Shown here: in pieces, positions 1 through 64,000 of the stretch
Position numbering within the stretch: the first letter of the stretch is position 1
Layout: every line of letters begins with the position of its first letter
Virus record (IMG/VR): IMGVR_UViG_3300030330_001955
Coordinates: 38,911-102,910 of that record
Reading direction: 5' to 3' (one strand)
Source: a virus
Lineage: Duplodnaviria; Caudoviricetes
DNA length: 64,000 nucleotides
Notes under the pieces: generated by a model
What the model saw: the letters and a program-made list of their open reading frames with translations, nothing else
Database searches by the model: none
What the model was told of the DNA's origin: nothing
Position numbers and translations under genes: made by a program

Positions 1-1139
1 GTGACGAAGGTGGAACAATAAGTTCCCGTGAAGTAATCACGAATTACAGGCACGCCTATGAACAATTAGAAGTTGTAAACCGAGCAGTCAACATGATAGT
101 GGACGACTCATCGGATATACCTTTTGATGTAGGCGAAACCCTAAAAGGACAAACTAGCATTTTTAAAAATGTTAGAAAATCGAAAGTAGATTTATTACTG
201 AATAGAGAACCAAATCCTTTTCAAGATATAAATACTTTCAAAAGAAATTTAGTAACAGATTTAATGCTTGATGGTAACATTTTTGTTTACTTTGATGGTG
301 CTCACTTGTACCATCTACCAGCAGACAGAGTTACAATCGAAAGTAATGAAAGAACTTACATAGAAAAGTTCACATATGACCACAGCATAGAATATTCTCC
401 TAGTGAGATTATTCACATAAAAGAAAATTCATTTAATTCCATTTATCGTGGAGTTCCTAGATTAAAACCCGCGTTCAGAACAATGCAACTATTGTTAAGT
501 ATGAGGCGTTTTCAAGATAACTTCTTCAAGAACGGAGCCGTACCAGGCTTAGTACTTAAATCACCAAACACTCTTTCTGAGAAAATTAAAGAAAGAATGT
601 TACAAGCATGGGTTGCCCGTTACAACCCACAATCTGGTGGTAGACGTCCTCTTTTCTTAGATGGCGGACTTGAAGTAGAAAACTTAACGGAAGTAAGCTT
701 CAAAGAGTTAGACTTTCAAGAGGCAATAAAGTCAAATGAAAGAATAATCCTAGAAGCAATGGGTATACCACCCATTATATTGGACGGTGGTAACAATGCG
801 AATATTCGCCCAAATCATCGACTATATTATTTAGAAACCATACTACCTATCACAAGAAAGATAGCGTATGCTTTCGAGAGGTTCTTCGGTTTTAAACTGA
901 ATGAAGATGTAAGCAATGTGCCTGCACTTCAGCCCGAACTAAAAGATCAGGCTTCTTATTACGCCACACTTGTAAATACGGGAATATTAACACCGAATGA
1001 GGCAAGGGAGGCGTTGAGATTTGAGAAGATTGACGGATTTGATCAACCGCGAGTTCCTGCAAATATCGCAGGTTCAGCCGCAAATCCAGAGGAAGGTGGC
1101 AGACCGCAAGAAACCCCACCCGCAGAGGAAGAATTATGA
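1..1139 (+). CDS. Portal protein (HK97/T5 pb7 type), 5' truncated
   Basis: Frame is open from nt 3 to the track ATG at 93. Motifs LMLDGNIF, FFKNGAVPG and GILTPNEAR are typical of HK97-family portals; first gene of the head module. Confidence 0.93.
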   Translation, partial: DEGGTISSREVITNYRHAYEQLEVVNRAVNMIVDDSSDIPFDVGETLKGQTSIFKNVRKSKVDLLLNREPNPFQDINTFKRNLVTDLMLDGNIFVYFDGAHLYHLPADRVTIESNERTYIEKFTYDHSIEYSPSEIIHIKENSFNSIYRGVPRLKPAFRTMQLLLSMRRFQDNFFKNGAVPGLVLKSPNTLSEKIKERMLQAWVARYNPQSGGRRPLFLDGGLEVENLTEVSFKELDFQEAIKSNERIILEAMGIPPIILDGGNNANIRPNHRLYYLETILPITRKIAYAFERFFGFKLNEDVSNVPALQPELKDQASYYATLVNTGILTPNEAREALRFEKIDGFDQPRVPANIAGSAANPEEGGRPQETPPAEEEL

Positions 1140-1387
1140 CAAAAAACATGATGCTAAAGGCTTTATCAGAATACATGGCAGCAAAGAATGTAGACTACGT
1201 AAGCCTATCAGATTATAAAGCGGACGAGAAAGCTCCTGTAAGGGACTATCTTTTAAGGAGAAAGTTTGGCTCTTGGAATAGAGTTGTTGCCGCTGCACTA
1301 CATAGATTTCCTGTGGAAGTCGAAGTAGCTCCTGCACCAAAACCTAAAGCTGCTAAAAAGGTTGAGGCAGAAGTTAAGGAGGAATAA
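1136..1387 (+). CDS. Small basic protein with homing-endonuclease-associated-repeat-like motif
   Basis: ATGA overlap with portal stop; RRKFGSWNRVVAAA motif; PAPKPKAAKK tail. Confidence 0.6.
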   Translation: MTKNMMLKALSEYMAAKNVDYVSLSDYKADEKAPVRDYLLRRKFGSWNRVVAAALHRFPVEVEVAPAPKPKAAKKVEAEVKEE

Positions 1388-1389
1388 CT

Positions 1390-3435
1390 ATGTCTGAGAA
1401 AATATTTCATTGGACAAACTCGTTCAAAATGCTTGGCGAAGACGACGACGGTGGACTAGACATCAAAGGAAGTGCTAGTACAAATGCTGTCGACAGAGCT
1501 GGCGATATAATTGAACATGATGCATGGACAAAAGGTGGATTAGAAAATTTTAAAAATAATCCAGTTATATTGTTTAATCACAACTATGACAGACCTATTG
1601 GTCGTGCAAAAGAACTTAGTGTTGGTGAAAACGGTTTAGATATTACAGCCCGTATTTCTAAATCCGCCAACGAAATAAAAGATCTTATTAAAGACGGCGT
1701 TCTTGGAGCCTTTAGTGTCGGTTTCAAGGTCAAGGACGCTGAATATATGACCGAAACCGACGGATATAAGATAAAGGACGCTGAACTGTTCGAAGTGTCA
1801 GTAGTTTCGGTTCCCTGTAACCAAAACGCTGTCTTCTCTATTGCGAAGTCATTTGACAATATGGAAGAGTACAACAAGTTTAAACAAGACTTTATTCAGA
1901 CTAACTCAATTGGAGCAGACGCTAAGATTGAGCAGTCAAGCGAGGCAATAGCCGACAAAACGGAGACGAAAATGTCAGAAGATGTAAAAACTCCTGAAGC
2001 AAGCCCTGAGTTCGACTTGGAAACATTCGCTAAAGAAGTTGCGGAAAAAACTGCCGCTTCCATCGCAATGAAACAAGCTGAGCAAAAAGCTGCTGAAGCA
2101 AAAGCACAAGCTGAAGCCGACGAAAAGGCACAAGCAGAAGCAGAAGCTAAGCAAGCTGAAGAGCAAGCTGAAATGGAAAAACAAAAGAAAATCGTTGCAA
2201 GTGGGTTGTCAGGTGCTGAGAAACTTATGGAAGACGTTGAAAAACGTGTCAATGAGAAGCATGAAGATTTAGAAACAGTTGTTAAATCTCTTGAAAAAGA
2301 ATTAGCAGAAAAATCTGAAGAAATTATGTCAATCAGAGAATCCAAAAGAATCTTTGCAGACAGAGGCAACAAAGACTGGAAAGAAGCATTTCAAGGAGAC
2401 ATTCTTGATGCTAAGATTCTAGGTCTTGCTACTGGTAAAGGTTACGAAACAGATTATGCAAAAGGCGTTATGCAAAAAGTGAACGAACATTCAGGTGTTC
2501 AAGTATCTTCTGCTGACTTCGAGCAAATCGTTTCAACAAACGTCGAAAGAGATATTCAAAACGAGCTAGTCTTGGCTCCTCTATTCAGAGAAATTCCAAT
2601 GACTTCAGCAAACATGATTATCCCAATCCTTCCAGATGCAGGTTACGCTGAGTTTGCTTCAGGGCAAACAGCAAGTGGTTCTTCACCACATGGTAACTTA
2701 GCTGAAAGAGGAGACACCTATGGTTCACCATTTGGTGGGGTTGATTTAACTGAAAGAACTCTTTCAACCAAAAAACTTATTTCACAATCATACTTAGGTA
2801 ATGAAACTGAAGAAGATGCAATCATGCCAATTCTACCGCTTATCAGAGAATCTATCGTTAGGTCTCATGCAAGAGCAATAGAAAATGCTATCTTAGCTGG
2901 TGATGATGCTGATGGTGCTTTCGGTACCTCAGGTGCTTCTTTCGAAGGTTTATTACACCTAGCAAGAAATGATTCAGACTTCACACAAAGTACAACTGCT
3001 TTCGCATCTGATACTTTGACAGCTGCTGAATTACTTTCAATGAGAAAGAACATGGGTAAATATGGTATTAACCCAGCAGATGTGGTTTATATCGTATCAC
3101 AAAGATCTTACTTTGAATTGCTAGAAGATGCTGAGTTCCAAGATGCTAACCTAGTTGGCGACATGGCAACTAAGCTATCTGGTGAAATCGGACAGGTATT
3201 CGGATCAAGAGTACTATTATGTGACGAATTCGCTACACCAGCAGTTGGTAAGTTCGCAGCAATAGCTGTTAACCCAATGAACTTCGTAATGCCTAGATTA
3301 AGAGGTGTTACAATCGAATCAGACTACGAAGTAGCTAACCAAAGACGAGTCCTAGTGGCTTCTCAAAGAATAGGTTTCACAGACCTAATCGATGGTGCAA
3401 CTTCTAAGTGGGGTTATATGTATAAAGCTAGCTAA
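1390..3435 (+). CDS. Fused prohead protease - coiled-coil scaffold - HK97-fold major capsid protein
   Basis: N-terminal HK97 protease motifs (DRAGDII, LFNHNYDRPIG, FSVGF, EVSVVSVPCN), Ala/Glu/Lys coiled coil, then T5 pb8-like capsid domain; SD aggagga upstream. Confidence 0.93.
   Translation: MSEKIFHWTNSFKMLGEDDDGGLDIKGSASTNAVDRAGDIIEHDAWTKGGLENFKNNPVILFNHNYDRPIGRAKELSVGENGLDITARISKSANEIKDLIKDGVLGAFSVGFKVKDAEYMTETDGYKIKDAELFEVSVVSVPCNQNAVFSIAKSFDNMEEYNKFKQDFIQTNSIGADAKIEQSSEAIADKTETKMSEDVKTPEASPEFDLETFAKEVAEKTAASIAMKQAEQKAAEAKAQAEADEKAQAEAEAKQAEEQAEMEKQKKIVASGLSGAEKLMEDVEKRVNEKHEDLETVVKSLEKELAEKSEEIMSIRESKRIFADRGNKDWKEAFQGDILDAKILGLATGKGYETDYAKGVMQKVNEHSGVQVSSADFEQIVSTNVERDIQNELVLAPLFREIPMTSANMIIPILPDAGYAEFASGQTASGSSPHGNLAERGDTYGSPFGGVDLTERTLSTKKLISQSYLGNETEEDAIMPILPLIRESIVRSHARAIENAILAGDDADGAFGTSGASFEGLLHLARNDSDFTQSTTAFASDTLTAAELLSMRKNMGKYGINPADVVYIVSQRSYFELLEDAEFQDANLVGDMATKLSGEIGQVFGSRVLLCDEFATPAVGKFAAIAVNPMNFVMPRLRGVTIESDYEVANQRRVLVASQRIGFTDLIDGATSKWGYMYKAS
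1962..1974 (+). promoter_or_regulatory. Putative internal RBS and in-frame start for scaffold-MCP
   Basis: GGAG at 1962-1965 and in-frame ATG at 1972, at the protease/scaffold boundary. Confidence 0.6.
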
Positions 3436-3449
3436 TAGTTAGTATACTA

Positions 3450-3481
3450 TGTAGTGGGAGTTCGCTCCCACTACAACTTTT
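3450..3481 (+). terminator. Intrinsic terminator / stabilising hairpin after MCP
   Basis: TGTAGTGGGAG-TTCG-CTCCCACTACA perfect 11-bp stem with UUCG loop, followed by ACTTTT. Confidence 0.8.
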
Positions 3482-3489
3482 AAAATATT

Positions 3490-4086
3490 ATGGCAGACTT
3501 AGTAACAGTAAATGAATATAAAGACGCAGAGGGAATGAGAGGCGAGAAAAATGACGACCGCCTAAATGTTATAGTTCCTCAAGTTTCTGAACTCGTAAAA
3601 AGATATTGCGGGACATCATTTATTGATTTCTTTTCTACTAATAAAGTTGAAACATTCAATATAAATGATCAGTATACCACGACAGTGATTTTAAGTGAAT
3701 GTCCAGTAGTTAGTATTAACAAAGTAGAAGAAAGGACTTCTTACTCAGAAGACTACAAAGAACTACTCACTAGTAATTATGAATATTACTTTGACTCTAC
3801 CGCAGATTCTATAATTAGAACTAATGATAACGGTGGAAAGAAACATTGGGCTCATGGCATGGGAGCAGTAAGAGTAACTTACAAAGCTGGCTACGCAGAG
3901 TGTCCAAAAGATTTACAACTTGCAATATTTGACTTAATTACATACTATGTAAAAGATGAGCATAAGCAAAGGCAGACTCTTGGTGGAGCAACTTTGCAAA
4001 ACCAGGGTACAGCAGGAGTTAGAAATAGTACTGACTTTCCTGACCATATAAAAAGAGTGCTTGATTTACATAGAGTAATTATATGA
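3490..4086 (+). CDS. Head-tail connector / head completion protein
   Basis: Follows MCP; VRVTYKAGY...P.DLQLA and FPDHIKRVLDL motifs; T5 p144 synteny. Confidence 0.8.
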   Translation: MADLVTVNEYKDAEGMRGEKNDDRLNVIVPQVSELVKRYCGTSFIDFFSTNKVETFNINDQYTTTVILSECPVVSINKVEERTSYSEDYKELLTSNYEYYFDSTADSIIRTNDNGGKKHWAHGMGAVRVTYKAGYAECPKDLQLAIFDLITYYVKDEHKQRQTLGGATLQNQGTAGVRNSTDFPDHIKRVLDLHRVII

Positions 4087-5630
4087 TTCAAGATGTAGAA
4101 AACTTTTTTAAACGAATGATGGAGAAATCCAACATTGATATGGCTAGAGCTCATTCTGATGCTACATATGAACATAAGTTCCTAATAAAACAAAAGAACT
4201 TAGTAAATATGATAGTCGACAGAGTTATACAAGCTAGACATGACGCAGGACTACCACCAGCTAGTAAGACTACAATTGCTAATATAGTAAAAACTAGTGT
4301 TTGGAACAAGGTGTATACTATACCCAATGTTAAAAGAGCCTTTAGAAGATACTATGGCTCTACTGGTAAAAGTGGTGGCATATTTGTTAGTAAAGGTGTC
4401 GGAGGTATGGTACAAGTAGTTTTCATGCGAGGTAAATACGCTGAAAAAGTAGCTACATCACGAGGTAACTTGATACCAAAGACTAACATGGCGATGCAAG
4501 ATTTATGGTTTGAAGCCATATCTGTTATTAAGACAGAAATGGGCAAGAGAAGAAACCTAGGATTAGATTTGGTAGGTAGCCAGGTTCCTGAAAGATTTAG
4601 GTCTCCACCTCATGCAGGTGCAAGACTTCATGGAGACACTTCTGCTAAAGGAGGCTTTCAAACTACGATTGCCAAACAAGTATTAGCAGAGGGTGGAGGA
4701 GAAGGAGCTGGTTTTGATGACGCTGTAAAAAACTTTGACAGAAACTTTAGGGAAGAGTATCCTGAAGATGGTTGGTTAATGGACCAAGCTGTAACTCAGA
4801 TATTTAATCCAATAAAGAAAAAGTATAACGTAAAAGATATACAAGACTTTACTTCAGCATCAGGAACTAGAGAGATTTCTGTTACTGTTGAATATGGAGA
4901 CGCTCGTTTAAATAGAGAAATGAACTGGGCAGATGCAGACGGAATAAAAAGAGCTGCAAAAGACGAAACAGACAAGTTTATAAAGTTTTTAGGGGCTAGT
5001 AAAGATGAGGTTGCAGAAGAAGGAGGAGCTTTACAAGGTTCCGATAGTTTTAATACTAAAGCAACAAAAATAGTACAAGGAAAACTTATTGAAAGTCTTC
5101 TAAAGGTAAAGGGAACAAGACCTGACTTTAGATTAAAAGTTAATAAAAAACTACTTGCACAAGCAAAAAAAGCAAAAGGCAAGAAAAGGGGTCAAGGTGG
5201 TTTTGATATAAATGAGGCAATTAAAACCGCAGTTGTTGCTAGTACTAAAGCTAAAACGCAAAAAGTACGAAAAGGTAGACCAAACTCAAATAAAAAAGGT
5301 GTATCAAGAACAATAGAAAGCCCAATAGCTTTGAGAAACATACTTAATGAAGCACTACCACAAATGGTAGCAAGTAAAATGACACCGCCAGCACTACAAT
5401 ATAGAACTGGTAGGTTTGCAAACTCAACTAGAATTGAGAATGTAAATATAGGTTCAAGAGGTGGATTGCATATAGACTATACTTATATGAGAAATCCTTA
5501 TGAAACTTTTGAGCCAGGTGGAAAACAGGGGAGTACTTTAAGAGACCCTCGAAAAATAATAGGAGCAAGTATTAGAGAACTTGCTATGGGAATACTGGGA
5601 AGACAGCCGACAACACTTAGGAGACAATAA
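4083..5630 (+). CDS. Neck / tail completion protein (T5 p143-like C-terminus)
   Basis: C-terminal L.YRTGRFA.S...YTYMRNPY.TFE...RDPR..I..SIRE motif; synteny. Confidence 0.65.
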   Translation: MIQDVENFFKRMMEKSNIDMARAHSDATYEHKFLIKQKNLVNMIVDRVIQARHDAGLPPASKTTIANIVKTSVWNKVYTIPNVKRAFRRYYGSTGKSGGIFVSKGVGGMVQVVFMRGKYAEKVATSRGNLIPKTNMAMQDLWFEAISVIKTEMGKRRNLGLDLVGSQVPERFRSPPHAGARLHGDTSAKGGFQTTIAKQVLAEGGGEGAGFDDAVKNFDRNFREEYPEDGWLMDQAVTQIFNPIKKKYNVKDIQDFTSASGTREISVTVEYGDARLNREMNWADADGIKRAAKDETDKFIKFLGASKDEVAEEGGALQGSDSFNTKATKIVQGKLIESLLKVKGTRPDFRLKVNKKLLAQAKKAKGKKRGQGGFDINEAIKTAVVASTKAKTQKVRKGRPNSNKKGVSRTIESPIALRNILNEALPQMVASKMTPPALQYRTGRFANSTRIENVNIGSRGGLHIDYTYMRNPYETFEPGGKQGSTLRDPRKIIGASIRELAMGILGRQPTTLRRQ

Positions 5631-6094
5631 TGGACTCAACTACAGCAAGAAAATATTCAACGCGTAGACGAGCCATAGTAGGAGCAATAGCCGAGAAACT
5701 AAACCAAAGTTTGGACGGCAATCCTCCTTTTAGAACAGCGGTTCAAAGCGTTGAGCCAAGACTTAGATTTTGGGACGAAGTCACAGACTTTCCCGCAATC
5801 CAAGTTGGAGCAGGACAAGAAACTCGCGAATATGAAGGTGGCGGGTTTCGATTTAGATTTTTACGAGTAACTGTTAGATGTTATATACATGATGAAGATG
5901 ATGTAATACTAGCATTAGAAGAGTTACTAGAAGATGTTGAAACTGTACTTGAAGATAACGATCCTTTAACGTATACAGATTCAACAGGTACGTCTCAAAC
6001 GACAGTAAAGACTACAATTCTTTCTGTGGATACAGACGAAGGTGTATTAGAACCTCTCGGTGTCGGAGAAGTCGTCGCAGAGATTCAATACTAG
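5630..6094 (+). CDS. Tail terminator protein (T5 p142-like)
   Basis: RLRFWDEV.DFP and TDEGVLEPLGVGE motifs; directly upstream of tail tube gene. Confidence 0.75.
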   Translation: MDSTTARKYSTRRRAIVGAIAEKLNQSLDGNPPFRTAVQSVEPRLRFWDEVTDFPAIQVGAGQETREYEGGGFRFRFLRVTVRCYIHDEDDVILALEELLEDVETVLEDNDPLTYTDSTGTSQTTVKTTILSVDTDEGVLEPLGVGEVVAEIQY

Positions 6095-6104
6095 AAAAAG
6101 TTAC

Positions 6105-6122
6105 GCCGAGTAAATACTTGGC
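6105..6122 (+). promoter_or_regulatory. Hairpin upstream of major tail gene
   Basis: GCCGAGT-AAAT-ACTTGGC stem in the intergenic gap before SD taggag. Confidence 0.4.
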
Positions 6123-6152
6123 AAAGCTCTTTCAGAGAGATAGGAGAATAAA

Positions 6153-7385
6153 ATGGCATTTCATTTTAGTAGAGATACCAAAGTATTCATGAAGTGGCAC
6201 GCTAGTGCTTCTGGTACAGATGATGCACTTTATGAAATACCAGTACTTGATGGGTTTTCTTTCAGTCAGGCTACAAACACTTCAGAGATTACTTTAAGTG
6301 AAGCAGCTGACGGAAGTAACCTAAATAGTAAAAGGGGTAGAGCTATGTTTAACGATTCTTACGCTCCAGCGGAGTGGAGTTTCAGTACATACATGAGACC
6401 GTCTACCTCAGACTCTAGTGATACTTATACTATCGCTGGTGGAGAAGGTTCTCACGCAGGTAACGAAAAGAAATTTGCAGTTGAAGGCCCATTATGGGGC
6501 GCTATGTCTGCTACTACTTATAATTTAGCAGTTGGCGGAACAGGAGCACCTACGTTGGCTTCTTTTGAACCAAACGTGTTTAACTTTCAAAACTCCAACA
6601 AAGTTGCATTAGGAGTATTTGACTTATTCTTTGTAATGGGAGCGGCTAAAGATGACGATGTTTCAACGTATGATACATCAGCAGGTGGAGACGTTACTAT
6701 TTACAAAATTTCAGATTGTTCAGTAGGCTCAGCATCTATTGACTTCGATATTGAAGGATTAGCACAAGTTAACTGGTCTGGACAGGGTAAACTCATTACT
6801 GAAGTTGCACAGCTAAATACAGCTGCTGGAGGAACAACAACAAAAGGTCTAATTAACGAAGGAATTAGTAGTACTAGCAACTTCGTTAGACAAAAATTAA
6901 CAAGTATGACGTTAGCATTTGATGCAAGTGCGTCAACAGGTACTGATGGGACACACCCAACATCATATAACTTGGTGTTAACAGGTGGAAACATCACTAT
7001 CGAAAACAATCTTACATATCTAACACCAGAAACTCTAGGTGTTGTTAATCAACCACTAGGGCATGTAATGGGTACTAGATCTGTAAGTGGTAACTTTACT
7101 TGTTACTTAAATACAGTAAATGATGGCTCAGCAGAATTGTTTGAGAACCTCATTGAAGCTACAGGACAGATATCTCCTGCGTTTGATTTAGACTTCCACA
7201 TTGGGGGAGCTGGACAAACACCAAGAGTAAGTGTATCTGTGCCTAAAGCACACCTTGAACTACCTACACATAGTATAGAAGATGTAGTAAGTTTAGATGT
7301 AGCCTTCCATGGCTTACCATCTGACCTCTCTTCTTCAACAGCAAGTAGTTCAGCAAATGAGATAAGTTTAACATACGTATCTTAA
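6153..7385 (+). CDS. Major tail tube protein (T5 pb6-like)
   Basis: SR.TKV, EIPVLDGFSFSQ, FNDS..PAEWSFSTY.RP and N.TYLTPE.LG.VN.P motifs. Confidence 0.88.
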   Translation: MAFHFSRDTKVFMKWHASASGTDDALYEIPVLDGFSFSQATNTSEITLSEAADGSNLNSKRGRAMFNDSYAPAEWSFSTYMRPSTSDSSDTYTIAGGEGSHAGNEKKFAVEGPLWGAMSATTYNLAVGGTGAPTLASFEPNVFNFQNSNKVALGVFDLFFVMGAAKDDDVSTYDTSAGGDVTIYKISDCSVGSASIDFDIEGLAQVNWSGQGKLITEVAQLNTAAGGTTTKGLINEGISSTSNFVRQKLTSMTLAFDASASTGTDGTHPTSYNLVLTGGNITIENNLTYLTPETLGVVNQPLGHVMGTRSVSGNFTCYLNTVNDGSAELFENLIEATGQISPAFDLDFHIGGAGQTPRVSVSVPKAHLELPTHSIEDVVSLDVAFHGLPSDLSSSTASSSANEISLTYVS

Positions 7386-7399
7386 TAATTTAACAATAT

Positions 7400-7419
7400 A
7401 GGGGCGGTTCGCCGCCCCT
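7400..7419 (+). terminator. GC-rich UUCG hairpin after tail tube gene (no U-tract)
   Basis: AGGGGCGG-TTCG-CCGCCCCT. Confidence 0.6.
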
Positions 7420-7439
7420 CCTTACAGGGACAGGAATAT

Positions 7440-7883
7440 ATGAACGACACAGTAAAACAACCAGTCAAAGCAGTCTCGTTAAAAAGTCTTATGACTCCAA
7501 GCAAAACTGTAGAATTTGACTATCCAGGTAGTGAAGGATTTAAAGTAAAACTTTGTTACTTGGCGAGAGAAGAACTCGTAAAATTAAGAGGACGTTGCGT
7601 TACTCAAAACTTTAATAGAAAAACAAGAAGTTATGAAGAAGTAATGGACGATGATAAGTTTTTAGAAGAGTACACCAAAGCAGTAATTAAAGGGTGGACA
7701 GGATTTAAACTTGCATATGCTAAGAATATGTTACTACTTGGAGATTTAACTCCAGAAGAGGAAGAAAAAGAACTAGACTTTACACAAGAGAATGTTGAAG
7801 TTCTTATGAAAAACTCTACTGATTTTGATAGTTGGGTAACGGAAATGGTAGGTGACCTCGAAAATTTTACACAGAGCAAGTAG
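7440..7883 (+). CDS. Tail assembly chaperone (gpG-like)
   Basis: Between tube and tape measure genes; VIKGWTG and FDSWVTE...LENF motifs. Confidence 0.8.
   Translation: MNDTVKQPVKAVSLKSLMTPSKTVEFDYPGSEGFKVKLCYLAREELVKLRGRCVTQNFNRKTRSYEEVMDDDKFLEEYTKAVIKGWTGFKLAYAKNMLLLGDLTPEEEEKELDFTQENVEVLMKNSTDFDSWVTEMVGDLENFTQSK
7862..7868 (+). promoter_or_regulatory. -1 ribosomal frameshift slippery site A AAT TTT
   Basis: X XXY YYZ heptamer in the correct phase; the -1 frame is open from here into the next ORF. Confidence 0.8.
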
Positions 7884-8260
7884 CGTGGGCTCTTGCTCTA
7901 ATTGAAAGATATTACTCAGATAACATAAGTTTAGATGCATATCTAATGATGTGCGAGCAATTAGGTCAAGAACCTAAACTAGAAGAAATGCCTCCAGAAA
8001 TGGGGGACTTTCCTTTAGAGATACAGGAGGCGTTTGTAGTTCACGCTATGCTTCCTGATAGATGGGACGGAATGAGTGGGTCATACATGGGAAAAGACTG
8101 GTCTGCTCTTGAAGCCTTATTAAAAATACAAGGCGTGGACGACAAAAAGACTGTTTGCTTTTTCTTAAAAAACATTGAAAGCTACTCGACGATGAGTATC
8201 AACGCAGAGCTTAAACGTAAGCAAGACGCCTCAGCAAGGCGAGCAAAAGCAAAAAGGTAA
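7862..8260 (+). CDS. Tail assembly chaperone C-terminal part (gpT-like), reached by -1 frameshift
   Basis: -1 frame reads KFYTEQVAWALALIERYYSDNISLDAYLMMCEQ... with no stop; no SD before the ATG at 7946. Confidence 0.75.
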   Translation, partial: KFYTEQVAWALALIERYYSDNISLDAYLMMCEQLGQEPKLEEMPPEMGDFPLEIQEAFVVHAMLPDRWDGMSGSYMGKDWSALEALLKIQGVDDKKTVCFFLKNIESYSTMSINAELKRKQDASARRAKAKR

Positions 8261-11200
8261 ATGGCAAAAAAGAAAATACAAGCTGCTGAGATTATTATCA
8301 AAACCACCGATGGTGGTTCTTTTAAAGTCACAGGTAAAGAAGCAGAAAAACTAGCGAAGAATTTAAATAAGACTGGTCGAGCTGCTCAAAATACTGACCG
8401 TGCGATAAAAGGTGTAACCCAGCAGTCATCAAACAGTACTAAAGAATTTGCAAAGATGGCGACCATGCAAGGTGGTCTTGTTCAAGTCTATGCAACTATC
8501 GCAGCGCAGGTCTTTGCGCTTACTGCCGCATTCCAATTCTTAAAGTCTTCAATGGAGACCCGTAACCTTATGGCTGCACAAGAAGCTTTTGGAGCAGTTA
8601 CGGGTACTGCATATAGAACTTTGACAACTAATATTCAAGACGCTACTCAAGGTATGCTAGACTTTAAAACTGCCGCACAGGGAGCTGCTATTGGTATCGC
8701 TTCTGGACTAAGTGCTAGTCAAATGGAACAATTAGGTAAAGCGGCAACTGATGCTTCACTTGCTCTTGGTAGAGACTTGACAGACTCTTTTAACAGGCTT
8801 GTTCGTGGTGTTACGAAAGCAGAGCCAGAACTCTTGGACGAACTTGGTATTGTTTTGAGATTAGAAAATGCAACTACAAAGTATGCTGTTTCTATCGGAA
8901 AAACAAGAGAACAATTAAATGCGTTTGAGAGAACACAAGCTGTTTTAAATGATGTTGTAGGGCAGGCAGAAGTTAAATTTGGAGCAATCCAAAAAATAAT
9001 GGATCCAGATGCATTCGCATTAGGTCAGTTCCAAAAAGAGATGGACGACCTACTCATGGGATTCCAAAAGTTCATCATTGAAGGACTAATTCCAATTATC
9101 AACTTTTTCAAAGAAAACTCTATGGCACTTATAGCTGCTGTAGGTTTATTTGTTACTCCAATTATTAAATCACTACTGCCAGATATGAACAAGGCAGCCG
9201 CTGATTCACTTTCAAAGTTTAAAGACCATAAGAAACAAGCTATAGCAGATGCCTCTGAATTTAAAGCATCTATACAAGGAGTAGGAGATGCCTTTGCAGG
9301 AGGCCCAGTAGATGCAGCAAGTTCTAAGAAAGGACTCCAAGATTTAGGCGTAAAGAAATTTAGTGGAAAAAACGAAGAAACTCTCAGTAAACGACAAGTA
9401 GCCGCATACAGACGTATGATGCGTGAAAAGAAAGGTATCTACATGAAGATGAACGCTCAAGAAAGAAGAGCGTTTAGAAACCACTTAAATGCACAAGACG
9501 CAATGTTACAAGGCTCTAGTACAAAGCAGAGATCTATTGTACAGGCTACTGAAAATATGAAGAGAGCTGCTTATAAAGGTACACAAATGGTTTATCAAGC
9601 TACCATGACAGCTATGACTAGAGCCACAGCTTTTGCAGCCAAAGCAATGAATAGAGCTATGATGGCAGCTGGTATTATTGGTATTGTCTTTATGATAATA
9701 CAGGCAGTTGCATCGTTAATAAACTTTTTTAGAGACTTAGATGAGACTGCTAAAAAACTTAGAGAAGAAACAAAGAAATCTACAGAAGAGTTTCAACAAC
9801 TAAATAGTGAACTAAGCAAAATGGCAGAAGTCAGAGAAGCTCCAGGGTTACTAGGTATTAGTCAAATGGTAGAACAATCTGGTAATGCTCTCAGTAGTGC
9901 TGACTTAAATAAAAGAATCCAACAATATAATAAAGAAATTGCAAAAGGTACAGATAAGAATAGCGACTTTATGAAGGAAGCTAGAAAAATGGGAGATAGT
10001 TTAGAAATTGTTGCTCCCGGCCTAGCCAAATTAAATAGTAGAATACAAGAGGGATTACCAATTACAGCGGCTATGGTATCAGAATTTACTAGTCTTGCTA
10101 ATGGATATCAAAATGCTGCTGCAGCTTCAAAAAGATTCTCTCAAAACCAAGAAACATTAAATAAAACACTTGATAAACAAATACGTAAATTTAAACAGCT
10201 TCCTTTCCAAGACTTAAAAACAGCTTTTTCAGCAAGTATCTCAGATTTAGAAGCAGAACTAGGTTTAGGTGTAGATGAAAAAGGAAATCAAACAATTGAC
10301 CGATTCGGATTAAAAGGACAACTTGCTGAACAAAGAAAGATTAGAGGAGCGCAAATAGCTAAGTTACGACTAGATAGTAGTAAGCAAGTCTATAGCTCTT
10401 CGTCAGGTGCTCAATTTAGTAACACAGTCTTAAGCATGGAAAACCAAGCAGGAGAACTACTTAGCGAAGTAGAAATGATTAACGCTATTATTGCAAGCGG
10501 TCATAAAGAAGGCTCTAGAATTTATGAAAGAATGATGGGGCAGTACCATGAAGAGAAAAAGATTCGAGAAGACATTGCAGCTATTCAAAAACAAACTGAA
10601 GATGATGAAAAAGTTATTGCATTTAAAGAGGAAACACTAAGACAGCAAAAAGCATTAGAAAGTGATGTAAATGCTTTACAACAATTTGGTCTAAAAAATG
10701 TACAGGATACTCTTAATAATAGAAAAGAACAACAAAGAATACTTGTAGAAGAGGTAGGACTAGAGAGAACAAAACAGGGAATAGCAAATGATAGGCTTAT
10801 GCTTACAGATAAAGAAAATAAAGCTAAAAGTGATATCATGGCAGCAGAGCTTGCTGAAAAAGCTGTTTTAGAAAAACAAAGAGGTATTTTAATAGCGTTA
10901 GAAGATGAGCAAGGAAAGTTATTATTTAAGAAACAAGATGTTTTAAATATGGATAAAGAAGCTCTTAAGGACGCTTTAGTAAAAAACAATCTTAGTACTA
11001 CTGAAGTAGAAGCCTCAGCGGCAGCAGTAGAGAACGCAAACACTGAAGCAGATATTATAAAATTCCAAAACGATTTGCTTAGAGAAAAACTTGATATAAA
11101 AGAAAAACTTTTTGAATTAGAGCCTAAGATGGAAGTTTTAAAACAACAAGAAAAAGTTTTAAAAGATGAAATGGCACTTGCAAGATTACAAGAAAAAAGA

Positions 11201-12295
11201 GATGCAGCTGTAGGTGGAGGCCAATTTGCAGGAATGTCTCAATTTGGAGCAGGTGGAATAGTAGCAACACAAAGACGAAATCAAATAGGTAGGCACAAAA
11301 GTACTATTAGCAATCTTGAACTTCAAAAGGAGAATATAGGAAGTCAAATAACTAATCTTAAAGCAGATACAACTGCAAGTAATTTTAATGCAGCCACCGG
11401 TATGTTTACAGGTGACTTAACAGAAACACAAAAGAAATTTAACCAATTAAAACAAACAGAACTCAGTCTCACACAGCAAATAAACATGGAGACCGTAAAG
11501 AAAGTCATGCTAGAGGATATTGAAAGCGGAGATGTTGCTAGACAAAAACTCAAGATTATGCAAGAGGAGTTAGAGATAGCAAGAGAGCACATAGGCTCTA
11601 TAAATCCTGCTTCAGCTGCTTACCATCAATTTGTATCAGAACAGAAAAAGTTAGGAGTTGAGTTTACTGAAAAAGAACTTGAGGGTCTTCAAAAGCAGTT
11701 TGAAACAATGGAATTGCTTAAAATAGAAACTGAACTTATGAATGGTATAAAAGATACTCTTTCAAATGGTTTCCAAAATATGTTCCAAGCTATGATAGAC
11801 GGAACTAAATCTTTTAAAGATTCTATGAAAGATTTAACAAAACAAGTACTTATGGACTTAGCCTCTATGTTTATGAGAGCTGCAGCCCTAAAAGCTATGA
11901 TGGCTTTCTTCCCTGGCATGGGGTCAGGCGGAGGCTTCACAGACTTAATGGGATTAGGAAGCGGAGATAGGTATGGTGGAGAAAGATCTTATGCTCATGG
12001 AGGTGTAGCAGACGGCCCTGAGTCTGGTTATATGGCAAAGCTACACGGAAGAGAAGCTGTTGTTCCTCTTGGAAATGATAGAAGCATACCTGTAAAGATG
12101 ATGGGAGAAGGTGGTACTAATATTGTAAATGTCACAGTAAATATGCAAGGTGGAGGCGCTCAAACAAATACAGTAGGCGACGGAGCACTAGCAGGAATGG
12201 GTAGACAGATTGGAAACTTAGTACAACAAAAATTACAAGAAGAAATGAGACCAGGTGGAATATTAAATTCTAGTGGTGGTAGAGGTAGAGGCTAA
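8261..12295 (+). CDS. Tape measure protein
   Basis: 1344 aa, helical, hydrophobic segments, ELLDELGI motif, C-terminal YAHGG...LHGREAVVPL. Confidence 0.93.
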   Translation: MAKKKIQAAEIIIKTTDGGSFKVTGKEAEKLAKNLNKTGRAAQNTDRAIKGVTQQSSNSTKEFAKMATMQGGLVQVYATIAAQVFALTAAFQFLKSSMETRNLMAAQEAFGAVTGTAYRTLTTNIQDATQGMLDFKTAAQGAAIGIASGLSASQMEQLGKAATDASLALGRDLTDSFNRLVRGVTKAEPELLDELGIVLRLENATTKYAVSIGKTREQLNAFERTQAVLNDVVGQAEVKFGAIQKIMDPDAFALGQFQKEMDDLLMGFQKFIIEGLIPIINFFKENSMALIAAVGLFVTPIIKSLLPDMNKAAADSLSKFKDHKKQAIADASEFKASIQGVGDAFAGGPVDAASSKKGLQDLGVKKFSGKNEETLSKRQVAAYRRMMREKKGIYMKMNAQERRAFRNHLNAQDAMLQGSSTKQRSIVQATENMKRAAYKGTQMVYQATMTAMTRATAFAAKAMNRAMMAAGIIGIVFMIIQAVASLINFFRDLDETAKKLREETKKSTEEFQQLNSELSKMAEVREAPGLLGISQMVEQSGNALSSADLNKRIQQYNKEIAKGTDKNSDFMKEARKMGDSLEIVAPGLAKLNSRIQEGLPITAAMVSEFTSLANGYQNAAAASKRFSQNQETLNKTLDKQIRKFKQLPFQDLKTAFSASISDLEAELGLGVDEKGNQTIDRFGLKGQLAEQRKIRGAQIAKLRLDSSKQVYSSSSGAQFSNTVLSMENQAGELLSEVEMINAIIASGHKEGSRIYERMMGQYHEEKKIREDIAAIQKQTEDDEKVIAFKEETLRQQKALESDVNALQQFGLKNVQDTLNNRKEQQRILVEEVGLERTKQGIANDRLMLTDKENKAKSDIMAAELAEKAVLEKQRGILIALEDEQGKLLFKKQDVLNMDKEALKDALVKNNLSTTEVEASAAAVENANTEADIIKFQNDLLREKLDIKEKLFELEPKMEVLKQQEKVLKDEMALARLQEKRDAAVGGGQFAGMSQFGAGGIVATQRRNQIGRHKSTISNLELQKENIGSQITNLKADTTASNFNAATGMFTGDLTETQKKFNQLKQTELSLTQQINMETVKKVMLEDIESGDVARQKLKIMQEELEIAREHIGSINPASAAYHQFVSEQKKLGVEFTEKELEGLQKQFETMELLKIETELMNGIKDTLSNGFQNMFQAMIDGTKSFKDSMKDLTKQVLMDLASMFMRAAALKAMMAFFPGMGSGGGFTDLMGLGSGDRYGGERSYAHGGVADGPESGYMAKLHGREAVVPLGNDRSIPVKMMGEGGTNIVNVTVNMQGGGAQTNTVGDGALAGMGRQIGNLVQQKLQEEMRPGGILNSSGGRGRG

Positions 12296-12714
12296 TGGCA
12301 ACAGGAATAACAACAAACACAGTACAAACAGGTGGAGGCACAGTATCCGCAGGTACAAATATAACAGGATTTAGTGCTCCTGTAATGTTTGATAAGGGTG
12401 CTCAACAAAGTGCAGCTCCAAGAGTTATCAAAGCTCAGTTTGGAGACGGCTATCAACTAAGAATGGTTGATGGAATAAACAATACCCCTAGAAAATGGGC
12501 ACTTTCATTTGCCAATAGAACAAATGATGATATAGATAAACTTTATAAATTTTTCAATACTTTAGCAAGTGTCAGCACTTGTCAACTAACAATACCTAAT
12601 TCTGTTGATGGGGAAGAGACTGTAAAAGTTGTAATTAGCAACTATAATAAACAATATGCGTACGACGAATTTTATAGTCTTACCTGTGAAGCGGAAGAAG
12701 TATTTGAAGCATGA
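12295..12714 (+). CDS. Distal tail protein (lambda gpM-like)
   Basis: [14 protein letters not shown] motif and C-terminal EEVFE. Confidence 0.85.
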
Positions 12715-14333
12715 GTGATACAATATATACAGGTAATTCTGGTGGCAACTTGGTACAAGATATACAAAGCCAAGCGATTGCTAGTGGGTTTATTATTGTA
12801 TTCGAAATAGAACTACCTGATAGTAATATTGGTGGACATGGTATAGATAGATTATACTTTCACAATGGAGCAACAGGAACTTCAGACATTAGTTGGTATA
12901 GTCCTATAAATCTAGACAACTATGGTTCTACAACTAGAACAGATTATAGTGCTGCAACATATACAGCATTTCCTGTAGAAGCAGAGGGGTTCGAAACTAG
13001 GGGGACAGGAACTCTTCCAAGACCTCTTGTAAGATTTGCAAATGTTAATCAGTATTGGAATGCTTTTCTTTCAGACTATGATGATTTAGTTGGAGCAAAA
13101 GTAATTCGAAGAAGAACTTTAGAAAAGTATCTAGCAACTAGTGGTAAAACTGTAGCAAATGACCCTAACTGCCCTCCTGTAGAATTTAATAGAGATTGCT
13201 ACTATATAGAAAGAAAGACAAAAGAAACTCCACAGTTAGTAGAGTTCGAACTAACAAGTGCATTTGATGTTCAAGGAGTAAAACTACCTAGAAGAACTAT
13301 TATTGCAGCACGCTGTCCCTGGAAGTATAAAGATACAGACCAAGGCGGTTGTGACTGGCCAAAAGACAATAGATTTACTATTAGTGGTACAGAACATACT
13401 TTATACTTTGATAAAGACGATACTCAAATTACAGAGGCAAGTAACTTAGCAAGTGCAAGTACAAACGAATATACATACTGGGGCAGACAAGATGTTTCTA
13501 GTAATAGAACTACAAATTTATACTTAGGTAAAAGCTATGCTGTAAATGACTATGTTGAATATGAAAGACCTGTTGGAAGTATGTTCAAGATAGATAGAAT
13601 ACAAAGAACAAGTGCAAATGTAGTACAAATAACTTTTGATTCTAGTAGCGATGCAGCAACATTCTCTACTACGGCAGGAGAAGATTTTATTTGTATAAAA
13701 GGAATAAGCACAGAGGCTGCAAACCATAAAAATGTACCCCTACATGTAACAGGAGTAAGTGGAGCAGTAGTAACAGTAGAAACTGACGATAGTTTTACAG
13801 GCGACATTCAAGATGCTGATGATGGAATAGGTTTTGCACAAGCAACTCGTAGAACTTTATATCAATGTATTACTGCACATACATTAAGTACTAGTGATAG
13901 TCTTGATGATATAATTAGACCAACTAATATATCATACTGGCAGTTTGGAGATGTTTGTGGAAAAAGATTAGACTCTTGTGCTTGTAGATTTGGATTCAAT
14001 CCTACAAGTCAAGGAGTAGTTACTCATGTTGTGCCTGATAATACAGGTAGTGACGCAGGAAAAGGAGCAGGATATACTTCAACTCCTACTGTAACAATCT
14101 CTGGAGGCGGGGGTAGTGGCGCTACAGCCACCGCTATAAGGTCAAGTGGACAAATAATAGGATATACTGTAACAAATGGAGGGAGTGGATATACAACTAT
14201 ACCAACTGTTACTGTATCAGGAGGAAACCCAACTAGAGCTGCAAGTCCAGTTGCAGTTGTAGGTAATTTAAAAGGGAACAAAAGAAATGTTGCGCTACCA
14301 TTTGGAGGATTCCCAGGAGCAAGTTTATACTAA
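12711..14333 (+). CDS. Tail tip protein (lambda gpL-like) with inserted domains
   Basis: [24 protein letters not shown]...C...DVCGKRL.SC..RF and terminal PFGGFPG. Confidence 0.88.
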
Positions 14334-15034
14334 TGATAGAACCAGTACTAGAAGATATAAAACAATACGTATATGAACAAGAGGGCGTGGAAGCTTGTGG
14401 TCTACTAAATATAGAAAGAGGACGAGTTAATTGGCACCCTTGTATAAATAAAGCAGAACAACCTTGGATTGATTTTATGATAGACCCTCTAGACTATAAA
14501 CAGATAGCAGATAGAGGAGACATAGTAGGTGTTGTACATAGCCATCTTGGGCCACCAATTCCAAGTGTTATGGACAGGGCTGCTTGTGATAGATTAGGTA
14601 TTCCTTGGTATATTTTTGGAGAAAATGATGAATGGACAAAATTGGAACCGAAAGAAGAAGCTTATGATTTACTGGGAAGACCATTCGTTTATGGCGTCTA
14701 TGATTGTTTCACTATCATAAAAGATTATTACGAAGCACAAGATATAAATATCTTCCCATATGAGTACGAGTGGGAATTTTGGGAAAAGGGTAAAAATCTA
14801 TATATAGACAACTTTGAAAAAGAGGGGTTTGAAATTGTAAGAGATGGTAGTCTAAAGATTCATGATTTAGTTTTAATGGCTCTAAATAGTGACATTACCA
14901 ATCATGCAGGAATCTATGTAGGACGTGGAAAAATGCTTCATCATGCACCTAACAGATTATCATGCCGAGACAACTATGACGGCATATGGAAAAAGATTAC
15001 GAGAGTAATAGTAAGACACGAGAAGTTTAAATGA
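14333..15034 (+). CDS. Tail assembly protein (lambda gpK-like, JAB + NlpC/P60)
   Basis: EACG, VVHSH..P..S..D, GVYDC and NHAGIY..MLHH motifs. Confidence 0.9.
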   Translation: MIEPVLEDIKQYVYEQEGVEACGLLNIERGRVNWHPCINKAEQPWIDFMIDPLDYKQIADRGDIVGVVHSHLGPPIPSVMDRAACDRLGIPWYIFGENDEWTKLEPKEEAYDLLGRPFVYGVYDCFTIIKDYYEAQDINIFPYEYEWEFWEKGKNLYIDNFEKEGFEIVRDGSLKIHDLVLMALNSDITNHAGIYVGRGKMLHHAPNRLSCRDNYDGIWKKITRVIVRHEKFK

Positions 15035-15900
15035 GAAAAGTTTATTTAGAAGGTATACTAGGGCAAAAATATGGGGAGGAATGGACTCTTAATGTTGCCT
15101 CGCCCGCAGAAGCACTTACAGCTATTATGGCACAGCGCCCTGGCATGAAACAGTTTCTAGCAGAATCAGAAGGTATACAAGGCTATGAAGTTTTAATAAA
15201 TGATGAGAGTATTACTAGCGAAGCAGAGTTAGTTTTAAATGAACCAGGAATGACTCAGACCTACACTTTTGTTCCTGTAGTTGCAGGGTCAAAAAGTAAA
15301 GTTATGATGATGGTACTCGGTGTTACACTTATTGCTGTAACAGGAGGTTTTGGAGCTGCATTTGTCCCTGGATTTATGGGAGGAGCAGTAGCAGGTGGAG
15401 CAGCAGTAGGAACAGCTTCGGGTTTAACAGGTGCAGCACTGACTTCGGCAATATCAGCAGGAACAGTAACAGCTGCAGGAACTTATACAGTAGCAGGAGC
15501 AGCTGCGGCTATGGGTACTAGTTCAGCTGCAATACTTGCAACATCAGCCGCAGGAAGCATGGGAGTAGGACTACTATTAGCAGGTGTAGCTTCAATGCTT
15601 ATGCCTGAACCACCAGAAGGTTCTGGAGCAGAATCAGCACAAAACTATTTATTCTCAGGCCCAGTTAATAATGTAAAACAAGGTGGCCCAGTTCCTCTTG
15701 TTTATGGGAGAGCAATAGTAGGTTCAACAACTATTTCGGGGTCAGTATATTCAACAACTTCAAGAGAAAAAGTATCAAGTACTAGAGCACTAGTAGGTAT
15801 ATCAAACTTTAGACAAGGCGGGTCAACTTTTGGACAAAATGAGAACACAGGTCAAAATCAACAAGTACCTGTTACACCACCAGGAACAGTAATACCATGA
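15031..15900 (+). CDS. Tail assembly protein (lambda gpI-like)
   Basis: N-terminal ubiquitin-like domain, long Gly/Ala hydrophobic stretch, N..KQG.PVPLVYG..IVGS. Confidence 0.88.
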   Translation: MRKVYLEGILGQKYGEEWTLNVASPAEALTAIMAQRPGMKQFLAESEGIQGYEVLINDESITSEAELVLNEPGMTQTYTFVPVVAGSKSKVMMMVLGVTLIAVTGGFGAAFVPGFMGGAVAGGAAVGTASGLTGAALTSAISAGTVTAAGTYTVAGAAAAMGTSSAAILATSAAGSMGVGLLLAGVASMLMPEPPEGSGAESAQNYLFSGPVNNVKQGGPVPLVYGRAIVGSTTISGSVYSTTSREKVSSTRALVGISNFRQGGSTFGQNENTGQNQQVPVTPPGTVIP

Positions 15901-18900
15901 GTAAGTTAATACGAATAAAAGGATCTGGCGGAGGAAAAGGCGGAGGCGGAGAAACCTTTGAAGCCGATGATAATCTATTTTCTCGACAAAGCGCCGCGTT
16001 TGTAGATGCAATCGCAGAAGGCCCAATCAAAGGATTAGTATATGGCGATGCTTCAATTATCGTTGATGAACAACGTCTTCGTAATGTAAATCAATCTACA
16101 GGACTTGTATCATCTAAAACAAACTTCAAAAACTTTATTATGACAACAACAAAAGGTGAGGCTACACAAACGCCTGACCCAGAGTTCTTTTCAGACTTTC
16201 CTTCAGCAGCAATAACAGAAGAAAAGAACTCAGCAGTTCTTTTGGAAGGAGAGCCTCAGTTCTTCACTATTTCTAGTGGCACATTTGAAAAACAAAATGC
16301 AGACTATTTAAAAGTTACTATTTCTACAAATGGTATGAGTGCTATAACAAAGAAAGGAGATAATAAAGGAGACATAAAGGAAACAAAAGTATTCTTTAGA
16401 ATTGACTTAGTTTTTACAAATAATAGTGGAGCAACAATCACTAGAAATAAATTCAATACTGGATTTGTAGGAAAAGTAGGAAGTAAATACGCACATACTT
16501 TCGGATTCAATATTGAAAATGAAAAAGAGAATGAAGGAGTACTAGACTGGGCGATTAAAGTTACAAAACTAACTTCAAGTCCAAATAGCACAGAGACCAC
16601 AGAAGTTTCAAATGATATCTTTGTAGATAGCATTGAAGCAACTATTGCTGATAAGTTAGAATATCCTTATACTGCTTATGTTGCTGGTGTAATTGATGCA
16701 GAACAATTTAGTAGTATTCCTTCAAGAGGTTACGAGATAGATGGAAAAATTATTAGTATTCCTACTAATATGTTCCCTTGCGATTATAATGGTAGAAAGA
16801 TAACTGTAAACAGCGTTTCAGGAATTAGTGTAGGAACAGTTTTAAGTCAAACATTGACCGTAAGTAGTATTACTGCAGCAGGAAATGCTGATGATGGCTT
16901 TATAGCTACGGTTACACTTAGTGCAAATCACCAAGTTCCTAGTACTGAGACCTTTGAAGTAACAATCGCAGGAGTTACAAATGATACTGATTTTTATAAT
17001 GGCACATTTACTGCAACTTCTACTGGTGGTACAACTTTTACTTATCCACTTGCTACACCATTCAACGAATCCACAGGAGAGTTCAAAACACTAGGAAGCA
17101 CTACTGCAAGTGGTACAAAAACTGCCGCACTATTTACAGGTGGTATTGTTGATAAAATAGATGGAAGCACCCTTTATGTAAGAAACGTAGCGGCTCAAAA
17201 ACAAATAGTTGGAGGACTACTTACGTTTCCAGGAGGTACAACTAATGTAACTAATCTTAGTGGACAAATTTTTATTCCTGCTAATTATAGAAGACATGTA
17301 ACTACAGGTGTGATGCAAACTACTGAGCAAGACTGGGACGGAAACTTTTATGAGTCTTGGTGTAATAATCCAGCATGGGTATATAATGATTTAATTACTG
17401 ATAAAATTTATGGATTAGGAAACTATCTTGGGCAAACAGAAGTAAATAAATGGGAGTTATTCCAAATAGGTAGATACTGCGATGAACTCGTACCAGCAGG
17501 AGTAGATGCCGCAGACTTTTTAGCACTATTTACTACTGATGATAGTAATTATATTCCTAGTGGTAGTACAGGAACTCATGAGCCTAGGTTTAGTGCAAAC
17601 TTAGTTATTAACGGAAAGCAAGAAGCATATAAAGTACTCAATGATATAGTAGGGATATTTAGAGGTATGACCTACTGGTTAAATGGAGAAGCTTTTGTTG
17701 TACAAGATTCAGAAAAAGATCCTGTCTATCAATTCACAAATGCAAATGTAATAAACGGTACTTTCGCGTATGAAGGCACTCCTTTAAAAACTCGTATCAA
17801 TGCTTGTCAGGTTACTTGGAATGACCCTAACGATTATTACAGGCAAAGAGTAGAACATGTAGAACTTGAAGAAACTTTACAAAGAGACGATGAGTTTGTA
17901 AAACCAGATTCAGTTACAGCATTTGGTTGTACGTCTAGAGGACAAGCTAGAAGACTAGGTAAATGGAGACTTCTTACTAATAATTTACATACTAATACCG
18001 TTACATTTAGTACAGGTATTAACGCGGCATTTATTAAGCCAGGTGATATTATTCAAATCGTTGACCAACATAAAGATGGTAAGTCATGGGGTGGAAGAAT
18101 ATCAAGTGGTAGCTCAACTACCGCAATAAAAGTAGATAGAAAACCAACAGGATTCGGAGATACAAGTGTAGAGTCAGGATATGCAGTAGGCGACTATAGA
18201 CTCACAGCTTCTTTTGTAGGACATATTGCTTTACTCGCGCAGGATACTGCAACTATTGGTGGAGTAAACTATGTAAGAGGACAAGAGATACCAAATATAG
18301 CTTCAGAAGAAGCAGCAGCAAAACAACAAGATGATAGTGGTGATATTGTCTTTATACAATGGAGTGCATACACTCATACAGAAACAAGAACTTTAAATGC
18401 CGTATCAAATAGTGGTAAAACTCTAACTGTTTCTCAAGCCTTTACTACTGCTCCCGCAGAAGACCAAATATGGATATTATCTAGACCTAGTTTACAAACT
18501 GGAAAAACAAAACAGGAAGCTAAATTATTCAGAGTATTGGCTATGGTGGAAGAAGAAGTTGGTAAATTCGAAATCACAGGTTTAGAATATAATGCTACAA
18601 AATTTGATGCAGTAGATAAAAATGAAGCGATATCAGAATACAGAACAATTAACTTACCAAATTCTTTTAGTACTGTTCCTACTGTAAATAACGTACATGC
18701 CTTTGGAACAAAAGAACCAAGAATAGGTGATAATACTTATATAAATGTTTTAAATGTAAACTGGGATAATGCAAAAAATGATGATGGAAGTATGTATAAC
18801 TTTGTTAGAGGATACGAAGTACATTACTCCAAAGACAATGTAAAATTTATAAATGCAGGATTATTCCATGGTACTGAAGCAGATATTGTAGGAGCTATAA

Positions 18901-21881
18901 CTGGCACTTACTTTTTTAGAGTCTATACTATTAGTATGCAGGGTAAAAAATCTGCACCTGCATTATTAACTAAAACTATCGACTTTGCTTCTCTAATGGA
19001 TATAGAAGGCACAGTTGGTAACGGGGATATGATAATCCCACTAACAGGTAGAATTAACTCAGAATTTAATATAAATACAAGTAGTGGTCTCGTTAGCTTT
19101 ACACCTTCTACTAATTTTACTTACACTAATAACATAGCAAATATAGAAATAAGTAGCCAAGCAAATCTAGACTTTAGCGGATTAGCAAATAGTGGAATAG
19201 GCTATGTTTACTTTGACCATTCAGTTGGTGGGACAAATAACTTCAAAGCAATAGCACATGATAGCACGTCCGACCAGTTCTTTCCTGTAGGTGGAAATGT
19301 TTTCCAAACAGGAACAGGAACTATAACTTCTGCAGGAAATACTAGAACACTTACAGGTAACGGTACAAACTGGAGTACTGCATTAAAGAAACATGACGTT
19401 CTTAAAATTACAAAAGATAGTGTAGATTACTATGTTAGAGTCGATGAAGTAGTAAGTGATACAAGTGTAATTCTTAGAAAAGTTTTAAGTCCAAGTTTAA
19501 CAAACAATGCTTATTCATTCCCTACTTTCTCAGTAGAATATGCTTCTGCAACAAGTGGTGGTATAAGAGATACTATCATGGGAGAGGTTACAAAATCATC
19601 TGATGGCAGTTCTTATAGCCTAGTACAATTTGGTACAAGTAGAGGGGAAGCAGGCTTTAGTGTATTTGGAACTAATGAATCTCATGGATTCACAGCACCA
19701 AATAATGGACAAATTAGTCAAAGTGATTATACCGCATATGTAAATGATTACACAGTTTCAAAAGGCTCAACCCAATATACATTTGCTTCTAGTGGCACAG
19801 CTGCAAATACTTATAATGTAACTGTATCTGCAGTTACAGGATTCTCAGGAACTAGTGCAGTTAATATTGGCACAAATAATAGTCAAGCAAGAATTACTAT
19901 TGATGATAACTCACTAGATAGTGTTACAGCTGCAACAGCTACTCTTTCTTTTACAGAAAACGCAACAGGAAATACAATTTCAACAAGAGTTCTTTCTTTT
20001 ACAAAACAAACTGCAGGTGCAGCTGGTGCTGATGGTGCTGATGGACAAGATGGGCAAGACGGAGCAGACGGTCAAGACGGCTCAGCTGGTGTAAGCGCAG
20101 CAGCAATAAAATTAGTTCCAAGTTCACAAGCTATACTATTTGACCAAGCAGGAAGTGAAAGCACAACTATTACTTTTACAACTGATGTTCAAAATGTTAC
20201 TTCACCAAACTATGAGTTTTTAGTTGATGATGTAAGTAAGCAAAATGGCACAACTGCTACATTTACTTTATCTGATAGTGATGAGCCAACAGTAGGAAAT
20301 CTTAAAAAAGTTTTAGTTAAAGTTAGAAGTGGCAGTACTTCAGGAACAGTACTAGCAAGAGACACAGTAACAATTTATGGTGTTAAAGAAGGTTCTGATG
20401 CATATACTGTAATTCTTTCTAATGATGCACATACTCTTCCAACTACAAATGCAGGAACAGTAACTTATACAGGCTCAGGAACAGATGTTAGAGTATTTAA
20501 AGGTAGTAGTGCACTAACACATACTACAGGAACACCATCAACAGGACAATTTAAAGCAGTAGCTCAATCAGCAACAAATATCGTAGCGGGTAGTAGAAGT
20601 ACTGTAACAAAAACAACTACAAATGATACAGCTAGATTTGCAAACGCAAGTAGTTGTAGTGCAGATACAGCAGAGATTGAGTTTAGTGTAAACTGTGAAA
20701 ATTTACAAACAATAATAAAATCACAAACATTCAGTAAATCTAAACAAGGTACAGATGGTCAAGATGGACAAGATGGTCAAGATGGACAAGATGGTCAAGA
20801 TGGTCAAGATGGAGAAGATGGAACAAATGGAGCTAATGGATTAAGAACCGTACAAGGCTACTTATACTATGAAAAGACAACTAGTGGAGCACCAGGAGCA
20901 CCAAGCGGAAATACTTATACTTTTTCTACTGGACTTGTAACAGGAAGTGGAATTAACGATAGTGGAACTACTAACTGTTGGAAAAACTCTCCAAGAACAC
21001 AAGACGCTACAAGCACAAATCAGTATTGGATAGTTAGATACTTTGGAACAGAAAGTTCTGCAAATGCTTCAACTATAAGTGTAACTTATAGCAATGTAAC
21101 ACAGCATGCTAGCTTTACTGGAGTTGTAACATTTAGTGGTGGTACTTTACAAGATAATAGCGGTAATTCATATGATACTTCTACAGCTATCACAGCAAGT
21201 CAAGTTATAAATCATATTGGGGGCGCAAATACAACCACAATTGATGGGGCTGTAATTACTACAGGAACACTAAATGCAAACAGAATAGTAGCAAATAGTA
21301 TTGATATTGCAGGTAAATCAATTGCAAATAGTTTAGGAGTCTTAAAAAGAACAATCACTGATAGTAGTGATATTTTTAATTATACTGAGTTAAATAGAAG
21401 TGCTTTTGATGGTAGAGTACAAGATGGCAATGGACCACCTCATATATCAAACACAAATTCTGGTCCAAGTAATACAACTTCTAATCCACAAATATTTGCA
21501 GGTACTTCTATACTAGGCAATAGTCCACTAATGACTTTACAATATACTACTCATAATTGGGGAAGTGGGACAAAGCCTTTTGTATTTGAATTTGTAGGAA
21601 CTGTAAACGGTTCTACTTCAGATGAAACAGAAACAGTAGTTGCACTTGTTGTTAGAGAAACAACTAGTGCTACAAACTATACAAGTAATAGTCCAAGTTC
21701 TTATAAAGCTAGTAGTAGAGAAAGTGCTAGTGGAAGCTCTTCTTTTGGAGTACAAAGACTAGTCGTAGAGTGTGAGTTATCACCAAATACTTCATACTAT
21801 GCTTGGCTATTTGTAGGAGGAGAACAAGGTATCACTAGACTATCTGATGCAACAATAGAAATAAGAGGATTAAATATATAA
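15897..21881 (+). CDS. Host-specificity central tail fibre (lambda gpJ-like)
   Basis: AIAEGPIKGL, YPYTA, NNPAW, YCDELV, GCTSRGQARRLGKW motifs; collagen-like linkers in the C-terminal third. Confidence 0.92.
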   Translation: MSKLIRIKGSGGGKGGGGETFEADDNLFSRQSAAFVDAIAEGPIKGLVYGDASIIVDEQRLRNVNQSTGLVSSKTNFKNFIMTTTKGEATQTPDPEFFSDFPSAAITEEKNSAVLLEGEPQFFTISSGTFEKQNADYLKVTISTNGMSAITKKGDNKGDIKETKVFFRIDLVFTNNSGATITRNKFNTGFVGKVGSKYAHTFGFNIENEKENEGVLDWAIKVTKLTSSPNSTETTEVSNDIFVDSIEATIADKLEYPYTAYVAGVIDAEQFSSIPSRGYEIDGKIISIPTNMFPCDYNGRKITVNSVSGISVGTVLSQTLTVSSITAAGNADDGFIATVTLSANHQVPSTETFEVTIAGVTNDTDFYNGTFTATSTGGTTFTYPLATPFNESTGEFKTLGSTTASGTKTAALFTGGIVDKIDGSTLYVRNVAAQKQIVGGLLTFPGGTTNVTNLSGQIFIPANYRRHVTTGVMQTTEQDWDGNFYESWCNNPAWVYNDLITDKIYGLGNYLGQTEVNKWELFQIGRYCDELVPAGVDAADFLALFTTDDSNYIPSGSTGTHEPRFSANLVINGKQEAYKVLNDIVGIFRGMTYWLNGEAFVVQDSEKDPVYQFTNANVINGTFAYEGTPLKTRINACQVTWNDPNDYYRQRVEHVELEETLQRDDEFVKPDSVTAFGCTSRGQARRLGKWRLLTNNLHTNTVTFSTGINAAFIKPGDIIQIVDQHKDGKSWGGRISSGSSTTAIKVDRKPTGFGDTSVESGYAVGDYRLTASFVGHIALLAQDTATIGGVNYVRGQEIPNIASEEAAAKQQDDSGDIVFIQWSAYTHTETRTLNAVSNSGKTLTVSQAFTTAPAEDQIWILSRPSLQTGKTKQEAKLFRVLAMVEEEVGKFEITGLEYNATKFDAVDKNEAISEYRTINLPNSFSTVPTVNNVHAFGTKEPRIGDNTYINVLNVNWDNAKNDDGSMYNFVRGYEVHYSKDNVKFINAGLFHGTEADIVGAITGTYFFRVYTISMQGKKSAPALLTKTIDFASLMDIEGTVGNGDMIIPLTGRINSEFNINTSSGLVSFTPSTNFTYTNNIANIEISSQANLDFSGLANSGIGYVYFDHSVGGTNNFKAIAHDSTSDQFFPVGGNVFQTGTGTITSAGNTRTLTGNGTNWSTALKKHDVLKITKDSVDYYVRVDEVVSDTSVILRKVLSPSLTNNAYSFPTFSVEYASATSGGIRDTIMGEVTKSSDGSSYSLVQFGTSRGEAGFSVFGTNESHGFTAPNNGQISQSDYTAYVNDYTVSKGSTQYTFASSGTAANTYNVTVSAVTGFSGTSAVNIGTNNSQARITIDDNSLDSVTAATATLSFTENATGNTISTRVLSFTKQTAGAAGADGADGQDGQDGADGQDGSAGVSAAAIKLVPSSQAILFDQAGSESTTITFTTDVQNVTSPNYEFLVDDVSKQNGTTATFTLSDSDEPTVGNLKKVLVKVRSGSTSGTVLARDTVTIYGVKEGSDAYTVILSNDAHTLPTTNAGTVTYTGSGTDVRVFKGSSALTHTTGTPSTGQFKAVAQSATNIVAGSRSTVTKTTTNDTARFANASSCSADTAEIEFSVNCENLQTIIKSQTFSKSKQGTDGQDGQDGQDGQDGQDGQDGEDGTNGANGLRTVQGYLYYEKTTSGAPGAPSGNTYTFSTGLVTGSGINDSGTTNCWKNSPRTQDATSTNQYWIVRYFGTESSANASTISVTYSNVTQHASFTGVVTFSGGTLQDNSGNSYDTSTAITASQVINHIGGANTTTIDGAVITTGTLNANRIVANSIDIAGKSIANSLGVLKRTITDSSDIFNYTELNRSAFDGRVQDGNGPPHISNTNSGPSNTTSNPQIFAGTSILGNSPLMTLQYTTHNWGSGTKPFVFEFVGTVNGSTSDETETVVALVVRETTSATNYTSNSPSSYKASSRESASGSSSFGVQRLVVECELSPNTSYYAWLFVGGEQGITRLSDATIEIRGLNI
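20016..20090 (+). repeat. Collagen-like G-x-D triplet repeat 1 in gpJ
   Basis: GAAGADGADGQDGQDGADGQDGSAG. Confidence 0.85.
20748..20840 (+). repeat. Collagen-like 9-bp tandem repeat 2 in gpJ
   Basis: (GGWCAAGAT)n encoding GTD(GQD)6GEDGTNGANG. Confidence 0.9.
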
Positions 21882-22129
21882 TGGTAACAAATTTAGAAAG
21901 ATGGCAAGTAATAAAAGAAAAACGAGATGCAAGATTATCTTCATGTGACTGGACTGCTCTTAGTGATGTAGACTTATCTACTTCGAAAAAAACAGAGTGG
22001 GCGACCTACAGGCAAGCATTAAGAGACATACCTAATAATTTAAGAGGACACTCTGATTATGTAAGTGACTCAGACACCAATCCTTTTGAAGATCTTGGTA
22101 CTTGGGGTTGGCCAACAAAACCAAGTTAA
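21881..22129 (+). CDS. Tail fibre assembly chaperone
   Basis: RD.RL..CDWT...D...W.TYRQALRDIP...WP.KP signature. Confidence 0.85.
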   Translation: MVTNLERWQVIKEKRDARLSSCDWTALSDVDLSTSKKTEWATYRQALRDIPNNLRGHSDYVSDSDTNPFEDLGTWGWPTKPS

Positions 22130-22220
22130 AAATATAACCATAAATTTTTGGTTGTATTTCCGAGAATTGTATAAGCAATGCTAGAGCAAACTAAAATAGC
22201 TGACGTTCCAAATTTAGTTC

Positions 22221-22249
22221 TTGACATTACCTATGATTTTTGCTATAAT
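22221..22249 (+). promoter_or_regulatory. Consensus sigma70 promoter heading the fibre operon
   Basis: TTGACA-17 nt-TATAAT, followed by SD aggag and ATG at 22274. Confidence 0.85.
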
Positions 22250-22273
22250 TTACAAATAGGAGTATAATTTTAA

Positions 22274-22612
22274 ATGGCAGCAGGAACTTACGATATAGTT
22301 ATAGACCAAGGAGCGGATTTCGCTATTGAAATAGCGATTACAGACGATAATGGTGTAGTGCAACTTGCAACTCATACAGCAAGGGCACAACTTCGTCCAT
22401 CTCCAACTTCTTCTACTAAAACAGCAGATTTTACTTGCACTATCGTAAACGCTTCTCAGGGCAAATTAAAAATGGCTTTGAGTAATTCGACTACTGCTAG
22501 TATCTCCTCAGGAAAGTATTACTATGATTTAGAATTAGTAAATACAGGTAATGGTACAGTAAATAGGTTACTGCAGGGTGTGGCTAGAGTCACTCCAGAA
22601 GTCACGAGATAA
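22274..22612 (+). CDS. Virion structural protein (BppU-N-like fibre attachment)
   Basis: IDQGADF...YYYDLEL...RLLQG...V.PEVTR pattern common in phage tail accessory proteins. Confidence 0.6.
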   Translation: MAAGTYDIVIDQGADFAIEIAITDDNGVVQLATHTARAQLRPSPTSSTKTADFTCTIVNASQGKLKMALSNSTTASISSGKYYYDLELVNTGNGTVNRLLQGVARVTPEVTR

Positions 22613-22740
22613 TGGACGTAACAGGTTTATGGAATGATTTATCTTATTTTGACGGAATAATATTTTCTGTCTGGATAGGTATTTTATATGTAGGTAAATC
22701 TTATATAGATGATTATTTCTGGCATAAAAAGGATAAGTAA
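22612..22740 (+). CDS. 42-aa single-TM protein (not in ORF track)
   Basis: MDVTGLWNDLSYFDGIIFSVWIGILYVGKSYIDDYFWHKKDK; TAATG-coupled at both ends. Confidence 0.7.
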   Translation: MDVTGLWNDLSYFDGIIFSVWIGILYVGKSYIDDYFWHKKDK

Positions 22741-23120
22741 TGGCAACTAAATTAACAATCACCCCGCAAACTACTTCATTAAGTACTACCAATCAGGTTA
22801 CTACTCTTACTATTTCTAGTGCAGTAGCTGGAGCAGCTACAGATGCAGCAGGTATTACTTTCGCAAACGCAGCTAGAACTTTATCTACTGCAAACAATGT
22901 TGAGGACGCCTTACTTCAATTGGCGGATCAATTCTTTGTACAAACAACTGCACCTACAGCTAGTACTACAAATCTAGCGGAGGGTGATTTATTTTATGAT
23001 ACTGACGATAATCAGTTAAAGATCTACCGTGAAACATCTACTGGGACGTTTGAATTCGTTCCAATAATGATTGGCAATAATTCAGCGAACTCAGATACGG
23101 TAGACGCAGGGAGCTTTTAA
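22740..23120 (+). CDS. Fibre adaptor protein
   Basis: QTTAP...EGDLFYDTDDNQLKIY motif; C-terminal TVDAGSF. Confidence 0.6.
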   Translation: MATKLTITPQTTSLSTTNQVTTLTISSAVAGAATDAAGITFANAARTLSTANNVEDALLQLADQFFVQTTAPTASTTNLAEGDLFYDTDDNQLKIYRETSTGTFEFVPIMIGNNSANSDTVDAGSF

Positions 23121-23139
23121 GCTCATATAGGGAATAATA

Positions 23140-24672
23140 ATGGCACAAGTAATTAAAATTAAAAGAAGTACCAGTACTTCCGCACCAGGTTCACTGGTAG
23201 CTGGTGAGTTAGCGTATTCTTCGGATAGTAATAAGCTATTTATTGGTCACCCTTCCTCAGAAGCTGTAACAGCTATCGGTGGTGCGTTGTATGTAAACAT
23301 GTTAGACCACTCTGCTGGAACACTAACAGCAAGTTCAGCTATTATAGTTGATACTAACAGTAAGATTGACCAATTAAAATCAGGTAATATAGTAGTTACT
23401 GGTTCAAGTAATACTATTTCTACATCTTCAGGTAATTTAACAATTGCACCAGCGGGTACATTAGTAGTTACTCATGGCGGTACAGTTGATTTATCTGGAC
23501 AAGCAAACTCACTAACATTACCAGACAACCAAGCGTCTGCGTTAGATATTAACGAAGGCGGCACTTCATATCTTAAATTTACAACTACAAACTCTGGAGA
23601 GAAAGTTGTTGTCGGTAAAGATATGGACACAGGAACAATCAATGTTACTAGCGGTAATTTATTAGTAGGAACAGATAAACTTACAGTAGCATCAGGTACA
23701 GGTAACACAGTAATAAAAGGTACTGCAAATATACAAGGAGCAGCAGACCTAGATTCTACACTTAATGTAGATGGAGCTACAACTCTTAATGGAGCTGTAA
23801 CTTTAGGTGACGCTTCAGCAGATGCAATTACAGTTAGTGGTACAGCAACTTTTACCCCATCAGCAGACTTTGATGGTGGCTTTTCAGTAGCAGGTTCACA
23901 GACTGTTGATATGGGCTCAAACAGAGTTCAGAATGTAGCAACTCCTACATCAAGTACTGATGCAGCAAACAAAGGTTATGTAGATAGTGTAAAACAAGCA
24001 CTAGATATCAAAGACTCCGTTAAATTAGGTACAACTGCAAACTTAAATGCAACTTACAATAATGGTAACGGAACACTTACAATGGACGCAACTGGAGTTG
24101 TGACTATTGACGGTGTAGCAACTGCTCTTAATGATAGAGTCTTAATTAAAGACCAAAGTAGCGCAGTTGAAAATGGTATCTATACTGTATCAACAGCAGG
24201 TGCTGTTGGTGTAGCAGGAGTATTTACAAGAGCCTCAGATGCTGACGCTAACTCTGAAGTTACAGGAGGTTTGTTTACCTTTATTGAAGCAGGTTCTGTT
24301 AATGCAGATAATGCTTTCGTTTTAACTTCAGTAACAGGAACAGCAACTCTTGGTACAAGTGCTCTAACATTTACTCAGTTCTCAGGAGCTGGTCAGGTTA
24401 CAGCAGGAAATGGTCTTGCTAAATCTGGTAATACTTTAAGTGTAAATGTAGACGATAAAACAATCGAACTAAGTTCAGATACTGCTAGAATCAAAGGAAT
24501 AACAGCAACTGCAAATGGTGATTTACTATTTGGAGCAAACGGTTCTAATGGAGGTTATTCAAGACTAGCAATCGGAACTTATGATTCAACAAACAGCGTA
24601 GGTCAATTACTTCAAGTTGGAGCATCTTCAACAGTAACTTGGTCTAATACATTAGATGGAGGCACATTCTAA
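23140..24672 (+). CDS. Tail fibre segment (Mtd-N-like N-terminus)
   Basis: IKIKRS...L..GELAY start, NVA.P....DAANK.YVD motif, C-terminal LDGGTF. Confidence 0.75.
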   Translation: MAQVIKIKRSTSTSAPGSLVAGELAYSSDSNKLFIGHPSSEAVTAIGGALYVNMLDHSAGTLTASSAIIVDTNSKIDQLKSGNIVVTGSSNTISTSSGNLTIAPAGTLVVTHGGTVDLSGQANSLTLPDNQASALDINEGGTSYLKFTTTNSGEKVVVGKDMDTGTINVTSGNLLVGTDKLTVASGTGNTVIKGTANIQGAADLDSTLNVDGATTLNGAVTLGDASADAITVSGTATFTPSADFDGGFSVAGSQTVDMGSNRVQNVATPTSSTDAANKGYVDSVKQALDIKDSVKLGTTANLNATYNNGNGTLTMDATGVVTIDGVATALNDRVLIKDQSSAVENGIYTVSTAGAVGVAGVFTRASDADANSEVTGGLFTFIEAGSVNADNAFVLTSVTGTATLGTSALTFTQFSGAGQVTAGNGLAKSGNTLSVNVDDKTIELSSDTARIKGITATANGDLLFGANGSNGGYSRLAIGTYDSTNSVGQLLQVGASSTVTWSNTLDGGTF

Positions 24673-24881
24673 TGTCACAGATTATAAAAATAAAGAGGTC
24701 AGAAACAGCTAGTGCCGAGCCAAGCTCTAGCGATTTAGCAACACACGAAATTGCTATGAATGTTTCTGATAAGAAAATCTTTACTAAGAAGGCAGATGGA
24801 ACTATCGTAACAGTTGCAAGCCATACAGAAGGACTTGCGACTGAAGACGATATTCTTGCACTTAGTATTGCACTAGGATAA
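24672..24881 (+). CDS. Short fibre adaptor (Mtd-N-like)
   Basis: N-terminus paralogous to the preceding gene (IIKIKRS...EIAMN); C-terminal LALSIALG. Confidence 0.6.
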   Translation: MSQIIKIKRSETASAEPSSSDLATHEIAMNVSDKKIFTKKADGTIVTVASHTEGLATEDDILALSIALG

Positions 24882-24885
24882 GATT

Positions 24886-25218
24886 ATGGCATCAGCATTT
24901 AAATCAGCAACATCAGCAAGTGTAGGTACTAGTTTAACAACTATATACACTTGCCCAAGTAGCACTACGGTAACTATCATAGGCTTGTATCTTTGTAACC
25001 AATCAGGTGGACAAATAGAAGCCTCATGTGAATTTTTTGACAATAGTGCGAATGCCCACGTAGGGCTTATATCTTCTGCACCAATTCCTAGTGGCTCCAC
25101 TTTAGTATTAGTAGGAGGCGACGGAAAAGTCGTATTAGAAGCAGGAGATATAATTAAAGTACAATCAAACGTTGCAAGCTCGATAGATGTAGTTCTATCG
25201 TATCTGGAGCAAACATAA
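24886..25218 (+). CDS. Small virion beta-sandwich protein
   Basis: MA..FK, IYTCP and KVVLEAGD...DVVLSYLE motifs, frequent in aquatic phage fibre modules. Confidence 0.6.
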   Translation: MASAFKSATSASVGTSLTTIYTCPSSTTVTIIGLYLCNQSGGQIEASCEFFDNSANAHVGLISSAPIPSGSTLVLVGGDGKVVLEAGDIIKVQSNVASSIDVVLSYLEQT

Positions 25219-27665
25219 TGGCACTCATAGGTAAACAATTAGCATTAGTTGCAACACTAGAAGCTAATGCAGTAGGTACTACTGAAATAGTATCTAATTC
25301 AATAACTGCTAGTGAAGTAGCTGCGAACGCTGTTGGGACTTCTGAAATTGCCGAAAATGCTGTTGGTACTTCAGAAATAGCAACAAATGCTGTTGGAGCT
25401 GCACAACTACAAGCTGCAGCGGTCACAGCAGTAGCAGATAACTCTATTGATGCAGCGGCTATAGCAGCAAACTCAGTAGACTCAAGTGAACTTGTAACAG
25501 GTTCTATTGATGCAATACATATTGGATCGGGACAAGTTACAGATGCAAAACTAGCAATAAATTCAGTAATCACAGCAAAAATAGCAGACGAAGCTGTAAC
25601 TACAGGTAAACTTGCAGATAACTCTGTTACTTCAGCAAAGATAGTAAATGGAACTATTGTAACAGCAGATCTTGCAGATAACTCCATTACTTCAGCAAAG
25701 ATAGTAAATGGAACTATTGTATCAGGAGATATCGCAGCAAATACAATAGCAACAGGAAACATAGCAGACAATGCAGTAAATGGTACAAAAATAGCATCAA
25801 ATAGTATTTTAACTAGACACATTGATGACGACCAGATTACTACTGACCAGATAGCAGCGAATACCATTGCTACTGGCAATATTGCAGACAATGCAATAGA
25901 TTCAACAAAGATAGCACAAAACTCTATCTTAACCAAACATATAGATGACGGACAAGTAGGAACAAGCCAACTAGCTGCCGATGCAGTTACAGGGGCAAAA
26001 TTAGCAGATGATTCTGTAGATTCAGAACATTTTGTAGACGGTAGTATAGATACCGCTCACCTTTCAGCAGACGCAGTAACAGCCGCTAAGTTAGCAGATA
26101 ACGCAGTTGTTACCGCAAATATTGTTGCAGGGAGTGTAGATACTACAGAAATAGCAGATAACGCGATTACTGCAAATAAAATTACTACTGGTGTTGTTGA
26201 CGCAACACATATTGCAGCAAATGCTGTATCAGCTGCTGAACTTAAATCAGATGCTCTTGGCGGTCAAACATTCACAGGTAATGTTACATTATCAGGAAAC
26301 TTAACAGTTAATGGTACTACAACTACATCTGCATCAACAAACACAGTTATTACAGATAAGTTAATCGAACTTGCTAATGGACAATCAGGTTCTCCATCAG
26401 GAGACTTAGGTATTGTTATGGAAAGAGGAAGTTCTAACAATGCTTTCATAGGATTTGATGAAAGTGAAGATAAGTTTAGAGTAGGTACTGGTACATTTAC
26501 AGGTTCTAGTACAGGTGACTTAACTATTACAACAGGAACTCTTTTAGCGAATGTTGAAGGTAACTTAACAGGTACAGCAAGTGCGATAGCAGATAACTCT
26601 GTTACTTCTGCTAAAATAGTAAATGGTACTATTGTATCAGCAGACATAGCTGCAAACACGATTGCCACAGGCAATGTAGCAGATAACGCTATAAATGCTA
26701 CTAAGATAGCAGCGAGTTCTATAACTAATAATGAACTTGCAAACAACTCAGTTACTTCAGCAAAAATAGTAAATGGAGCAGTTAACACAGTAGACTTAGC
26801 AGACGATGCAGTAACAGCAGCTAAATTAGCAGCCAACGCAGTCGTCTCTGGAAGTATTGCAAATGGAACTATTGTAACAGCAGACTTAGCTGATAACTCA
26901 GTTACTTCAGCAAAAATATCAGCAGGAACTATTGTAAATGGTGACTTAGCTAATAACTCTATCAATGCAAGTAAGATTGTAGCAGGAAGTGTTACAACAG
27001 CAGAGATAGCAGCAAACACAATTGCTACAAGTAACATTGCAGATAACGCAGTAGATAGTACAAAGATTGCTCAGAACTCTATATTAACAAAGCACATTGA
27101 TGATGGACAAGTTAATACTGCACAATTAGCAGGTAACTCTGTAACAGCCGCTAAAATACAAAATGATGCAGTTGGAGCTGACCAGATAGCAGCCAATGCT
27201 GTTTCAACTTCTGAACTCAAATCAGATGCTCTTAGTGGACAAGTTATGACAGGAGCAGTAGGATTTAGTGGTGTAGTAAATGCACAGAATACTCTAGGTA
27301 TTCAAGATAGTTCACCACCACAGAAGTTCCATATAGATGAAGTAGCTGGGCTAGATGTTAATAGCGGTACAAGTAGTTCAACAGCACAGTTCACACTAGA
27401 TTCATTTAGTGCATCAGTATTTAGAACTGCTAAGTATACAATATCTATAAAGAATACAACAGACTCTGATTATCAAGCATTAGAAATTTTAATGTTCCAC
27501 GATGGAACAACTGTATACTTAACACAGTACGCTTCTATTTTTGATAATGGAGCACAAGCAACTTTTGACGCAGACATAAGTGGTGGCAACGTAAGGTTAC
27601 GAGTCACTCCTGCTTCAACAGACAATATGACTTATAAAGTCATAAGGCAAACAATCGAGGTTTAA
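25218..27665 (+). CDS. Tail fibre with decapeptide repeats (xAVTxAKIAD-type)
   Basis: Two long arrays of 10-aa repeats (NSVTSAKIVN / GTIVTADLAD), each ending ELKSDAL; globular middle and C-terminal domains. Confidence 0.75.
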   Translation: MALIGKQLALVATLEANAVGTTEIVSNSITASEVAANAVGTSEIAENAVGTSEIATNAVGAAQLQAAAVTAVADNSIDAAAIAANSVDSSELVTGSIDAIHIGSGQVTDAKLAINSVITAKIADEAVTTGKLADNSVTSAKIVNGTIVTADLADNSITSAKIVNGTIVSGDIAANTIATGNIADNAVNGTKIASNSILTRHIDDDQITTDQIAANTIATGNIADNAIDSTKIAQNSILTKHIDDGQVGTSQLAADAVTGAKLADDSVDSEHFVDGSIDTAHLSADAVTAAKLADNAVVTANIVAGSVDTTEIADNAITANKITTGVVDATHIAANAVSAAELKSDALGGQTFTGNVTLSGNLTVNGTTTTSASTNTVITDKLIELANGQSGSPSGDLGIVMERGSSNNAFIGFDESEDKFRVGTGTFTGSSTGDLTITTGTLLANVEGNLTGTASAIADNSVTSAKIVNGTIVSADIAANTIATGNVADNAINATKIAASSITNNELANNSVTSAKIVNGAVNTVDLADDAVTAAKLAANAVVSGSIANGTIVTADLADNSVTSAKISAGTIVNGDLANNSINASKIVAGSVTTAEIAANTIATSNIADNAVDSTKIAQNSILTKHIDDGQVNTAQLAGNSVTAAKIQNDAVGADQIAANAVSTSELKSDALSGQVMTGAVGFSGVVNAQNTLGIQDSSPPQKFHIDEVAGLDVNSGTSSSTAQFTLDSFSASVFRTAKYTISIKNTTDSDYQALEILMFHDGTTVYLTQYASIFDNGAQATFDADISGGNVRLRVTPASTDNMTYKVIRQTIEV

Positions 27666-27666
27666 A

Positions 27667-27888
27667 ATGGGACAAAAATTAGATTTTAATATTGAAGAAG
27701 CTGGTATCAAGATTGATGGTGCTGATGTTATTGACGCAAGTAGAAACTTCGAAGGAAGTGTAGCATCAGATAGGCTTGGTAGTGGAACAATCGCAAAAGC
27801 AAGATTACCATTCACTATTTCTACAACTGCTCCCACAGGAGTAGGTAGTACTAATGATGGTCACATCTTCTTCGTATACTCAACATAG
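27667..27888 (+). CDS. Short fibre adaptor
   Basis: SGTI..ARLP and ISTTAP....DGHIFFVY trimer/adaptor-type motifs. Confidence 0.55.
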   Translation: MGQKLDFNIEEAGIKIDGADVIDASRNFEGSVASDRLGSGTIAKARLPFTISTTAPTGVGSTNDGHIFFVYST

Positions 27889-27896
27889 GAAGATAA

Positions 27897-30446
27897 ATGG
27901 CGATATTTGTAAATGATGGCGGAACACTCCGCACCATCAGGTTTATAGCTGTAAACGACAATGGCACGATTCGTCGTGTCAATGAAGTTTATGTAAACGA
28001 CGGAGGGTCTCTAGAGGGCCCTTTTAGTGCTGTACACTCTACAACTCGCTCCACTAATACTCAAACTACTTTTGTATCGGGTACACAAGAAACTTCATTT
28101 GCTACAACTTGTACATTTGAAACAAACCGTGCCACTGATAGTATATTCTTAACAGTTAGAGCTACTACAACTGTCTTTGATACTACTAGAAGTACAACTA
28201 CTACATTTAATACAACCAGAAGTACAACTACAACGTTTAATACAACTACAAACTTTACAACTACAACTACTTTTAATACTACTAGAAGTACAACTACAAC
28301 GTTCAATACAACTACAAACTTTACAACTACAACCACATATAATACTACTAGAAGTACAACTACTGTATTTGATTCTACAACTACGTATACAACAACTACT
28401 ACCTTTGATACTACTCGAAGTACTACAACTGTATTTAATACGACTACGAACTTTACAACTACAACTACTTTTGAAACTACTAGAAGTACAACTACTGTAT
28501 TTAACACAACTACAAACTTTACTACAACGACTACGTATAACACGACGAGGTCAACTACTACTGCGTACGATACAACTACAACGTATACCACAGCTTACGA
28601 TACAACAATCGAGACAAGTAGAAACACAGGCTTTACTAATATAACTTCTGCAAGTACAAATACATCATTTAGTACTGATTACCAAACAGCGACAAGTAGA
28701 AATACAAATACATCATTCTCAACCACATATGGCTCTGGTACAACTAGAAATACGCAGAATATAGTATCAACAAGTTATGGCTCTAGCACAACTAGAAATA
28801 CAGGTAATATAGTATCAACAAGTTATGGGTCAGGTACAAGTAGGAACACAACTAATATAGTATCGACAGCTTATGGGTCAGGTACAACTAGAAATACAAA
28901 TACATCATTTAATACAAGTTTTACAAATAATACAAATACAAATACAAACACTTGTGCAATTGTGAGTACGAACACTACTACAGGTGGAACAAACAATACT
29001 AATACTTGTGCGATTGTATCAACAAATACAGGTACAGGTGCTACAAATAATACGAATACTTGTGCGATTGTAAGTACGAATACTGGTACAGGTGCTACAA
29101 ATAATACAAATACTTGTGCGATTGTATCAACAAATACTGCTCGTATTACTACATTCTTAGTTCAGTCTGGAGTAATAATCGAGCCAGAACTTGGAGCTAT
29201 ACCTCGTATGACTAATACGAGTATATCCACATCACTTGGTGCAAACAACACAAATACTTGTTTTATAGCAAGTACAAACACGACTACAGGTGGTACAAAT
29301 AATACGAATACTTGTTTTACAGTAAGTACAAACACTACTACGGGTGGTACAAATAATACAAATACTTCCTTCATAGCAAGTACAAATACTAATACAGGTG
29401 GAACAAACAATACTAATACTTCGTTTATAGTAGCTTCAGCATACGCTACAAATACTAGTAGAACAACTGATAATGTAATTGTATCTACTTCTTATAATAC
29501 AAGTACAAGTAGAAATACTAACACTTCTAACTCTACTGCATACGACACAAGTACAAGTAGAAATACTAACACTTCTAATTCTACTGCGTATGATACATCT
29601 ACAAGTAGAAATACAAATACTTCTAACTCTACTTCTTATAATACGAGTACAACTAGAATAACTGATAATGTAATTGTATCTACTACATATAACACAACTA
29701 CAAGTAGAAATACAACTGTATCAGCGATTACTTCTTTCAATACAAATACAACTAGGAGCACAAATTATGAAACTGCCTTTGAAACCTCACGATCAAGCAG
29801 TAGGGCTACAGGAACATCAAGAAGTACAACAACAACATTTGAGACAAATACAACTACAGCAAGTAGTAGAGCAACAGCTACAAGTAAATCGACTACTACT
29901 ACATTTGATACAAATACAACTACAGCAAGTAGTAGGGCAACATCAACTTCGAAGAATACAACAACAACTTACGCAACAACTCTAGGTACACTTACATCAA
30001 GAGCAACAGCAACCTCGAAGGATACAACTACTACATTTAATACAAATACAACTACAGCAAGTAGTAGAGCAACAGCGACTTCGAAGAATACTACTACTAC
30101 TTTTGAAACTAATACTTCAACTGCGAGCAGTAGGGCAACTGCAACAAGTAAAGCAACTACAAGTACATTTGAAACTGATAGGTCAACTACCACTACATTT
30201 GAAACTAGTAGTTCAACAGGTTCAGTATTTAACACTACAAGGTCTACGACCTCCACGTTTGATACTACAAGGGCAACAGATACAACAATTACAACTGATC
30301 ATCTGACAACTATTGCGACTGCAACAGGAACTCAGATTTTTGAAAGAATAACCGCCTCTCAGGCAGGAACTATATTTGATACAGAAGTAGCAAGTATAGA
30401 AGACTTTGGTGCTTCCTACTGGGACGGCTCACAATGGAGCGATTAG
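27897..30446 (+). CDS. Thr/Ser/Asn-rich mucin-like fibre protein with mirror-symmetric repeats
   Basis: 849 aa; repeat periods 10-22-16-18 | apex | 18-16-22-10; VNDGG-like x3 at the N-terminus; SD-like agga; synonymous variation among repeats supports coding. Confidence 0.8.
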   Translation: MAIFVNDGGTLRTIRFIAVNDNGTIRRVNEVYVNDGGSLEGPFSAVHSTTRSTNTQTTFVSGTQETSFATTCTFETNRATDSIFLTVRATTTVFDTTRSTTTTFNTTRSTTTTFNTTTNFTTTTTFNTTRSTTTTFNTTTNFTTTTTYNTTRSTTTVFDSTTTYTTTTTFDTTRSTTTVFNTTTNFTTTTTFETTRSTTTVFNTTTNFTTTTTYNTTRSTTTAYDTTTTYTTAYDTTIETSRNTGFTNITSASTNTSFSTDYQTATSRNTNTSFSTTYGSGTTRNTQNIVSTSYGSSTTRNTGNIVSTSYGSGTSRNTTNIVSTAYGSGTTRNTNTSFNTSFTNNTNTNTNTCAIVSTNTTTGGTNNTNTCAIVSTNTGTGATNNTNTCAIVSTNTGTGATNNTNTCAIVSTNTARITTFLVQSGVIIEPELGAIPRMTNTSISTSLGANNTNTCFIASTNTTTGGTNNTNTCFTVSTNTTTGGTNNTNTSFIASTNTNTGGTNNTNTSFIVASAYATNTSRTTDNVIVSTSYNTSTSRNTNTSNSTAYDTSTSRNTNTSNSTAYDTSTSRNTNTSNSTSYNTSTTRITDNVIVSTTYNTTTSRNTTVSAITSFNTNTTRSTNYETAFETSRSSSRATGTSRSTTTTFETNTTTASSRATATSKSTTTTFDTNTTTASSRATSTSKNTTTTYATTLGTLTSRATATSKDTTTTFNTNTTTASSRATATSKNTTTTFETNTSTASSRATATSKATTSTFETDRSTTTTFETSSSTGSVFNTTRSTTSTFDTTRATDTTITTDHLTTIATATGTQIFERITASQAGTIFDTEVASIEDFGASYWDGSQWSD
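28128..30275 (+). repeat. Nested coding tandem repeats (30, 66, 48, 54 bp units) in two mirrored arms
   Basis: Read from translation: TTRSTTTTFN; TTRSTTTVFNTTTNFTTTTTFE; TTRNTxNIVSTSYGSG; TNNTNTCAIVSTNTGTGA; counterparts in reverse order after the apex. Confidence 0.85.
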
Positions 30447-30629
30447 ATGGCACAAAAGCAATCAGCAGAACGAAAAACAAAGATTACACCAGAGTATGTA
30501 AATAATAAACTAGAACAAATATTATCTGCTTTATTTGATACTTTGGAAGAAAACGAAGATAGAATTAAACATATGGAAGCTCAAGTTCATAAACTTACAG
30601 CTGAGGTTAGAAATGGCAAAGCCGAATAA
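30447..30629 (+). CDS. Small coiled-coil protein (possible fibre chaperone)
   Basis: Abuts the fibre stop codon; heptad pattern. Confidence 0.55.
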   Translation: MAQKQSAERKTKITPEYVNNKLEQILSALFDTLEENEDRIKHMEAQVHKLTAEVRNGKAE

Positions 30630-31512
30630 TTTACAATCTCTTTCCATAAATGAAGAACTAGGAGACTTACCAACTCACTTCATGAAATCGGGCAGTACTA
30701 TGCCACCAAAAGAAAGATTGAATGAGTTATATGAGTTTCAACAAGAGGTAGTTCCAAAACAATATTGGGGACTAAATGTAGAGTATGACCTTTGGTATAA
30801 TACTAATGAACTCTCTACTGTTAGAACTTGGCTATATACTGATTTTTTAGGTAAAGGAATATTTTTTAGAGTAAACTCAGTAAAAATAAACGATAGACTA
30901 TTTAACAGAATAGCACAAGATGAATACTTAGAGATAGATGAAGATAGAATCTCTAAGATTGTAAAGAGTTTAGAAAACAAGTATACGCTTCAAAACTATA
31001 CAGGAGAGTACTATGAGAAAGTTGCATTTCCACCAGGAAGCAACTTACTTAATAAAGTAGTTAATTGGAAGACTTTAGACGGTCTGATAGAAGAGGGGTT
31101 TGTTATAAAACCTCACCCAATAACTGCTCATTTGTTTATAGCAAAAATGAGGCAACGATATGGAAAGCATAGAATATTAGGTAAAAAGTTAAGTGGCCAC
31201 GATATTCTCTGTAATGCAAAAGAGATAGGATTCTGCCCTAATAGTCAAATGGGTGTAGAAGCCATACTACTAGGAAAGAAGATAAGGTCTTTTGCAATAC
31301 CAAGAACTGCTAGAGAGAAAGCACACTTAACATATGAAGCTATTTACCAAGCAATAGCAGGTAGTGATACTACCCTTAGATTAAAAAGACTTTTATCAAG
31401 CAAATATTCAGGAATTATATTTGCATTTGACGAGGACAGGAAGGCAAGAACTGAAAATTATTTTAATAACTTTTGGGATTTTACACTTAGACCTTCAAAA
31501 TTAGAAACATGA
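30613..31512 (+). CDS. KpsC/KpsS-like GT-B glycosyltransferase (putative CMP-Kdo/ulosonate transferase)
   Basis: VIKPHP and NSQMGVEAILLGKKI match the KPHP and NSxxGxEAxxxGK signatures; likely start 30613 after SD gaggt. Confidence 0.65.
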   Translation: MAKPNNLQSLSINEELGDLPTHFMKSGSTMPPKERLNELYEFQQEVVPKQYWGLNVEYDLWYNTNELSTVRTWLYTDFLGKGIFFRVNSVKINDRLFNRIAQDEYLEIDEDRISKIVKSLENKYTLQNYTGEYYEKVAFPPGSNLLNKVVNWKTLDGLIEEGFVIKPHPITAHLFIAKMRQRYGKHRILGKKLSGHDILCNAKEIGFCPNSQMGVEAILLGKKIRSFAIPRTAREKAHLTYEAIYQAIAGSDTTLRLKRLLSSKYSGIIFAFDEDRKARTENYFNNFWDFTLRPSKLET

Positions 31513-32519
31513 TTGATATAATATTATTCGTAGAAAAAATAAATCTTGAATACACACTCGCGTCGTTAGTGAATAAGACGGGGAATTATCGTGTCCATTT
31601 ATTTTTCCGCCCTGAACTACTCGATGAGTACGAATCAGACGGCAGATTAAAATGGATTTTAAGTCAATTTAGAGAAGTATATATCTATCAAACGCCTTGG
31701 TCTTTTAGAAAAACTCCACATAGAATGGCTAGAATTTTATTACAGTTTAAAGAGCATTGGAAAGATAAGCAACCTAAAGGACTACCTATTGAAAGAGTCC
31801 TAATATCTGTTGCGGGTAGTAGACTATTCTTAGGAGACTTTGATAAAGATATTCCTAAGTTAAATCAAATGAATGGTAATACAGTTTACTTCAGTAGAAA
31901 GTTTAAGTATGAAAACCACCCCGCTTATAAAAACTACTATACTATGATAGGATTGCAGAATCCTCCTATCCCAGTAGAGAAAAGATATTTTAAAGATAAA
32001 AGAGACACAGAGTATCTATTTATAGACTGGACAAAATTTAAAGATTTAAATAATAATGTATTATTCTTCCCAAATGGTAAGGCAACTAGAACTGACCCAT
32101 CATTACGAGATGTTGATAATTACATAAATTCTGCAAAAACACATACTATGTATGACTACTTTATAAATGGAACTAATGGAGTAAAATCTGGTTTCATGCC
32201 ACTATATTTTAATATGGGTCTAGATAAACTCATTATTATGGAAGCAATAGGAGCAAAAGACTGCATCAATCATCAGATTGCAATGAGAAAAGCTTTCTCT
32301 ATAAATATAGATGGAGAGATTCTTTGGTCAGATTGGGAAGGAATGTCTACACTTCTTGGATTGTCTGTGCCATGGGACTTATGGGCTCAACAGTTAGATA
32401 ACATACCTCTTAACATGAGATGGCAAATATTCAATGAGAAAATTTTAATGAAAGCTGAGAAGCAAAAGAAACATGTACGTAAAGTAGTGGAAGCAGGGTA
32501 CTTGTTAGGTAAGATATAG
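31509..32519 (+). CDS. Hypothetical protein, possibly divergent GT-A (GT8-like) fold
   Basis: TLASL...YRVHLF and ERVLISVAGSRLFLGDF resemble GT8 core strands but DxD is missing; ATGA-coupled. Confidence 0.4.
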   Translation: MIDIILFVEKINLEYTLASLVNKTGNYRVHLFFRPELLDEYESDGRLKWILSQFREVYIYQTPWSFRKTPHRMARILLQFKEHWKDKQPKGLPIERVLISVAGSRLFLGDFDKDIPKLNQMNGNTVYFSRKFKYENHPAYKNYYTMIGLQNPPIPVEKRYFKDKRDTEYLFIDWTKFKDLNNNVLFFPNGKATRTDPSLRDVDNYINSAKTHTMYDYFINGTNGVKSGFMPLYFNMGLDKLIIMEAIGAKDCINHQIAMRKAFSINIDGEILWSDWEGMSTLLGLSVPWDLWAQQLDNIPLNMRWQIFNEKILMKAEKQKKHVRKVVEAGYLLGKI

Positions 32520-32650
32520 TAAGGAAATTTTCAAATGGTTACACCTGATGAAAAATTTGTTATTCAGCTCTGGCTGTTCTGCGTCAAAGAGTCAATCAAA
32601 AATTCTAAAATTTCAACACAGTTTTTCAAACTATTTCGTCGTAAAAAGAC

Positions 32651-33319
32651 TTAAAGGTTTAAGACTTCTTCTTTTAAATCCGACAGCATAACCCAATTTA
32701 TAATCCCGTTGCGGGACATTTCTAGTGCATACTCTCTTTCTTCGAGAGCATTATGCGGGATTTCATCAACTCTATTTTTAGGAAGGTGCCAGCTAAAAGG
32801 ATTTTGTGCACCTACTTTGAAGGGAGCTTGCTTTGCAAAGAAGTCAAATCCAATGATTGTTAGACTCTTCCAAACCCAAGCCTTTTTGATAAGCCAAAGA
32901 AGTACGATAAAACCATTGGAAGGTCTACCGAGTAGTGAGGCATCTTGGTAATTAAACTCTTCGTAGATTTCGAGGAGTTCTGCATCAGAAAACATTGTGC
33001 AATATGGAATATCTATATCCGCCACTCTTGGCTTAGTTAGATACATTCTTGTACGATTTAGTAAGATGGGCATGTTTCCCCATTCTTTTGGAAACTTTTT
33101 ATAGAACTCGTTTCGTAAAAATCCAGTTGCCCATATACTAAACTTATCACCAATACTATCATAGTATTTGCTTGTTGGCGCTCCTCTTCCCATACGAATT
33201 ACTATATCGTGTGAATCAATAAATGCGCCTTTCTTATAATTTAATAATTCCACAGAGTTACCTACTAGGCATACATTCTTATTTTCAAGAAGTTTACTTA
33301 TTCGTTCAAATTCGCTCAT
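32651..33319 (-). CDS. GT29 sialyltransferase-like protein
   Basis: Sialylmotif L (VCLVGNS..L....G..IDSHD.VIRM), S-like (PSNG...IIGFDFF) and VS (HNALEE). Confidence 0.8.
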   Translation of the reverse strand: MSEFERISKLLENKNVCLVGNSVELLNYKKGAFIDSHDIVIRMGRGAPTSKYYDSIGDKFSIWATGFLRNEFYKKFPKEWGNMPILLNRTRMYLTKPRVADIDIPYCTMFSDAELLEIYEEFNYQDASLLGRPSNGFIVLLWLIKKAWVWKSLTIIGFDFFAKQAPFKVGAQNPFSWHLPKNRVDEIPHNALEEREYALEMSRNGIINWVMLSDLKEEVLNL

Positions 33320-33482
33320 TTGCTTTTAGTAATACCTTTTTACAATGTGGACACTTGAGGTCTATATCTAAGAGTGCAGAAATAGCCTCATGTTTTTTAA
33401 AATCTACTTTTTCTTGTTTAGGTTGATTAAATACTTCTGAGGGTATTGGGAAACCTATATGTTTGTTTGTATTGCTCGCCAT
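33306..33482 (-). CDS. 58-aa hypothetical protein with CPHC (not in ORF track)
   Basis: MASNTNKHIGFPIP...LKCPHCKKVLLKANERI fills the gap between the two GT genes. Confidence 0.55.
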   Translation of the reverse strand: MASNTNKHIGFPIPSEVFNQPKQEKVDFKKHEAISALLDIDLKCPHCKKVLLKANERI

Positions 33483-34093
33483 TCTTCTGCATAGGGTTGT
33501 TCTTCATACCCTTCAAGCCACGGACCTCCGTCCGTAAAGTGAACTGCTTTGGGGTTGAAGATTGTGTAATAATTTATCATATTGTTGTAGGTCGCTGGAA
33601 TATTCCCTATACTATCTGTCCATGAGAAACCGTGCAACCACCCCGCTGGGGCTTGAGATACTTGCTCCGGGTCTAGTTTCTTACAGTTCTCATTATTAAA
33701 TAGCATGAGGGACGACCAATATTTAAAAGGATATGGACGGTTCACTTTGCCGTCCATTTTTATACTTTCCTTTGTTATAAGTTCGGGGTGCTTTACCACA
33801 GACACGCTGGGGCTTGAGTACTCCATTATTTCTGCAGGATTACATCTCCACATAAAATCTCCATCACAAAAAAGAGCATAGCCTTTATAGTCACAGAGAT
33901 AAGGCACGAGAAAACGAGTAAAGGCAAAGTCTGTAGCTTCACCTTGAAAAGGTCTCCAGTAATCTTTTGATTCTTGCAACTTCTTTTTATCGAGAGGTTG
34001 AATATCATGTTCATCTGTAAATCTAGTTATACTTGCTTTACAGACTTCATAAGATACTGGATACTTTTCTTCGTACCCAATGAATATTTTCAT
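33455..34093 (-). CDS. GT-A (GT8/CDI-like) glycosyltransferase
   Basis: IFIGY, TDFAFTRFLVPYL, FCDGD (DxD), WSSLMLFN, HFTDGGPW. Confidence 0.8.
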   Translation of the reverse strand: MKIFIGYEEKYPVSYEVCKASITRFTDEHDIQPLDKKKLQESKDYWRPFQGEATDFAFTRFLVPYLCDYKGYALFCDGDFMWRCNPAEIMEYSSPSVSVVKHPELITKESIKMDGKVNRPYPFKYWSSLMLFNNENCKKLDPEQVSQAPAGWLHGFSWTDSIGNIPATYNNMINYYTIFNPKAVHFTDGGPWLEGYEEQPYAEEWRAIQTNI

Positions 34094-34311
34094 TAGTCTT
34101 TGAACTCGTCTTCTGTTTTATTTAATTCTTCGCCTAGCTGATTGATGTATGCTTGTCTACCTGTACTGACTATTGCAACTAAATTATTCAGTCTAGCAAT
34201 TTCTTGGTCAGCTGCTTGAACATGACCTATTATATTCTTTTGATCGTCAGACAGATTTTCTAGTAAGTGTTCCACACCATCAATAGTGATGCTTTGTTTA
34301 ATTTCACTCAT
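34093..34311 (-). CDS. Small coiled-coil hypothetical protein
   Basis: ITIDGVE...LS..QK start; TAATG-coupled to the downstream GT gene. Confidence 0.6.
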   Translation of the reverse strand: MSEIKQSITIDGVEHLLENLSDDQKNIIGHVQAADQEIARLNNLVAIVSTGRQAYINQLGEELNKTEDEFKD

Positions 34312-35264
34312 TTAAATATATCCTGCCAATTTCCTTGTGTACTAGCCTTAGCATACTCGGTAGCACGGTTTTCAAAAAAGTTGGTATGCTCAACTGCATT
34401 TACTTGCATATCAATCCAAGGTAATGGGTTAACATCAGCATGGAATATATTTTTCATTCCTAAACCTAGAAGTCTTCTACCCGCAATATATCGGATATAC
34501 TCTTTTACTTCATCAGCTGTTAGGTCTGGTACGTTTACTTTATTGAAACAAACATCAATAAACTTATCTTCAAGTTCTACTGTTCGTTCTGCTGCACAAT
34601 ATATTTCATACTTTAATTTATCGTTCCATAACTCTGGATTCTCTTGCATAAAAGTTCTGAAAAGTTTGGATAACCCTTCTACATGGAGACTTTCATCTCT
34701 TATAGACCAGGTAACAATTTGTCCCATACCTTTCATAAGATTATGTCTAGGGTAATTAAGAAGTATAGCAAAACTACTAAATAGTTGTACTCCTTCTGTA
34801 AACCCACTATATACTGCCATAGTTTTAGCCATGTCATGTTTAGTTCGCATATTGAAATCTGTTAAGAAATCATGCTTATCTGACATTGCTTGTATATCAA
34901 AAAACTCTTGGTACATAGTATCATCTTTTCCAAGTGTTTCGAGAAGTAGAGAGTATGCCTCTTGATGGACTGCTTCCATCGCTGCAAATGCAACTAGCAT
35001 CATTCTTACTTCTGGTTGTTTGAATGTTGGTAGGTAGTGTTTAGCATACCCACAACAAACATCAACATCTGCTTGTGTAAAGAATCGAAAGATATTATCT
35101 ATTAACGTTCTTTCGTCTTCACTTAATTTTTCTCTATAATCTTTTATATCATCTTGGAGTGGTACTTCATCTGGCAACCAATGCATTTGTTGTTGCTTTT
35201 TGTAGTTTTCAAAAGCCCAAGGGTAAATAAAAGGTTTATAATATTCTCTTTCTTCTAATAACAT
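34308..35264 (-). CDS. nrdB: Ribonucleotide reductase class Ia beta subunit
   Basis: FFTQAD, EAVHQEAY (radical Tyr), EGVQLFSSF, RDESLH, NFFE. Confidence 0.96.
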   Translation of the reverse strand: MLLEEREYYKPFIYPWAFENYKKQQQMHWLPDEVPLQDDIKDYREKLSEDERTLIDNIFRFFTQADVDVCCGYAKHYLPTFKQPEVRMMLVAFAAMEAVHQEAYSLLLETLGKDDTMYQEFFDIQAMSDKHDFLTDFNMRTKHDMAKTMAVYSGFTEGVQLFSSFAILLNYPRHNLMKGMGQIVTWSIRDESLHVEGLSKLFRTFMQENPELWNDKLKYEIYCAAERTVELEDKFIDVCFNKVNVPDLTADEVKEYIRYIAGRRLLGLGMKNIFHADVNPLPWIDMQVNAVEHTNFFENRATEYAKASTQGNWQDIFK

Positions 35265-37031
35265 TTATCCCTCACATGCAAGACAATCTTGCTGTTCAAA
35301 AATGATTTCTCTTTTTGCTTGAGCGGAAACATCATCTGCCCTAGATATTGCCTCAGACCTCAGATAATATAATGTTTTAAGATTTCTTGCCCATGCTAAC
35401 ATATGTGCATTATGCAAGTCACCTTTATTTACATCAGGCGGGAAGAACAGATTTAATGACTGAGCCTGACAGATATACTCTTGTCGGACTGCTGCGTGTT
35501 CTATTAACCATGATTGATTAAGTTCTACTGCTGTCTTAAATACTGCTTTTTCCCATTCTGTTAAAAAATCCAAGTGTTGAACACTTCCTTTGTTTACAAC
35601 TATATTATTCCAAACTTCTGGAGTATTCTTTCCATACTTCTCTAGCACTTCTGCAAGATACTTATTCTTATTAAGATTAGACCCAGATTTAGTCTTCTGA
35701 GTATAAGCATTTGCACGGAACGGTTCAATACTTGGACTTGTGTTTCCACAAATAATACTAGAGGAAGCGTTAGGAGCTATTGCAAGTAGGTGGGCATTTC
35801 TTACTGTGCAACTGTCATCATCGGGACAAGCTCCTCTTTCAACTGCTAACTTCCTCGTAGTATCCATTGCTCGAGATTTTATATACTCGAACATCTCTAA
35901 ATTTGCTCCTGTTGCTGCTTGACTTTCAAACGGAATATTATTCCTTTGTAAGTAGGCGTGAAATCCCATTGCACCAAGTCCGATACTTCGTTCACGCTTA
36001 GCACTAAACTTGGCTTTCTTCAACTCTTTAGGAGCATTTTGTATAAAGGAGTCTAACACATTGTCTAACATTCTTACCAAGTCAGAGATGAATGCTGGGT
36101 GTTTCTTCCATTCGTCATAGTATTCTAAATTGACACTAGAAAGACAACACACAGCAGTCCTTTCATCATTGGTGGCGAGTGTAATCTCTGAACAAAGGTT
36201 ACTATGGTTTACCTTTAAACCTTTTGCTTTTTGAAAATCAGGCAATCCACCATCTACTGCATCTTCGAACATTACATAGGGCTCTCCAGTTTCCATACGA
36301 TTCTGAAGTATTTTTACCCAAAGCGCTCTAGCACTTACTGTTCGTTTGACCTGTCCTGTGTGAGGGTCGACAAGATCCCAGCTATCATCAAAGTCAGGAT
36401 ACTTTGTAGCGGAGTGGATTCGCTCCATAAAACTATCAGGAACCACCACACCGTGATGAAGATTGAGAGATTTACGATTCGTGTCACCACCGGTAGGTTT
36501 TCGAACATCTAAAAACTCCTCTATTTCAGGGTGGCTAATATGTAGATAAGCGGCATAACTACCCCTACGAGTTACACCTTGCGAGAATGCAAGCATTTCC
36601 GCATCTACGACTTTTATAAAAGGTATTACACCAGTAGACTCAGAGCCTTTTGATGTTCTAGTTCCTTGTGAACGAACATCACTCCAACCACCACCGATAC
36701 CACCACCAAAAGAACTCAAAAAAGCGTTCTCAACATAGTGTTCAGTAATACCTTCACGACTATCATCTATATAGTTTAGAAAACAACTAATAGGTAGTCC
36801 TCTTTTTGTACCGCCATTAGACAGCACGGGCGTAGCAAACATAAACCAATGTTTACTTACATAGTCATATAATCTTTGAGCGTGTGCTTCATCATCTGCA
36901 AAAGCTTCTGCAGCACGAGCGAACGCTTCTTGTGGTGAAGTTTCATCACCTACCATATATCTATCTTTCAGAGTTGCAATAGCAAACTCATCAAGTAGTT
37001 TATCTTTTGAAAAATCTATTTTAACTGACAT
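35265..37031 (-). CDS. nrdA: Ribonucleotide reductase class Ia alpha subunit (short, no ATP cone)
   Basis: ATPVLSN, PISCF, SNLCSEI, IAPNASSS, TLYY and C-terminal CxxC. Confidence 0.96.
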   Translation of the reverse strand: MSVKIDFSKDKLLDEFAIATLKDRYMVGDETSPQEAFARAAEAFADDEAHAQRLYDYVSKHWFMFATPVLSNGGTKRGLPISCFLNYIDDSREGITEHYVENAFLSSFGGGIGGGWSDVRSQGTRTSKGSESTGVIPFIKVVDAEMLAFSQGVTRRGSYAAYLHISHPEIEEFLDVRKPTGGDTNRKSLNLHHGVVVPDSFMERIHSATKYPDFDDSWDLVDPHTGQVKRTVSARALWVKILQNRMETGEPYVMFEDAVDGGLPDFQKAKGLKVNHSNLCSEITLATNDERTAVCCLSSVNLEYYDEWKKHPAFISDLVRMLDNVLDSFIQNAPKELKKAKFSAKRERSIGLGAMGFHAYLQRNNIPFESQAATGANLEMFEYIKSRAMDTTRKLAVERGACPDDDSCTVRNAHLLAIAPNASSSIICGNTSPSIEPFRANAYTQKTKSGSNLNKNKYLAEVLEKYGKNTPEVWNNIVVNKGSVQHLDFLTEWEKAVFKTAVELNQSWLIEHAAVRQEYICQAQSLNLFFPPDVNKGDLHNAHMLAWARNLKTLYYLRSEAISRADDVSAQAKREIIFEQQDCLACEG

Positions 37032-37866
37032 AATTCTTCACTAACTCCAAAATTTCATTACTTCGCCCTAATACTGCTCCATCGGGATTATAAGTTAAAT
37101 CCATCAGTTCAACATTCTTTTCAAGATTATCTTGTCCAAACTCATTTAAACTTTGCATAAACTTATACTTACTCTCTATTGGCAAAGTAGACATAATATC
37201 AAATACATCTCCATACTCTGCTATTAGAGAACTGGCTCTCTTTGGGCCGATTCCATTAACACCAGGTACATTATCTCCTTTATCTCCTGTTAAGCACTTA
37301 TAAGTTAAAAAGTACTCAGGGTCAAAGTCATAATGCTCGTCCCAGTTACCTATTGTAGTTTCCTTTCTTGTTACAGTAGAAAACCGTGATATGTTTTCAT
37401 TAACAAGCAAGTCCCAGTCTTTATCTGATGATACTAACCAAATATCTTCTATTCCTAGTTCTTCCCTATTTATACACATTACAGCAGCTATATCATCTGC
37501 TTCTACTCCCTTGTATTTCATTGTCAAGTATCCTTTGTCTTTACACATATTCATACTTTCCTGAAACTCTCCAAGGAAATTGAGAAACTCTTGTCTCTCT
37601 TCTTCTGTTTGGTCTGCATACCTTTCGGTACGATTTGCTTTATACTCAGGGTCAATCTGTTTTCTATACTCACTACCACCATCTCCTAATACTACGATAT
37701 GTCCGCAGTTATAAGACTTTGCTAGTGATTCGACTGTCCTTACATACTCTACTTTGAAGAATTCCTTCTTCGCATGTTTCCATCGGAAAGCTAAGTTGAG
37801 ACCATCAACTATAAGTAAGTTACCGTTACTCGGCAGCTTTCCAAGGCTCGTAAATTCTATCGCCAT
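37021..37866 (-). CDS. 5'-3' exonuclease / flap endonuclease (T5 D15-like)
   Basis: IVDGLNLAFR, YKANR, EADD, SSDKD, GDKGDNVPGV.GIGPK. Confidence 0.95.
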   Translation of the reverse strand: MAIEFTSLGKLPSNGNLLIVDGLNLAFRWKHAKKEFFKVEYVRTVESLAKSYNCGHIVVLGDGGSEYRKQIDPEYKANRTERYADQTEEERQEFLNFLGEFQESMNMCKDKGYLTMKYKGVEADDIAAVMCINREELGIEDIWLVSSDKDWDLLVNENISRFSTVTRKETTIGNWDEHYDFDPEYFLTYKCLTGDKGDNVPGVNGIGPKRASSLIAEYGDVFDIMSTLPIESKYKFMQSLNEFGQDNLEKNVELMDLTYNPDGAVLGRSNEILELVKNYVS

Positions 37867-38296
37867 TTGTAAATCCTATTCTTTCATGTTCTAACCATTT
37901 TTCAGCGAGACAGATGTACGCATCTAACCAAGAGATGTACATATATCTTTCTAAAATCCAGGGTTTGCGGCGAGTTGCCACAAAAAATTGTGCGTGGTTC
38001 GCTTTAAAGAACAAAAGCGGTTCTAGATTACTGTCTTCCGCTTGTTGTTCTAATTTGCTCCACCACTGCACAAAATTATTACTTTTATTTGTAAATACTT
38101 TAGTACTGATAGCATCATCTTTGTAAAACTTAACTTCTATACAAAAAACATTTTCATGGTGTTGTAAGTATAGGTCACCTTTTATCTTGCCTGACCCAGA
38201 GCCAGGGGTTTGAATAAATGGTAAGTTTGTATGTCGCTGAAGCATATTCATAACTAGCAGTTCTGCTTTCTGCCCTTTCTGTCTACTGTTTACCAC
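37826..38296 (-). CDS. Holliday junction resolvase (T5 D14-like)
   Basis: SR.KG..AE, PGSG...KGD, IEVK (PD-D/ExK). Confidence 0.85.
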   Translation of the reverse strand: MVNSRQKGQKAELLVMNMLQRHTNLPFIQTPGSGSGKIKGDLYLQHHENVFCIEVKFYKDDAISTKVFTNKSNNFVQWWSKLEQQAEDSNLEPLLFFKANHAQFFVATRRKPWILERYMYISWLDAYICLAEKWLEHERIGFTNGDRIYEPWKAAE

Positions 38297-40110
38297 TATT
38301 CCAACCTGCTGATGTTATCTTCTTTAATTATTTCTATCTTTTCAAGTAATGGGTGAGTCCAACCATGAGATACTAAATATGTATTCAAGGTTTCTTCTTT
38401 GAGAAGTATCTCTACTACTTTTTCTTTACCAGCTTCATCAAGAGCCTGGTTTACCTCATCGAGGAACAATACATTTATTTGACTTCTACTAATAGATGTC
38501 ATAAGTTTTCGTATTGCAACTAGTGTAGCGATATTTACTCTTGCTAGCTCACCACTAGAAAGAGCAAGAATGTCTATAACTTTACCTGTGTCTGTAACTG
38601 CAACATTTAGTTTATCATTCTCAACTATGAAGTTGATACTAAATCTGCCATCACTAAACTCAGCAAGGTAATCATTTGTCAAAGATTCTAGTTCTTTGAC
38701 GAGGGACTCGATTTTATATGCAAGGAGTCCGTTTGTACTAAACGCTTTCTTAAGTATCTCCAGAATCGTAAGTTTGTCCTCCACAGCGCTAAGTTCAGCT
38801 GTGATTCCATCAAGCTCCGATTCAAATTCTTTAGTTTGCTCTTGTATGATGTCAATTCGTGTGTTGTGTCTTTCTCTCGCTTCATTCTCTTGTATTACTT
38901 CTTCGAGTTTCCTACGAGCTTCTTGAACTTTGTCTTCCAGTTCTCGTATCTCACTTTCCACTTCTTCTCGGTCAGATATTGCTGATGGGAGTGAAGAGTC
39001 AATACTTCTGTAGAGTTGTTCCCACTCTTTGACGCCTCTGGTTGATTGCCTATGTATTTTATTTTCATTTTCTAACTTCTCTAACGATTCTTCGTCTCTC
39101 TTTATGAAAGACGAACAACTTAGTGCCCTTTGATTGTGTTCATCATATCTTTCTTGTATGAACTTAAAATCTATAGGTTGTTCACAGGTAGGGCACTCTG
39201 CATCATCAGCGTTTTTTAAATCTTCATACTTTGCTCGCATTTTCTTTTCAAATGCAAGTTCGGATTTCCACGCTCCTATAGTTTCTCTTAGCTTCGAAGT
39301 ATCGTGTAACTCTGGATACATTTCTGCATCTTTTTGCAACTGAGCAATATTTATTGATTGTAACTGCTCTTTCAGTTGATTATTGTCATTTATTTTTCGA
39401 TTTTTCTCCGAGATATTTTCAATTTCTAATTGTAACTGACGCAATCTTTTCTCGTCTTTTTCTTCGATTTTTGGTAAATCCACTTTCTCAAGTAGTTCTA
39501 TACTCTCGAGTTTGTTGTCTGTTAACCATTTAACGATTGTGTCGGTCTTTGCATTCAGACTTGTAACTGACTGCGATGAAACACGTACTGCTTCTTTAAA
39601 GGTTTCAAAATACGAAACATAATCATCAAGCTTCAACAAGTCGATTAGAAATTTCTTTCGATTTGTGTCAGTCGCAGTTAAGAACTGTAGACTTGTATTC
39701 GTATTTTGATATACCAACTGGGTAAAGGTTTTGAAGTCAATACCAAGAATCTCTCCCAACGTCTTGTATGTATTACTAGCAGTATGGCTACTTATATCTT
39801 CACCATTCTTTGTTAGTTTACACTTTAGTGTAGCACGCCTCGATACACTAATATTATATAAGTCATCATCAACAGAAAAGTCAAGACTGATGTCATAACC
39901 TTTTCCAACGTACCTATTTGCAATATCAGCTTTCTTAACATTTTTACTATTCTTATTAAATAATACTTCCTCAAGTATCAGCGGTATTGATGATTTACCA
40001 ACACCGTTTGTACCAACTAACTGAGTCAATACAGCATCTGCTAGATTGACTTCGTTGCCTTTCCCATAGGAGAAACAGTTATCCCACGTTAACTTCTGTA
40101 GAATAATCAT
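38296..40110 (-). CDS. SbcC/Rad50-like ATPase (T5 D13-like)
   Basis: GTNGVGKS, CPTC zinc hook, LSSGE, FLDE. Confidence 0.95.
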   Translation of the reverse strand: MIILQKLTWDNCFSYGKGNEVNLADAVLTQLVGTNGVGKSSIPLILEEVLFNKNSKNVKKADIANRYVGKGYDISLDFSVDDDLYNISVSRRATLKCKLTKNGEDISSHTASNTYKTLGEILGIDFKTFTQLVYQNTNTSLQFLTATDTNRKKFLIDLLKLDDYVSYFETFKEAVRVSSQSVTSLNAKTDTIVKWLTDNKLESIELLEKVDLPKIEEKDEKRLRQLQLEIENISEKNRKINDNNQLKEQLQSINIAQLQKDAEMYPELHDTSKLRETIGAWKSELAFEKKMRAKYEDLKNADDAECPTCEQPIDFKFIQERYDEHNQRALSCSSFIKRDEESLEKLENENKIHRQSTRGVKEWEQLYRSIDSSLPSAISDREEVESEIRELEDKVQEARRKLEEVIQENEARERHNTRIDIIQEQTKEFESELDGITAELSAVEDKLTILEILKKAFSTNGLLAYKIESLVKELESLTNDYLAEFSDGRFSINFIVENDKLNVAVTDTGKVIDILALSSGELARVNIATLVAIRKLMTSISRSQINVLFLDEVNQALDEAGKEKVVEILLKEETLNTYLVSHGWTHPLLEKIEIIKEDNISRLE

Positions 40111-41029
40111 TGAAAACTCCTATTATGTTTTTTACTTTATCTTCTTCTAAATTTAGTATCTCTTTCAAGTATACTACCAGCTCATCTCCCATAGACATTT
40201 CCTGAGTAAGATTCAAAGTAGCTTCTACTTCTCGTTTTACTACTTTCTTGTCTAGTAGGTCAGAGTTTTTTACTTTTGCTAAATCTTGAACATCTCCTTC
40301 GAGTTCATAGATTGTGTGGTCAAAAGAAGTCGGTACCATCTCGTCGGGGTCTGATACCGTCTTCCTTATCAGTTGTGGCAAGTTAAATTCATGCCATGTC
40401 CAAGACCAATCCTTATCATCTATCAACAGATATCCAGTCTTCACTTTGTTTCTGTGAAAAGATGTTGTCATTGGACTGCCAGGATATACAATATTCTTTT
40501 GAGTATTCTCATGAGCATGTAAATCTCCAGCAAATACAACATCAAACTTACTTAATCTTTCTAAGTCTACTTCTGGTACTACATGAGGTGGTATCTCACC
40601 ACGAACATGAGTAAAGCATACAGGAGCTTCTATTAGCTCTATCTGATTCTTTTTATGTAAGTCCGCATAAGGAAGTATAACCCAACTATCTTCAAAATAA
40701 GTTTTGTCCACTACTTCTACTAACGGATTGATGTCGCTTGTTACTTGTACTAGATTAGAAAAGAATGTATGGTTCTTTTTAGTTGCCTCATGGTTTCCAT
40801 CATAAATGATAGTTCTCACTTTTACATTCTTTACAAAATCAAAATACAAAGATAATTCGTCCATAGAGGGAACTCGGTCAAACAAGTCCCCGCCTATGAT
40901 ATGCAAGTCACAGTCGGTTTCTAACTCTCTTAACTGCTCAAAGAACATCTTATATCGATTAGTTGCCCAATCGACAGGAACATTCTTCTGACCAAGTTTT
41001 ATGTGCCAGTCCGCTGTAAATAAAATCAT
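40079..41029 (-). CDS. SbcD/Mre11-like nuclease (T5 D12-like)
   Basis: ADWH, GGDLFD, GNHE, GDLH, YPGSP; probable start MILFTADWH at 41029. Confidence 0.93.
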   Translation of the reverse strand: MILFTADWHIKLGQKNVPVDWATNRYKMFFEQLRELETDCDLHIIGGDLFDRVPSMDELSLYFDFVKNVKVRTIIYDGNHEATKKNHTFFSNLVQVTSDINPLVEVVDKTYFEDSWVILPYADLHKKNQIELIEAPVCFTHVRGEIPPHVVPEVDLERLSKFDVVFAGDLHAHENTQKNIVYPGSPMTTSFHRNKVKTGYLLIDDKDWSWTWHEFNLPQLIRKTVSDPDEMVPTSFDHTIYELEGDVQDLAKVKNSDLLDKKVVKREVEATLNLTQEMSMGDELVVYLKEILNLEEDKVKNIIGVFNDYSTEVNVG

Positions 41030-41532
41030 GCTACGAAGTCGTCTCCTGCTTCCCATTGACAGCCTGTTAATCCACCAGCTTGTAGTGCATCAATAGTTCT
41101 AGCTATCTCCTCATGATTTCTGCCTGTGTCTAACGCATTTACAGATACATGCTGAATGTAGTTATCTTCATCAACAATATAAGTTGCACGAAGAGCTACC
41201 TTTTCAGCAGAGTCAACAATTTCAAGTTCGTCAGCTAAAATTAAGCCACAGTCTGCAAGTAAGTCATGGGTACAGTCCATAATGAGGTCATTACTTTCTC
41301 TCCATGCTAACTTACAAAACTCATTGTCTCCTGAGATACCGATTATGTGAGCATCAACATTGATACTATCAAAACCAGCAATCTCTGTAGGACAGATGAA
41401 TGTGAAATCTTTTGGATAAAAATAAATAATCTTCCACCCATCATAGTCATCAAGGGTAGCACTAATTATTTCCTTGTCTCCGTTTACCCCGTTTAGTTCA
41501 AAGAACGGGAACTCTTCTCCAACTCCAATCAT
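41026..41532 (-). CDS. ahpC: 2-Cys peroxiredoxin
   Basis: FYPKDFTFICPTE, RATYIVD, GRN..E and a C-terminal resolving Cys. Confidence 0.93.
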   Translation of the reverse strand: MIGVGEEFPFFELNGVNGDKEIISATLDDYDGWKIIYFYPKDFTFICPTEIAGFDSINVDAHIIGISGDNEFCKLAWRESNDLIMDCTHDLLADCGLILADELEIVDSAEKVALRATYIVDEDNYIQHVSVNALDTGRNHEEIARTIDALQAGGLTGCQWEAGDDFVA

Positions 41533-42155
41533 GATACGTCAAACTCCTCATCGACAGCTTCTTCCTGTCCAGCACCTTGTACTCTTTTGAGAAGCTCTAA
41601 CTGAGCATCAGCTGTAGGTCTAGGAAGTACGTCGTCCATAGACTTTAAGTCGCCTATGAGTTCTTGTTCCCAGTCCTCTAATGCTCTAGGTTTACATTTA
41701 AGCATTTGTAGTTGATATTCAACATTAAATACTTGTGGCCCAGTCTTAAGTCTTTTGAAGAATATATCCCAACCAGTTTCAGTATCAGTAGGATTACCTA
41801 AGTCTTCCATTGCAACTAAAATTTGGTCAAAGAGTTTTCTCTTCAAATTAACTACTTTAACACTTTTGTCAGAGTAGTCTATAGCTTGGACAGCATATGC
41901 CCAACCACATTTTAAGTCAGGGTAAAAGTCACGAACATGGTCATGTTCTTTATTATTAAAGGTTTCTGTGTTTCTGTCGAAAGACAAACACTCCATAGGA
42001 ATGTTTTTGTTGTTCTCACCTTTAATCCAATAGACGTAACGAGGTAATAGGTCACCAACTAATCTAATGTGGTGGTCTTCCTTGTTACTAAAGTTATATG
42101 TTTCGATTTTGCTCTTTTGAGCAGAACCTTTAGTTTGATTGAATCCAATCGCCAT
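41529..42155 (-). CDS. ssDNA-binding protein (T5 D11-like)
   Basis: RLVGD.LPRYVYW motif, acidic tail; SD ggag before ATG at 42155. Confidence 0.8.
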   Translation of the reverse strand: MAIGFNQTKGSAQKSKIETYNFSNKEDHHIRLVGDLLPRYVYWIKGENNKNIPMECLSFDRNTETFNNKEHDHVRDFYPDLKCGWAYAVQAIDYSDKSVKVVNLKRKLFDQILVAMEDLGNPTDTETGWDIFFKRLKTGPQVFNVEYQLQMLKCKPRALEDWEQELIGDLKSMDDVLPRPTADAQLELLKRVQGAGQEEAVDEEFDVS

Positions 42156-42552
42156 TTTTTTCTCCGTTTGTCTCCTCGAATAAGAAGTGAATACACCCAT
42201 CTCTTATATCGAGCAGTCTGTTACTTTTTATAGTTTCCTCACTCACAGGGCAATGAATGAGGTCTAATGTTGTGTTGCCTGTTCGCTTATACTCGTAGTA
42301 ATTACGAAACGAGGCAACTCCTACGTACTCAGCAACTTCTTTATCAGAATACTGAGAACGACCCTGGGTGAGAAGTATCTCGGGGTGTACCAAGTAACTA
42401 CTTCCACCGTAATTCTTTTGATAAAATCTAAATGTTTTATCGTAATAGTTTTTTGGTGTAATCCTATATGTAATAATCCTGAGGATTGTAATGATGTCAT
42501 TCACATTTCCTTTGCTTGATTTTAGTATGGATTTCCAATTATATAATATCAT
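42130..42552 (-). CDS. Conserved T5-like hypothetical protein
   Basis: Position between D10 and D11; AEY.G.AS.R.Y..Y motif. Confidence 0.6.
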   Translation of the reverse strand: MILYNWKSILKSSKGNVNDIITILRIITYRITPKNYYDKTFRFYQKNYGGSSYLVHPEILLTQGRSQYSDKEVAEYVGVASFRNYYEYKRTGNTTLDLIHCPVSEETIKSNRLLDIRDGCIHFLFEETNGEKNGDWIQSN

Positions 42553-42554
42553 AT

Positions 42555-42583
42555 ATTATAGCAAAAATTTGAGAAACTGTCAA
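42555..42583 (-). promoter_or_regulatory. Consensus sigma70 promoter
   Basis: Minus strand TTGACA-17 nt-TATAAT preceded by AAAAAATAGTTC. Confidence 0.85.
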
Positions 42584-42615
42584 GAACTATTTTTTCCATG
42601 CATTATGCTCCTCTG

Positions 42616-43893
42616 TTATAAAACGTTTATGCGATATCCCTGCTTCACGTAATATCCCATTCTAGCGTTAGCTTGCCTACTCGCAGTTTTACCTTTTAAA
42701 TGTATGTCTACGACTTTCGGCTGCCTCTTGCCTTCCTTCTTCCTAATAACTCTACCTATTAGCTGAGTTAGAAGCGGGTCATTATTAACTGGAGTCGCAA
42801 GTACTAAGCAACTTAGCTGGTCAATAGATATACCTTCTGAGAAGATTGCTTGTGTACCAAACAGTATATTCTTCTCACCTATTTGTTGTATTGTTTTTTC
42901 TCTTTCTTCAAAATCCATATCACCTGTTATACATACAGAATTATCTCCTACTAGTCTATGGCATACTTTTAGAAAGTGTACTCTATCAGATACGACTAAA
43001 ACTTTATGTCCTTCTGCAGCGTACTTAGAAGCAATCATAGCAATACTATGAACATACTCCTCATTATTTGCTAGATGATTTATTCTTTCTGCCCATGGAG
43101 TATAACTACCATCTAAAAATCTTACTTCTGATTTAATTACATCTATACTCGGAGTAAGAAAATTTTCTTTTGGTGGTTTTAAAACTTTTGACCCGAAGTA
43201 ATCTCTAAATACTACGTGTCTACCGTCCTTCCTCTCCAGAGTCCCTGTCAGGCCTATCTTGTACCTCGCAGGCATTTCGTCTATTATTCGGGTAAACGTA
43301 GGGCTCGAAACGTGATGCATTTCGTCCAAAACGACTGTCCCGAACATAGGTTTTATCTCCTCGATACGTCGGTATAAACTCTGAATGTTTCCAACGACTA
43401 TCGGGGACGAAGTGTTGAAGCTCCCGCTTCCTATTCGCCCAGGTTGCAGGTCGAAACTCTTTTTTACTTCCTTTTCCCATTGATTCCTCAAGTTGGTTGT
43501 GTGTGTTACTACAAGCGTTTTCTGACCAAGTTTTTTGGCTATTGCTAAAGCCGTTATTGTTTTACCCCAGCTTACCCATGCGTTTATTATAGCACAGTCA
43601 TCTACTTCATCATGAACCACACGCTGGTTAGCACGTAACTCATATCGAAACTCAGGCATGTCTGTCGGCGCTTGTACGCGTTTGTCGATAATCTCGTAAT
43701 CCTCTGGTATCAAATCCAACCGCCCGGCAGGTATGGAAACTAAACCTTCTCGTAAAGGTCTAATTGTTTTATAAATGATAGGCGGATCTTGAGGCATACG
43801 AGGTGGCAGAGAATAGGTAAGTTCTCTTTCGAGCTTTTCAAGGAAATCAGCACTTCCTTGTAGTTGTATTCTATTACTTATTACTGCCTTCAT
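42616..43893 (-). CDS. SF2 helicase (T5 D10-like)
   Basis: VSWGKT (divergent Walker A), DEMH, GLTGT, QLIGRVIR. Confidence 0.9.
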   Translation of the reverse strand: MKAVISNRIQLQGSADFLEKLERELTYSLPPRMPQDPPIIYKTIRPLREGLVSIPAGRLDLIPEDYEIIDKRVQAPTDMPEFRYELRANQRVVHDEVDDCAIINAWVSWGKTITALAIAKKLGQKTLVVTHTTNLRNQWEKEVKKSFDLQPGRIGSGSFNTSSPIVVGNIQSLYRRIEEIKPMFGTVVLDEMHHVSSPTFTRIIDEMPARYKIGLTGTLERKDGRHVVFRDYFGSKVLKPPKENFLTPSIDVIKSEVRFLDGSYTPWAERINHLANNEEYVHSIAMIASKYAAEGHKVLVVSDRVHFLKVCHRLVGDNSVCITGDMDFEEREKTIQQIGEKNILFGTQAIFSEGISIDQLSCLVLATPVNNDPLLTQLIGRVIRKKEGKRQPKVVDIHLKGKTASRQANARMGYYVKQGYRINVL

Positions 43894-45399
43894 CTAACCC
43901 TGTCTTTTTAAAAATTCTATATCTCTTAGTCTCCATCGTTTATAGATGTCAGGGTCGTTATTATCCCACGGGCTACTCCACCCTATCTTATCTTTCCTGT
44001 TCACTACATGATTAGGTAGGTATTCTTTCATAACCTCTCTCATAAGATATTTCGTAGTGACACCCCATGGGTCTAATTGCTTAAATCTAATATCTAGCGG
44101 TATGGAAAAGACATAATGAGCATACCTTTGTGTTAGAAAGGGAACTCGTGCTTCCATACCAAACATACCTGCTGTTTGGTCAGTAGCAAGTATATTTTGT
44201 TCTGACGAATGTAATAAATCTCCAAAGAAACTATTCCATTGGTCATTATCTATAAGAGCCTTATCAGGAAACCACGGTTTACTAGCTAAATACTTAGTAT
44301 GTGCTGAACACCAATTAGGGTCGTTTCTTTTATCGTGATGTAAATATCCTGTAAACAACTCGTCTCCACTATCTCCTGTAATTACTACTTTACAACCATG
44401 GTCAGCTGCTGCTTTACACAGAGCATACCTTGGCCCTTGCCTATTATGGTCAGACCATAGATAGTGAGTTTCTCCTAACCACATTTTTCCATAGGTAACT
44501 CTATCATCTCTACCTAACGGAACTTTGACTATTGGCATTTTAAACTCTTTTGCAGTCTGCATTGCCATTTGACTCTCATTTCTAAACCACCTAGCGTCGT
44601 GCTTATCTGGTCTATCATGGTTAGGGTCTAATGTAAATAGTACGACTTTCTTATTACTTTGCCGTGATATGCTGGCAATAAGCGTACTGTCAAATCCACC
44701 ACTTAAGAATACTGCTGTTTTATTATCTGTACCATGATTTATTACTTTTAGTACTTGTTCTATTGTTTTCTGTTTAAATTCTGCTGGATTCCATTTTTTC
44801 CAAGAGTGGTAGTAAGGATTCCATAGATTTGTGCGTTTTACTAGCTTTTTTGTTCTTGTCTTGAAGCACAGTATCTCACCTGGAGCTACTTTGTGCGTAT
44901 CTTTCCACATACAATCATCACCAAAAAACTGTGATTGCATATATGACTTTGGCATTGGTTCAAAAGTTTCTTTTTGTTGAAAAGATTTCAATGAAGTAGA
45001 AAACTCTAAATGATTTGTTTTTCTCCACCATAGTGGTTTTGTGCCAAACTGGTCACGAATAAGAAATAAATGGTCTGATTTAGGATTATAATATGCTATT
45101 GCTCCATGCCAGTCTATATCTGATAGAGGGCTTATACCATATTTATCTAATAACTTACCTAACCACGCAGTATCATTTTGTTCAGGAGAATCATAAATCT
45201 CTCCATTTAGCATTACTATATTACCCTCTGCTGTAATATAAGGTTGTCGTTGAGCTGCTCCTGTAATATCTAATAAGGCATGCCCAAAAGAAATCCTACC
45301 ATCTGACCAAAAACCTCTATCATCAGGCCCACGGTGTGACTGCTTATCTAACATAAGACTTGTCATATGTTTATTAGTTGTTCCTACAAATCCACACAT
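43894..45399 (-). CDS. Asparagine synthetase B-like glutamine amidotransferase
   Basis: Likely start MCGFVG (Ntn Cys), HRGPD, NGEIY, RD.FG.KPL, LSGGFDS, TGDSGDELF.GY, EARVPFL. Confidence 0.9.
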   Translation of the reverse strand: MCGFVGTTNKHMTSLMLDKQSHRGPDDRGFWSDGRISFGHALLDITGAAQRQPYITAEGNIVMLNGEIYDSPEQNDTAWLGKLLDKYGISPLSDIDWHGAIAYYNPKSDHLFLIRDQFGTKPLWWRKTNHLEFSTSLKSFQQKETFEPMPKSYMQSQFFGDDCMWKDTHKVAPGEILCFKTRTKKLVKRTNLWNPYYHSWKKWNPAEFKQKTIEQVLKVINHGTDNKTAVFLSGGFDSTLIASISRQSNKKVVLFTLDPNHDRPDKHDARWFRNESQMAMQTAKEFKMPIVKVPLGRDDRVTYGKMWLGETHYLWSDHNRQGPRYALCKAAADHGCKVVITGDSGDELFTGYLHHDKRNDPNWCSAHTKYLASKPWFPDKALIDNDQWNSFFGDLLHSSEQNILATDQTAGMFGMEARVPFLTQRYAHYVFSIPLDIRFKQLDPWGVTTKYLMREVMKEYLPNHVVNRKDKIGWSSPWDNNDPDIYKRWRLRDIEFLKRQG

Positions 45400-45983
45400 T
45401 ATTCCATTTTCCAAGGTACATTGTTTACTTTTTGGTCATGTTTTGGTAACCACATGACAAAACTCATTTTTTCTCCATATACTAATTCCGTAACTCTATG
45501 CGTCATTATAGAATTATATAAAATCAAACTTTTATATGGAGTTCTGCCGTCCCAATTTTTTATTTGAAAGTCTGCACCCTCGTACATATGGTCAGGGGTA
45601 ATATTTACTGACGCAGACACATAAGCCATACCAGGCTCGTTGTGCCAATGTAACCCATCACATTGTTTTCTGTAATGCATTATATGTCCATATGCATCGG
45701 GTCTATACTTAAGTTTTACATTAAACTCGCTCTCCGCTAGTTTCTTTACTCTTGCATGTAAACTATAAGGACTTCTAAGAGAGAAATAGTGTCTCTCTAC
45801 TTTATTTACACTAGATTCTTCTTTTAACTTATTGCCGTCTTTATCTAAAGTATGATTAACTGTTTTTAATGACACTTGATTACTAGGATTTGGTACTGCA
45901 TACTTTACATAATCACGAAAAAACTTTGCTTCAGCTTCTGTAATAAAATTATCAAAAACTACAGCCTTAATTTTCATTGCCAA
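45399..45983 (-). CDS. 2OG-Fe(II) oxygenase
   Basis: WHNE...YEGADF...THRVT...GEKMSFVMW. Confidence 0.75.
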   Translation of the reverse strand: MAMKIKAVVFDNFITEAEAKFFRDYVKYAVPNPSNQVSLKTVNHTLDKDGNKLKEESSVNKVERHYFSLRSPYSLHARVKKLAESEFNVKLKYRPDAYGHIMHYRKQCDGLHWHNEPGMAYVSASVNITPDHMYEGADFQIKNWDGRTPYKSLILYNSIMTHRVTELVYGEKMSFVMWLPKHDQKVNNVPWKME

Positions 45984-46059
45984 TGTCTCAATACACCTGC
46001 TATAATAAAGAAACAGGTGATAAAAGCTGTGGTTTCATATACAGGCTTCCAATAAGTTT

Positions 46060-46374
46060 TCACGAGTTTCCGTCCCAGTTCAAGTCTGTTAATTTTGCTT
46101 GTTTTGTTTTCCATGTTTCTCCCTCAATTTCTTTCCAACTAGTAATTGTTGAAACTTCTATATCGTCCCAACGTCCAACATCTAAATCAAAACAGATGAT
46201 TTTAGGGCTTTCTGCAGTTTGAGTCCACCCTTTCTTAAATGGATTCTTTTCTTCGGGAATATATTTTCGGTTAGTAGTCACCTCTCGCTTTTTTTGTGTA
46301 CCACTATGTAAAGAAGTATACTCTAAGAGAATAATTCCTTCGTGCATTTTTTGTATTATTTTATCTATATTCAT
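46060..46374 (-). CDS. WYL-like SH3-barrel protein
   Basis: LLEYT...G..K.R..T and CFDLD...W pattern. Confidence 0.55.
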   Translation of the reverse strand: MNIDKIIQKMHEGIILLEYTSLHSGTQKKREVTTNRKYIPEEKNPFKKGWTQTAESPKIICFDLDVGRWDDIEVSTITSWKEIEGETWKTKQAKLTDLNWDGNS

Positions 46375-46658
46375 TTAAATACTACTCCTATAAGAAACAT
46401 TACTAGTGCCATAACACCTAGGGCACTAAGTTGAATAAGTGATGCTACTGCGACAAAACTAAGCTGTTTTTCTGCCCACCAGTTGAGTTCTTTTTCTTGC
46501 CACTCTTCTGTTTGTTCTGGTGTTGCCTCAGTTGTTTTATTTAGTTGAATTTCTAGCTGTTCAGGATATCTAGACATAACATCTGCTGCATCATCAACTG
46601 CAGAGGGTACGGTCTTCCATCTCTTCCATACTGGGTCATATTTTAAATCTTTCTCCAT
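46371..46658 (-). CDS. Hypothetical membrane protein
   Basis: C-terminal hydrophobic helix. Confidence 0.55.
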   Translation of the reverse strand: MEKDLKYDPVWKRWKTVPSAVDDAADVMSRYPEQLEIQLNKTTEATPEQTEEWQEKELNWWAEKQLSFVAVASLIQLSALGVMALVMFLIGVVFK

Positions 46659-47143
46659 GTATTTTTCTTCCTTTCACTAGAATATTCATATATCTTCCAA
46701 GGTATTCCTTGGCGGTAAATAACACCCGCCCAGCTCATTTCTTCACTAGGCGGACTTTGTTCGTCAAAAGGAAAAGGACAATCTTTCAACCAAAGCACGG
46801 TTGCAACTGTCTTTTTCTCTCTTTTTACTATTTTATGGTATTTTATATCCACTTTTTCTGTTTTTTCATAATTAAACACTCTACCAGAACTATCAATAAA
46901 TGTATTTCCTCTGTGTTTCATCATGCCAACATAGTCTTTTATCATATATTTTAAAGGATAAATAGACTGCATAGGAGACTGTAGCCTTCTCAGACCTAGA
47001 GTATCTCCTTTCATGTTTTTATCGTCTAGTACTTGGTCATCTAACCATATAATACCATCAATAAATTCTACATTATCACTATGAATAACATAGATAGGAA
47101 ACTGTAATTCATCTTTACTGGTTACGAGGTGACTTGTACTCAT
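46643..47143 (-). CDS. Conserved T5-like hypothetical protein (usually near DNA polymerase)
   Basis: FPIY, LDDKN..G.TLG.RRL, FIDS.G and C-terminal T.RKI. Confidence 0.65.
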   Translation of the reverse strand: MSTSHLVTSKDELQFPIYVIHSDNVEFIDGIIWLDDQVLDDKNMKGDTLGLRRLQSPMQSIYPLKYMIKDYVGMMKHRGNTFIDSSGRVFNYEKTEKVDIKYHKIVKREKKTVATVLWLKDCPFPFDEQSPPSEEMSWAGVIYRQGIPWKIYEYSSERKKNTWRKI

Positions 47144-47768
47144 AATCAGCTAAAATTTTGTTTGCTTCTTCGAAAGTATCATTTTCAAAAACCCAAACAT
47201 ATCCATCATATCCGTATTCATCTTTTCGTTCACCAACAAACTTTAATTCAGGAACAGGGTCACCAAGGACTCCATCTCTAAACATTTCTAATAGTTTATG
47301 TCCTTCTTCAAACATCTCTATTATACAGTTTTGTGTACCACAAATATCTTCGCACCACTCTGGTCGCCATAAAGATATTTTTGCTTTTTTACCTACTGGG
47401 AATAAATCTACATTCCAATCTACAACTGCACATCTATCGTAAAACGGATAGTGATATTGTTTGAAATATTTACCTAGTCCTGGTGGTACAACTCGTGATT
47501 GAGCTACTAGGGTCTGTCCTAGATAGGCTCTTTCATCTTTTTTCCATACTAATATAAATCCTGAATCATAATCTAACTCATCTATTGGATTTACTAGTCT
47601 TTGATTTTCTACTACTAGTGTTTGTACTAATTGTTTCTTTACTTCATTCCATTCCCAAGGACTCATTTGATAAAACCACTTTCCTTCTATGAAGTAGTCT
47701 CCAACGTCCTCGTAAAACTCGCCACTTCGTTCTGTGACTATTCTTTGTGTGCTTAATAATTCTACCAT
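47115..47768 (-). CDS. Hypothetical protein
   Basis: 217-aa ORF in operon; no recognised motif. Confidence 0.55.
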   Translation of the reverse strand: MVELLSTQRIVTERSGEFYEDVGDYFIEGKWFYQMSPWEWNEVKKQLVQTLVVENQRLVNPIDELDYDSGFILVWKKDERAYLGQTLVAQSRVVPPGLGKYFKQYHYPFYDRCAVVDWNVDLFPVGKKAKISLWRPEWCEDICGTQNCIIEMFEEGHKLLEMFRDGVLGDPVPELKFVGERKDEYGYDGYVWVFENDTFEEANKILADYEYKSPRNQ

Positions 47769-47778
47769 GTTTTTACCT

Positions 47779-48363
47779 TTAAAGTTCTTTATATAATTTA
47801 TAGTATGCGTCTGACCAAGTTATCTTGTCTTTTGGACAGTCATGCCACGCGGGCCCATACTCTAGTGGAGCTGATAGAGTAAATAAATATCTATCAGTTC
47901 CGAAATTGAAAACACCGTGTTTTTGGTGGGTGTTTACTAAATAAAAATGTCCATACTCATATTTTAATTCAATAGCCCTACTTTGGTTTCTGTAATATTG
48001 TTCTCCTATGAAAACAGTATGGCAGTTTTCATTTTTACCAAGTAGTAAATTGATTGCTGCTGGTCTATTATTCAAATCCATATGGAAATGATAGTGAGAG
48101 TGTGGGTAGCTTTTCATAATAATAGCTTCTTTCCAACCACGCTCTACTAAATGAGCTATAAAAGGGTCTTTTAACATAAGACTTGGTGCAGGTTTGTGCA
48201 TAAAAGATGAGCCTGATAATTGAGACCAGCTCTCTTGCTCATCACACCACGCACGTAATTCTTCTAAAATTGTACTTTTACCTAGCTTTTTATAGCAATC
48301 GGTTGTTTTTAACATTTTACCATATGTTTGATTTGACGCGAGGTTCTTCTTTGCGGGTTTCAT
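47779..48363 (-). CDS. 2OG-Fe(II) oxygenase-like protein
   Basis: FHMD...AIN...NT.QKHGV.N...RY; start may be 48315. Confidence 0.65.
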   Translation of the reverse strand: MKPAKKNLASNQTYGKMLKTTDCYKKLGKSTILEELRAWCDEQESWSQLSGSSFMHKPAPSLMLKDPFIAHLVERGWKEAIIMKSYPHSHYHFHMDLNNRPAAINLLLGKNENCHTVFIGEQYYRNQSRAIELKYEYGHFYLVNTHQKHGVFNFGTDRYLFTLSAPLEYGPAWHDCPKDKITWSDAYYKLYKEL

Positions 48364-48931
48364 ACCACTCGCCCCAAACTTGACGCTTATCTAAGTCGTC
48401 TAATAAAGTACCTTCTGGAACATACATCAGATGTACTTGTAATGTATTATGTTTCATAGGCAGTCTCCCTTGAAATAGTTCAGCGGCTCTGTATATTAGT
48501 GCGTCACCATATTCTAAACTAACTAACTCATCAGGGTCTAAATTACCTGTTTCATACTTTTTAGTTAATCCTAGTTGGCACTTTTCTTCTTGAAGATGTA
48601 TTAGAGCGCAGTATTCACACTCCCATCTCCATTTTTGCCAACCAAACTCATATCCTGCTATATATTCTACTATTTCACCATATGAAAGATGTACTCCTGT
48701 ACCAACGATTCGTGATATACGTTGGCTAGAACTGCGACCTAATGCTTCAATCATAGGGTCTCCCTGACTTACTATCTTTCTACCGTTTTGTGAGCCTCGT
48801 TTTATAACTCTTTGTTTACCATTGTCTACTTTACTGCGTCCCCGTCTTGCAAGTTCAGACTTCCAATATACCTTTATAAAGTCTGCTACTTCTCTACTCA
48901 GAAACTTTTTTATCTTTATGCTGTGTTTCAT
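48317..48931 (-). CDS. Degenerate 2OG-Fe(II) oxygenase-like protein
   Basis: Scaffold SYG...Y..G...R.ECEY...L.YGDALIYR...R.P...QVHL.YV retained but metal-binding His absent; probable start 48931. Confidence 0.5.
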   Translation of the reverse strand: MKHSIKIKKFLSREVADFIKVYWKSELARRGRSKVDNGKQRVIKRGSQNGRKIVSQGDPMIEALGRSSSQRISRIVGTGVHLSYGEIVEYIAGYEFGWQKWRWECEYCALIHLQEEKCQLGLTKKYETGNLDPDELVSLEYGDALIYRAAELFQGRLPMKHNTLQVHLMYVPEGTLLDDLDKRQVWGEWYETRKEEPRVKSNIW

Positions 48932-49724
48932 TCTGTTTTTCCCAAGCTTGTTGTACAGCGTCCATTTTATTTTCATGACGCCAAAACTTTGAGTAATATT
49001 CTACTCCCATAGCGTATCTCATAACTGCATCTTGTGCATTCTTTCTGGCTGCTTCAAATTCTAAGCACTTATAACAAGCGCCGCATGGAACATAACCAGT
49101 TATTTCATCTTTGCTCTTTAAAACTCCTTTTGGCTTAGGACAAGTCCATATAAGTTCCACTAGATTAGGGTCTCTAGTCATCATCATTGCTAACATTTCT
49201 GATTTTGTTAGGAACTCGCCTGGACTTATTAGTTGTGGAGTTTGTCCTAATACTTCATACGAAATATTACTAGCGTCTAACGCATCTGACTCAATACATG
49301 CCATAATTTTTCGATATTCTCTAAACATTATGCGCATACGTAAATCATCTTCTGAGTTTGCTCCACTCATAATCCACTTAAGCTGCATACCATGTGGTTT
49401 ACCTAATGCCACGGTCATAAATGATGCTATTCCTGTTACAATGATAGGTATTTCTGTTGTATACCCTATCTCAGATAGTCTACTACTATCCCACACCAAT
49501 GTATAACCATAATATTCTGCTTGTTTCTTTGCATAAAAAAGCGAAGCATCTGCAAATAACCCATAGCGAGGGTCATACCAATGCACCACCGCTGGAAAGT
49601 GGTCTTTGTGATAGTGAGAGTAAGATAACGCCCACGCACTTTCACACCCACCGCTTACTGGTACATAAGTATTTGTCCTTCTATCTAGTTTTTCAACTGC
49701 TTCATAAACTTGTGTCTTGTCCAA
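48894..49724 (-). CDS. QueC-like PP-loop ATPase
   Basis: VSGGCES PP-loop, LTK.E, WTC...CGACYKC zinc motif. Confidence 0.7.
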   Translation of the reverse strand: MDKTQVYEAVEKLDRRTNTYVPVSGGCESAWALSYSHYHKDHFPAVVHWYDPRYGLFADASLFYAKKQAEYYGYTLVWDSSRLSEIGYTTEIPIIVTGIASFMTVALGKPHGMQLKWIMSGANSEDDLRMRIMFREYRKIMACIESDALDASNISYEVLGQTPQLISPGEFLTKSEMLAMMMTRDPNLVELIWTCPKPKGVLKSKDEITGYVPCGACYKCLEFEAARKNAQDAVMRYAMGVEYYSKFWRHENKMDAVQQAWEKQNETQHKDKKVSE

Positions 49725-49902
49725 AGTTTTTTACCCCTAATACATAATTCTCTGCGGCTGATTCAGCATATGCTTCGCTGTGTCCCGCATACATTTCGGT
49801 TGCTATTAACTTACCATCTGCATAGTAGTTGCAACCCCATTGATTGTCTTTAAGTATTACTTCTGCTTTCTTTCCTGCTTCCCAAAATTCACTCATAATC
49901 AT
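49702..49902 (-). CDS. Hypothetical protein
   Basis: HSE.YAE.AAENYVLG motif seen in small phage proteins; coupled overlaps. Confidence 0.6.
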   Translation of the reverse strand: MIMSEFWEAGKKAEVILKDNQWGCNYYADGKLIATEMYAGHSEAYAESAAENYVLGVKNFGQDTSL

Positions 49903-50126
49903 TAGCTCATCATAAACAACTTAAAGTCGTTGTACCCTCCGATATACCTGCCATCAACCTCTATTTGAGGAAAACTGCGGGCTGCAGGGAATCTGTTTGC
50001 TATGTCTTGCATAGTAAACTCCACTCCAAGTTTTTTATAAGTATACTGTTTACCTTTTTGTTCCGCTAGGTTTTTAGCTAAATCACAAAAGCCACAATCG
50101 TCTTTTCCATAAATAACTATTTCCAT
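49902..50126 (-). CDS. Glutaredoxin
   Basis: CGFC, RSFPQI, IGGY. Confidence 0.92.
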   Translation of the reverse strand: MEIVIYGKDDCGFCDLAKNLAEQKGKQYTYKKLGVEFTMQDIANRFPAARSFPQIEVDGRYIGGYNDFKLFMMS

Positions 50127-50151
50127 TTTTACTCCAAAAAGAACTGCTACC

Positions 50152-50814
50152 TCACTCGGAGGTAGCAGCCATGTCTCTTGACTTCGTCAAGTCTAATAAC
50201 ACATTATTTACTGCTTTATCTTTAATTTTCATCATTGTACCTTCTGGGAGAAACTTGCCATTGACAAGTATCTCACTTATAAAGTAGTCTTGTGGACGGG
50301 CTAAATTTACTAGAAGTAAAGCTGCCTCGTACGGATTTATCAATGCTTCGTTATCATCAACATCTGCAAGGATTTCCGTTTTTGTCCAACCTAATGAAAC
50401 ATTATGGATTCTGCATTTATTTTTACGAGGGTACAGAATAGCGTTTTTTGTGCAATAGTCACGGAGAAACTTCTTCTCATTTTCGTATACTTCTGCACCA
50501 ATCGCGTGGTAAGCAGTACTGGAACCAGTATTGATTACTACCTTTCCCTCTTTATCTTTCCAATGTGTATGTAGGTTAGTCAGAATCTTTGCTTGAACTT
50601 TAGGGAACCAAGCATTGTTAAAAACAATATCGAAGTCCTCCTTCAAAAGATGACTAATTACTTTGTCTCCTTCTCGCTCGGCTAAATTCCAGCCGTTGCT
50701 TCTTGAAAATCCATGAACATCTAGTCCATTGAACATACATATATCATAAATTTCTTTACCCACACCTTTTGTGTGTCCTGTAACGGCTATTTTCTTACCT
50801 TTCAGTTCGTCCAT
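50152..50814 (-). CDS. Short-chain dehydrogenase/reductase-like protein
   Basis: VTGHTKGVG, FNNA, INTGS, YxxxK (YENEK). Confidence 0.85.
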   Translation of the reverse strand: MDELKGKKIAVTGHTKGVGKEIYDICMFNGLDVHGFSRSNGWNLAEREGDKVISHLLKEDFDIVFNNAWFPKVQAKILTNLHTHWKDKEGKVVINTGSSTAYHAIGAEVYENEKKFLRDYCTKNAILYPRKNKCRIHNVSLGWTKTEILADVDDNEALINPYEAALLLVNLARPQDYFISEILVNGKFLPEGTMMKIKDKAVNNVLLDLTKSRDMAATSE

Positions 50815-50824
50815 CGTTTCTTCC

Positions 50825-51058
50825 TTATCTGAATACTAATATCGGTTCCATCGCCACATACATAAACCAAATCATGAAGATAAAACTCCCTAATGTTAGA
50901 ACGTCGTTGCACAGTTGACCACCTTTACAGATTTCGTCTTTCCATGCAACAAACTTGTCTAGTGTATGCGTGATGAAATTATTAGATATATTTACTAAGT
51001 TTTTCATCTGAATAATATGACTCCCATTTACCGAAACTGTAGTCATCTCCGATTTCAA
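50825..51058 (-). CDS. Small membrane protein
   Basis: C-terminal TM helix; start uncertain. Confidence 0.45.
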   Translation of the reverse strand: MKSEMTTVSVNGSHIIQMKNLVNISNNFITHTLDKFVAWKDEICKGGQLCNDVLTLGSFIFMIWFMYVAMEPILVFR

Positions 51059-53261
51059 AATCGCAGCCTACAGGTGAACTCGGTATTGAAACACCTCGAT
51101 CTTTTTGAACGAAGGATTTCAGGTTACTACAATAGATTTCTACTTCATCTTCTGGTACTTCTGCTAGAATGGAGTCATGCACAAGACCAAAGATTTTCGA
51201 TTTCATTCCCTTACTATTGATGTAGTTTTGCATATCTATAGCACCCAATAGATTTATGTCCGATGCTACAGATTGTACAAGAAAGTTAATACCAGACCTT
51301 ACTTCGTGCGACGCAATACCTTTGTCCTTAGACTTGGCATTTGGAAGCCTACGCTTCCTTCCAAAGTGAGAATAAATAAAAGCATTTGCTTTAATAGCAG
51401 CTTCACATTCATTCAACCACTTTCTTAAGTTAGGGAATGATTGGAAGTAATCGCCGATAACTCTCTGTGCCTCTTGCATACTGAACTCTTTACCAGAGTC
51501 CTTCGTAACCTGCCATGAAATTTTCGCTGGTCCAGCACCATACATGATACCGAATGTCACAGCTTTAGCTTGCTGACGTTTGTCAGAATAATACTTGTCA
51601 ACGTCCTCCACTTCACATGGTAGGTTAAAAACTTGCTTTGCGATGGTACTATGGAAGTTGCCTCCACTCTTGAACACCTCTTGCAAGCCGACATCTTTCG
51701 CCAAGACTGCTGCTACATACACTTCAGCAGTAGTCAAGTCCATAGAGATGATTTTGTGTCCTTCTCTTGCTTTGATACAACCTTTTACCGTAGGATTATC
51801 CCTAGGCAACTGTTGCATATTCAACTTTCCACTTGAAGAGAGTCTGCCAGACGTTGTACCGTGCAGGTTAAATCCTGTACGGAGTCTTACATCTCTATCA
51901 AGATTCGGTATAATTTTATCAAGATATGTATTTTTAATTTTTACCTTCTGTCGAATCTCAAGAATATGTTTGGGAACATCATGTTCTTCTGCAAGTTGTC
52001 CGAGGACTTCTGCATCTGTACTATCTGCTCCTGTACCAGTCTTTTTACCCGTTGGGGCAAGACCGATATAATCAAACAATAAAGACCGTAGTTGAACTGT
52101 AGAGTTTGGATTGAATGAATCCCCTCTTGCTTTTTCAAATTGTCGCACCTCAGGAAACTCGTATAGTTTTGCAACTGCATTATCTATATCTTCCTGCATG
52201 ATTTGTTGGGCTATCTCTAGTCTAGTCCTGTCAAAAGGTACTCCGTTGTCTTCAACTTGTGTTAAAAAGTTGCAACCAGCTAATAGTATGTTTTCGTACA
52301 CCCATAAGAGTTTACTATTCTTTTCTATTGCTGCTCGCATTTTTTCATAAAGTAAGAAAGTTACTACTGCGTCCATAGCAGCGTAATTTTGCATTACTTC
52401 AAATGGTATCATATCATAACTAAATGATTGTTTTAAGATACCGTGTTGTTTTCGATATGCTTCACCCCAGTCTTCCAAAGGCTTCTCGTAATCCCCATAG
52501 GGAGTATGTTTCATAGCCAGTTGTTTTAGCCCGTGTGTTCCAGGCTGTTCATCAAACATATAATGCATTAGCATTGTATCTTCAAAGTTTGGAAACTTGA
52601 AGTTAAAGTGATAGCGAAACCATTGCAAATCGAACTTTGCATTGTGAAATACTACTGTTTTCTTATCGAAAAGTTCCTGCATTTTTGCTTCGACTTCTTC
52701 GTCAATTATATCAGCGTCCACATATACACCATGGTCAGGCTCATAAGACATAGAAAATCCAAGCATATAGCCGTCCCTACAATATAACGCACTTGTTTCT
52801 GAGTCAAGAGCGATGTACTGTCTGGGGGCGTCCAAAGCGTGTTGTAAAAAATCCATGCACTTCTCTTTCTCTTGTATACCATAACATCTGTCCTCGTCTA
52901 GTTTCTCTATTTTTAGTTCACCAGACACAAATCCAGAGATACTCTCTACGGCTTCTTCAAAATTCTTTTTTGCTTCAGGTTTGAACTTTATAATCGCAGG
53001 ATTGATAAGTGCTAAATACTTTTCATCAATCACTTTACCATTATACTCTGTTACAGAACTCTTACGAGTAAAGTGTTTGAAAGGCTCTGCGCCAACCAAA
53101 ATAAGCCACTCATAATCATCTGTATTTATCTCTAAATCTACATCTTTCTTTAATATTTTTGTTTTACTAGAATCTGAACAAAGAGCAAATCTCTCAAATT
53201 CAAACTCAAAGTATTTATCAAAATTTGTACTTGTTGGTTTTGTTTCTATTAGTGCTATCAT
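50982..53261 (-). CDS. polA: DNA polymerase family A (T5-like)
   Basis: Exo motifs LDSET, HNAKFD, YAAMD; SGRLSS, DLTTAE, AKAVTFGIMYG (Phe at the 762-equivalent), VHDS. Confidence 0.96.
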   Translation of the reverse strand: MIALIETKPTSTNFDKYFEFEFERFALCSDSSKTKILKKDVDLEINTDDYEWLILVGAEPFKHFTRKSSVTEYNGKVIDEKYLALINPAIIKFKPEAKKNFEEAVESISGFVSGELKIEKLDEDRCYGIQEKEKCMDFLQHALDAPRQYIALDSETSALYCRDGYMLGFSMSYEPDHGVYVDADIIDEEVEAKMQELFDKKTVVFHNAKFDLQWFRYHFNFKFPNFEDTMLMHYMFDEQPGTHGLKQLAMKHTPYGDYEKPLEDWGEAYRKQHGILKQSFSYDMIPFEVMQNYAAMDAVVTFLLYEKMRAAIEKNSKLLWVYENILLAGCNFLTQVEDNGVPFDRTRLEIAQQIMQEDIDNAVAKLYEFPEVRQFEKARGDSFNPNSTVQLRSLLFDYIGLAPTGKKTGTGADSTDAEVLGQLAEEHDVPKHILEIRQKVKIKNTYLDKIIPNLDRDVRLRTGFNLHGTTSGRLSSSGKLNMQQLPRDNPTVKGCIKAREGHKIISMDLTTAEVYVAAVLAKDVGLQEVFKSGGNFHSTIAKQVFNLPCEVEDVDKYYSDKRQQAKAVTFGIMYGAGPAKISWQVTKDSGKEFSMQEAQRVIGDYFQSFPNLRKWLNECEAAIKANAFIYSHFGRKRRLPNAKSKDKGIASHEVRSGINFLVQSVASDINLLGAIDMQNYINSKGMKSKIFGLVHDSILAEVPEDEVEIYCSNLKSFVQKDRGVSIPSSPVGCDFEIGDDYSFGKWESYYSDEKLSKYI

Positions 53262-54103
53262 AATCCGTATAATCGTTTTTTAATTCTGTTTATTTGTTCA
53301 GGACTTAACCCACCTGGGTCTAGTCCATCTTGTAGTTTTACTTTTTGAACTGATAGTTCCATTTTTTCAGCAATGGTTTTTATCTGTTCTGTTGCTTTTT
53401 GACCAGCTTCGTCGCCGTCAAACATAATATCTATTCCTTGCACACCTTGTAGTTTGAGCAAGGAGAGTTTGAACCAATCCATTTGTTGTGTTCCAAAACA
53501 ACAAACAGTATTCTTCAAACCATTGTCCCAAAGATTGAGACAATCAAAAATTCCTTCTACCAATATCACTCTATTCTGTATTGGTTTTACTTTAGATGGT
53601 GTAAATGGCATCTTTACTCCCTGTGGGTAGATATAATACTTTTCTGCCCCAATGCCACCTGTTATCAATCTTCCTAGCAATGCAACTGTTTTGCCTGTCA
53701 AATCACGAATTGGAAAGATAATCCGCCCTTCAAACTTTGGAACATTCCAAGTGAAGGCTTGCCATATCTTTAGAGTTTCCTCAGAGATATTGCGGTACGG
53801 ACCACCTTTCCATTCGATACGGTCTTCTGGGAGTTGAATACCGACAGTTTGGCTTCTTGCCTTTGCTATTTTATCTTTAATTCTGTGTATCTTTACTTCT
53901 AGTGGACTCTCTGGTGCACCGAAGTGTGTAAATAAGTTACCTTTAAACCCACATGCAAAACAATGCATTATACCTGTTACCTTGTCTACTCTTAGGCTAG
54001 GGTTTGTGTCGTCATGCTCAGGATTTAGGCATGATATGATAGCGTCCTGTCCCTTGACAGTAAATGGTATATTTCGCTCTGTTAGTAAATCTATTGCTAT
54101 CAT
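53258..54103 (-). CDS. dnaG: DNA primase
   Basis: CHC2 zinc finger (CLNPEH..CFAC), RIIFPI, TOPRIM LVEGIFD and FDGD.AG. Confidence 0.93.
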   Translation of the reverse strand: MIAIDLLTERNIPFTVKGQDAIISCLNPEHDDTNPSLRVDKVTGIMHCFACGFKGNLFTHFGAPESPLEVKIHRIKDKIAKARSQTVGIQLPEDRIEWKGGPYRNISEETLKIWQAFTWNVPKFEGRIIFPIRDLTGKTVALLGRLITGGIGAEKYYIYPQGVKMPFTPSKVKPIQNRVILVEGIFDCLNLWDNGLKNTVCCFGTQQMDWFKLSLLKLQGVQGIDIMFDGDEAGQKATEQIKTIAEKMELSVQKVKLQDGLDPGGLSPEQINRIKKRLYGL

Positions 54104-54111
54104 TTATATAT

Positions 54112-54140
54112 ATTATATCAAAATTTAAATGCGGTGTCAA
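54112..54140 (-). promoter_or_regulatory. Consensus sigma70 promoter for primase (near-leaderless transcript)
   Basis: TTGACA-17 nt-TATAAT; ATG 8 nt after the -10 box, no SD. Confidence 0.85.
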
Positions 54141-54676
54141 GTTTTATTTTTGTTTTGGATTTCACTATTTACTGTATCTCGTAGGTCTGTTTTATGTTGC
54201 CATTCTAATTCATCGCCTAGTCTTTCAAACTCCCTCATAGATACACCACTAGGGTCAGTCTCGTCTTCATAATATTTGCTTTTCCATACTAGCTCAGCCA
54301 TTTGAAACCATATTGCGACTGCCTTATCTCTGAAGTCTTTGTCACCCCACAGATAAAACAATAGCCACCATTGTTTATCAAATCTACAAACTTTGATTTC
54401 TTGCTCCCCAATAGTCGGGTCAGTTTTTATAAGTTCTGCACAAGCTCTCAGTCTTTGACTACCCGCGATTGGGTACCAGTCTGGCATAACTAACACAGGA
54501 GCTTTCATGCCGTGTTCTTTCAACGAGTCCATCAAAGGCTCGTTGATTGGTACTTTTTCAATGTTTTGTTCTACTGTTTTTTGTGTTAATAGCCAACTAA
54601 TCCTCCTTATGTACCAAGTATGCGGTGGTAGTGGTATAAGTTCAGCAGTTTCTCTACTTACTCTATCATCAGCCAT
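54137..54676 (-). CDS. ParB/Srx-N-like domain protein
   Basis: L..SLKEHGM.APVLV....IAGSQRL.A; probable start MADDRV. Confidence 0.6.
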   Translation of the reverse strand: MADDRVSRETAELIPLPPHTWYIRRISWLLTQKTVEQNIEKVPINEPLMDSLKEHGMKAPVLVMPDWYPIAGSQRLRACAELIKTDPTIGEQEIKVCRFDKQWWLLFYLWGDKDFRDKAVAIWFQMAELVWKSKYYEDETDPSGVSMREFERLGDELEWQHKTDLRDTVNSEIQNKNKT

Positions 54677-54950
54677 TTTTCTGTCTCTCTTCTGCCTTAT
54701 CAAATATTCTATTTATTTCTTCCTCGAGTTGCCACCATAAACTAGCACTATTTGTATTCTTTTGCTGATTTATTAGAAACTCAACTTGTTCATGTTCATC
54801 ATCAGTCATGTCCTCAAAGAAACTTTCAATTTTTTCCTGCGTATCTTCTTTCATAGCTCTCCTGTTATAATCTTTCTTGCTTTTGTGGTAACCAGCTCCC
54901 GATTTATTACGAGAATATTTAGCTACCGGGTTTATCTTTGTAACTTTCAC
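54669..54950 (-). CDS. Hypothetical protein
   Basis: NPVAK...AG.HKSKKDYNR basic motif typical of small phage proteins. Confidence 0.6.
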   Translation of the reverse strand: MKVTKINPVAKYSRNKSGAGYHKSKKDYNRRAMKEDTQEKIESFFEDMTDDEHEQVEFLINQQKNTNSASLWWQLEEEINRIFDKAEERQKNG

Positions 54951-55284
54951 CGCCTACTGTCCTCCTTTGTATGTCATTATGACTAAATTCTGCCCAGTAT
55001 AGTTCAAAAGCCACTCCTGATTCGAGTCCTTCAAACTGATGAATTAGACCAGGCTTTACATAAGTGTAATCTCCTGCTTTTAGTATTGTTTCATCACATA
55101 GGTCGTAATCTTTCTGCCAAACTCTGATAAGCATTTTACCAGACTCAACATAAAATCCATTCCATTTGAACTCGTGTAAGTGTTCAGAACACTTATATCC
55201 TGCTTTGTACTCTATTCTATGGAACTCCAGAACTCCATTTGCATGTATTAGTTCTGTTTGTCCCCATACTTTACCTGCTTTCAT
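54919..55284 (-). CDS. Cupin-domain protein
   Basis: KVWG, CSEHLH..K...F.V.SG, PG..HQF. Confidence 0.85.
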   Translation of the reverse strand: MKAGKVWGQTELIHANGVLEFHRIEYKAGYKCSEHLHEFKWNGFYVESGKMLIRVWQKDYDLCDETILKAGDYTYVKPGLIHQFEGLESGVAFELYWAEFSHNDIQRRTVGGESYKDKPGS

Positions 55285-55516
55285 ATTGTCTCCTCATCTT
55301 TCCTTCTCTTACTATTCTTTTCTCATTTGCTACATTTAGGTCAATAATTCCTTCTGCTTGTAAGAGATTTATTAGTGCCTGTACATCACCAACTTCTTCA
55401 GATAAACACTTTATTTCTTCTTTACCTCCGTTATGTCGGTATACTTTAGAACAGGCTTGTATAAACTCTCCTGCTTCTTCCATTGCAACGATTAGTAAGT
55501 GTGTTTGATAGTCCAT
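55271..55516 (-). CDS. MazG-like NTP pyrophosphohydrolase
   Basis: EEAGE and EEVGD motifs. Confidence 0.8.
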   Translation of the reverse strand: MDYQTHLLIVAMEEAGEFIQACSKVYRHNGGKEEIKCLSEEVGDVQALINLLQAEGIIDLNVANEKRIVREGKMRRQYESR

Positions 55517-56220
55517 TATATTCTCCTATAATATATACTGGGGTCAGCTGTAATAATATTAAAGAAATGCATTAGTACTAACTGATATATTCCTATTATA
55601 TTATCTACTTCATAAATAAAATCGTTTGGTGTTCCCATTGTGTAGGTCTTTCCTTCACTTAAAACTCCAAACCCTCTGACTTTTGAGACTTTCTCCCACT
55701 CCTCCCTACGTTTATCTGTATCCATTCTTTGACGGTTACCTGGGTACAACTCGTCGCGTAACGCGAAGTCATACTGGTCGCTGGCGTTCGGTGCCGTGCG
55801 GTGGCTACTAATCCAATTTAATATACGGTTGCCATTTGCATCTCGTATTATTGGCTTTATATTATCTAATATACCTTGATATTCATTTCTATCTTTTATA
55901 GACTTGTCTAATACCCACGCAACTAAGCGTAAATCAGGCATTGCAGCTTTTAGGTATAATCTGTTCACTCCTGGGTGAACGCAAAATTCGTCTTTTTCTT
56001 TATCTGCCCATAGTTGTATCGGGTCAATAAAACCCTCTTTTAATACTGAATCTACAAATACATAACAGCGTAAATACATTCTATTCTTTTGTCTTTCTAG
56101 CCACATTCTTACGAACTCTTTGGAGCAAAATACTGACTCCCTAAAAGGCAAAAGAATAGCATCATCTACATCACAAGCGAATAGGGTATATCTACCTCCA
56201 CAATAATGTTTATAAATCAT
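55516..56220 (-). CDS. Hypothetical protein with ParB-like segment
   Basis: SVLKEGFIDPIQL...VHPGVNRL. Confidence 0.45.
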   Translation of the reverse strand: MIYKHYCGGRYTLFACDVDDAILLPFRESVFCSKEFVRMWLERQKNRMYLRCYVFVDSVLKEGFIDPIQLWADKEKDEFCVHPGVNRLYLKAAMPDLRLVAWVLDKSIKDRNEYQGILDNIKPIIRDANGNRILNWISSHRTAPNASDQYDFALRDELYPGNRQRMDTDKRREEWEKVSKVRGFGVLSEGKTYTMGTPNDFIYEVDNIIGIYQLVLMHFFNIITADPSIYYRRI

Positions 56221-57571
56221 CTACACTTTCTCCACTTGTCATTTGGTCTCTCAAATCAGCTTTCTGGTCGGGGTCTAGTGCTGAGTTCGGGCCAATCTTC
56301 AAAGTCTCCCAGTCAATCTCTGACACGAAACCTTGCATTTCTCCACTTCTCATTTTATTACATTTGAACTTAATACAGTTTTCTTCTTTACCCCAATGTT
56401 CAAGTGTAAAGGAGGCATCTACTGCGTCTTCGATACCTTTTGAGAACCTTACTTCTCCCTTTGGATTTGTTTGAATGGCAGAAACCACTAGCACTTCTTG
56501 GTCTTGTGCTAGTGCTTTCAAACCTTTCGATATTTCTATCTGCTCCGCCCATTCATATTGGCTAGAGCGACTTGGTGCATTGTGGCGCTTCACTTGGTTA
56601 AGGTAGTCCACAACAACAAGACCTAAGTCTGGATACTCTAATTTTTTCTGGCGAACTGTACTTATGACTTTTGCTAGTGTTAAGCTTGGGTCATAGAACA
56701 CATCTAACTGAGCAGTCTTAATGGGTTTACAGTTCCTAGTTAACTCATAGTGAAACTTATCGAAATCGCTTTCGAGATTATAGTTTTTAACTATGTCCAG
56801 TCCACCTTCAAATCTACTAGCCCACCATTCGCCAATACGATTCCACTCCTTTTCATAAAGGTTTCGTTTAATCAATCGACCTAGGGGTACTCCAGTTGAC
56901 ATGGCAGCCATTCTTTGCAGAATAGACCTTGAATCCATTTCAATAGTAAAGTAGAGTGCAGAACGGCCTCGTTGTACTGCGTTTACTGCTATATTACAAC
57001 AGGTAAACGACTTACCGTGACCTCGTTGGGCTCCCACAATGACCAAGTCTTTGGGAGAGAATGTATAGCCTATATCATAGTCTTGGTTTAGACCAAGAGG
57101 TAGATACTTAGCTAAATCTTCTTCAGAATCAAAGAGTTCAATAGTTTCCATTGTTTCGTTATCATCGGAAGTATTGACTCTATCCTGAACTTGTACAACT
57201 ATCTCTTGGAGATAGTCAATGTTTTCTTTCGCATCTGCGATAGATATTGTCGTATCGACATATTGTTCAATCTTGGAGAGAATCTCGTTTTGAGTGAATG
57301 AATCTTTGAGATATTCTAGTAATTCATACGCAGAAACATCTGTTTCGACAGTTTCGATTGCATAAATTTTTTCTTGAAGTTCACGGGAGCGAACTTCGTA
57401 CTTTAAATCCTCAAAAGTAGGAAGCGCATGAAACTTGTGGACGTGCTTATCTATTAAGCTCCACAGCTTTTGGTATTCTCCGTCAGGAAGATAGTGTTGT
57501 TGGAGTGAGTTCCAAGTTGTAAAATCTCCGCCCGAAAGAATTTGTTTCAATAACGCACTTTCTACAGTCAT
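56210..57571 (-). CDS. dnaB: Replicative DnaB-like helicase
   Basis: AQRGHGKS, FTIEM, VVDYLNQ, KMRSG. Confidence 0.92.
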   Translation of the reverse strand: MTVESALLKQILSGGDFTTWNSLQQHYLPDGEYQKLWSLIDKHVHKFHALPTFEDLKYEVRSRELQEKIYAIETVETDVSAYELLEYLKDSFTQNEILSKIEQYVDTTISIADAKENIDYLQEIVVQVQDRVNTSDDNETMETIELFDSEEDLAKYLPLGLNQDYDIGYTFSPKDLVIVGAQRGHGKSFTCCNIAVNAVQRGRSALYFTIEMDSRSILQRMAAMSTGVPLGRLIKRNLYEKEWNRIGEWWASRFEGGLDIVKNYNLESDFDKFHYELTRNCKPIKTAQLDVFYDPSLTLAKVISTVRQKKLEYPDLGLVVVDYLNQVKRHNAPSRSSQYEWAEQIEISKGLKALAQDQEVLVVSAIQTNPKGEVRFSKGIEDAVDASFTLEHWGKEENCIKFKCNKMRSGEMQGFVSEIDWETLKIGPNSALDPDQKADLRDQMTSGESVDDL

Positions 57572-57582
57572 TCATCTCTCCC

Positions 57583-57614
57583 AAGAATAGGCGACAAAGT
57601 TTCCCTTGTCGCCT
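57583..57614 (-). terminator. Hairpin / terminator after D5-like gene
   Basis: Minus strand AGGCGACAAGG-GAAA-CTTTGTCGCCT followed by ATTCTT. Confidence 0.7.
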
Positions 57615-57633
57615 TCTTGACATTAGAAAGTAA

Positions 57634-58356
57634 TTAAGATTGAACTCTTTCTTTTCTAGCTGAACCGTCATAGTCGGCACAAACTAAGCCCCTTCTTGTA
57701 AGCATAGTTTTGACACCTCTAACAGTTTTGCCGATTTCATCAGCAATCTGCTCGACAGTCATGTCGTCAATGTCTAAATCAGCAAGAGGGTCTGCTTTAC
57801 CAGAACCTTTTGTTACTTCTTGCTTAGGTATAGCATTGATTTCTCCTGCTCTAAGCAAAGATAAAGCTTTACCTCTGATAGAGTTTACACTCTTACCAAG
57901 AGATTCTGCGATTTGCTCGATGAAAGCACCATCATTGACCATGCCAATAAATGTAGCTTCTTCGTCCTCAGAGTAAGTCTTAACAGACTCAACTTTAGGA
58001 GCAGGTGCAACGTGTTCTGTAAGTTGCATAGAAAGGATTTTTCCTTGAATTGATTTTGCTGAGAAAGCTCCACCTTCGAAGTTTTCAGCAATCTGAGCAT
58101 ATGTGTAAGAACCAGAATTATCTGTTACAAATGCTTGAAGTGTTGCTTCTTGCTCATCACTAAAAGATTTAGTGTTGCTTGAAGAAGCTAGCTCTACATC
58201 ATAACCCATTTTTCTTAGCTTTGAACTAACACTTCTTACAGAAGTTTCTAGTTCTTCTGCAGCGCTAGCTACAGTAGCTTGAGAAACAGGGCTTTCGTCA
58301 CCGACAAAAGATTCTAGAGCAGAAGTTCTTTCGTCTGTCCATTTTGGTAATGCCAT
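57634..58356 (-). CDS. DNA-binding protein with repeated HTH (T5 D5-like)
   Basis: RSVSSKLRK.G, KSIQGK.LS, NSIRGKALS, RGVKTMLTRRG; synteny between ligase and helicase. Confidence 0.85.
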   Translation of the reverse strand: MALPKWTDERTSALESFVGDESPVSQATVASAAEELETSVRSVSSKLRKMGYDVELASSSNTKSFSDEQEATLQAFVTDNSGSYTYAQIAENFEGGAFSAKSIQGKILSMQLTEHVAPAPKVESVKTYSEDEEATFIGMVNDGAFIEQIAESLGKSVNSIRGKALSLLRAGEINAIPKQEVTKGSGKADPLADLDIDDMTVEQIADEIGKTVRGVKTMLTRRGLVCADYDGSARKERVQS

Positions 58357-58358
58357 TT

Positions 58359-59117
58359 TTAATTTTCCTCAATTAAATGTTTTATATTAGTTACTATTGT
58401 GACACCTCTATCACGAGCTGTCTGTGTTTTGGTTGACTCAATTCCCGACTCATTTATTAGATGAGTGCAGTCCTTTGTCAAACTAGATTTCACGGCATAG
58501 CCGTGTTGTTCCAGAACTTCCGTTGCTGCAGCTTTCGTAGGATACGAACTGAGTCTCCCACTTATACAGACAGTTCCTACTGTTTCCCTTTTCTCGACTT
58601 TCTTAGTCTTGAATGAAAATGGTAATAACGCATCGTAACCGTTTGCATAAAACTCGGTATCTAACCAGTTAAGTAGGTTAGCGGTTGCTTTCGGGCCAAT
58701 ACCCGCCTCAGTACAACTTGCCTCGTTAATATCTTCGATATGAGATATTTTATCGCATAATTTTTGGGAAGCTGACCGACCAAAAAGCGGTATCGAGAAA
58801 GCTGGCAGTAATGTTTGTAAATCGACTGATTTTGACTTCTCAATTTCGTCATACAACTTACTTGCCAGTTTCTCAGAACCTAGTTTTGAGGAAATATCCT
58901 CTGATGAAAGCTCGTATAGCTCTGGATAATCATCGACCTCTAACTTCCGTATGGTAGCAGGGCCGAATCCTTTGATTTTTAATAAAGAACCGAAATGTTC
59001 TAACTTCTTACCCCATTGTGCTGGGCACATCTTGTTATAACAGTAGAGTATGTCGTTAACAAACTCCAAACTACTATCGCAAGATGGACAGGTTGTTGGG
59101 GCAAAAATTTGTTGCAT
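58359..59117 (-). CDS. NAD-dependent DNA ligase, C-terminal subunit (Zn finger-HhH-BRCT)
   Basis: CPSC..C.N..C, IKGFG, GIGPK, BRCT VCISG; no adenylation domain. Confidence 0.9.
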   Translation of the reverse strand: MQQIFAPTTCPSCDSSLEFVNDILYCYNKMCPAQWGKKLEHFGSLLKIKGFGPATIRKLEVDDYPELYELSSEDISSKLGSEKLASKLYDEIEKSKSVDLQTLLPAFSIPLFGRSASQKLCDKISHIEDINEASCTEAGIGPKATANLLNWLDTEFYANGYDALLPFSFKTKKVEKRETVGTVCISGRLSSYPTKAAATEVLEQHGYAVKSSLTKDCTHLINESGIESTKTQTARDRGVTIVTNIKHLIEEN

Positions 59118-59152
59118 AGATATTCTTTCCTTTCTTTATTTTATATTTTTAT

Positions 59153-59181
59153 ATTATAGATGAAATTTAACCTTTTGTCAA
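59153..59181 (-). promoter_or_regulatory. Consensus sigma70 promoter for ligase B / D5
   Basis: AAAAAATAGTTC-TTGACA-17 nt-TATAAT. Confidence 0.85.
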
Positions 59182-59333
59182 GAACTATTTTTTGTGTCCT
59201 GACTTTCTTCTTCAGGTTCAAAAATTTCATCACCCTCATACACATAGGTATCAGGGGTGTAGTTTTTGCGTAGTTGCCTTTCAAACCACCACGCCCTAAT
59301 CTTCTTGATTATTTTGTGTAAGAAACCTACCAT
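59178..59333 (-). CDS. 51-aa hypothetical protein (not in ORF track)
   Basis: MVGFLHKIIKKIRAWWFERQLRK...NSS; its TGA lies within the TTGACA box. Confidence 0.5.
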   Translation of the reverse strand: MVGFLHKIIKKIRAWWFERQLRKNYTPDTYVYEGDEIFEPEEESQDTKNSS

Positions 59334-60195
59334 ATTTTATATCCTCATTGATTTTATCAGCCATGAGTCTGTGCCCGTCTTTTAGTGGGTGACCTTTTGG
59401 GCCAAACTGACAATTATTATTTTTTGCTATTTCATAGAAGCCATCAGACTCTAGGAAAGGTAATTCTTTTATGATTTGTTCTTTATTCAAATCTAAAGAC
59501 TCCCATATTACATTTGTACCTTCCCATGTAGGCTCATCTAATAAATACAAGAGAGGTTGTATATTTCCACTCGACATCAAGTAGTGTAAGCTATTAACAT
59601 TATGTGCCTGTAAAAGATACTTTGTTGCTAGCATACAATTTATTGTCTCTCGTAAACACCAATATAGATTTCTTATTGTTAAGAAATTCATACCAATTGT
59701 TTTTAAATCAAGAGGCTCTACTGGACTCCACATAGGTTCTGAATCCTTAGTAGGGTATAAGTCATCATCAAAATCGAATGACCTCCAGTTGCCTCCTCTC
59801 CAAGTATATGGAATCTCAAAATCTGCCAGCTTTTTAGCTTTAGCTGCGCGACTCAAGTGTTCCACTCTCGTTGGACTTGTCCACATAATTACTACCAATT
59901 CTGGTTTACCTGTTCCTGTGGGGAGTCTAGTCCATTGTTTGGTCATCACAAATTTAGATATGTTTGATTTTATCTCCCTTGCTTCCCAATCTTTTAATCG
60001 TTGCGTATATAGTTGTTTGCCGAGTAATGCGTTCAAACATATACGCTGTATTCCTTGATTACAACCACCAACTTTAGCTTCATTCCAATCTAATAAGCCA
60101 TTTTCTTTTGCTACTAAATTTGAAAATCTGTTTACTCGGGGGTCTACTTCGTGTCCGACTGCATAACTGCAGCCAAGTGTTAATAAATTACTCAT
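59296..60195 (-). CDS. SGNH/GDSL-like hydrolase or acyltransferase
   Basis: GCSY..G, N.A..G..N, C-terminal GHP...GH..MA. Confidence 0.7.
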   Translation of the reverse strand: MSNLLTLGCSYAVGHEVDPRVNRFSNLVAKENGLLDWNEAKVGGCNQGIQRICLNALLGKQLYTQRLKDWEAREIKSNISKFVMTKQWTRLPTGTGKPELVVIMWTSPTRVEHLSRAAKAKKLADFEIPYTWRGGNWRSFDFDDDLYPTKDSEPMWSPVEPLDLKTIGMNFLTIRNLYWCLRETINCMLATKYLLQAHNVNSLHYLMSSGNIQPLLYLLDEPTWEGTNVIWESLDLNKEQIIKELPFLESDGFYEIAKNNNCQFGPKGHPLKDGHRLMADKINEDIKYGRFLTQNNQED

Positions 60196-60635
60196 GGGGT
60201 ATATGCTTTTCCTCTGTCCTCTATTAGTCTGCCATTTAAATGGTCTAGTTCATGTTGAACTACAAATGCATCAAAGTCTTTAAACTGCCTTTCTTTTACT
60301 AAAACTTCTTTGCCTTCTCGTAAAGTAGTGTAAGTTAAATGTATCTTTTGTGCTCTTGGTACTCTTACATTTACATTAGGACAACTTAAACAACCCTCCC
60401 AGTTCTTCTTTTTATAACTACTAAGATATGTAATCTTAGGGTTTACAAAAAGTTCTTCTGGGTCTCCTGCTAAGAATACTCTTACGGGTACTCCTATCTG
60501 TATTGCTGATATACCTATTCCATTAGCTTCTTTCATAGCGTCATACATCTTTTCAACTAACGTTGCTAGTTCTTCATGAGTACCTGTCCATTCTTTTGAC
60601 ATCTGTCTTAAAATTTTCTTATCTGTTACTATCAA
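60192..60635 (-). CDS. def: Peptide deformylase
   Basis: GIGISAIQIG, EGCLS, QHELDH. Confidence 0.95.
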   Translation of the reverse strand: MIVTDKKILRQMSKEWTGTHEELATLVEKMYDAMKEANGIGISAIQIGVPVRVFLAGDPEELFVNPKITYLSSYKKKNWEGCLSCPNVNVRVPRAQKIHLTYTTLREGKEVLVKERQFKDFDAFVVQHELDHLNGRLIEDRGKAYTP

Positions 60636-62002
60636 AATACTCGTACTCCATATTTTTTCTCAAACTCAAGTGCGTGTTCCCAAGTGTCTACCATAGGTTC
60701 GCCCTTAATATTTAAGGAGGTGTTCAATAACATTGGCACACCTGTTCTACTAAAAAATTCTTCTAAAATCAATCGTAGTCTACAATCATCATTAGGATAT
60801 ACTAACTGTACTCGTGAACTTCCATCTACATGAGTAACACTTTTATAATCATGTTTTGCCCAAGATACAAACTGCATATATTCATTTGCAAATCCTTCAA
60901 AGTATTCATCATAGTACTCTGCTAATATTGCTGGAGCAAACGGTCTAAACTTTTGTCTACGCTTTATCTTATTTACTGTATTCTTTATATTGTATCTAGG
61001 GTCGCCTAGTAAAGAACGATTACCTAAAGCTCTTGGGCCAAACTCTGCCCTACCATTTGCTACGCCTACTACTTTATGTTTTAGTAAGTGGTCTACTACT
61101 TCTCTAGGGTTTAGGCGTCTATCAATCATAGTGCCTAGAAAAGTATCTTTAAATTCTACTTGTCTTTTATTGTGTGCTAGTGCACAACCTAAACTTGCTC
61201 CTGCATCGCCAGGGTTTGGGAATATCCAAACTCTATCAAACATATGTGCAAACTTACTATTTGCAACACAATTTAGAGCAACCCCACCTGCGTAACACAA
61301 GTTCTTTCCGTAAGTGGAAGCTATAGCCATAATCTTTATAATCTCTGTTTCTAAGTGCATTTGTGCACTTGCCGCTATATCTTCAGGTGTTTCTCCTTTA
61401 AATGCTTCAAGTGTAAATCCTTTATGTAAATTTACATCATCATTGAAGCACCATAGCATATCTACACAGGGTTCACCATATGCAGCCATTCCCATAGTTA
61501 TATATTCATCACAATTTGGTTGCAAACCAACTCGTTTTGTTATTGCTGAGTAGAACAAGCCTAGGCTAAATGGATATTTTTTGCTCCAGACTTTTTCCAA
61601 AATTCCATCATTTACTCTCCAAATACTGCAAGTATCCCATTCTCCAATCGCATCAATCACGACACAAACGACATCTTCGGAAAAAGGCGCTGTGTAATAG
61701 GCTGAAGCTGCATGGCTTTCGTGGTGTTTTCGCATGTATGAATATTGGTGTAAATATTTTGTCTGAGCAGGGGGTTGTGAGAAGCTGATACGTCTGTCGT
61801 TCTTTTTGTATATATTCTCATAAAAAACGTGCACATCTGCGTCTATAGTAAGAGGAATAAATCCTAACTCAGCATCAAACTTTTTTCTACTTACGCGCTC
61901 GGTTTCTTGTGCAAAAAGTATTCTATCGCCTTGTACTTTTGCCCAAGCCGCATTGTGAAATCCATGACTGAATCCTGCTACTATCTGTTCCCTTTTCTCC
62001 AT
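60632..62002 (-). CDS. Carbamoyltransferase (NodU/CmcH family)
   Basis: HH.SHAASA, DAIGE, GGVALNC, EFGPRALGNRS, RPFAP, LNTSLN. Confidence 0.93.
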   Translation of the reverse strand: MEKREQIVAGFSHGFHNAAWAKVQGDRILFAQETERVSRKKFDAELGFIPLTIDADVHVFYENIYKKNDRRISFSQPPAQTKYLHQYSYMRKHHESHAASAYYTAPFSEDVVCVVIDAIGEWDTCSIWRVNDGILEKVWSKKYPFSLGLFYSAITKRVGLQPNCDEYITMGMAAYGEPCVDMLWCFNDDVNLHKGFTLEAFKGETPEDIAASAQMHLETEIIKIMAIASTYGKNLCYAGGVALNCVANSKFAHMFDRVWIFPNPGDAGASLGCALAHNKRQVEFKDTFLGTMIDRRLNPREVVDHLLKHKVVGVANGRAEFGPRALGNRSLLGDPRYNIKNTVNKIKRRQKFRPFAPAILAEYYDEYFEGFANEYMQFVSWAKHDYKSVTHVDGSSRVQLVYPNDDCRLRLILEEFFSRTGVPMLLNTSLNIKGEPMVDTWEHALEFEKKYGVRVF

Positions 62003-62532
62003 GCTGTTAAACTATATCTCACTCCTTTGTGTACAGGGTGTGCTTTGTGAAGTTCGTGTCCACAAAATATGACAGCTGTACCTCTATCTATTCTAACTGT
62101 TCTGCCTCCCCAGCTTTCTAATTCGAACTCACCACCTTCGTACTCAGTATTTAATCCTATACTTACTGATACCCTATTCGCGGGCTCTTTATCAAATATA
62201 CGCTGTAGTGTTTCGTTTTCATCTTTATGCCAGCTTACTTCTAAGTCATTCTCATACTTATTTACAAAGTATGTAAACTCATCTATTAAATCAAACTGAT
62301 AAGTCTTTTTATTATACTCATTAGTAAGGTCTAGCAATCTTTCTTTAAATCTTATTTCTTGTAAATCTTTACTAAATCTTTTAATATGTAAACTTCTATC
62401 TCCTATAATGTGAGAAAAAGCGTCCAGTTTAAAAGAGTCCTGGCATAAGTCTATAACTTCTTCACATTCTTGTTGTGTAAAAAAGTTTCGTTGTACTCCA
62501 ACCCAACTATACCCGTTCTTTCTTAGTATCAT
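61981..62532 (-). CDS. 2OG-Fe(II) oxygenase (P4H-like)
   Basis: WHKD, YEGGEF, LHKAHPVHKGVRYSL. Confidence 0.85.
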   Translation of the reverse strand: MILRKNGYSWVGVQRNFFTQQECEEVIDLCQDSFKLDAFSHIIGDRSLHIKRFSKDLQEIRFKERLLDLTNEYNKKTYQFDLIDEFTYFVNKYENDLEVSWHKDENETLQRIFDKEPANRVSVSIGLNTEYEGGEFELESWGGRTVRIDRGTAVIFCGHELHKAHPVHKGVRYSLTAWRKGNR

Positions 62533-62649
62533 CTAATAACCAGTCCGTATAGCGATAGTATTTCTTTCTTTCGCTACACCAAAACCAACCTTTGTGTGGT
62601 TGGGGCTCGTTTGACTCCACAAATAAATGTGAAGGATATTTCTCTTGTT

Positions 62650-63180
62650 TCAATGTAATAACCTCTCTATGTCTTTCATTAGTTCTTTGTCCGCTTGGAC
62701 TTGATTGTAATTCTCAGGGTGTTGTAATGTTATATCTGTTATCTCTGGGTTTTTTATTATGTGATGTACCCACTTTGCGGCGTCTTCATAAGAAATACTA
62801 CTTACATACTCATGGTTTAGTAACCCAAAGTTAATCGTTTGTATATTACATCTTATGTCAGAATTAAACTTATAGTTATCTGCTAAATGATTGAGTGCCG
62901 CTTTTTGAGAGGCGTATAACTTACCTGGCGAGATATTAGGTCTCGCTGCCCTTGATGATATATTTACTATTGTAAAGTTTTCGTCTCGTCCTCGTTCTTT
63001 TACTGCTGTTTCTAGTAATTTTATTTGCTCAAAATCTACATGAGCACAGTTTATAAATATATCGTACTTATGCCACTCAATAGGAGTTTCTACTCGCACA
63101 GAGTCGACCATAATATCACTATCAGCAAAAATTATACTCTTTGCTAGTTTAGTGCTTCCTGTTATAACTGCTTTCTTCAT
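62650..63180 (-). CDS. Short SDR-like protein
   Basis: VITG, FINCA, NISS, YASQK. Confidence 0.75.
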   Translation of the reverse strand: MKKAVITGSTKLAKSIIFADSDIMVDSVRVETPIEWHKYDIFINCAHVDFEQIKLLETAVKERGRDENFTIVNISSRAARPNISPGKLYASQKAALNHLADNYKFNSDIRCNIQTINFGLLNHEYVSSISYEDAAKWVHHIIKNPEITDITLQHPENYNQVQADKELMKDIERLLH

Positions 63181-64000
63181 AATGCTTCTTTTATTAAATC
63201 AAATGATGGTTTTCCAAATAGTGAACCATCTACACTACATTTATTACAAGGAGACATTGTTCTATCTCCTTTTATTAACTTTCTTCTAATTTTATTCATT
63301 GGTTTACTAAACCAAACGTCCATTACTGAAGATTGTAATAGATTCCCAACGACATGCTCTCTTCCCCAGTCGTTGGAACAGAATAGAACATCACCATTCC
63401 AATCAACAAACATTTTATAAAAAGGGTAATGACACGGCTTACCTTGTAACGCCTTGACATCTCCTTCTTCGACTCCAATCCAATCAATTACTCCACTCCT
63501 ATTATTAAGTATAAGTCCGTGGTCAGCTGTTGCCCAATGAACTCTATATCTATACTGGTTAGTTCTTGTTTCTGCAAATAACTTATCAAAATGTTCTGCT
63601 TGCTCTGCTCCATCATATAAGTTAACATACAGTAAGTCTAATCCTGCCTTGAATAACTTTGTAATATAGTCCTTTGTTAATCTGTCTCCGTTTGTATTAC
63701 ACTCCAGAGTTGCAGTTGGAAGGTAGAATCTAAACTCTCTTACTATCTCTACAAAGTTAGGATTCAGTAAGTTTTCACCAAATCCACTAAAAGATATTTT
63801 TCCATTGTACTGTGCTTCTCCTAAATGTTCTGCTATTGTATTAGCACCCTTTACTGTCATGTGTAGGTTTCTATTAGGAAAGACCTCTGGGTTATGTCTA
63901 GGGCAGAATACACAACTTCTATTACATAATTCAGTAGTATTTACTTCTACTGTTAATATGGAATCTAGTATTCCGCTTACATTACCTTTTCTTCGCCAAT
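63177..64000 (-). CDS. Radical SAM protein with SPASM/twitch domain, 5' truncated
   Basis: Frame extends past the track ATG to the window edge and contains CNRSCVFC; C-terminal CHYPF...FC.NDW...CNKC. Confidence 0.9.
   Translation of the reverse strand, partial: WRRKGNVSGILDSILTVEVNTTELCNRSCVFCPRHNPEVFPNRNLHMTVKGANTIAEHLGEAQYNGKISFSGFGENLLNPNFVEIVREFRFYLPTATLECNTNGDRLTKDYITKLFKAGLDLLYVNLYDGAEQAEHFDKLFAETRTNQYRYRVHWATADHGLILNNRSGVIDWIGVEEGDVKALQGKPCHYPFYKMFVDWNGDVLFCSNDWGREHVVGNLLQSSVMDVWFSKPMNKIRRKLIKGDRTMSPCNKCSVDGSLFGKPSFDLIKEAL

Follow-up and report, generated by a model that had tools for sequence, protein, structure and literature searches.

The window analysed here, a stretch of 64,000 nucleotides, is part of a 102.9-kb virus record from an uncultured marine T5-like siphovirus, and contains an 849-aa ORF at 27897-30446 (+) that is the last fibre-like gene of a typical T5/lambda-like tail module. 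Ribonucleotide reductase genes lie further downstream on the other strand, and gene order is kept in the related loci wherever the contigs reach the neighbouring genes. The genes that precede the ORF are the following.

1390-3435: protease-capsid fusion
6153-7385: tube
8261-12295: tape measure
12711-14333: gpL
15897-21881: gpJ-like protein
23140-24672: fibre protein
25218-27665: fibre protein

The encoded protein contains 309 Thr, 108 Ser and 95 Asn, but only 3 Pro, 2 His and 7 Cys. It matches no Pfam, PHROG or NCBIfam family and no PDB chain at E<=1. Homology searches with the whole protein and with residues 1-75 found nothing, as did tblastn against GenBank phages, and the representative protein library contained only fragments of 57-102 aa of the family. 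The gene and its parts can be described as follows.

27887..27892 (+): ribosome-binding site AGGAAG, 4 nt before the ATG
27897..30446 (+): gene for the 849-aa Thr-rich protein, a predicted hairpin fibre, stop codon included
27897..28067 (+): N-terminal module, aa 1-57, three tandem ~15-aa VNDGG-T-L/I-R hairpin units; proposed virion anchor
28068..29180 (+): outward arm, aa 58-428, with 10-mers (aa 76-105), 22-mers (106-237), 16-mers (266-345) and 18-mers (348-419)
29181..29207 (+): apex turn, aa 429-437 (E-P-E-L-G-A-I-P-R), with G433 as the mirror centre
29208..30320 (+): return arm, aa 438-808, with 18-mers (aa 450-521), 16/17-mers (520-615), 22-mers (634-765) and 10-mers (760-799)
30321..30443 (+): C-terminal conserved domain, aa 809-849 (F-E-R-I-T ... 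S-Y-W-D-G-S), outside the mirrored zone

The initial annotation had noted that the repeat blocks occur in palindromic order around a short apex, and this observation is confirmed. Tandem Repeats Finder applied to the DNA gives periods of 30/66/48/54 nt, then a unique centre, then 54/48/66/30 nt, with the Arg and Cys markers at the positions listed in that annotation and with copy numbers that match in the two arms (about 3-4 / 6 / 5-6 / 4). The order is far beyond chance: the local-period profile mirrors about i+j=862 with 175 of 208 possible matches, against 95 for the best direct shift. A DNA-level palindrome was rejected as the origin of the symmetry, since only one 18-nt chance inverted repeat exists in the gene and both arms are coded in the same direction. 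Several details required correction. The position sums of 862-876 given initially came from pairing like markers (Arg with Arg, Cys with Cys), whereas the true residue register is i+j=866, shifting to 865 in the 16-mer block, and pairs Arg/Lys with aromatic residues. Partner blocks, said to differ in sequence, are not unrelated but mirror-complementary, and the 18-mers and 10-mers are also directly homologous. The statement that all periods are even holds for this protein only, as homologues have 17-, 19-, 21-, 31-, 33- and 37-residue units in one arm.

Scans of viral and metagenome contigs gave 68 loci, from which we extracted 37 distinct full-length homologues of 624 to 3108 aa, all with the same N- and C-termini. 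Intact full-length homologues lie on dozens of independent contigs and come from many ocean metagenomes, including Tara contigs. The longer homologues carry additional block types (28, 30/31, 32/33 and 37/38 aa), which also appear in mirrored order. In all 37, the mirror sum S, found from periods alone, equals the protein length plus 13.3 ± 2.9; the two arms are therefore always equally long across a five-fold range of sizes. This rule permitted a blind test. For the homologue at locus L015, which was cut at the locus edge, a full length of 3108 ± 3 aa was predicted, and the record then showed an open frame of 3108 aa. Mirrored block lengths change in lockstep (r = 1.0 and 0.998). Measured between conserved junction motifs, the proximal 22-mer segments take five states (149/119, 193/163, 237/207, 281/251 and 325/295), with a step of 44 aa and a difference of 30 in all 29 proteins that carry both landmarks, while the distal segments correlate at r=0.998. 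One relative (L014) lacks a single 19-mer in the return arm only, so that perfect balance is not obligatory, or that contig is misassembled.

The mirror extends to individual residues. With no scoring scheme, the diagonal i+j=866 carries 30 aromatic-Arg/Lys pairs and neither an aromatic-aromatic nor a basic-basic pair, where the median diagonal has 1 and the 99th percentile is 10. Other high diagonals are repeat echoes, at +6 or at one repeat length, that do carry like pairs; no second register that would indicate edge-to-edge packing of several hairpins was found. Aligning the outward arm to the reversed return arm gives 304 positions with only two 1-residue shifts, 37 aromatic-basic pairs and no like pair, at a score of 111, against 49 for the direct-orientation control and 11-16 for shuffled controls. 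In the distal 18-mer block, hydrophobic triplets and Gly-Gly pairs are used instead: A-I-V faces V-I-F, T-N-T faces T-N-T and G-G faces G-G. More generally, distal block types (16-, 18-, 28- to 38-aa units) use hydrophobic rather than aromatic-basic pairs.

All 37 homologues show the code, with 21-90 aromatic-basic pairs and 0-3 like pairs each. Gapless runs reach 713 of 739 arm positions, with 90 pairs, in the homologue L063, and 885 positions in L015. Pooled over 8451 mirrored positions, 1056 of 1066 Arg/Lys face an aromatic residue, so that only 10 lack an aromatic partner, and like pairs number 5; Gln is a second partner of Phe. In divergent relatives both sides of a coded pair change together. 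Where partner units differ by one residue (16/17, 18/19), the register steps by one per unit, which implies a bulge per unit rather than loss of pairing. Coded pairs are spaced 4 or 6 residues apart and 1054 of 1056 share one parity. One face is 56% Thr, 19% aromatic and 13% basic, whereas the other is Thr/Ser/Asn/Ala/Asp with no Arg/Lys and 0.2% Phe. Such unbroken period-2 alternation is the signature of long continuous beta-strands. A cross-arm cysteine or metal lock was rejected as a general feature, because Cys positions are not mirrored in most relatives; the homologue L009 has no Cys and L015 has one.

At register 866, E429 faces R437 and P430 faces P436. The centre computed from periods alone falls on a [DN]-P-E-x-G motif in most relatives, and 38 of 53 internal prolines in the family lie within 20 residues of the centre, against 2.2 expected; Gly, Glu and Ile are also concentrated there. 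The apex region is the most variable unique part, at 39% mean pairwise identity against 79% for the N-terminal module and 83% for the C-terminal domain, but it keeps this turn motif. The N-terminal module also heads proteins of about 160-460 aa that carry other C-terminal domains, DUF6273 and Gly_rich_2, and hence behaves as a portable anchor. In cultured phages it gave only a weak hit, to a hypothetical protein of Pectobacterium phage ZF40.

Taken together, these results suggest, with good though not complete confidence, that the gene encodes a virion fibre built as one very long intrachain beta-hairpin, as the initial annotation had inferred in proposing that the chain runs out and back as antiparallel strands and that copy numbers in the two arms co-evolve. 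In this view, the chain runs out for about 375 residues beyond the N-terminal module, reverses at a Pro-flanked five-residue loop centred on G433 and returns antiparallel with residue i opposite residue 866-i, bringing the conserved C-terminal 41 aa back to the fibre base beside the N-terminal module. The register is fixed by cross-strand pairs of F/Y/W with Arg/Lys, sometimes Gln, all on one face and embedded in Thr. Length is set by repeat number, and would change only through matched gain or loss in both arms. The beta-ribbon structure itself, pairing within rather than between chains, presence on the virion and an extended length of about 125 nm (375 pairs at 0.33 nm) are inferences from sequence. 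Structure prediction lends no support: AlphaFold2 gave pLDDT 30.6 and pTM 0.22 for the full length with a 12-sequence alignment and 31.6 for the central 191 aa, modelling only the N-terminal module as beta-hairpins (pLDDT about 70), and the ESM Atlas model has pLDDT 0.47. Moreover, a lone two-stranded ribbon more than 100 nm long has no hydrophobic core, and some higher-order packing is probably missing from this picture. The further proposals of the initial annotation, namely the analogy to a trimeric T4 gp37-type needle, the apex as the receptor contact and the extended length, have not been shown.

The main rival, which we consider unlikely, is that the arms pair between chains, the outward arm of one lying on the return arm of another to give a bipolar rod twice as long with both kinds of terminus at each end. 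This would satisfy the same constant i+j code and the same arm covariation. It is, however, disfavoured by the conserved turn motif and clustered prolines at the mirror centre, and by coded pairing that runs to within about 7-15 residues of the centre in L063 and in a further homologue, L067, leaving only a loop. A covalently linked partner at very high local concentration should also out-compete a second chain, and a bipolar rod fits poorly with a single N-terminal anchor module shared with small receptor-binding-like proteins.

Two other readings appear remote. Each arm could fold on its own as a beta-solenoid or triple beta-helix/spiral shaft, the two shafts merely lying side by side and the matching periods reflecting rung size; repeats of 16-22 aa with Gly-rich stretches do resemble solenoid rungs, and Thr-rich flat faces appear to occur in antifreeze solenoids. 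Yet the strict two-face pattern continues for hundreds of residues without the turns a solenoid needs, a 10-aa unit is too short for a rung, side-by-side shafts do not predict that 99% of basic residues face an aromatic residue at a single diagonal, and the family, PHROG and PDB searches gave no match. Alternatively, the protein could be a disordered, mucin-like, possibly glycosylated spacer or decoration whose repeat order has no structural meaning. Consistent with this, it is 36% Thr with many Ser, Asn and N-x-S/T triplets, a gene with a GT29-type glycosyltransferase motif lies nearby and is conserved in gene order, and structure predictors give low confidence. Against it stand the presence of only 3 prolines in 849 aa and a strict positional code, two-face alternation and arm covariation, none of which a disordered chain requires.

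A bolder reading, which we judge only somewhat more probable than not, is that of a natural, sequence-programmed beta-zipper: a single chain folding into a two-stranded antiparallel ribbon of 260 to about 1500 residue pairs, roughly 90 to 500 nm if extended, with its register written in a simple aromatic-cation code, and used by abundant marine siphoviruses as an ultra-long, ultra-thin capture line. If the inferred structure is right, this would be a protein architecture with no described precedent, and would provide a natural rule set (aromatic opposite Arg/Lys/Gln, Thr opposite Thr, all on one face) for building long beta-ribbons of defined length. It would also explain how phages can dial fibre length from about 90 nm to perhaps half a micrometre by paired repeat changes, which is relevant to host capture in dilute seawater. 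It is, in addition, a clean case in which sequence covariation makes a structural claim directly testable although current structure predictors fail.

No description of such a fibre was found in the literature or structure databases searched. Among known systems, the L-shaped side tail fibre pb1 of phage T5 and other siphovirus side fibres share the position at the end of the tail module of a T5-like genome and a likely role as a long accessory fibre for first contact with the host. There is no detectable homology, and those fibres are probably parallel trimers with C-terminal receptor-binding or chaperone domains rather than fold-back chains. The needle domain of the T4 long-tail-fibre tip, gp37 (Bartual et al.; PMC9659904), shares only the out-and-back principle, in which each chain runs out to the tip and returns antiparallel so that both chain ends lie on the virion side of the tip; for the present protein this is a sequence inference, resting on a complementary register found only in the reversed orientation. 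There is no sequence, Pfam or PDB similarity to gp37. The arms are 260 to about 1500 residues long rather than some tens, and the His-x-His metal sites are absent, the only two His, at positions 47 and 802, lying outside the repeats. In place of a globular head domain, pairing resumes within about 10-25 residues of the centre, so that the tip is only a loop of about 9-20 residues, and register is set by aromatic-basic pairs in a Thr matrix.

The largest homologue of the predicted hairpin-fibre protein, from the locus designated L015/L017 (IMGVR_UViG_3300017909_005256), is 3108 aa in length, with about 1500 residues per arm and a 22-mer array of more than 30 units on each side, and it contains a single Cys. 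The near-identical relatives L014 and L003/L032 (also homologue loci) differ by one 19-aa unit in the return arm only (1134 against 1153 aa), which represents either a tolerated bulge or a collapsed repeat in the assembly. In four more distant homologues (L052, L057, L063 and L067), the aromatic-basic code runs through essentially the whole arm and the apex motifs differ, being Gly/Tyr-rich or acidic. The 16- and 18-mer hydrophobic blocks of the window protein look like a later distal insertion.

The local genomic context of the fibre gene includes the following features, together with a distant one:

1390-3435 (+), a single 681-aa ORF in which the prohead protease (Peptidase_S78) and the major capsid protein (Phage_capsid) lie together
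27667-27888 (+), an unlisted 73-aa ORF (M-G-Q-K-L-D ... H-I-F-F-V-Y-S-T)
30535-31512 (+), a gene encoding a 325-aa protein
31509-32519 (+), a gene encoding a 336-aa protein
32651-33319 (-), a gene encoding a 222-aa protein with a partial GT29 (sialyltransferase-type) motif

The 73-aa ORF fills the gap between the 815-aa fibre gene and the hairpin-fibre gene; its stop overlaps the AGGAAG ribosome-binding site of the latter, and it ends 8 nt before that gene's ATG. It is conserved at 49-99% identity in the same place in at least 60 related loci and could be a connector or an assembly factor.

The two genes directly downstream of the fibre gene (325 and 336 aa) keep their order in all 16 viral-contig loci tested. 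Neither has a Pfam, NCBIfam or PDB match, although the 325-aa protein matches a PHROG family of unknown function (phrog_26179), and one Atlas look-alike cluster of this same protein carries Capsule_synth (PF05159) in 14% of its members. Fibre chaperones or glycosyltransferases are candidate identities for these genes. The question whether the Thr/Ser/Asn-rich fibre is glycosylated is raised by the 222-aa protein, which is conserved near the fibre gene in the related loci whose contigs reach that far (9 of the 16 viral loci) and whose GT29 motif, while partial, is above threshold, scoring 33.2 bits against a cut-off of 23.

Follow-up and report, generated by a model that had tools for sequence, protein, structure and literature searches.

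A threonine-rich fibre gene beside glycosyltransferase-like genes in a marine T5-like phage: a candidate system for coating phage fibres with Kdo

Why does a marine, T5-like phage carry the gene of a threonine-rich tail-fibre protein beside four glycosyltransferase-like genes? An earlier note on the stretch of DNA analysed here (the window, 64,000 nucleotides) had proposed that the phage glycosylates its own fibre, and every gene described in that note was found where it had been placed. We consider that the region would be a dedicated protein-glycosylation module for the virion fibre, and that the pairing of fibre and transferase points to an undescribed system by which phages probably cover their fibres with Kdo, an acidic sugar.

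Gene order and the threonine-rich fibre protein

The module is preceded by the gene of an 815-aa repeat tail-fibre protein (25218..27665, plus strand; phrog_892 'tail fiber protein', E 2.9e-84), which is syntenic in related loci and whose operon has a perfect sigma-70 consensus (22221-22249) at its head. A 73-aa ORF on the same strand (27667..27888) has no family match in Pfam or PHROG, and its position is kept wherever upstream sequence exists (47/80 loci). There follow, also on the plus strand, the gene of the 849-aa threonine-rich repeat fibre protein (27897..30446), cc60 (30447..30629; a 60-aa coiled-coil protein with weak coiled-coil-type Pfam matches only), orfA (30613..31512; 299 aa) and orfB (31509..32519; 336 aa). 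Their junctions are as tight as had been described: the stop of the threonine-rich gene (30446) directly abuts the cc60 ATG (30447), cc60 overlaps orfA, whose ATG at 30613 is backed by 300-aa homologues, and the stop codon of orfA overlaps with the ATG of orfB (31509). These four genes are translationally coupled and expressed late together with the fibre. cc60 is present in 78/80 loci, and phages DLP_6 (AAY80_001) and KVP40 (KVP40.0255) each have a similar small coiled-coil ORF ahead of their orfA homologue.

Converging on these genes from the minus strand are a GT29-like gene (32651..33319; 222 aa) and orfD (33455..34093; 212 aa), which lie in an early/replication-side transcription unit beside RNR alpha/beta. 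The 58-aa ORF called between them (33306..33482, minus strand) is of uncertain reality; it has no tblastn match among the 80 related loci, and radical SAM/SPASM and SDR genes, with or without ThyX, occupy its site in relatives. On the RNR side, the constant neighbour of orfD is a gene encoding a 72-aa DUF6447 protein (34093..34311, minus strand; PF20045, 28.2 bits, cut-off 27), present in 68/80 loci. No transmembrane segment or signal peptide was found in any module component, which is compatible with cytoplasmic modification preceding assembly.

The candidate substrate is indeed saturated with threonine, serine and asparagine (T 36.4%, S 12.7%, N 11.2%); its gene is made of tandem DNA repeats (33/66/132, 48, 54/108 and 48/96 nt), and the protein has no match in Pfam, PHROG or NCBIfam. 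Position and composition are kept in all 47 related loci with a complete gene (33-46% Thr); the N- and C-terminal ends are 70-85% identical across the clade, and the middle varies, giving total lengths of 668-3108 aa. The unit [FYW][DEN]T occurs 32 times in the 849-aa protein against 3.9 copies expected (z 13.8). The N-x-S/T sequons noticed earlier are present in 52 copies, a number that the composition alone would give: shuffled sequences contain 46.3 +/- 4.6 and 12.6% of them reach 52. The picture of a disordered, mucin-like filament also has to be abandoned, because proline amounts to only 0.4% and the aromatic residues follow a beta-strand periodicity, with 89% of the spacings between consecutive aromatics being even versus 44% in the neighbouring fibre. 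Judged from the sequence, this spacing indicates ordered beta strands, and we regard the protein as a putative ordered, beta-rich distal fibre component that would be produced late, with its assembly taking place in the cytoplasm. The same even spacing and high threonine content could alternatively reflect a purely structural role.

Predicted transferases of the module

The AlphaFold2 model of orfA (pLDDT 84, pTM 0.83) places it with the retaining beta-Kdo transferases KpsC (GT107), WbbB (GT99) and KrkA, in agreement with the KpsC/KpsS-like GT-B enzyme with KPHP that had been suspected. All of the top 10 Foldseek matches belong to this group (best E 1.1e-5), and VIA-align superposes 218 residues on E. 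coli KpsC-N (Z 10.0, rmsd 4.0), as against about 116 residues for the next unrelated GT-B (Z 7.4); the head of both structure searches holds these enzymes only, and the predicted fold is their unusual simplified GT-B-like one. The family, to which phrog_26179 corresponds (E 1.3e-43), has the invariant motifs PG[ST]N, K-P-H-P-I-T and N-S-x-M-G...K. Its KPHP, invariant even in distant lineages, matches the K-x-H-P of the three known enzymes, and N-S-x-M-G..A-L-L-x-G-K in the C-terminal domain aligns with V-T-S-Q-Y-G-F-E-A-L-L-A-G-K of KpsC. The HP motif is common to beta-Kdo transferases and CMP-sialic-acid transferases (PMC10148158). Unlike these relatives, orfA is a single 300-aa module without a Pfam Capsule_synth match, and by alignment the canonical catalytic Asp nucleophile of KpsC/WbbB is absent: the Q-x-x-x-D that follows a strand in KpsC is replaced by PG[ST]N-L-L-x-K-[VCT], and the segment from that strand to the HP motif has no acidic residue that is invariant across lineages.

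The orfB model (pLDDT 88, pTM 0.86) supports the earlier notion of a possible GT-A enzyme. Its best match is the catalytic domain of UGGT (Foldseek E 1.2e-8; VIA-align Z 14.1, rmsd 4.3, 235 aligned), followed by GlyE (GT8; Z 13.9), LgtC, LARGE1 and glycogenin, which suggests a GT-A fold of the GT8/GT24 type. After beta4 (96-100) the family carries G-x-R in place of DxD. The gene after orfA in the L097/L166 lineage encodes a homologue of 235-237 aa (hhalign 96%, E 2.6e-9). BoGT6a, described as metal-independent, is also among the structural matches.

The GT29 assignment on the opposite strand was borne out, the protein scoring 33.2 bits against PF00777 (cut-off 23); the family is matched by 34/37 of its homologues and is absent from all 14 control prokaryote genomes. 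Searched against the PDB, its profile retrieves ST3Gal-I (5.8e-8), ST6Gal1 and ST8Sia3, and also Cst-II (GT42), there along its whole length (2.9e-4). The sialyl motifs L, S, III and VS have counterparts in the conserved blocks VGNS...IDS.D.VVR, R.S.G...IGFDFF, SWH.P and H-x4-E; the known GT29 and GT42 enzymes use CMP-ulosonic-acid donors, and the phage protein is a candidate for such a transferase. Unlike the sialyltransferases, it is phage-encoded, has only 222 aa with no stem and, given a maximum hydropathy of 1.45, no membrane anchor, does not conserve the motif L/S cysteine pair, and is paired with a GT8-like gene. Within GT29, the plant enzymes have been proposed to act as CMP-Kdo transferases (PMC11288761).

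That partner, orfD (phrog_28018, E 1.1e-51), has 955 homologues, those in phages being annotated as nucleotide-diphospho-sugar transferase. It has no direct sequence match in Pfam or PDB, and its distant GT8-like GT-A character, likewise anticipated, rests on a transitive profile match to a GT8 protein encoded elsewhere in the same phage (PF01501, 28.3 bits; hhalign 71% probability, E 3.8e-5, 184 columns) and on the family invariants DxD and HxxxGGPW, which in orfD read D77-G-D79 and H-F-T-D-G-G-P-W.

Association across phage lineages

A threonine-rich protein accompanies an orfA homologue in seven unrelated phage lineages, which include the cultured phages Lullwater, KVP40 and DLP_6: the source T5-like clade, with cc60 between the two genes; the T7-like Caulobacter phage Lullwater (gp41-gp42, after tail fibre gp40); L092/L172; L096-099/L165-166; the myoviruses L214/215/224/230/236/245/251, whose protein has 44-54% Thr; Vibrio phage KVP40 (genes 0254-0255-0256); and Stenotrophomonas phage DLP_6. 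The threonine-rich gene lies upstream of orfA, directly or with one small gene between, in 6/7 lineages; in DLP_6 some 15 kb separate orfA from the repeat, which there is joined to a baseplate wedge protein, the sole such ORF in the genome. [FYW][DEN]T is enriched 6-10-fold in these partners (z 7.5-27), except in KVP40.0254, which has only 2 copies but is the most threonine-rich ORF of the 245-kb genome and shares the repeat styles T-R-S-T and T-T-Y-N-T-T. For orfA, the co-occurrence test proposed in the earlier note is positive in these seven lineages. Among 80 loci chosen for GT29 alone, a threonine-rich ORF was present in 9/9 with orfA and enough upstream DNA and in 0/67 without orfA.

Two lineages have the GT29/GT8-like pair in the same orientation as the threonine-rich gene and orfA, within tail clusters. 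The L092 order, on one strand, is tail fibre, orfD, GT29, tail-fibre assembly chaperone (PF16778), threonine-rich gene, orfA and a tail-fibre N-terminal gene. In L224/L215/L236 the run, just upstream of tail sheath and tube, is threonine-rich gene, orfA, KdsA, WbuC-like cupin, GT29, radical SAM/SPASM, SDR and orfD. KdsA (Kdo-8-phosphate synthase; NF003543, 398 bits against a cut-off of 242; TIGR01362, 390 against 314) lies beside orfA here, and its presence inside the cluster supports a Kdo-type acidic sugar. The source phage itself has no KdsA and no KdsB/NeuA-type gene; a sialic-acid or Kdo donor pathway of its own is therefore not supported, and the donor is assumed to be host-derived.

Fibre glycosylation and competing readings

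Fibre O-glycosylation with Kdo-type sugars is, with moderate confidence, the best explanation for these observations of gene content, predicted folds, motif conservation and cross-lineage association, KdsA included, and from them we infer the catalysis, donor sugar, acceptor and biological effect of the module. Its core, namely that the candidate enzyme orfA acts on the threonine-rich fibre, stands at about an even chance. orfA would be a soluble GT-B-like enzyme with the CMP-Kdo-dependent KpsC/WbbB fold and a CMP-binding HP motif, most likely moving Kdo or a related CMP-activated ulosonic acid from the host pool to threonine hydroxyls in the repeats, with the recurrent [FYW]-[DEN]-T unit as a possible site of recognition; orfB is probably the partner of orfA. 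Since the genomic partner of orfA is a threonine-rich protein, not a kps or O-antigen locus, the acceptor is probably a protein rather than a lipid or polysaccharide. More tentatively, the GT29-like protein and orfD may act on the same glycan, which they would probably extend or cap. The module may alter adsorption, provide protease or nuclease-independent shielding, or change the surface charge. Precedents are Ser/Thr-O-Kdo on flagellins (bioRxiv 10.1101/2020.06.03.131540) and the phage-encoded virion glycosylation of mycobacteriophages (Freeman 2023, as cited in PMC12619734). Against fibre glycosylation we count the apparent lack of the nucleophile and of a Capsule_synth match in orfA and of DxD in orfB, the absence of KdsA and of a KdsB/NeuA-type gene from the source phage, and the fact that the GT29/orfD pair often lies apart from fibres and, in the source clade, in a hotspot interval.

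The main rival, which we consider unlikely, is that the transferases place Kdo-type and hexose residues on host LPS, capsule or another envelope glycan; the receptor of the threonine-rich fibre would be masked, causing superinfection exclusion or sparing progeny from adsorption to debris, and fibre and enzyme genes would travel together as a matched pair of receptor and receptor mask. Such adjacency exists without glycosylation in T5, where the receptor-blocker gene llp adjoins the receptor-binding protein gene. Moreover, the characterised structural relatives of orfA all use lipid-linked or polysaccharide acceptors, phage kdsA/kdsB and glycosyltransferase genes have been read as serving cell-wall modification (PMC12801897), and the early/replication-side pair lies beside RNR in the L218 lineage as well as in the source phage. 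However, the coupling of orfA and orfB into the late fibre operon is late for exclusion, and this proposal leaves unexplained both the constant [FYW][DEN]T-bearing partner across fibre architectures, phage families and hosts and the KdsA in the lineage with the most threonine-rich proteins.

Similarly improbable, and compatible with the core of fibre glycosylation, is the existence of two separate systems, orfA (with orfB) being tied to the fibre and the GT29/GT8-like cassette being independent and mobile, with a different target (a host glycan or small molecule, for instance), and near fibre genes only incidentally in some phages. GT29 and orfD are paired in 75/80 diverse loci chosen by GT29, mostly with no orfA or threonine-rich ORF within 7 kb, although most of these cassette-only loci are short contig fragments and the absence of orfA covers the fragment only. 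The pair often lies beside RNR, glutaredoxin or methyltransferase genes; the DLP_6-like lineage has a cassette of methyltransferase, orfD, GT29 and a third glycosyltransferase (near glutaredoxin in DLP_6), GT29 was not found in Lullwater or KVP40, and the interval in the source clade is an accessory-gene hotspot (Coq4-like, ThyX, radical SAM). With its frequent position among genes of nucleotide metabolism, the pair may still fit the alternative that the earlier note had raised for it, remodelling of host LPS. Two separate systems would not, however, account for the interleaving in L092 and L224, and DLP_6, with its distant cassette, also has orfA and the threonine-rich baseplate protein.

We give still less weight to orfA and orfB being non-catalytic, glycosyltransferase-derived chaperones or scaffolds that fold the long beta fibre. 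The missing Asp and DxD would fit, as would the chaperone gene in the L092 cluster, and dedicated assembly chaperone genes commonly follow phage fibre genes. A scaffold would not be expected, however, to keep the nucleotide-binding HP and several cleft-type motifs invariant over very distant lineages; KdsA is embedded beside orfA, and metal-independent GT-A enzymes without DxD exist, as the BoGT6a match recalls. Glycosylation of hypermodified bases in phage DNA by the minus-strand enzymes is very improbable, as the genome has no thymidylate-synthase-family hydroxymethylase, a TET/JBP-like match reaches only a sub-threshold 15.7 bits, the cassette lies inside tail clusters in two lineages and we know of no report that ties GT29-type CMP-sugar enzymes to DNA. 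It would fit the RNR, glutaredoxin and methyltransferase neighbours, and DNA-hypermodifying phage glycosyltransferases are widespread (bioRxiv 10.1101/2023.12.21.572611).

Read as fibre glycosylation, the module resembles several known systems. In mycobacteriophages too, phage glycosyltransferases are encoded beside structural genes and modify virion proteins, the substrates there being C-terminal extensions of capsid and tail-tube subunits (Freeman 2023, as cited in PMC12619734). Here, in contrast, the candidate substrate is a giant threonine-rich fibre, the enzymes are of the Kdo/sialyl-transferase type and the hosts are Gram-negative. The glycosylation islands for serine-rich repeat adhesins (SRRP) in Gram-positive bacteria, such as that of PsrP with GlyE, combine a Ser/Thr-repeat fibre with cytoplasmic GT-B and GT8-type GT-A enzymes, using accessory Sec export and hexose/HexNAc sugars. 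They share with the phage the long repeat fibre encoded with its own cytoplasmic glycosyltransferases, GlyE being similar to orfB, but to our knowledge they are not homologous in sequence to the phage genes and lack ulosonic-acid enzymes. The Maf flagellin glycosyltransferases form a family that is not known to be related to the phage genes, and no module gene matched Maf in Pfam or NCBIfam. Acting in the cytoplasm, as proposed here, they attach CMP-activated ulosonic acids, Kdo among them, by O-linkage to Ser/Thr residues in a filament protein (bioRxiv 10.1101/2020.06.03.131540). Cyanophage S-SCSM2R, which has an orfD homologue, and the giant viruses CroV and Fadolivirus encode Kdo-8-P synthase with glycosyltransferases (PMC12801897 for the reading of the phage genes); those genes are taken to modify the host cell wall, or their role is left open, whereas here the enzymes come linked with a specific candidate substrate gene.

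Gene map and the Thr-rich protein

The 102.9-kb source contig has a CheckV completeness of 100% and a GC content of ~37%. The coding strand switches near 32.6 kb, with structural genes on the plus strand and the RNR and replication genes on the minus strand. At the head of the fibre operon, 22221-22249 match the sigma-70 promoter consensus perfectly (TTGACA-17-TATAAT with an extended -10 TG). On the plus strand lie genes for an 815-aa tail fibre (25218-27665; phrog_892, E 3e-84), a 73-aa ORF termed orf73 (27667-27888), the 849-aa Thr-rich repeat protein (27897-30446), the 60-aa coiled coil cc60 (30447-30629), orfA (299 aa, 30613-31512) and orfB (336 aa, 31509-32519). The minus strand carries the GT29-like gene (222 aa, 32651-33319), a 58-aa ORF (33306-33482), orfD (212 aa, 33455-34093) and DUF6447 (34093-34311), beyond which lie RNR beta and alpha. 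This map confirms the gene set that the earlier note described, a Thr-rich fibre with transferase-like genes, and its tightly coupled operon is reflected in neighbouring plus-strand module genes that abut or overlap. The convergent gap of 131 bp (32520-32650) showed no intrinsic terminator, none of the six module proteins matched NCBIfam, and no membrane segments were detected in the orfA, orfB, GT29-like or orfD proteins.

The Thr-rich protein, the proposed glycosylation substrate, is made up of several tandem-repeat families and contains 36.4% Thr, 12.7% Ser, 11.2% Asn and 0.4% Pro (3 of 849 residues). The dozens of N-x-S/T sequons reported earlier are real, but their number, 52, is no excess over composition (46.3 ± 4.6 in shuffled sequences), and five homologues gave z-scores of -1.2 to 3.0. 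The aromatic-acidic/Asn-Thr unit [FYW][DEN]T occurs in 32 copies versus 3.9 expected (z 13.8). The spacing between consecutive aromatic residues is even in 89% of cases, compared with 44% in the neighbouring control fibre, and ranges from 89 to 95% where measured in Thr-rich proteins. Spacing of this kind is characteristic of beta strands that bury one face rather than of a mucin-like coil. The mucin-like description does not fit: a mucin-like domain would have Pro/Thr/Ser-rich disordered tandem repeats, and Pro is ~0% in all 47 homologues. The repeat families mirror each other on either side of a unique hydrophobic segment (near residues 415-445): T-T-R-S-T type, S-R-N-T type, N-N-T-N-T-C type, the apex, and then the same types reversed. 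O-glycosylation of the Bacteroidetes type at D-[ST]-x was considered and dropped, because that pathway is periplasmic and the module proteins have no signal peptides.

The four transferase-like proteins

The orfA protein belongs to phrog_26179, a large and marine family for which 124 database clusters were found. It matched nothing in Pfam or NCBIfam, and Capsule_synth (PF05159) was recovered neither with orfA at E <= 1 nor from the genome translated in six frames at E <= 10; the PDB, searched by sequence, returned nothing useful for orfA, orfB or orfD. An AlphaFold2 model of orfA built on 23 homologues (pLDDT 84) is predicted to adopt the modified two-domain GT-B-like fold of GT107/GT99. Its top Foldseek matches were only KpsC, WbbB and KrkA (E down to 1e-5), to which all 15 best structure-search entries also belonged. 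With VIA-align, KpsC-N gave Z 10.0 (rmsd 4.0, 218 residues aligned), compared with Z 7.4 over ~116 residues for the next best, unrelated GT-B proteins. K166-P-H168-P-I-T is invariant in 23/23 clade members, and the HP motif is kept in the homologues from the cultured phages Lullwater, DLP_6 and KVP40. The KpsC-like GT-B with a KPHP motif that had been proposed is thus supported in both fold and motif. The HP motif is common to GT107/GT99 beta-Kdo enzymes and CMP-sialic-acid transferases, its His protonating the CMP phosphate (PMC10148158). A C-terminal block of orfA, N-S-x-M-G..A-L-L-x-G-K, also aligns with KpsC, and hhalign against KpsC-N aligned only a 23-residue block.

The active site was compared with KpsC-N and KpsC-C of E. 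coli CFT073 by anchoring on motifs. The nucleophile Asp of KpsC (D160) and WbbB (D232) lies four residues after a Gln, just beyond the strand leading up to the HP motif. At the site of the KpsC Q-x-x-x-D with Asp160, motif anchoring places PG[ST]-N144-L-L-x-K-[VCT] of orfA, and between this strand and the HP motif no acidic residue (Asp or Glu) is kept in all lineages. D135, a candidate nucleophile from its spacing to the HP motif, was rejected because Lullwater and DLP_6 do not conserve it. Judged by the predicted model, orfA looks like, and would work like, a CMP-ulosonic-acid transferase in fold and motif; judged by its residues, it cannot be filed among the canonical double-displacement beta-Kdo transferases.

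The earlier note's possible GT-A, orfB, is predicted to be a GT-A of GT8/GT24 type in its AlphaFold2 model (pLDDT 88), which gave Z 14.1 with the UGGT catalytic domain (235 residues aligned) and Z 11-14 with GlyE, LgtC, LARGE1 and glycogenin. At the position expected for a DxD after beta4, strand 96-100 is followed by A-G-S-R; the family consensus there is x-G-x-R, with no invariant acidic pair.

The GT29 sialyltransferase-like assignment holds well. The protein scored 33.2 bits against PF00777 (gathering cut-off 23), a family matched by 34/37 of its homologues (best E 3.7e-15). The profile of the phage family matched ST3Gal-I (5.8e-8, with motif L aligned), ST6Gal1 and ST8Sia3, and Cst-II aligned over its full length. 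Four conserved blocks correspond to sialyl motifs L, S, III and VS, the last three named by the motif definitions of the literature. Eukaryotic GT29 enzymes have a type II membrane anchor, whereas the phage protein has no hydrophobic segment (maximum 19-residue hydropathy 1.45). The disulfide between motifs L and S is likewise conserved in eukaryotes, whereas the phage motif-L Cys is present here and replaced by I/L/V in most homologues.

The description of orfD as GT8-like stands on its motifs and on profile alignment, but not on a direct Pfam match: PF01501 gave none at E <= 1 with orfD or 14 homologues. Its invariant motifs, D77-G-D79 (DxD) and H185-F-T-D-G-G-P-W192 (HxxxGGPW), fit the pattern of GT8-type GT-A enzymes, a DxD plus a C-terminal H..G..PW. 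By hhalign, orfD aligned with the phage's own Pfam-positive GT8 protein (71%, E 3.8e-5, 184 columns), the motifs falling on F-D-V-D and H-W-T-G-L-S-S-Q-P-W; no supporting alignment was obtained with three E. coli GT8 LPS transferases or with orfB. That Pfam-positive protein, a distant orfD paralogue of 256 aa, is the product of a fifth GT gene in the left (early) part of the genome, outside the window (genome 9542-10312, minus strand; L171:1057-1827). It passes the Pfam GT8 threshold with 28.3 bits and has a weak GT24 match; in a six-frame genome search, PF01501 was found only at genome 9986-10156.

In many relatives, genes for a radical SAM/SPASM protein and a short-chain dehydrogenase (SDR) lie between GT29 and orfD (L005:3452-4904, L016:4820-7086, L224:7785-9234), in one relative together with ThyX; the window has only the unmatched 58-aa ORF there. 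SPASM enzymes usually modify peptides or sugars, and these genes may provide a further tailoring step. Several clade members (L016:3508-4173, L005:2161-2823, L001:3521-4186) have a Coq4-like gene (PF05019, 33.5 bits) between orfB and GT29; the window has none.

Association of the Thr-rich protein with orfA across lineages

In the window's T5-like clade, gene order is conserved over the entire block in 80 related IMG/VR loci: fibre, orf73, Thr-rich, cc60, orfA and orfB, with GT29, orfD, DUF6447 and RNR on the opposite strand; the Thr-rich protein varies from 668 to 3108 aa and from 33 to 46% Thr. Because this synteny extends throughout the clade, co-occurrence inside it cannot discriminate between readings. 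Across phages, a Thr-rich protein and an orfA homologue occur together in seven lineages that differ in virion type, host and habitat, so that the co-occurrence of transferases with the Thr-rich gene, proposed earlier as a check, proved positive for orfA. The Thr-rich gene is located immediately or one small gene upstream of orfA in six of the seven lineages, and ~15 kb away in DLP_6.

The T7-like Caulobacter phage Lullwater encodes tail fibre gp40, Thr-rich gp41 (215 aa, 26% Thr, eight [FYW][DEN]T copies), the orfA homologue gp42 and a holin. In L096-099/L165-166, a 1279-1781-aa protein with 42-44% Thr precedes orfA and a 235-aa orfB homologue (hhalign 96%). L092/L172 carry, co-directionally, a tail fibre, orfD, GT29, a tail-fibre assembly chaperone (PF16778), a 334-aa Thr-rich protein with 12 [FYW][DEN]T copies, orfA and a tail-fibre N-terminal gene. 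A myovirus lineage (L214, L215, L224, L230, L236, L245, L251) carries, in this order, a protein of 44-54% Thr, orfA, the Kdo-8-phosphate synthase KdsA, a WbuC-like cupin, GT29, radical SAM/SPASM, SDR and orfD, and then tail sheath and tube. Its KdsA assignment is firm (NF003543, 398 bits; cut-off 242), and the gene adjoins the orfA homologue in L224, L215 and L236. The L224 enzyme (L224:5222-6640) bears a 210-aa Lys/Glu-rich C-terminal extension that matched no family and showed no similarity to the module-protein profiles. Two lineages have the small WbuC-like cupin gene immediately before GT29 or orfD (L224:6597-6986, L218:6052-6396); in L218 a gene for a JmjC-type protein precedes the cupin.

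In Vibrio phage KVP40, KVP40.0254 is Thr-rich (29%, the highest of all ORFs in that genome), 0255 is a 72-aa coiled coil and 0256 is the orfA homologue (hhalign 99%). With an unknown 210-aa protein as 0257, these genes follow the window order; they sit in a non-structural region (NC_005083.2 131224-133511, L090), and all four are annotated as hypothetical. Stenotrophomonas phage DLP_6 has a coiled-coil ORF and an orfA homologue beside its neck genes, with orfD and GT29 adjacent elsewhere; a single stretch of its genome is both Thr-rich and motif-rich (27 copies, z 11), namely the last 570 aa of the 'baseplate wedge' protein AAY80_265. An orfB equivalent in these two phages is unproven, as hhalign of orfB against AAY80_003 of DLP_6 and KVP40.0257 was not significant. 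A cassette of methyltransferase, orfD, GT29 and a third GT, with glutaredoxin between GT29 and the third GT in DLP_6, is shared by DLP_6 (KU682439.2 115647-118926, L081) and a large set of contigs related to it; this arrangement suggests a methylated glycan. Scans with Lullwater gp42 or DLP_6 AAY80_002 as single query gave no new loci.

Among 80 loci collected by GT29 alone, which are not phylogenetically independent, a Thr-rich ORF was present in 9/9 with orfA and enough upstream DNA and in 0/67 without orfA. In 75/80, GT29 is tightly paired with orfD, usually with no orfA nearby and frequently accompanied by a methyltransferase, another GT, RNR or glutaredoxin. GT29 is absent from Lullwater and KVP40, and in the window's clade the interval separating the late operon from RNR also gathers Coq4-like, ThyX and radical SAM/SDR genes. 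These observations weaken the full four-enzyme picture, as does the lack of KdsA and KdsB/NeuA-type genes in the window's phage. At its smallest, the conserved unit comprises orfA and the Thr-rich repeat protein, frequently joined by a small coiled coil and a protein of orfB type; some lineages add the GT29/GT8-like pair and Kdo synthesis.

A candidate fibre-glycosylation system and its rivals

The virion glycosylation proposed in the earlier note is partly supported by genomic evidence, which the comparison across lineages substantially strengthens. Given this genomic association, the most economical reading is that orfA would transfer a CMP-activated ulosonic acid, most likely Kdo, onto the Thr-rich fibre and that the remaining transferases would elaborate the glycan. 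Neither KdsA nor a KdsB/NeuA-type gene is encoded by the window's phage; any donor must therefore be host-derived. Ser/Thr-O-Kdo occurs on flagellin (bioRxiv 10.1101/2020.06.03.131540), and a plant GT29 is a proposed Kdo transferase (PMC11288761). Virion glycosylation in mycobacteriophages (Freeman 2023, as cited in PMC12619734) is a further precedent. We tentatively entertain, as a possibility somewhat short of an even chance, a widespread unrecognised phage system in which Kdo-transferase-like phrog_26179 enzymes (the orfA family) O-glycosylate giant Thr-rich beta fibres with Kdo at [FYW][DEN]T, a phage-specific GT29-like/GT8-like pair optionally extending the glycan.

The strongest rival is receptor masking, in which enzymes co-inherited with their cognate fibre would act on the host surface. 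In marine and Gram-negative phages, kdsA and many GTs are routinely classed as host cell-wall modification genes (PMC12801897), and viral Kdo genes are otherwise left unexplained in the literature. The module pairs particular enzymes with one particular candidate substrate, and does so in T5-like, T4-like, T7-like and other phages of marine, soil and freshwater origin. Less well placed is a loss of activity, with orfA and orfB serving without catalysis; neither shows the expected acidic residues, and the HP motif of orfA is retained across distant phages. DNA glycosylation by the GT29-like/GT8-like pair is unlikely, as no hydroxymethylase is present and the only TET/JBP-type 2OG-oxygenase match is weak and sub-threshold (15.7 bits; a 183-aa ORF, window 62008-62184, minus strand; genome 100918-101094).

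To our knowledge, mycobacteriophages are the only phages shown to encode glycosylation of their own virions. If the Thr-rich fibre is glycosylated, our understanding of the adsorption organelles of abundant marine phages would change, a large family of uncharacterised proteins (phrog_26179, phrog_28018) would gain a function, the KpsC/WbbB fold would extend to protein acceptors, and the puzzling eukaryote-type GT29 genes in phages would be explained. Should the Kdo system outlined above prove real, its fibre would be, as far as we know, the first viral protein found to carry Kdo, the KpsC/WbbB fold would have a branch directed at protein, and GT29-type enzymes of bacterial viruses would have their first assigned role. 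The core pair, the Thr-rich protein and orfA, is carried by three cultured phages, KVP40, DLP_6 and Lullwater.
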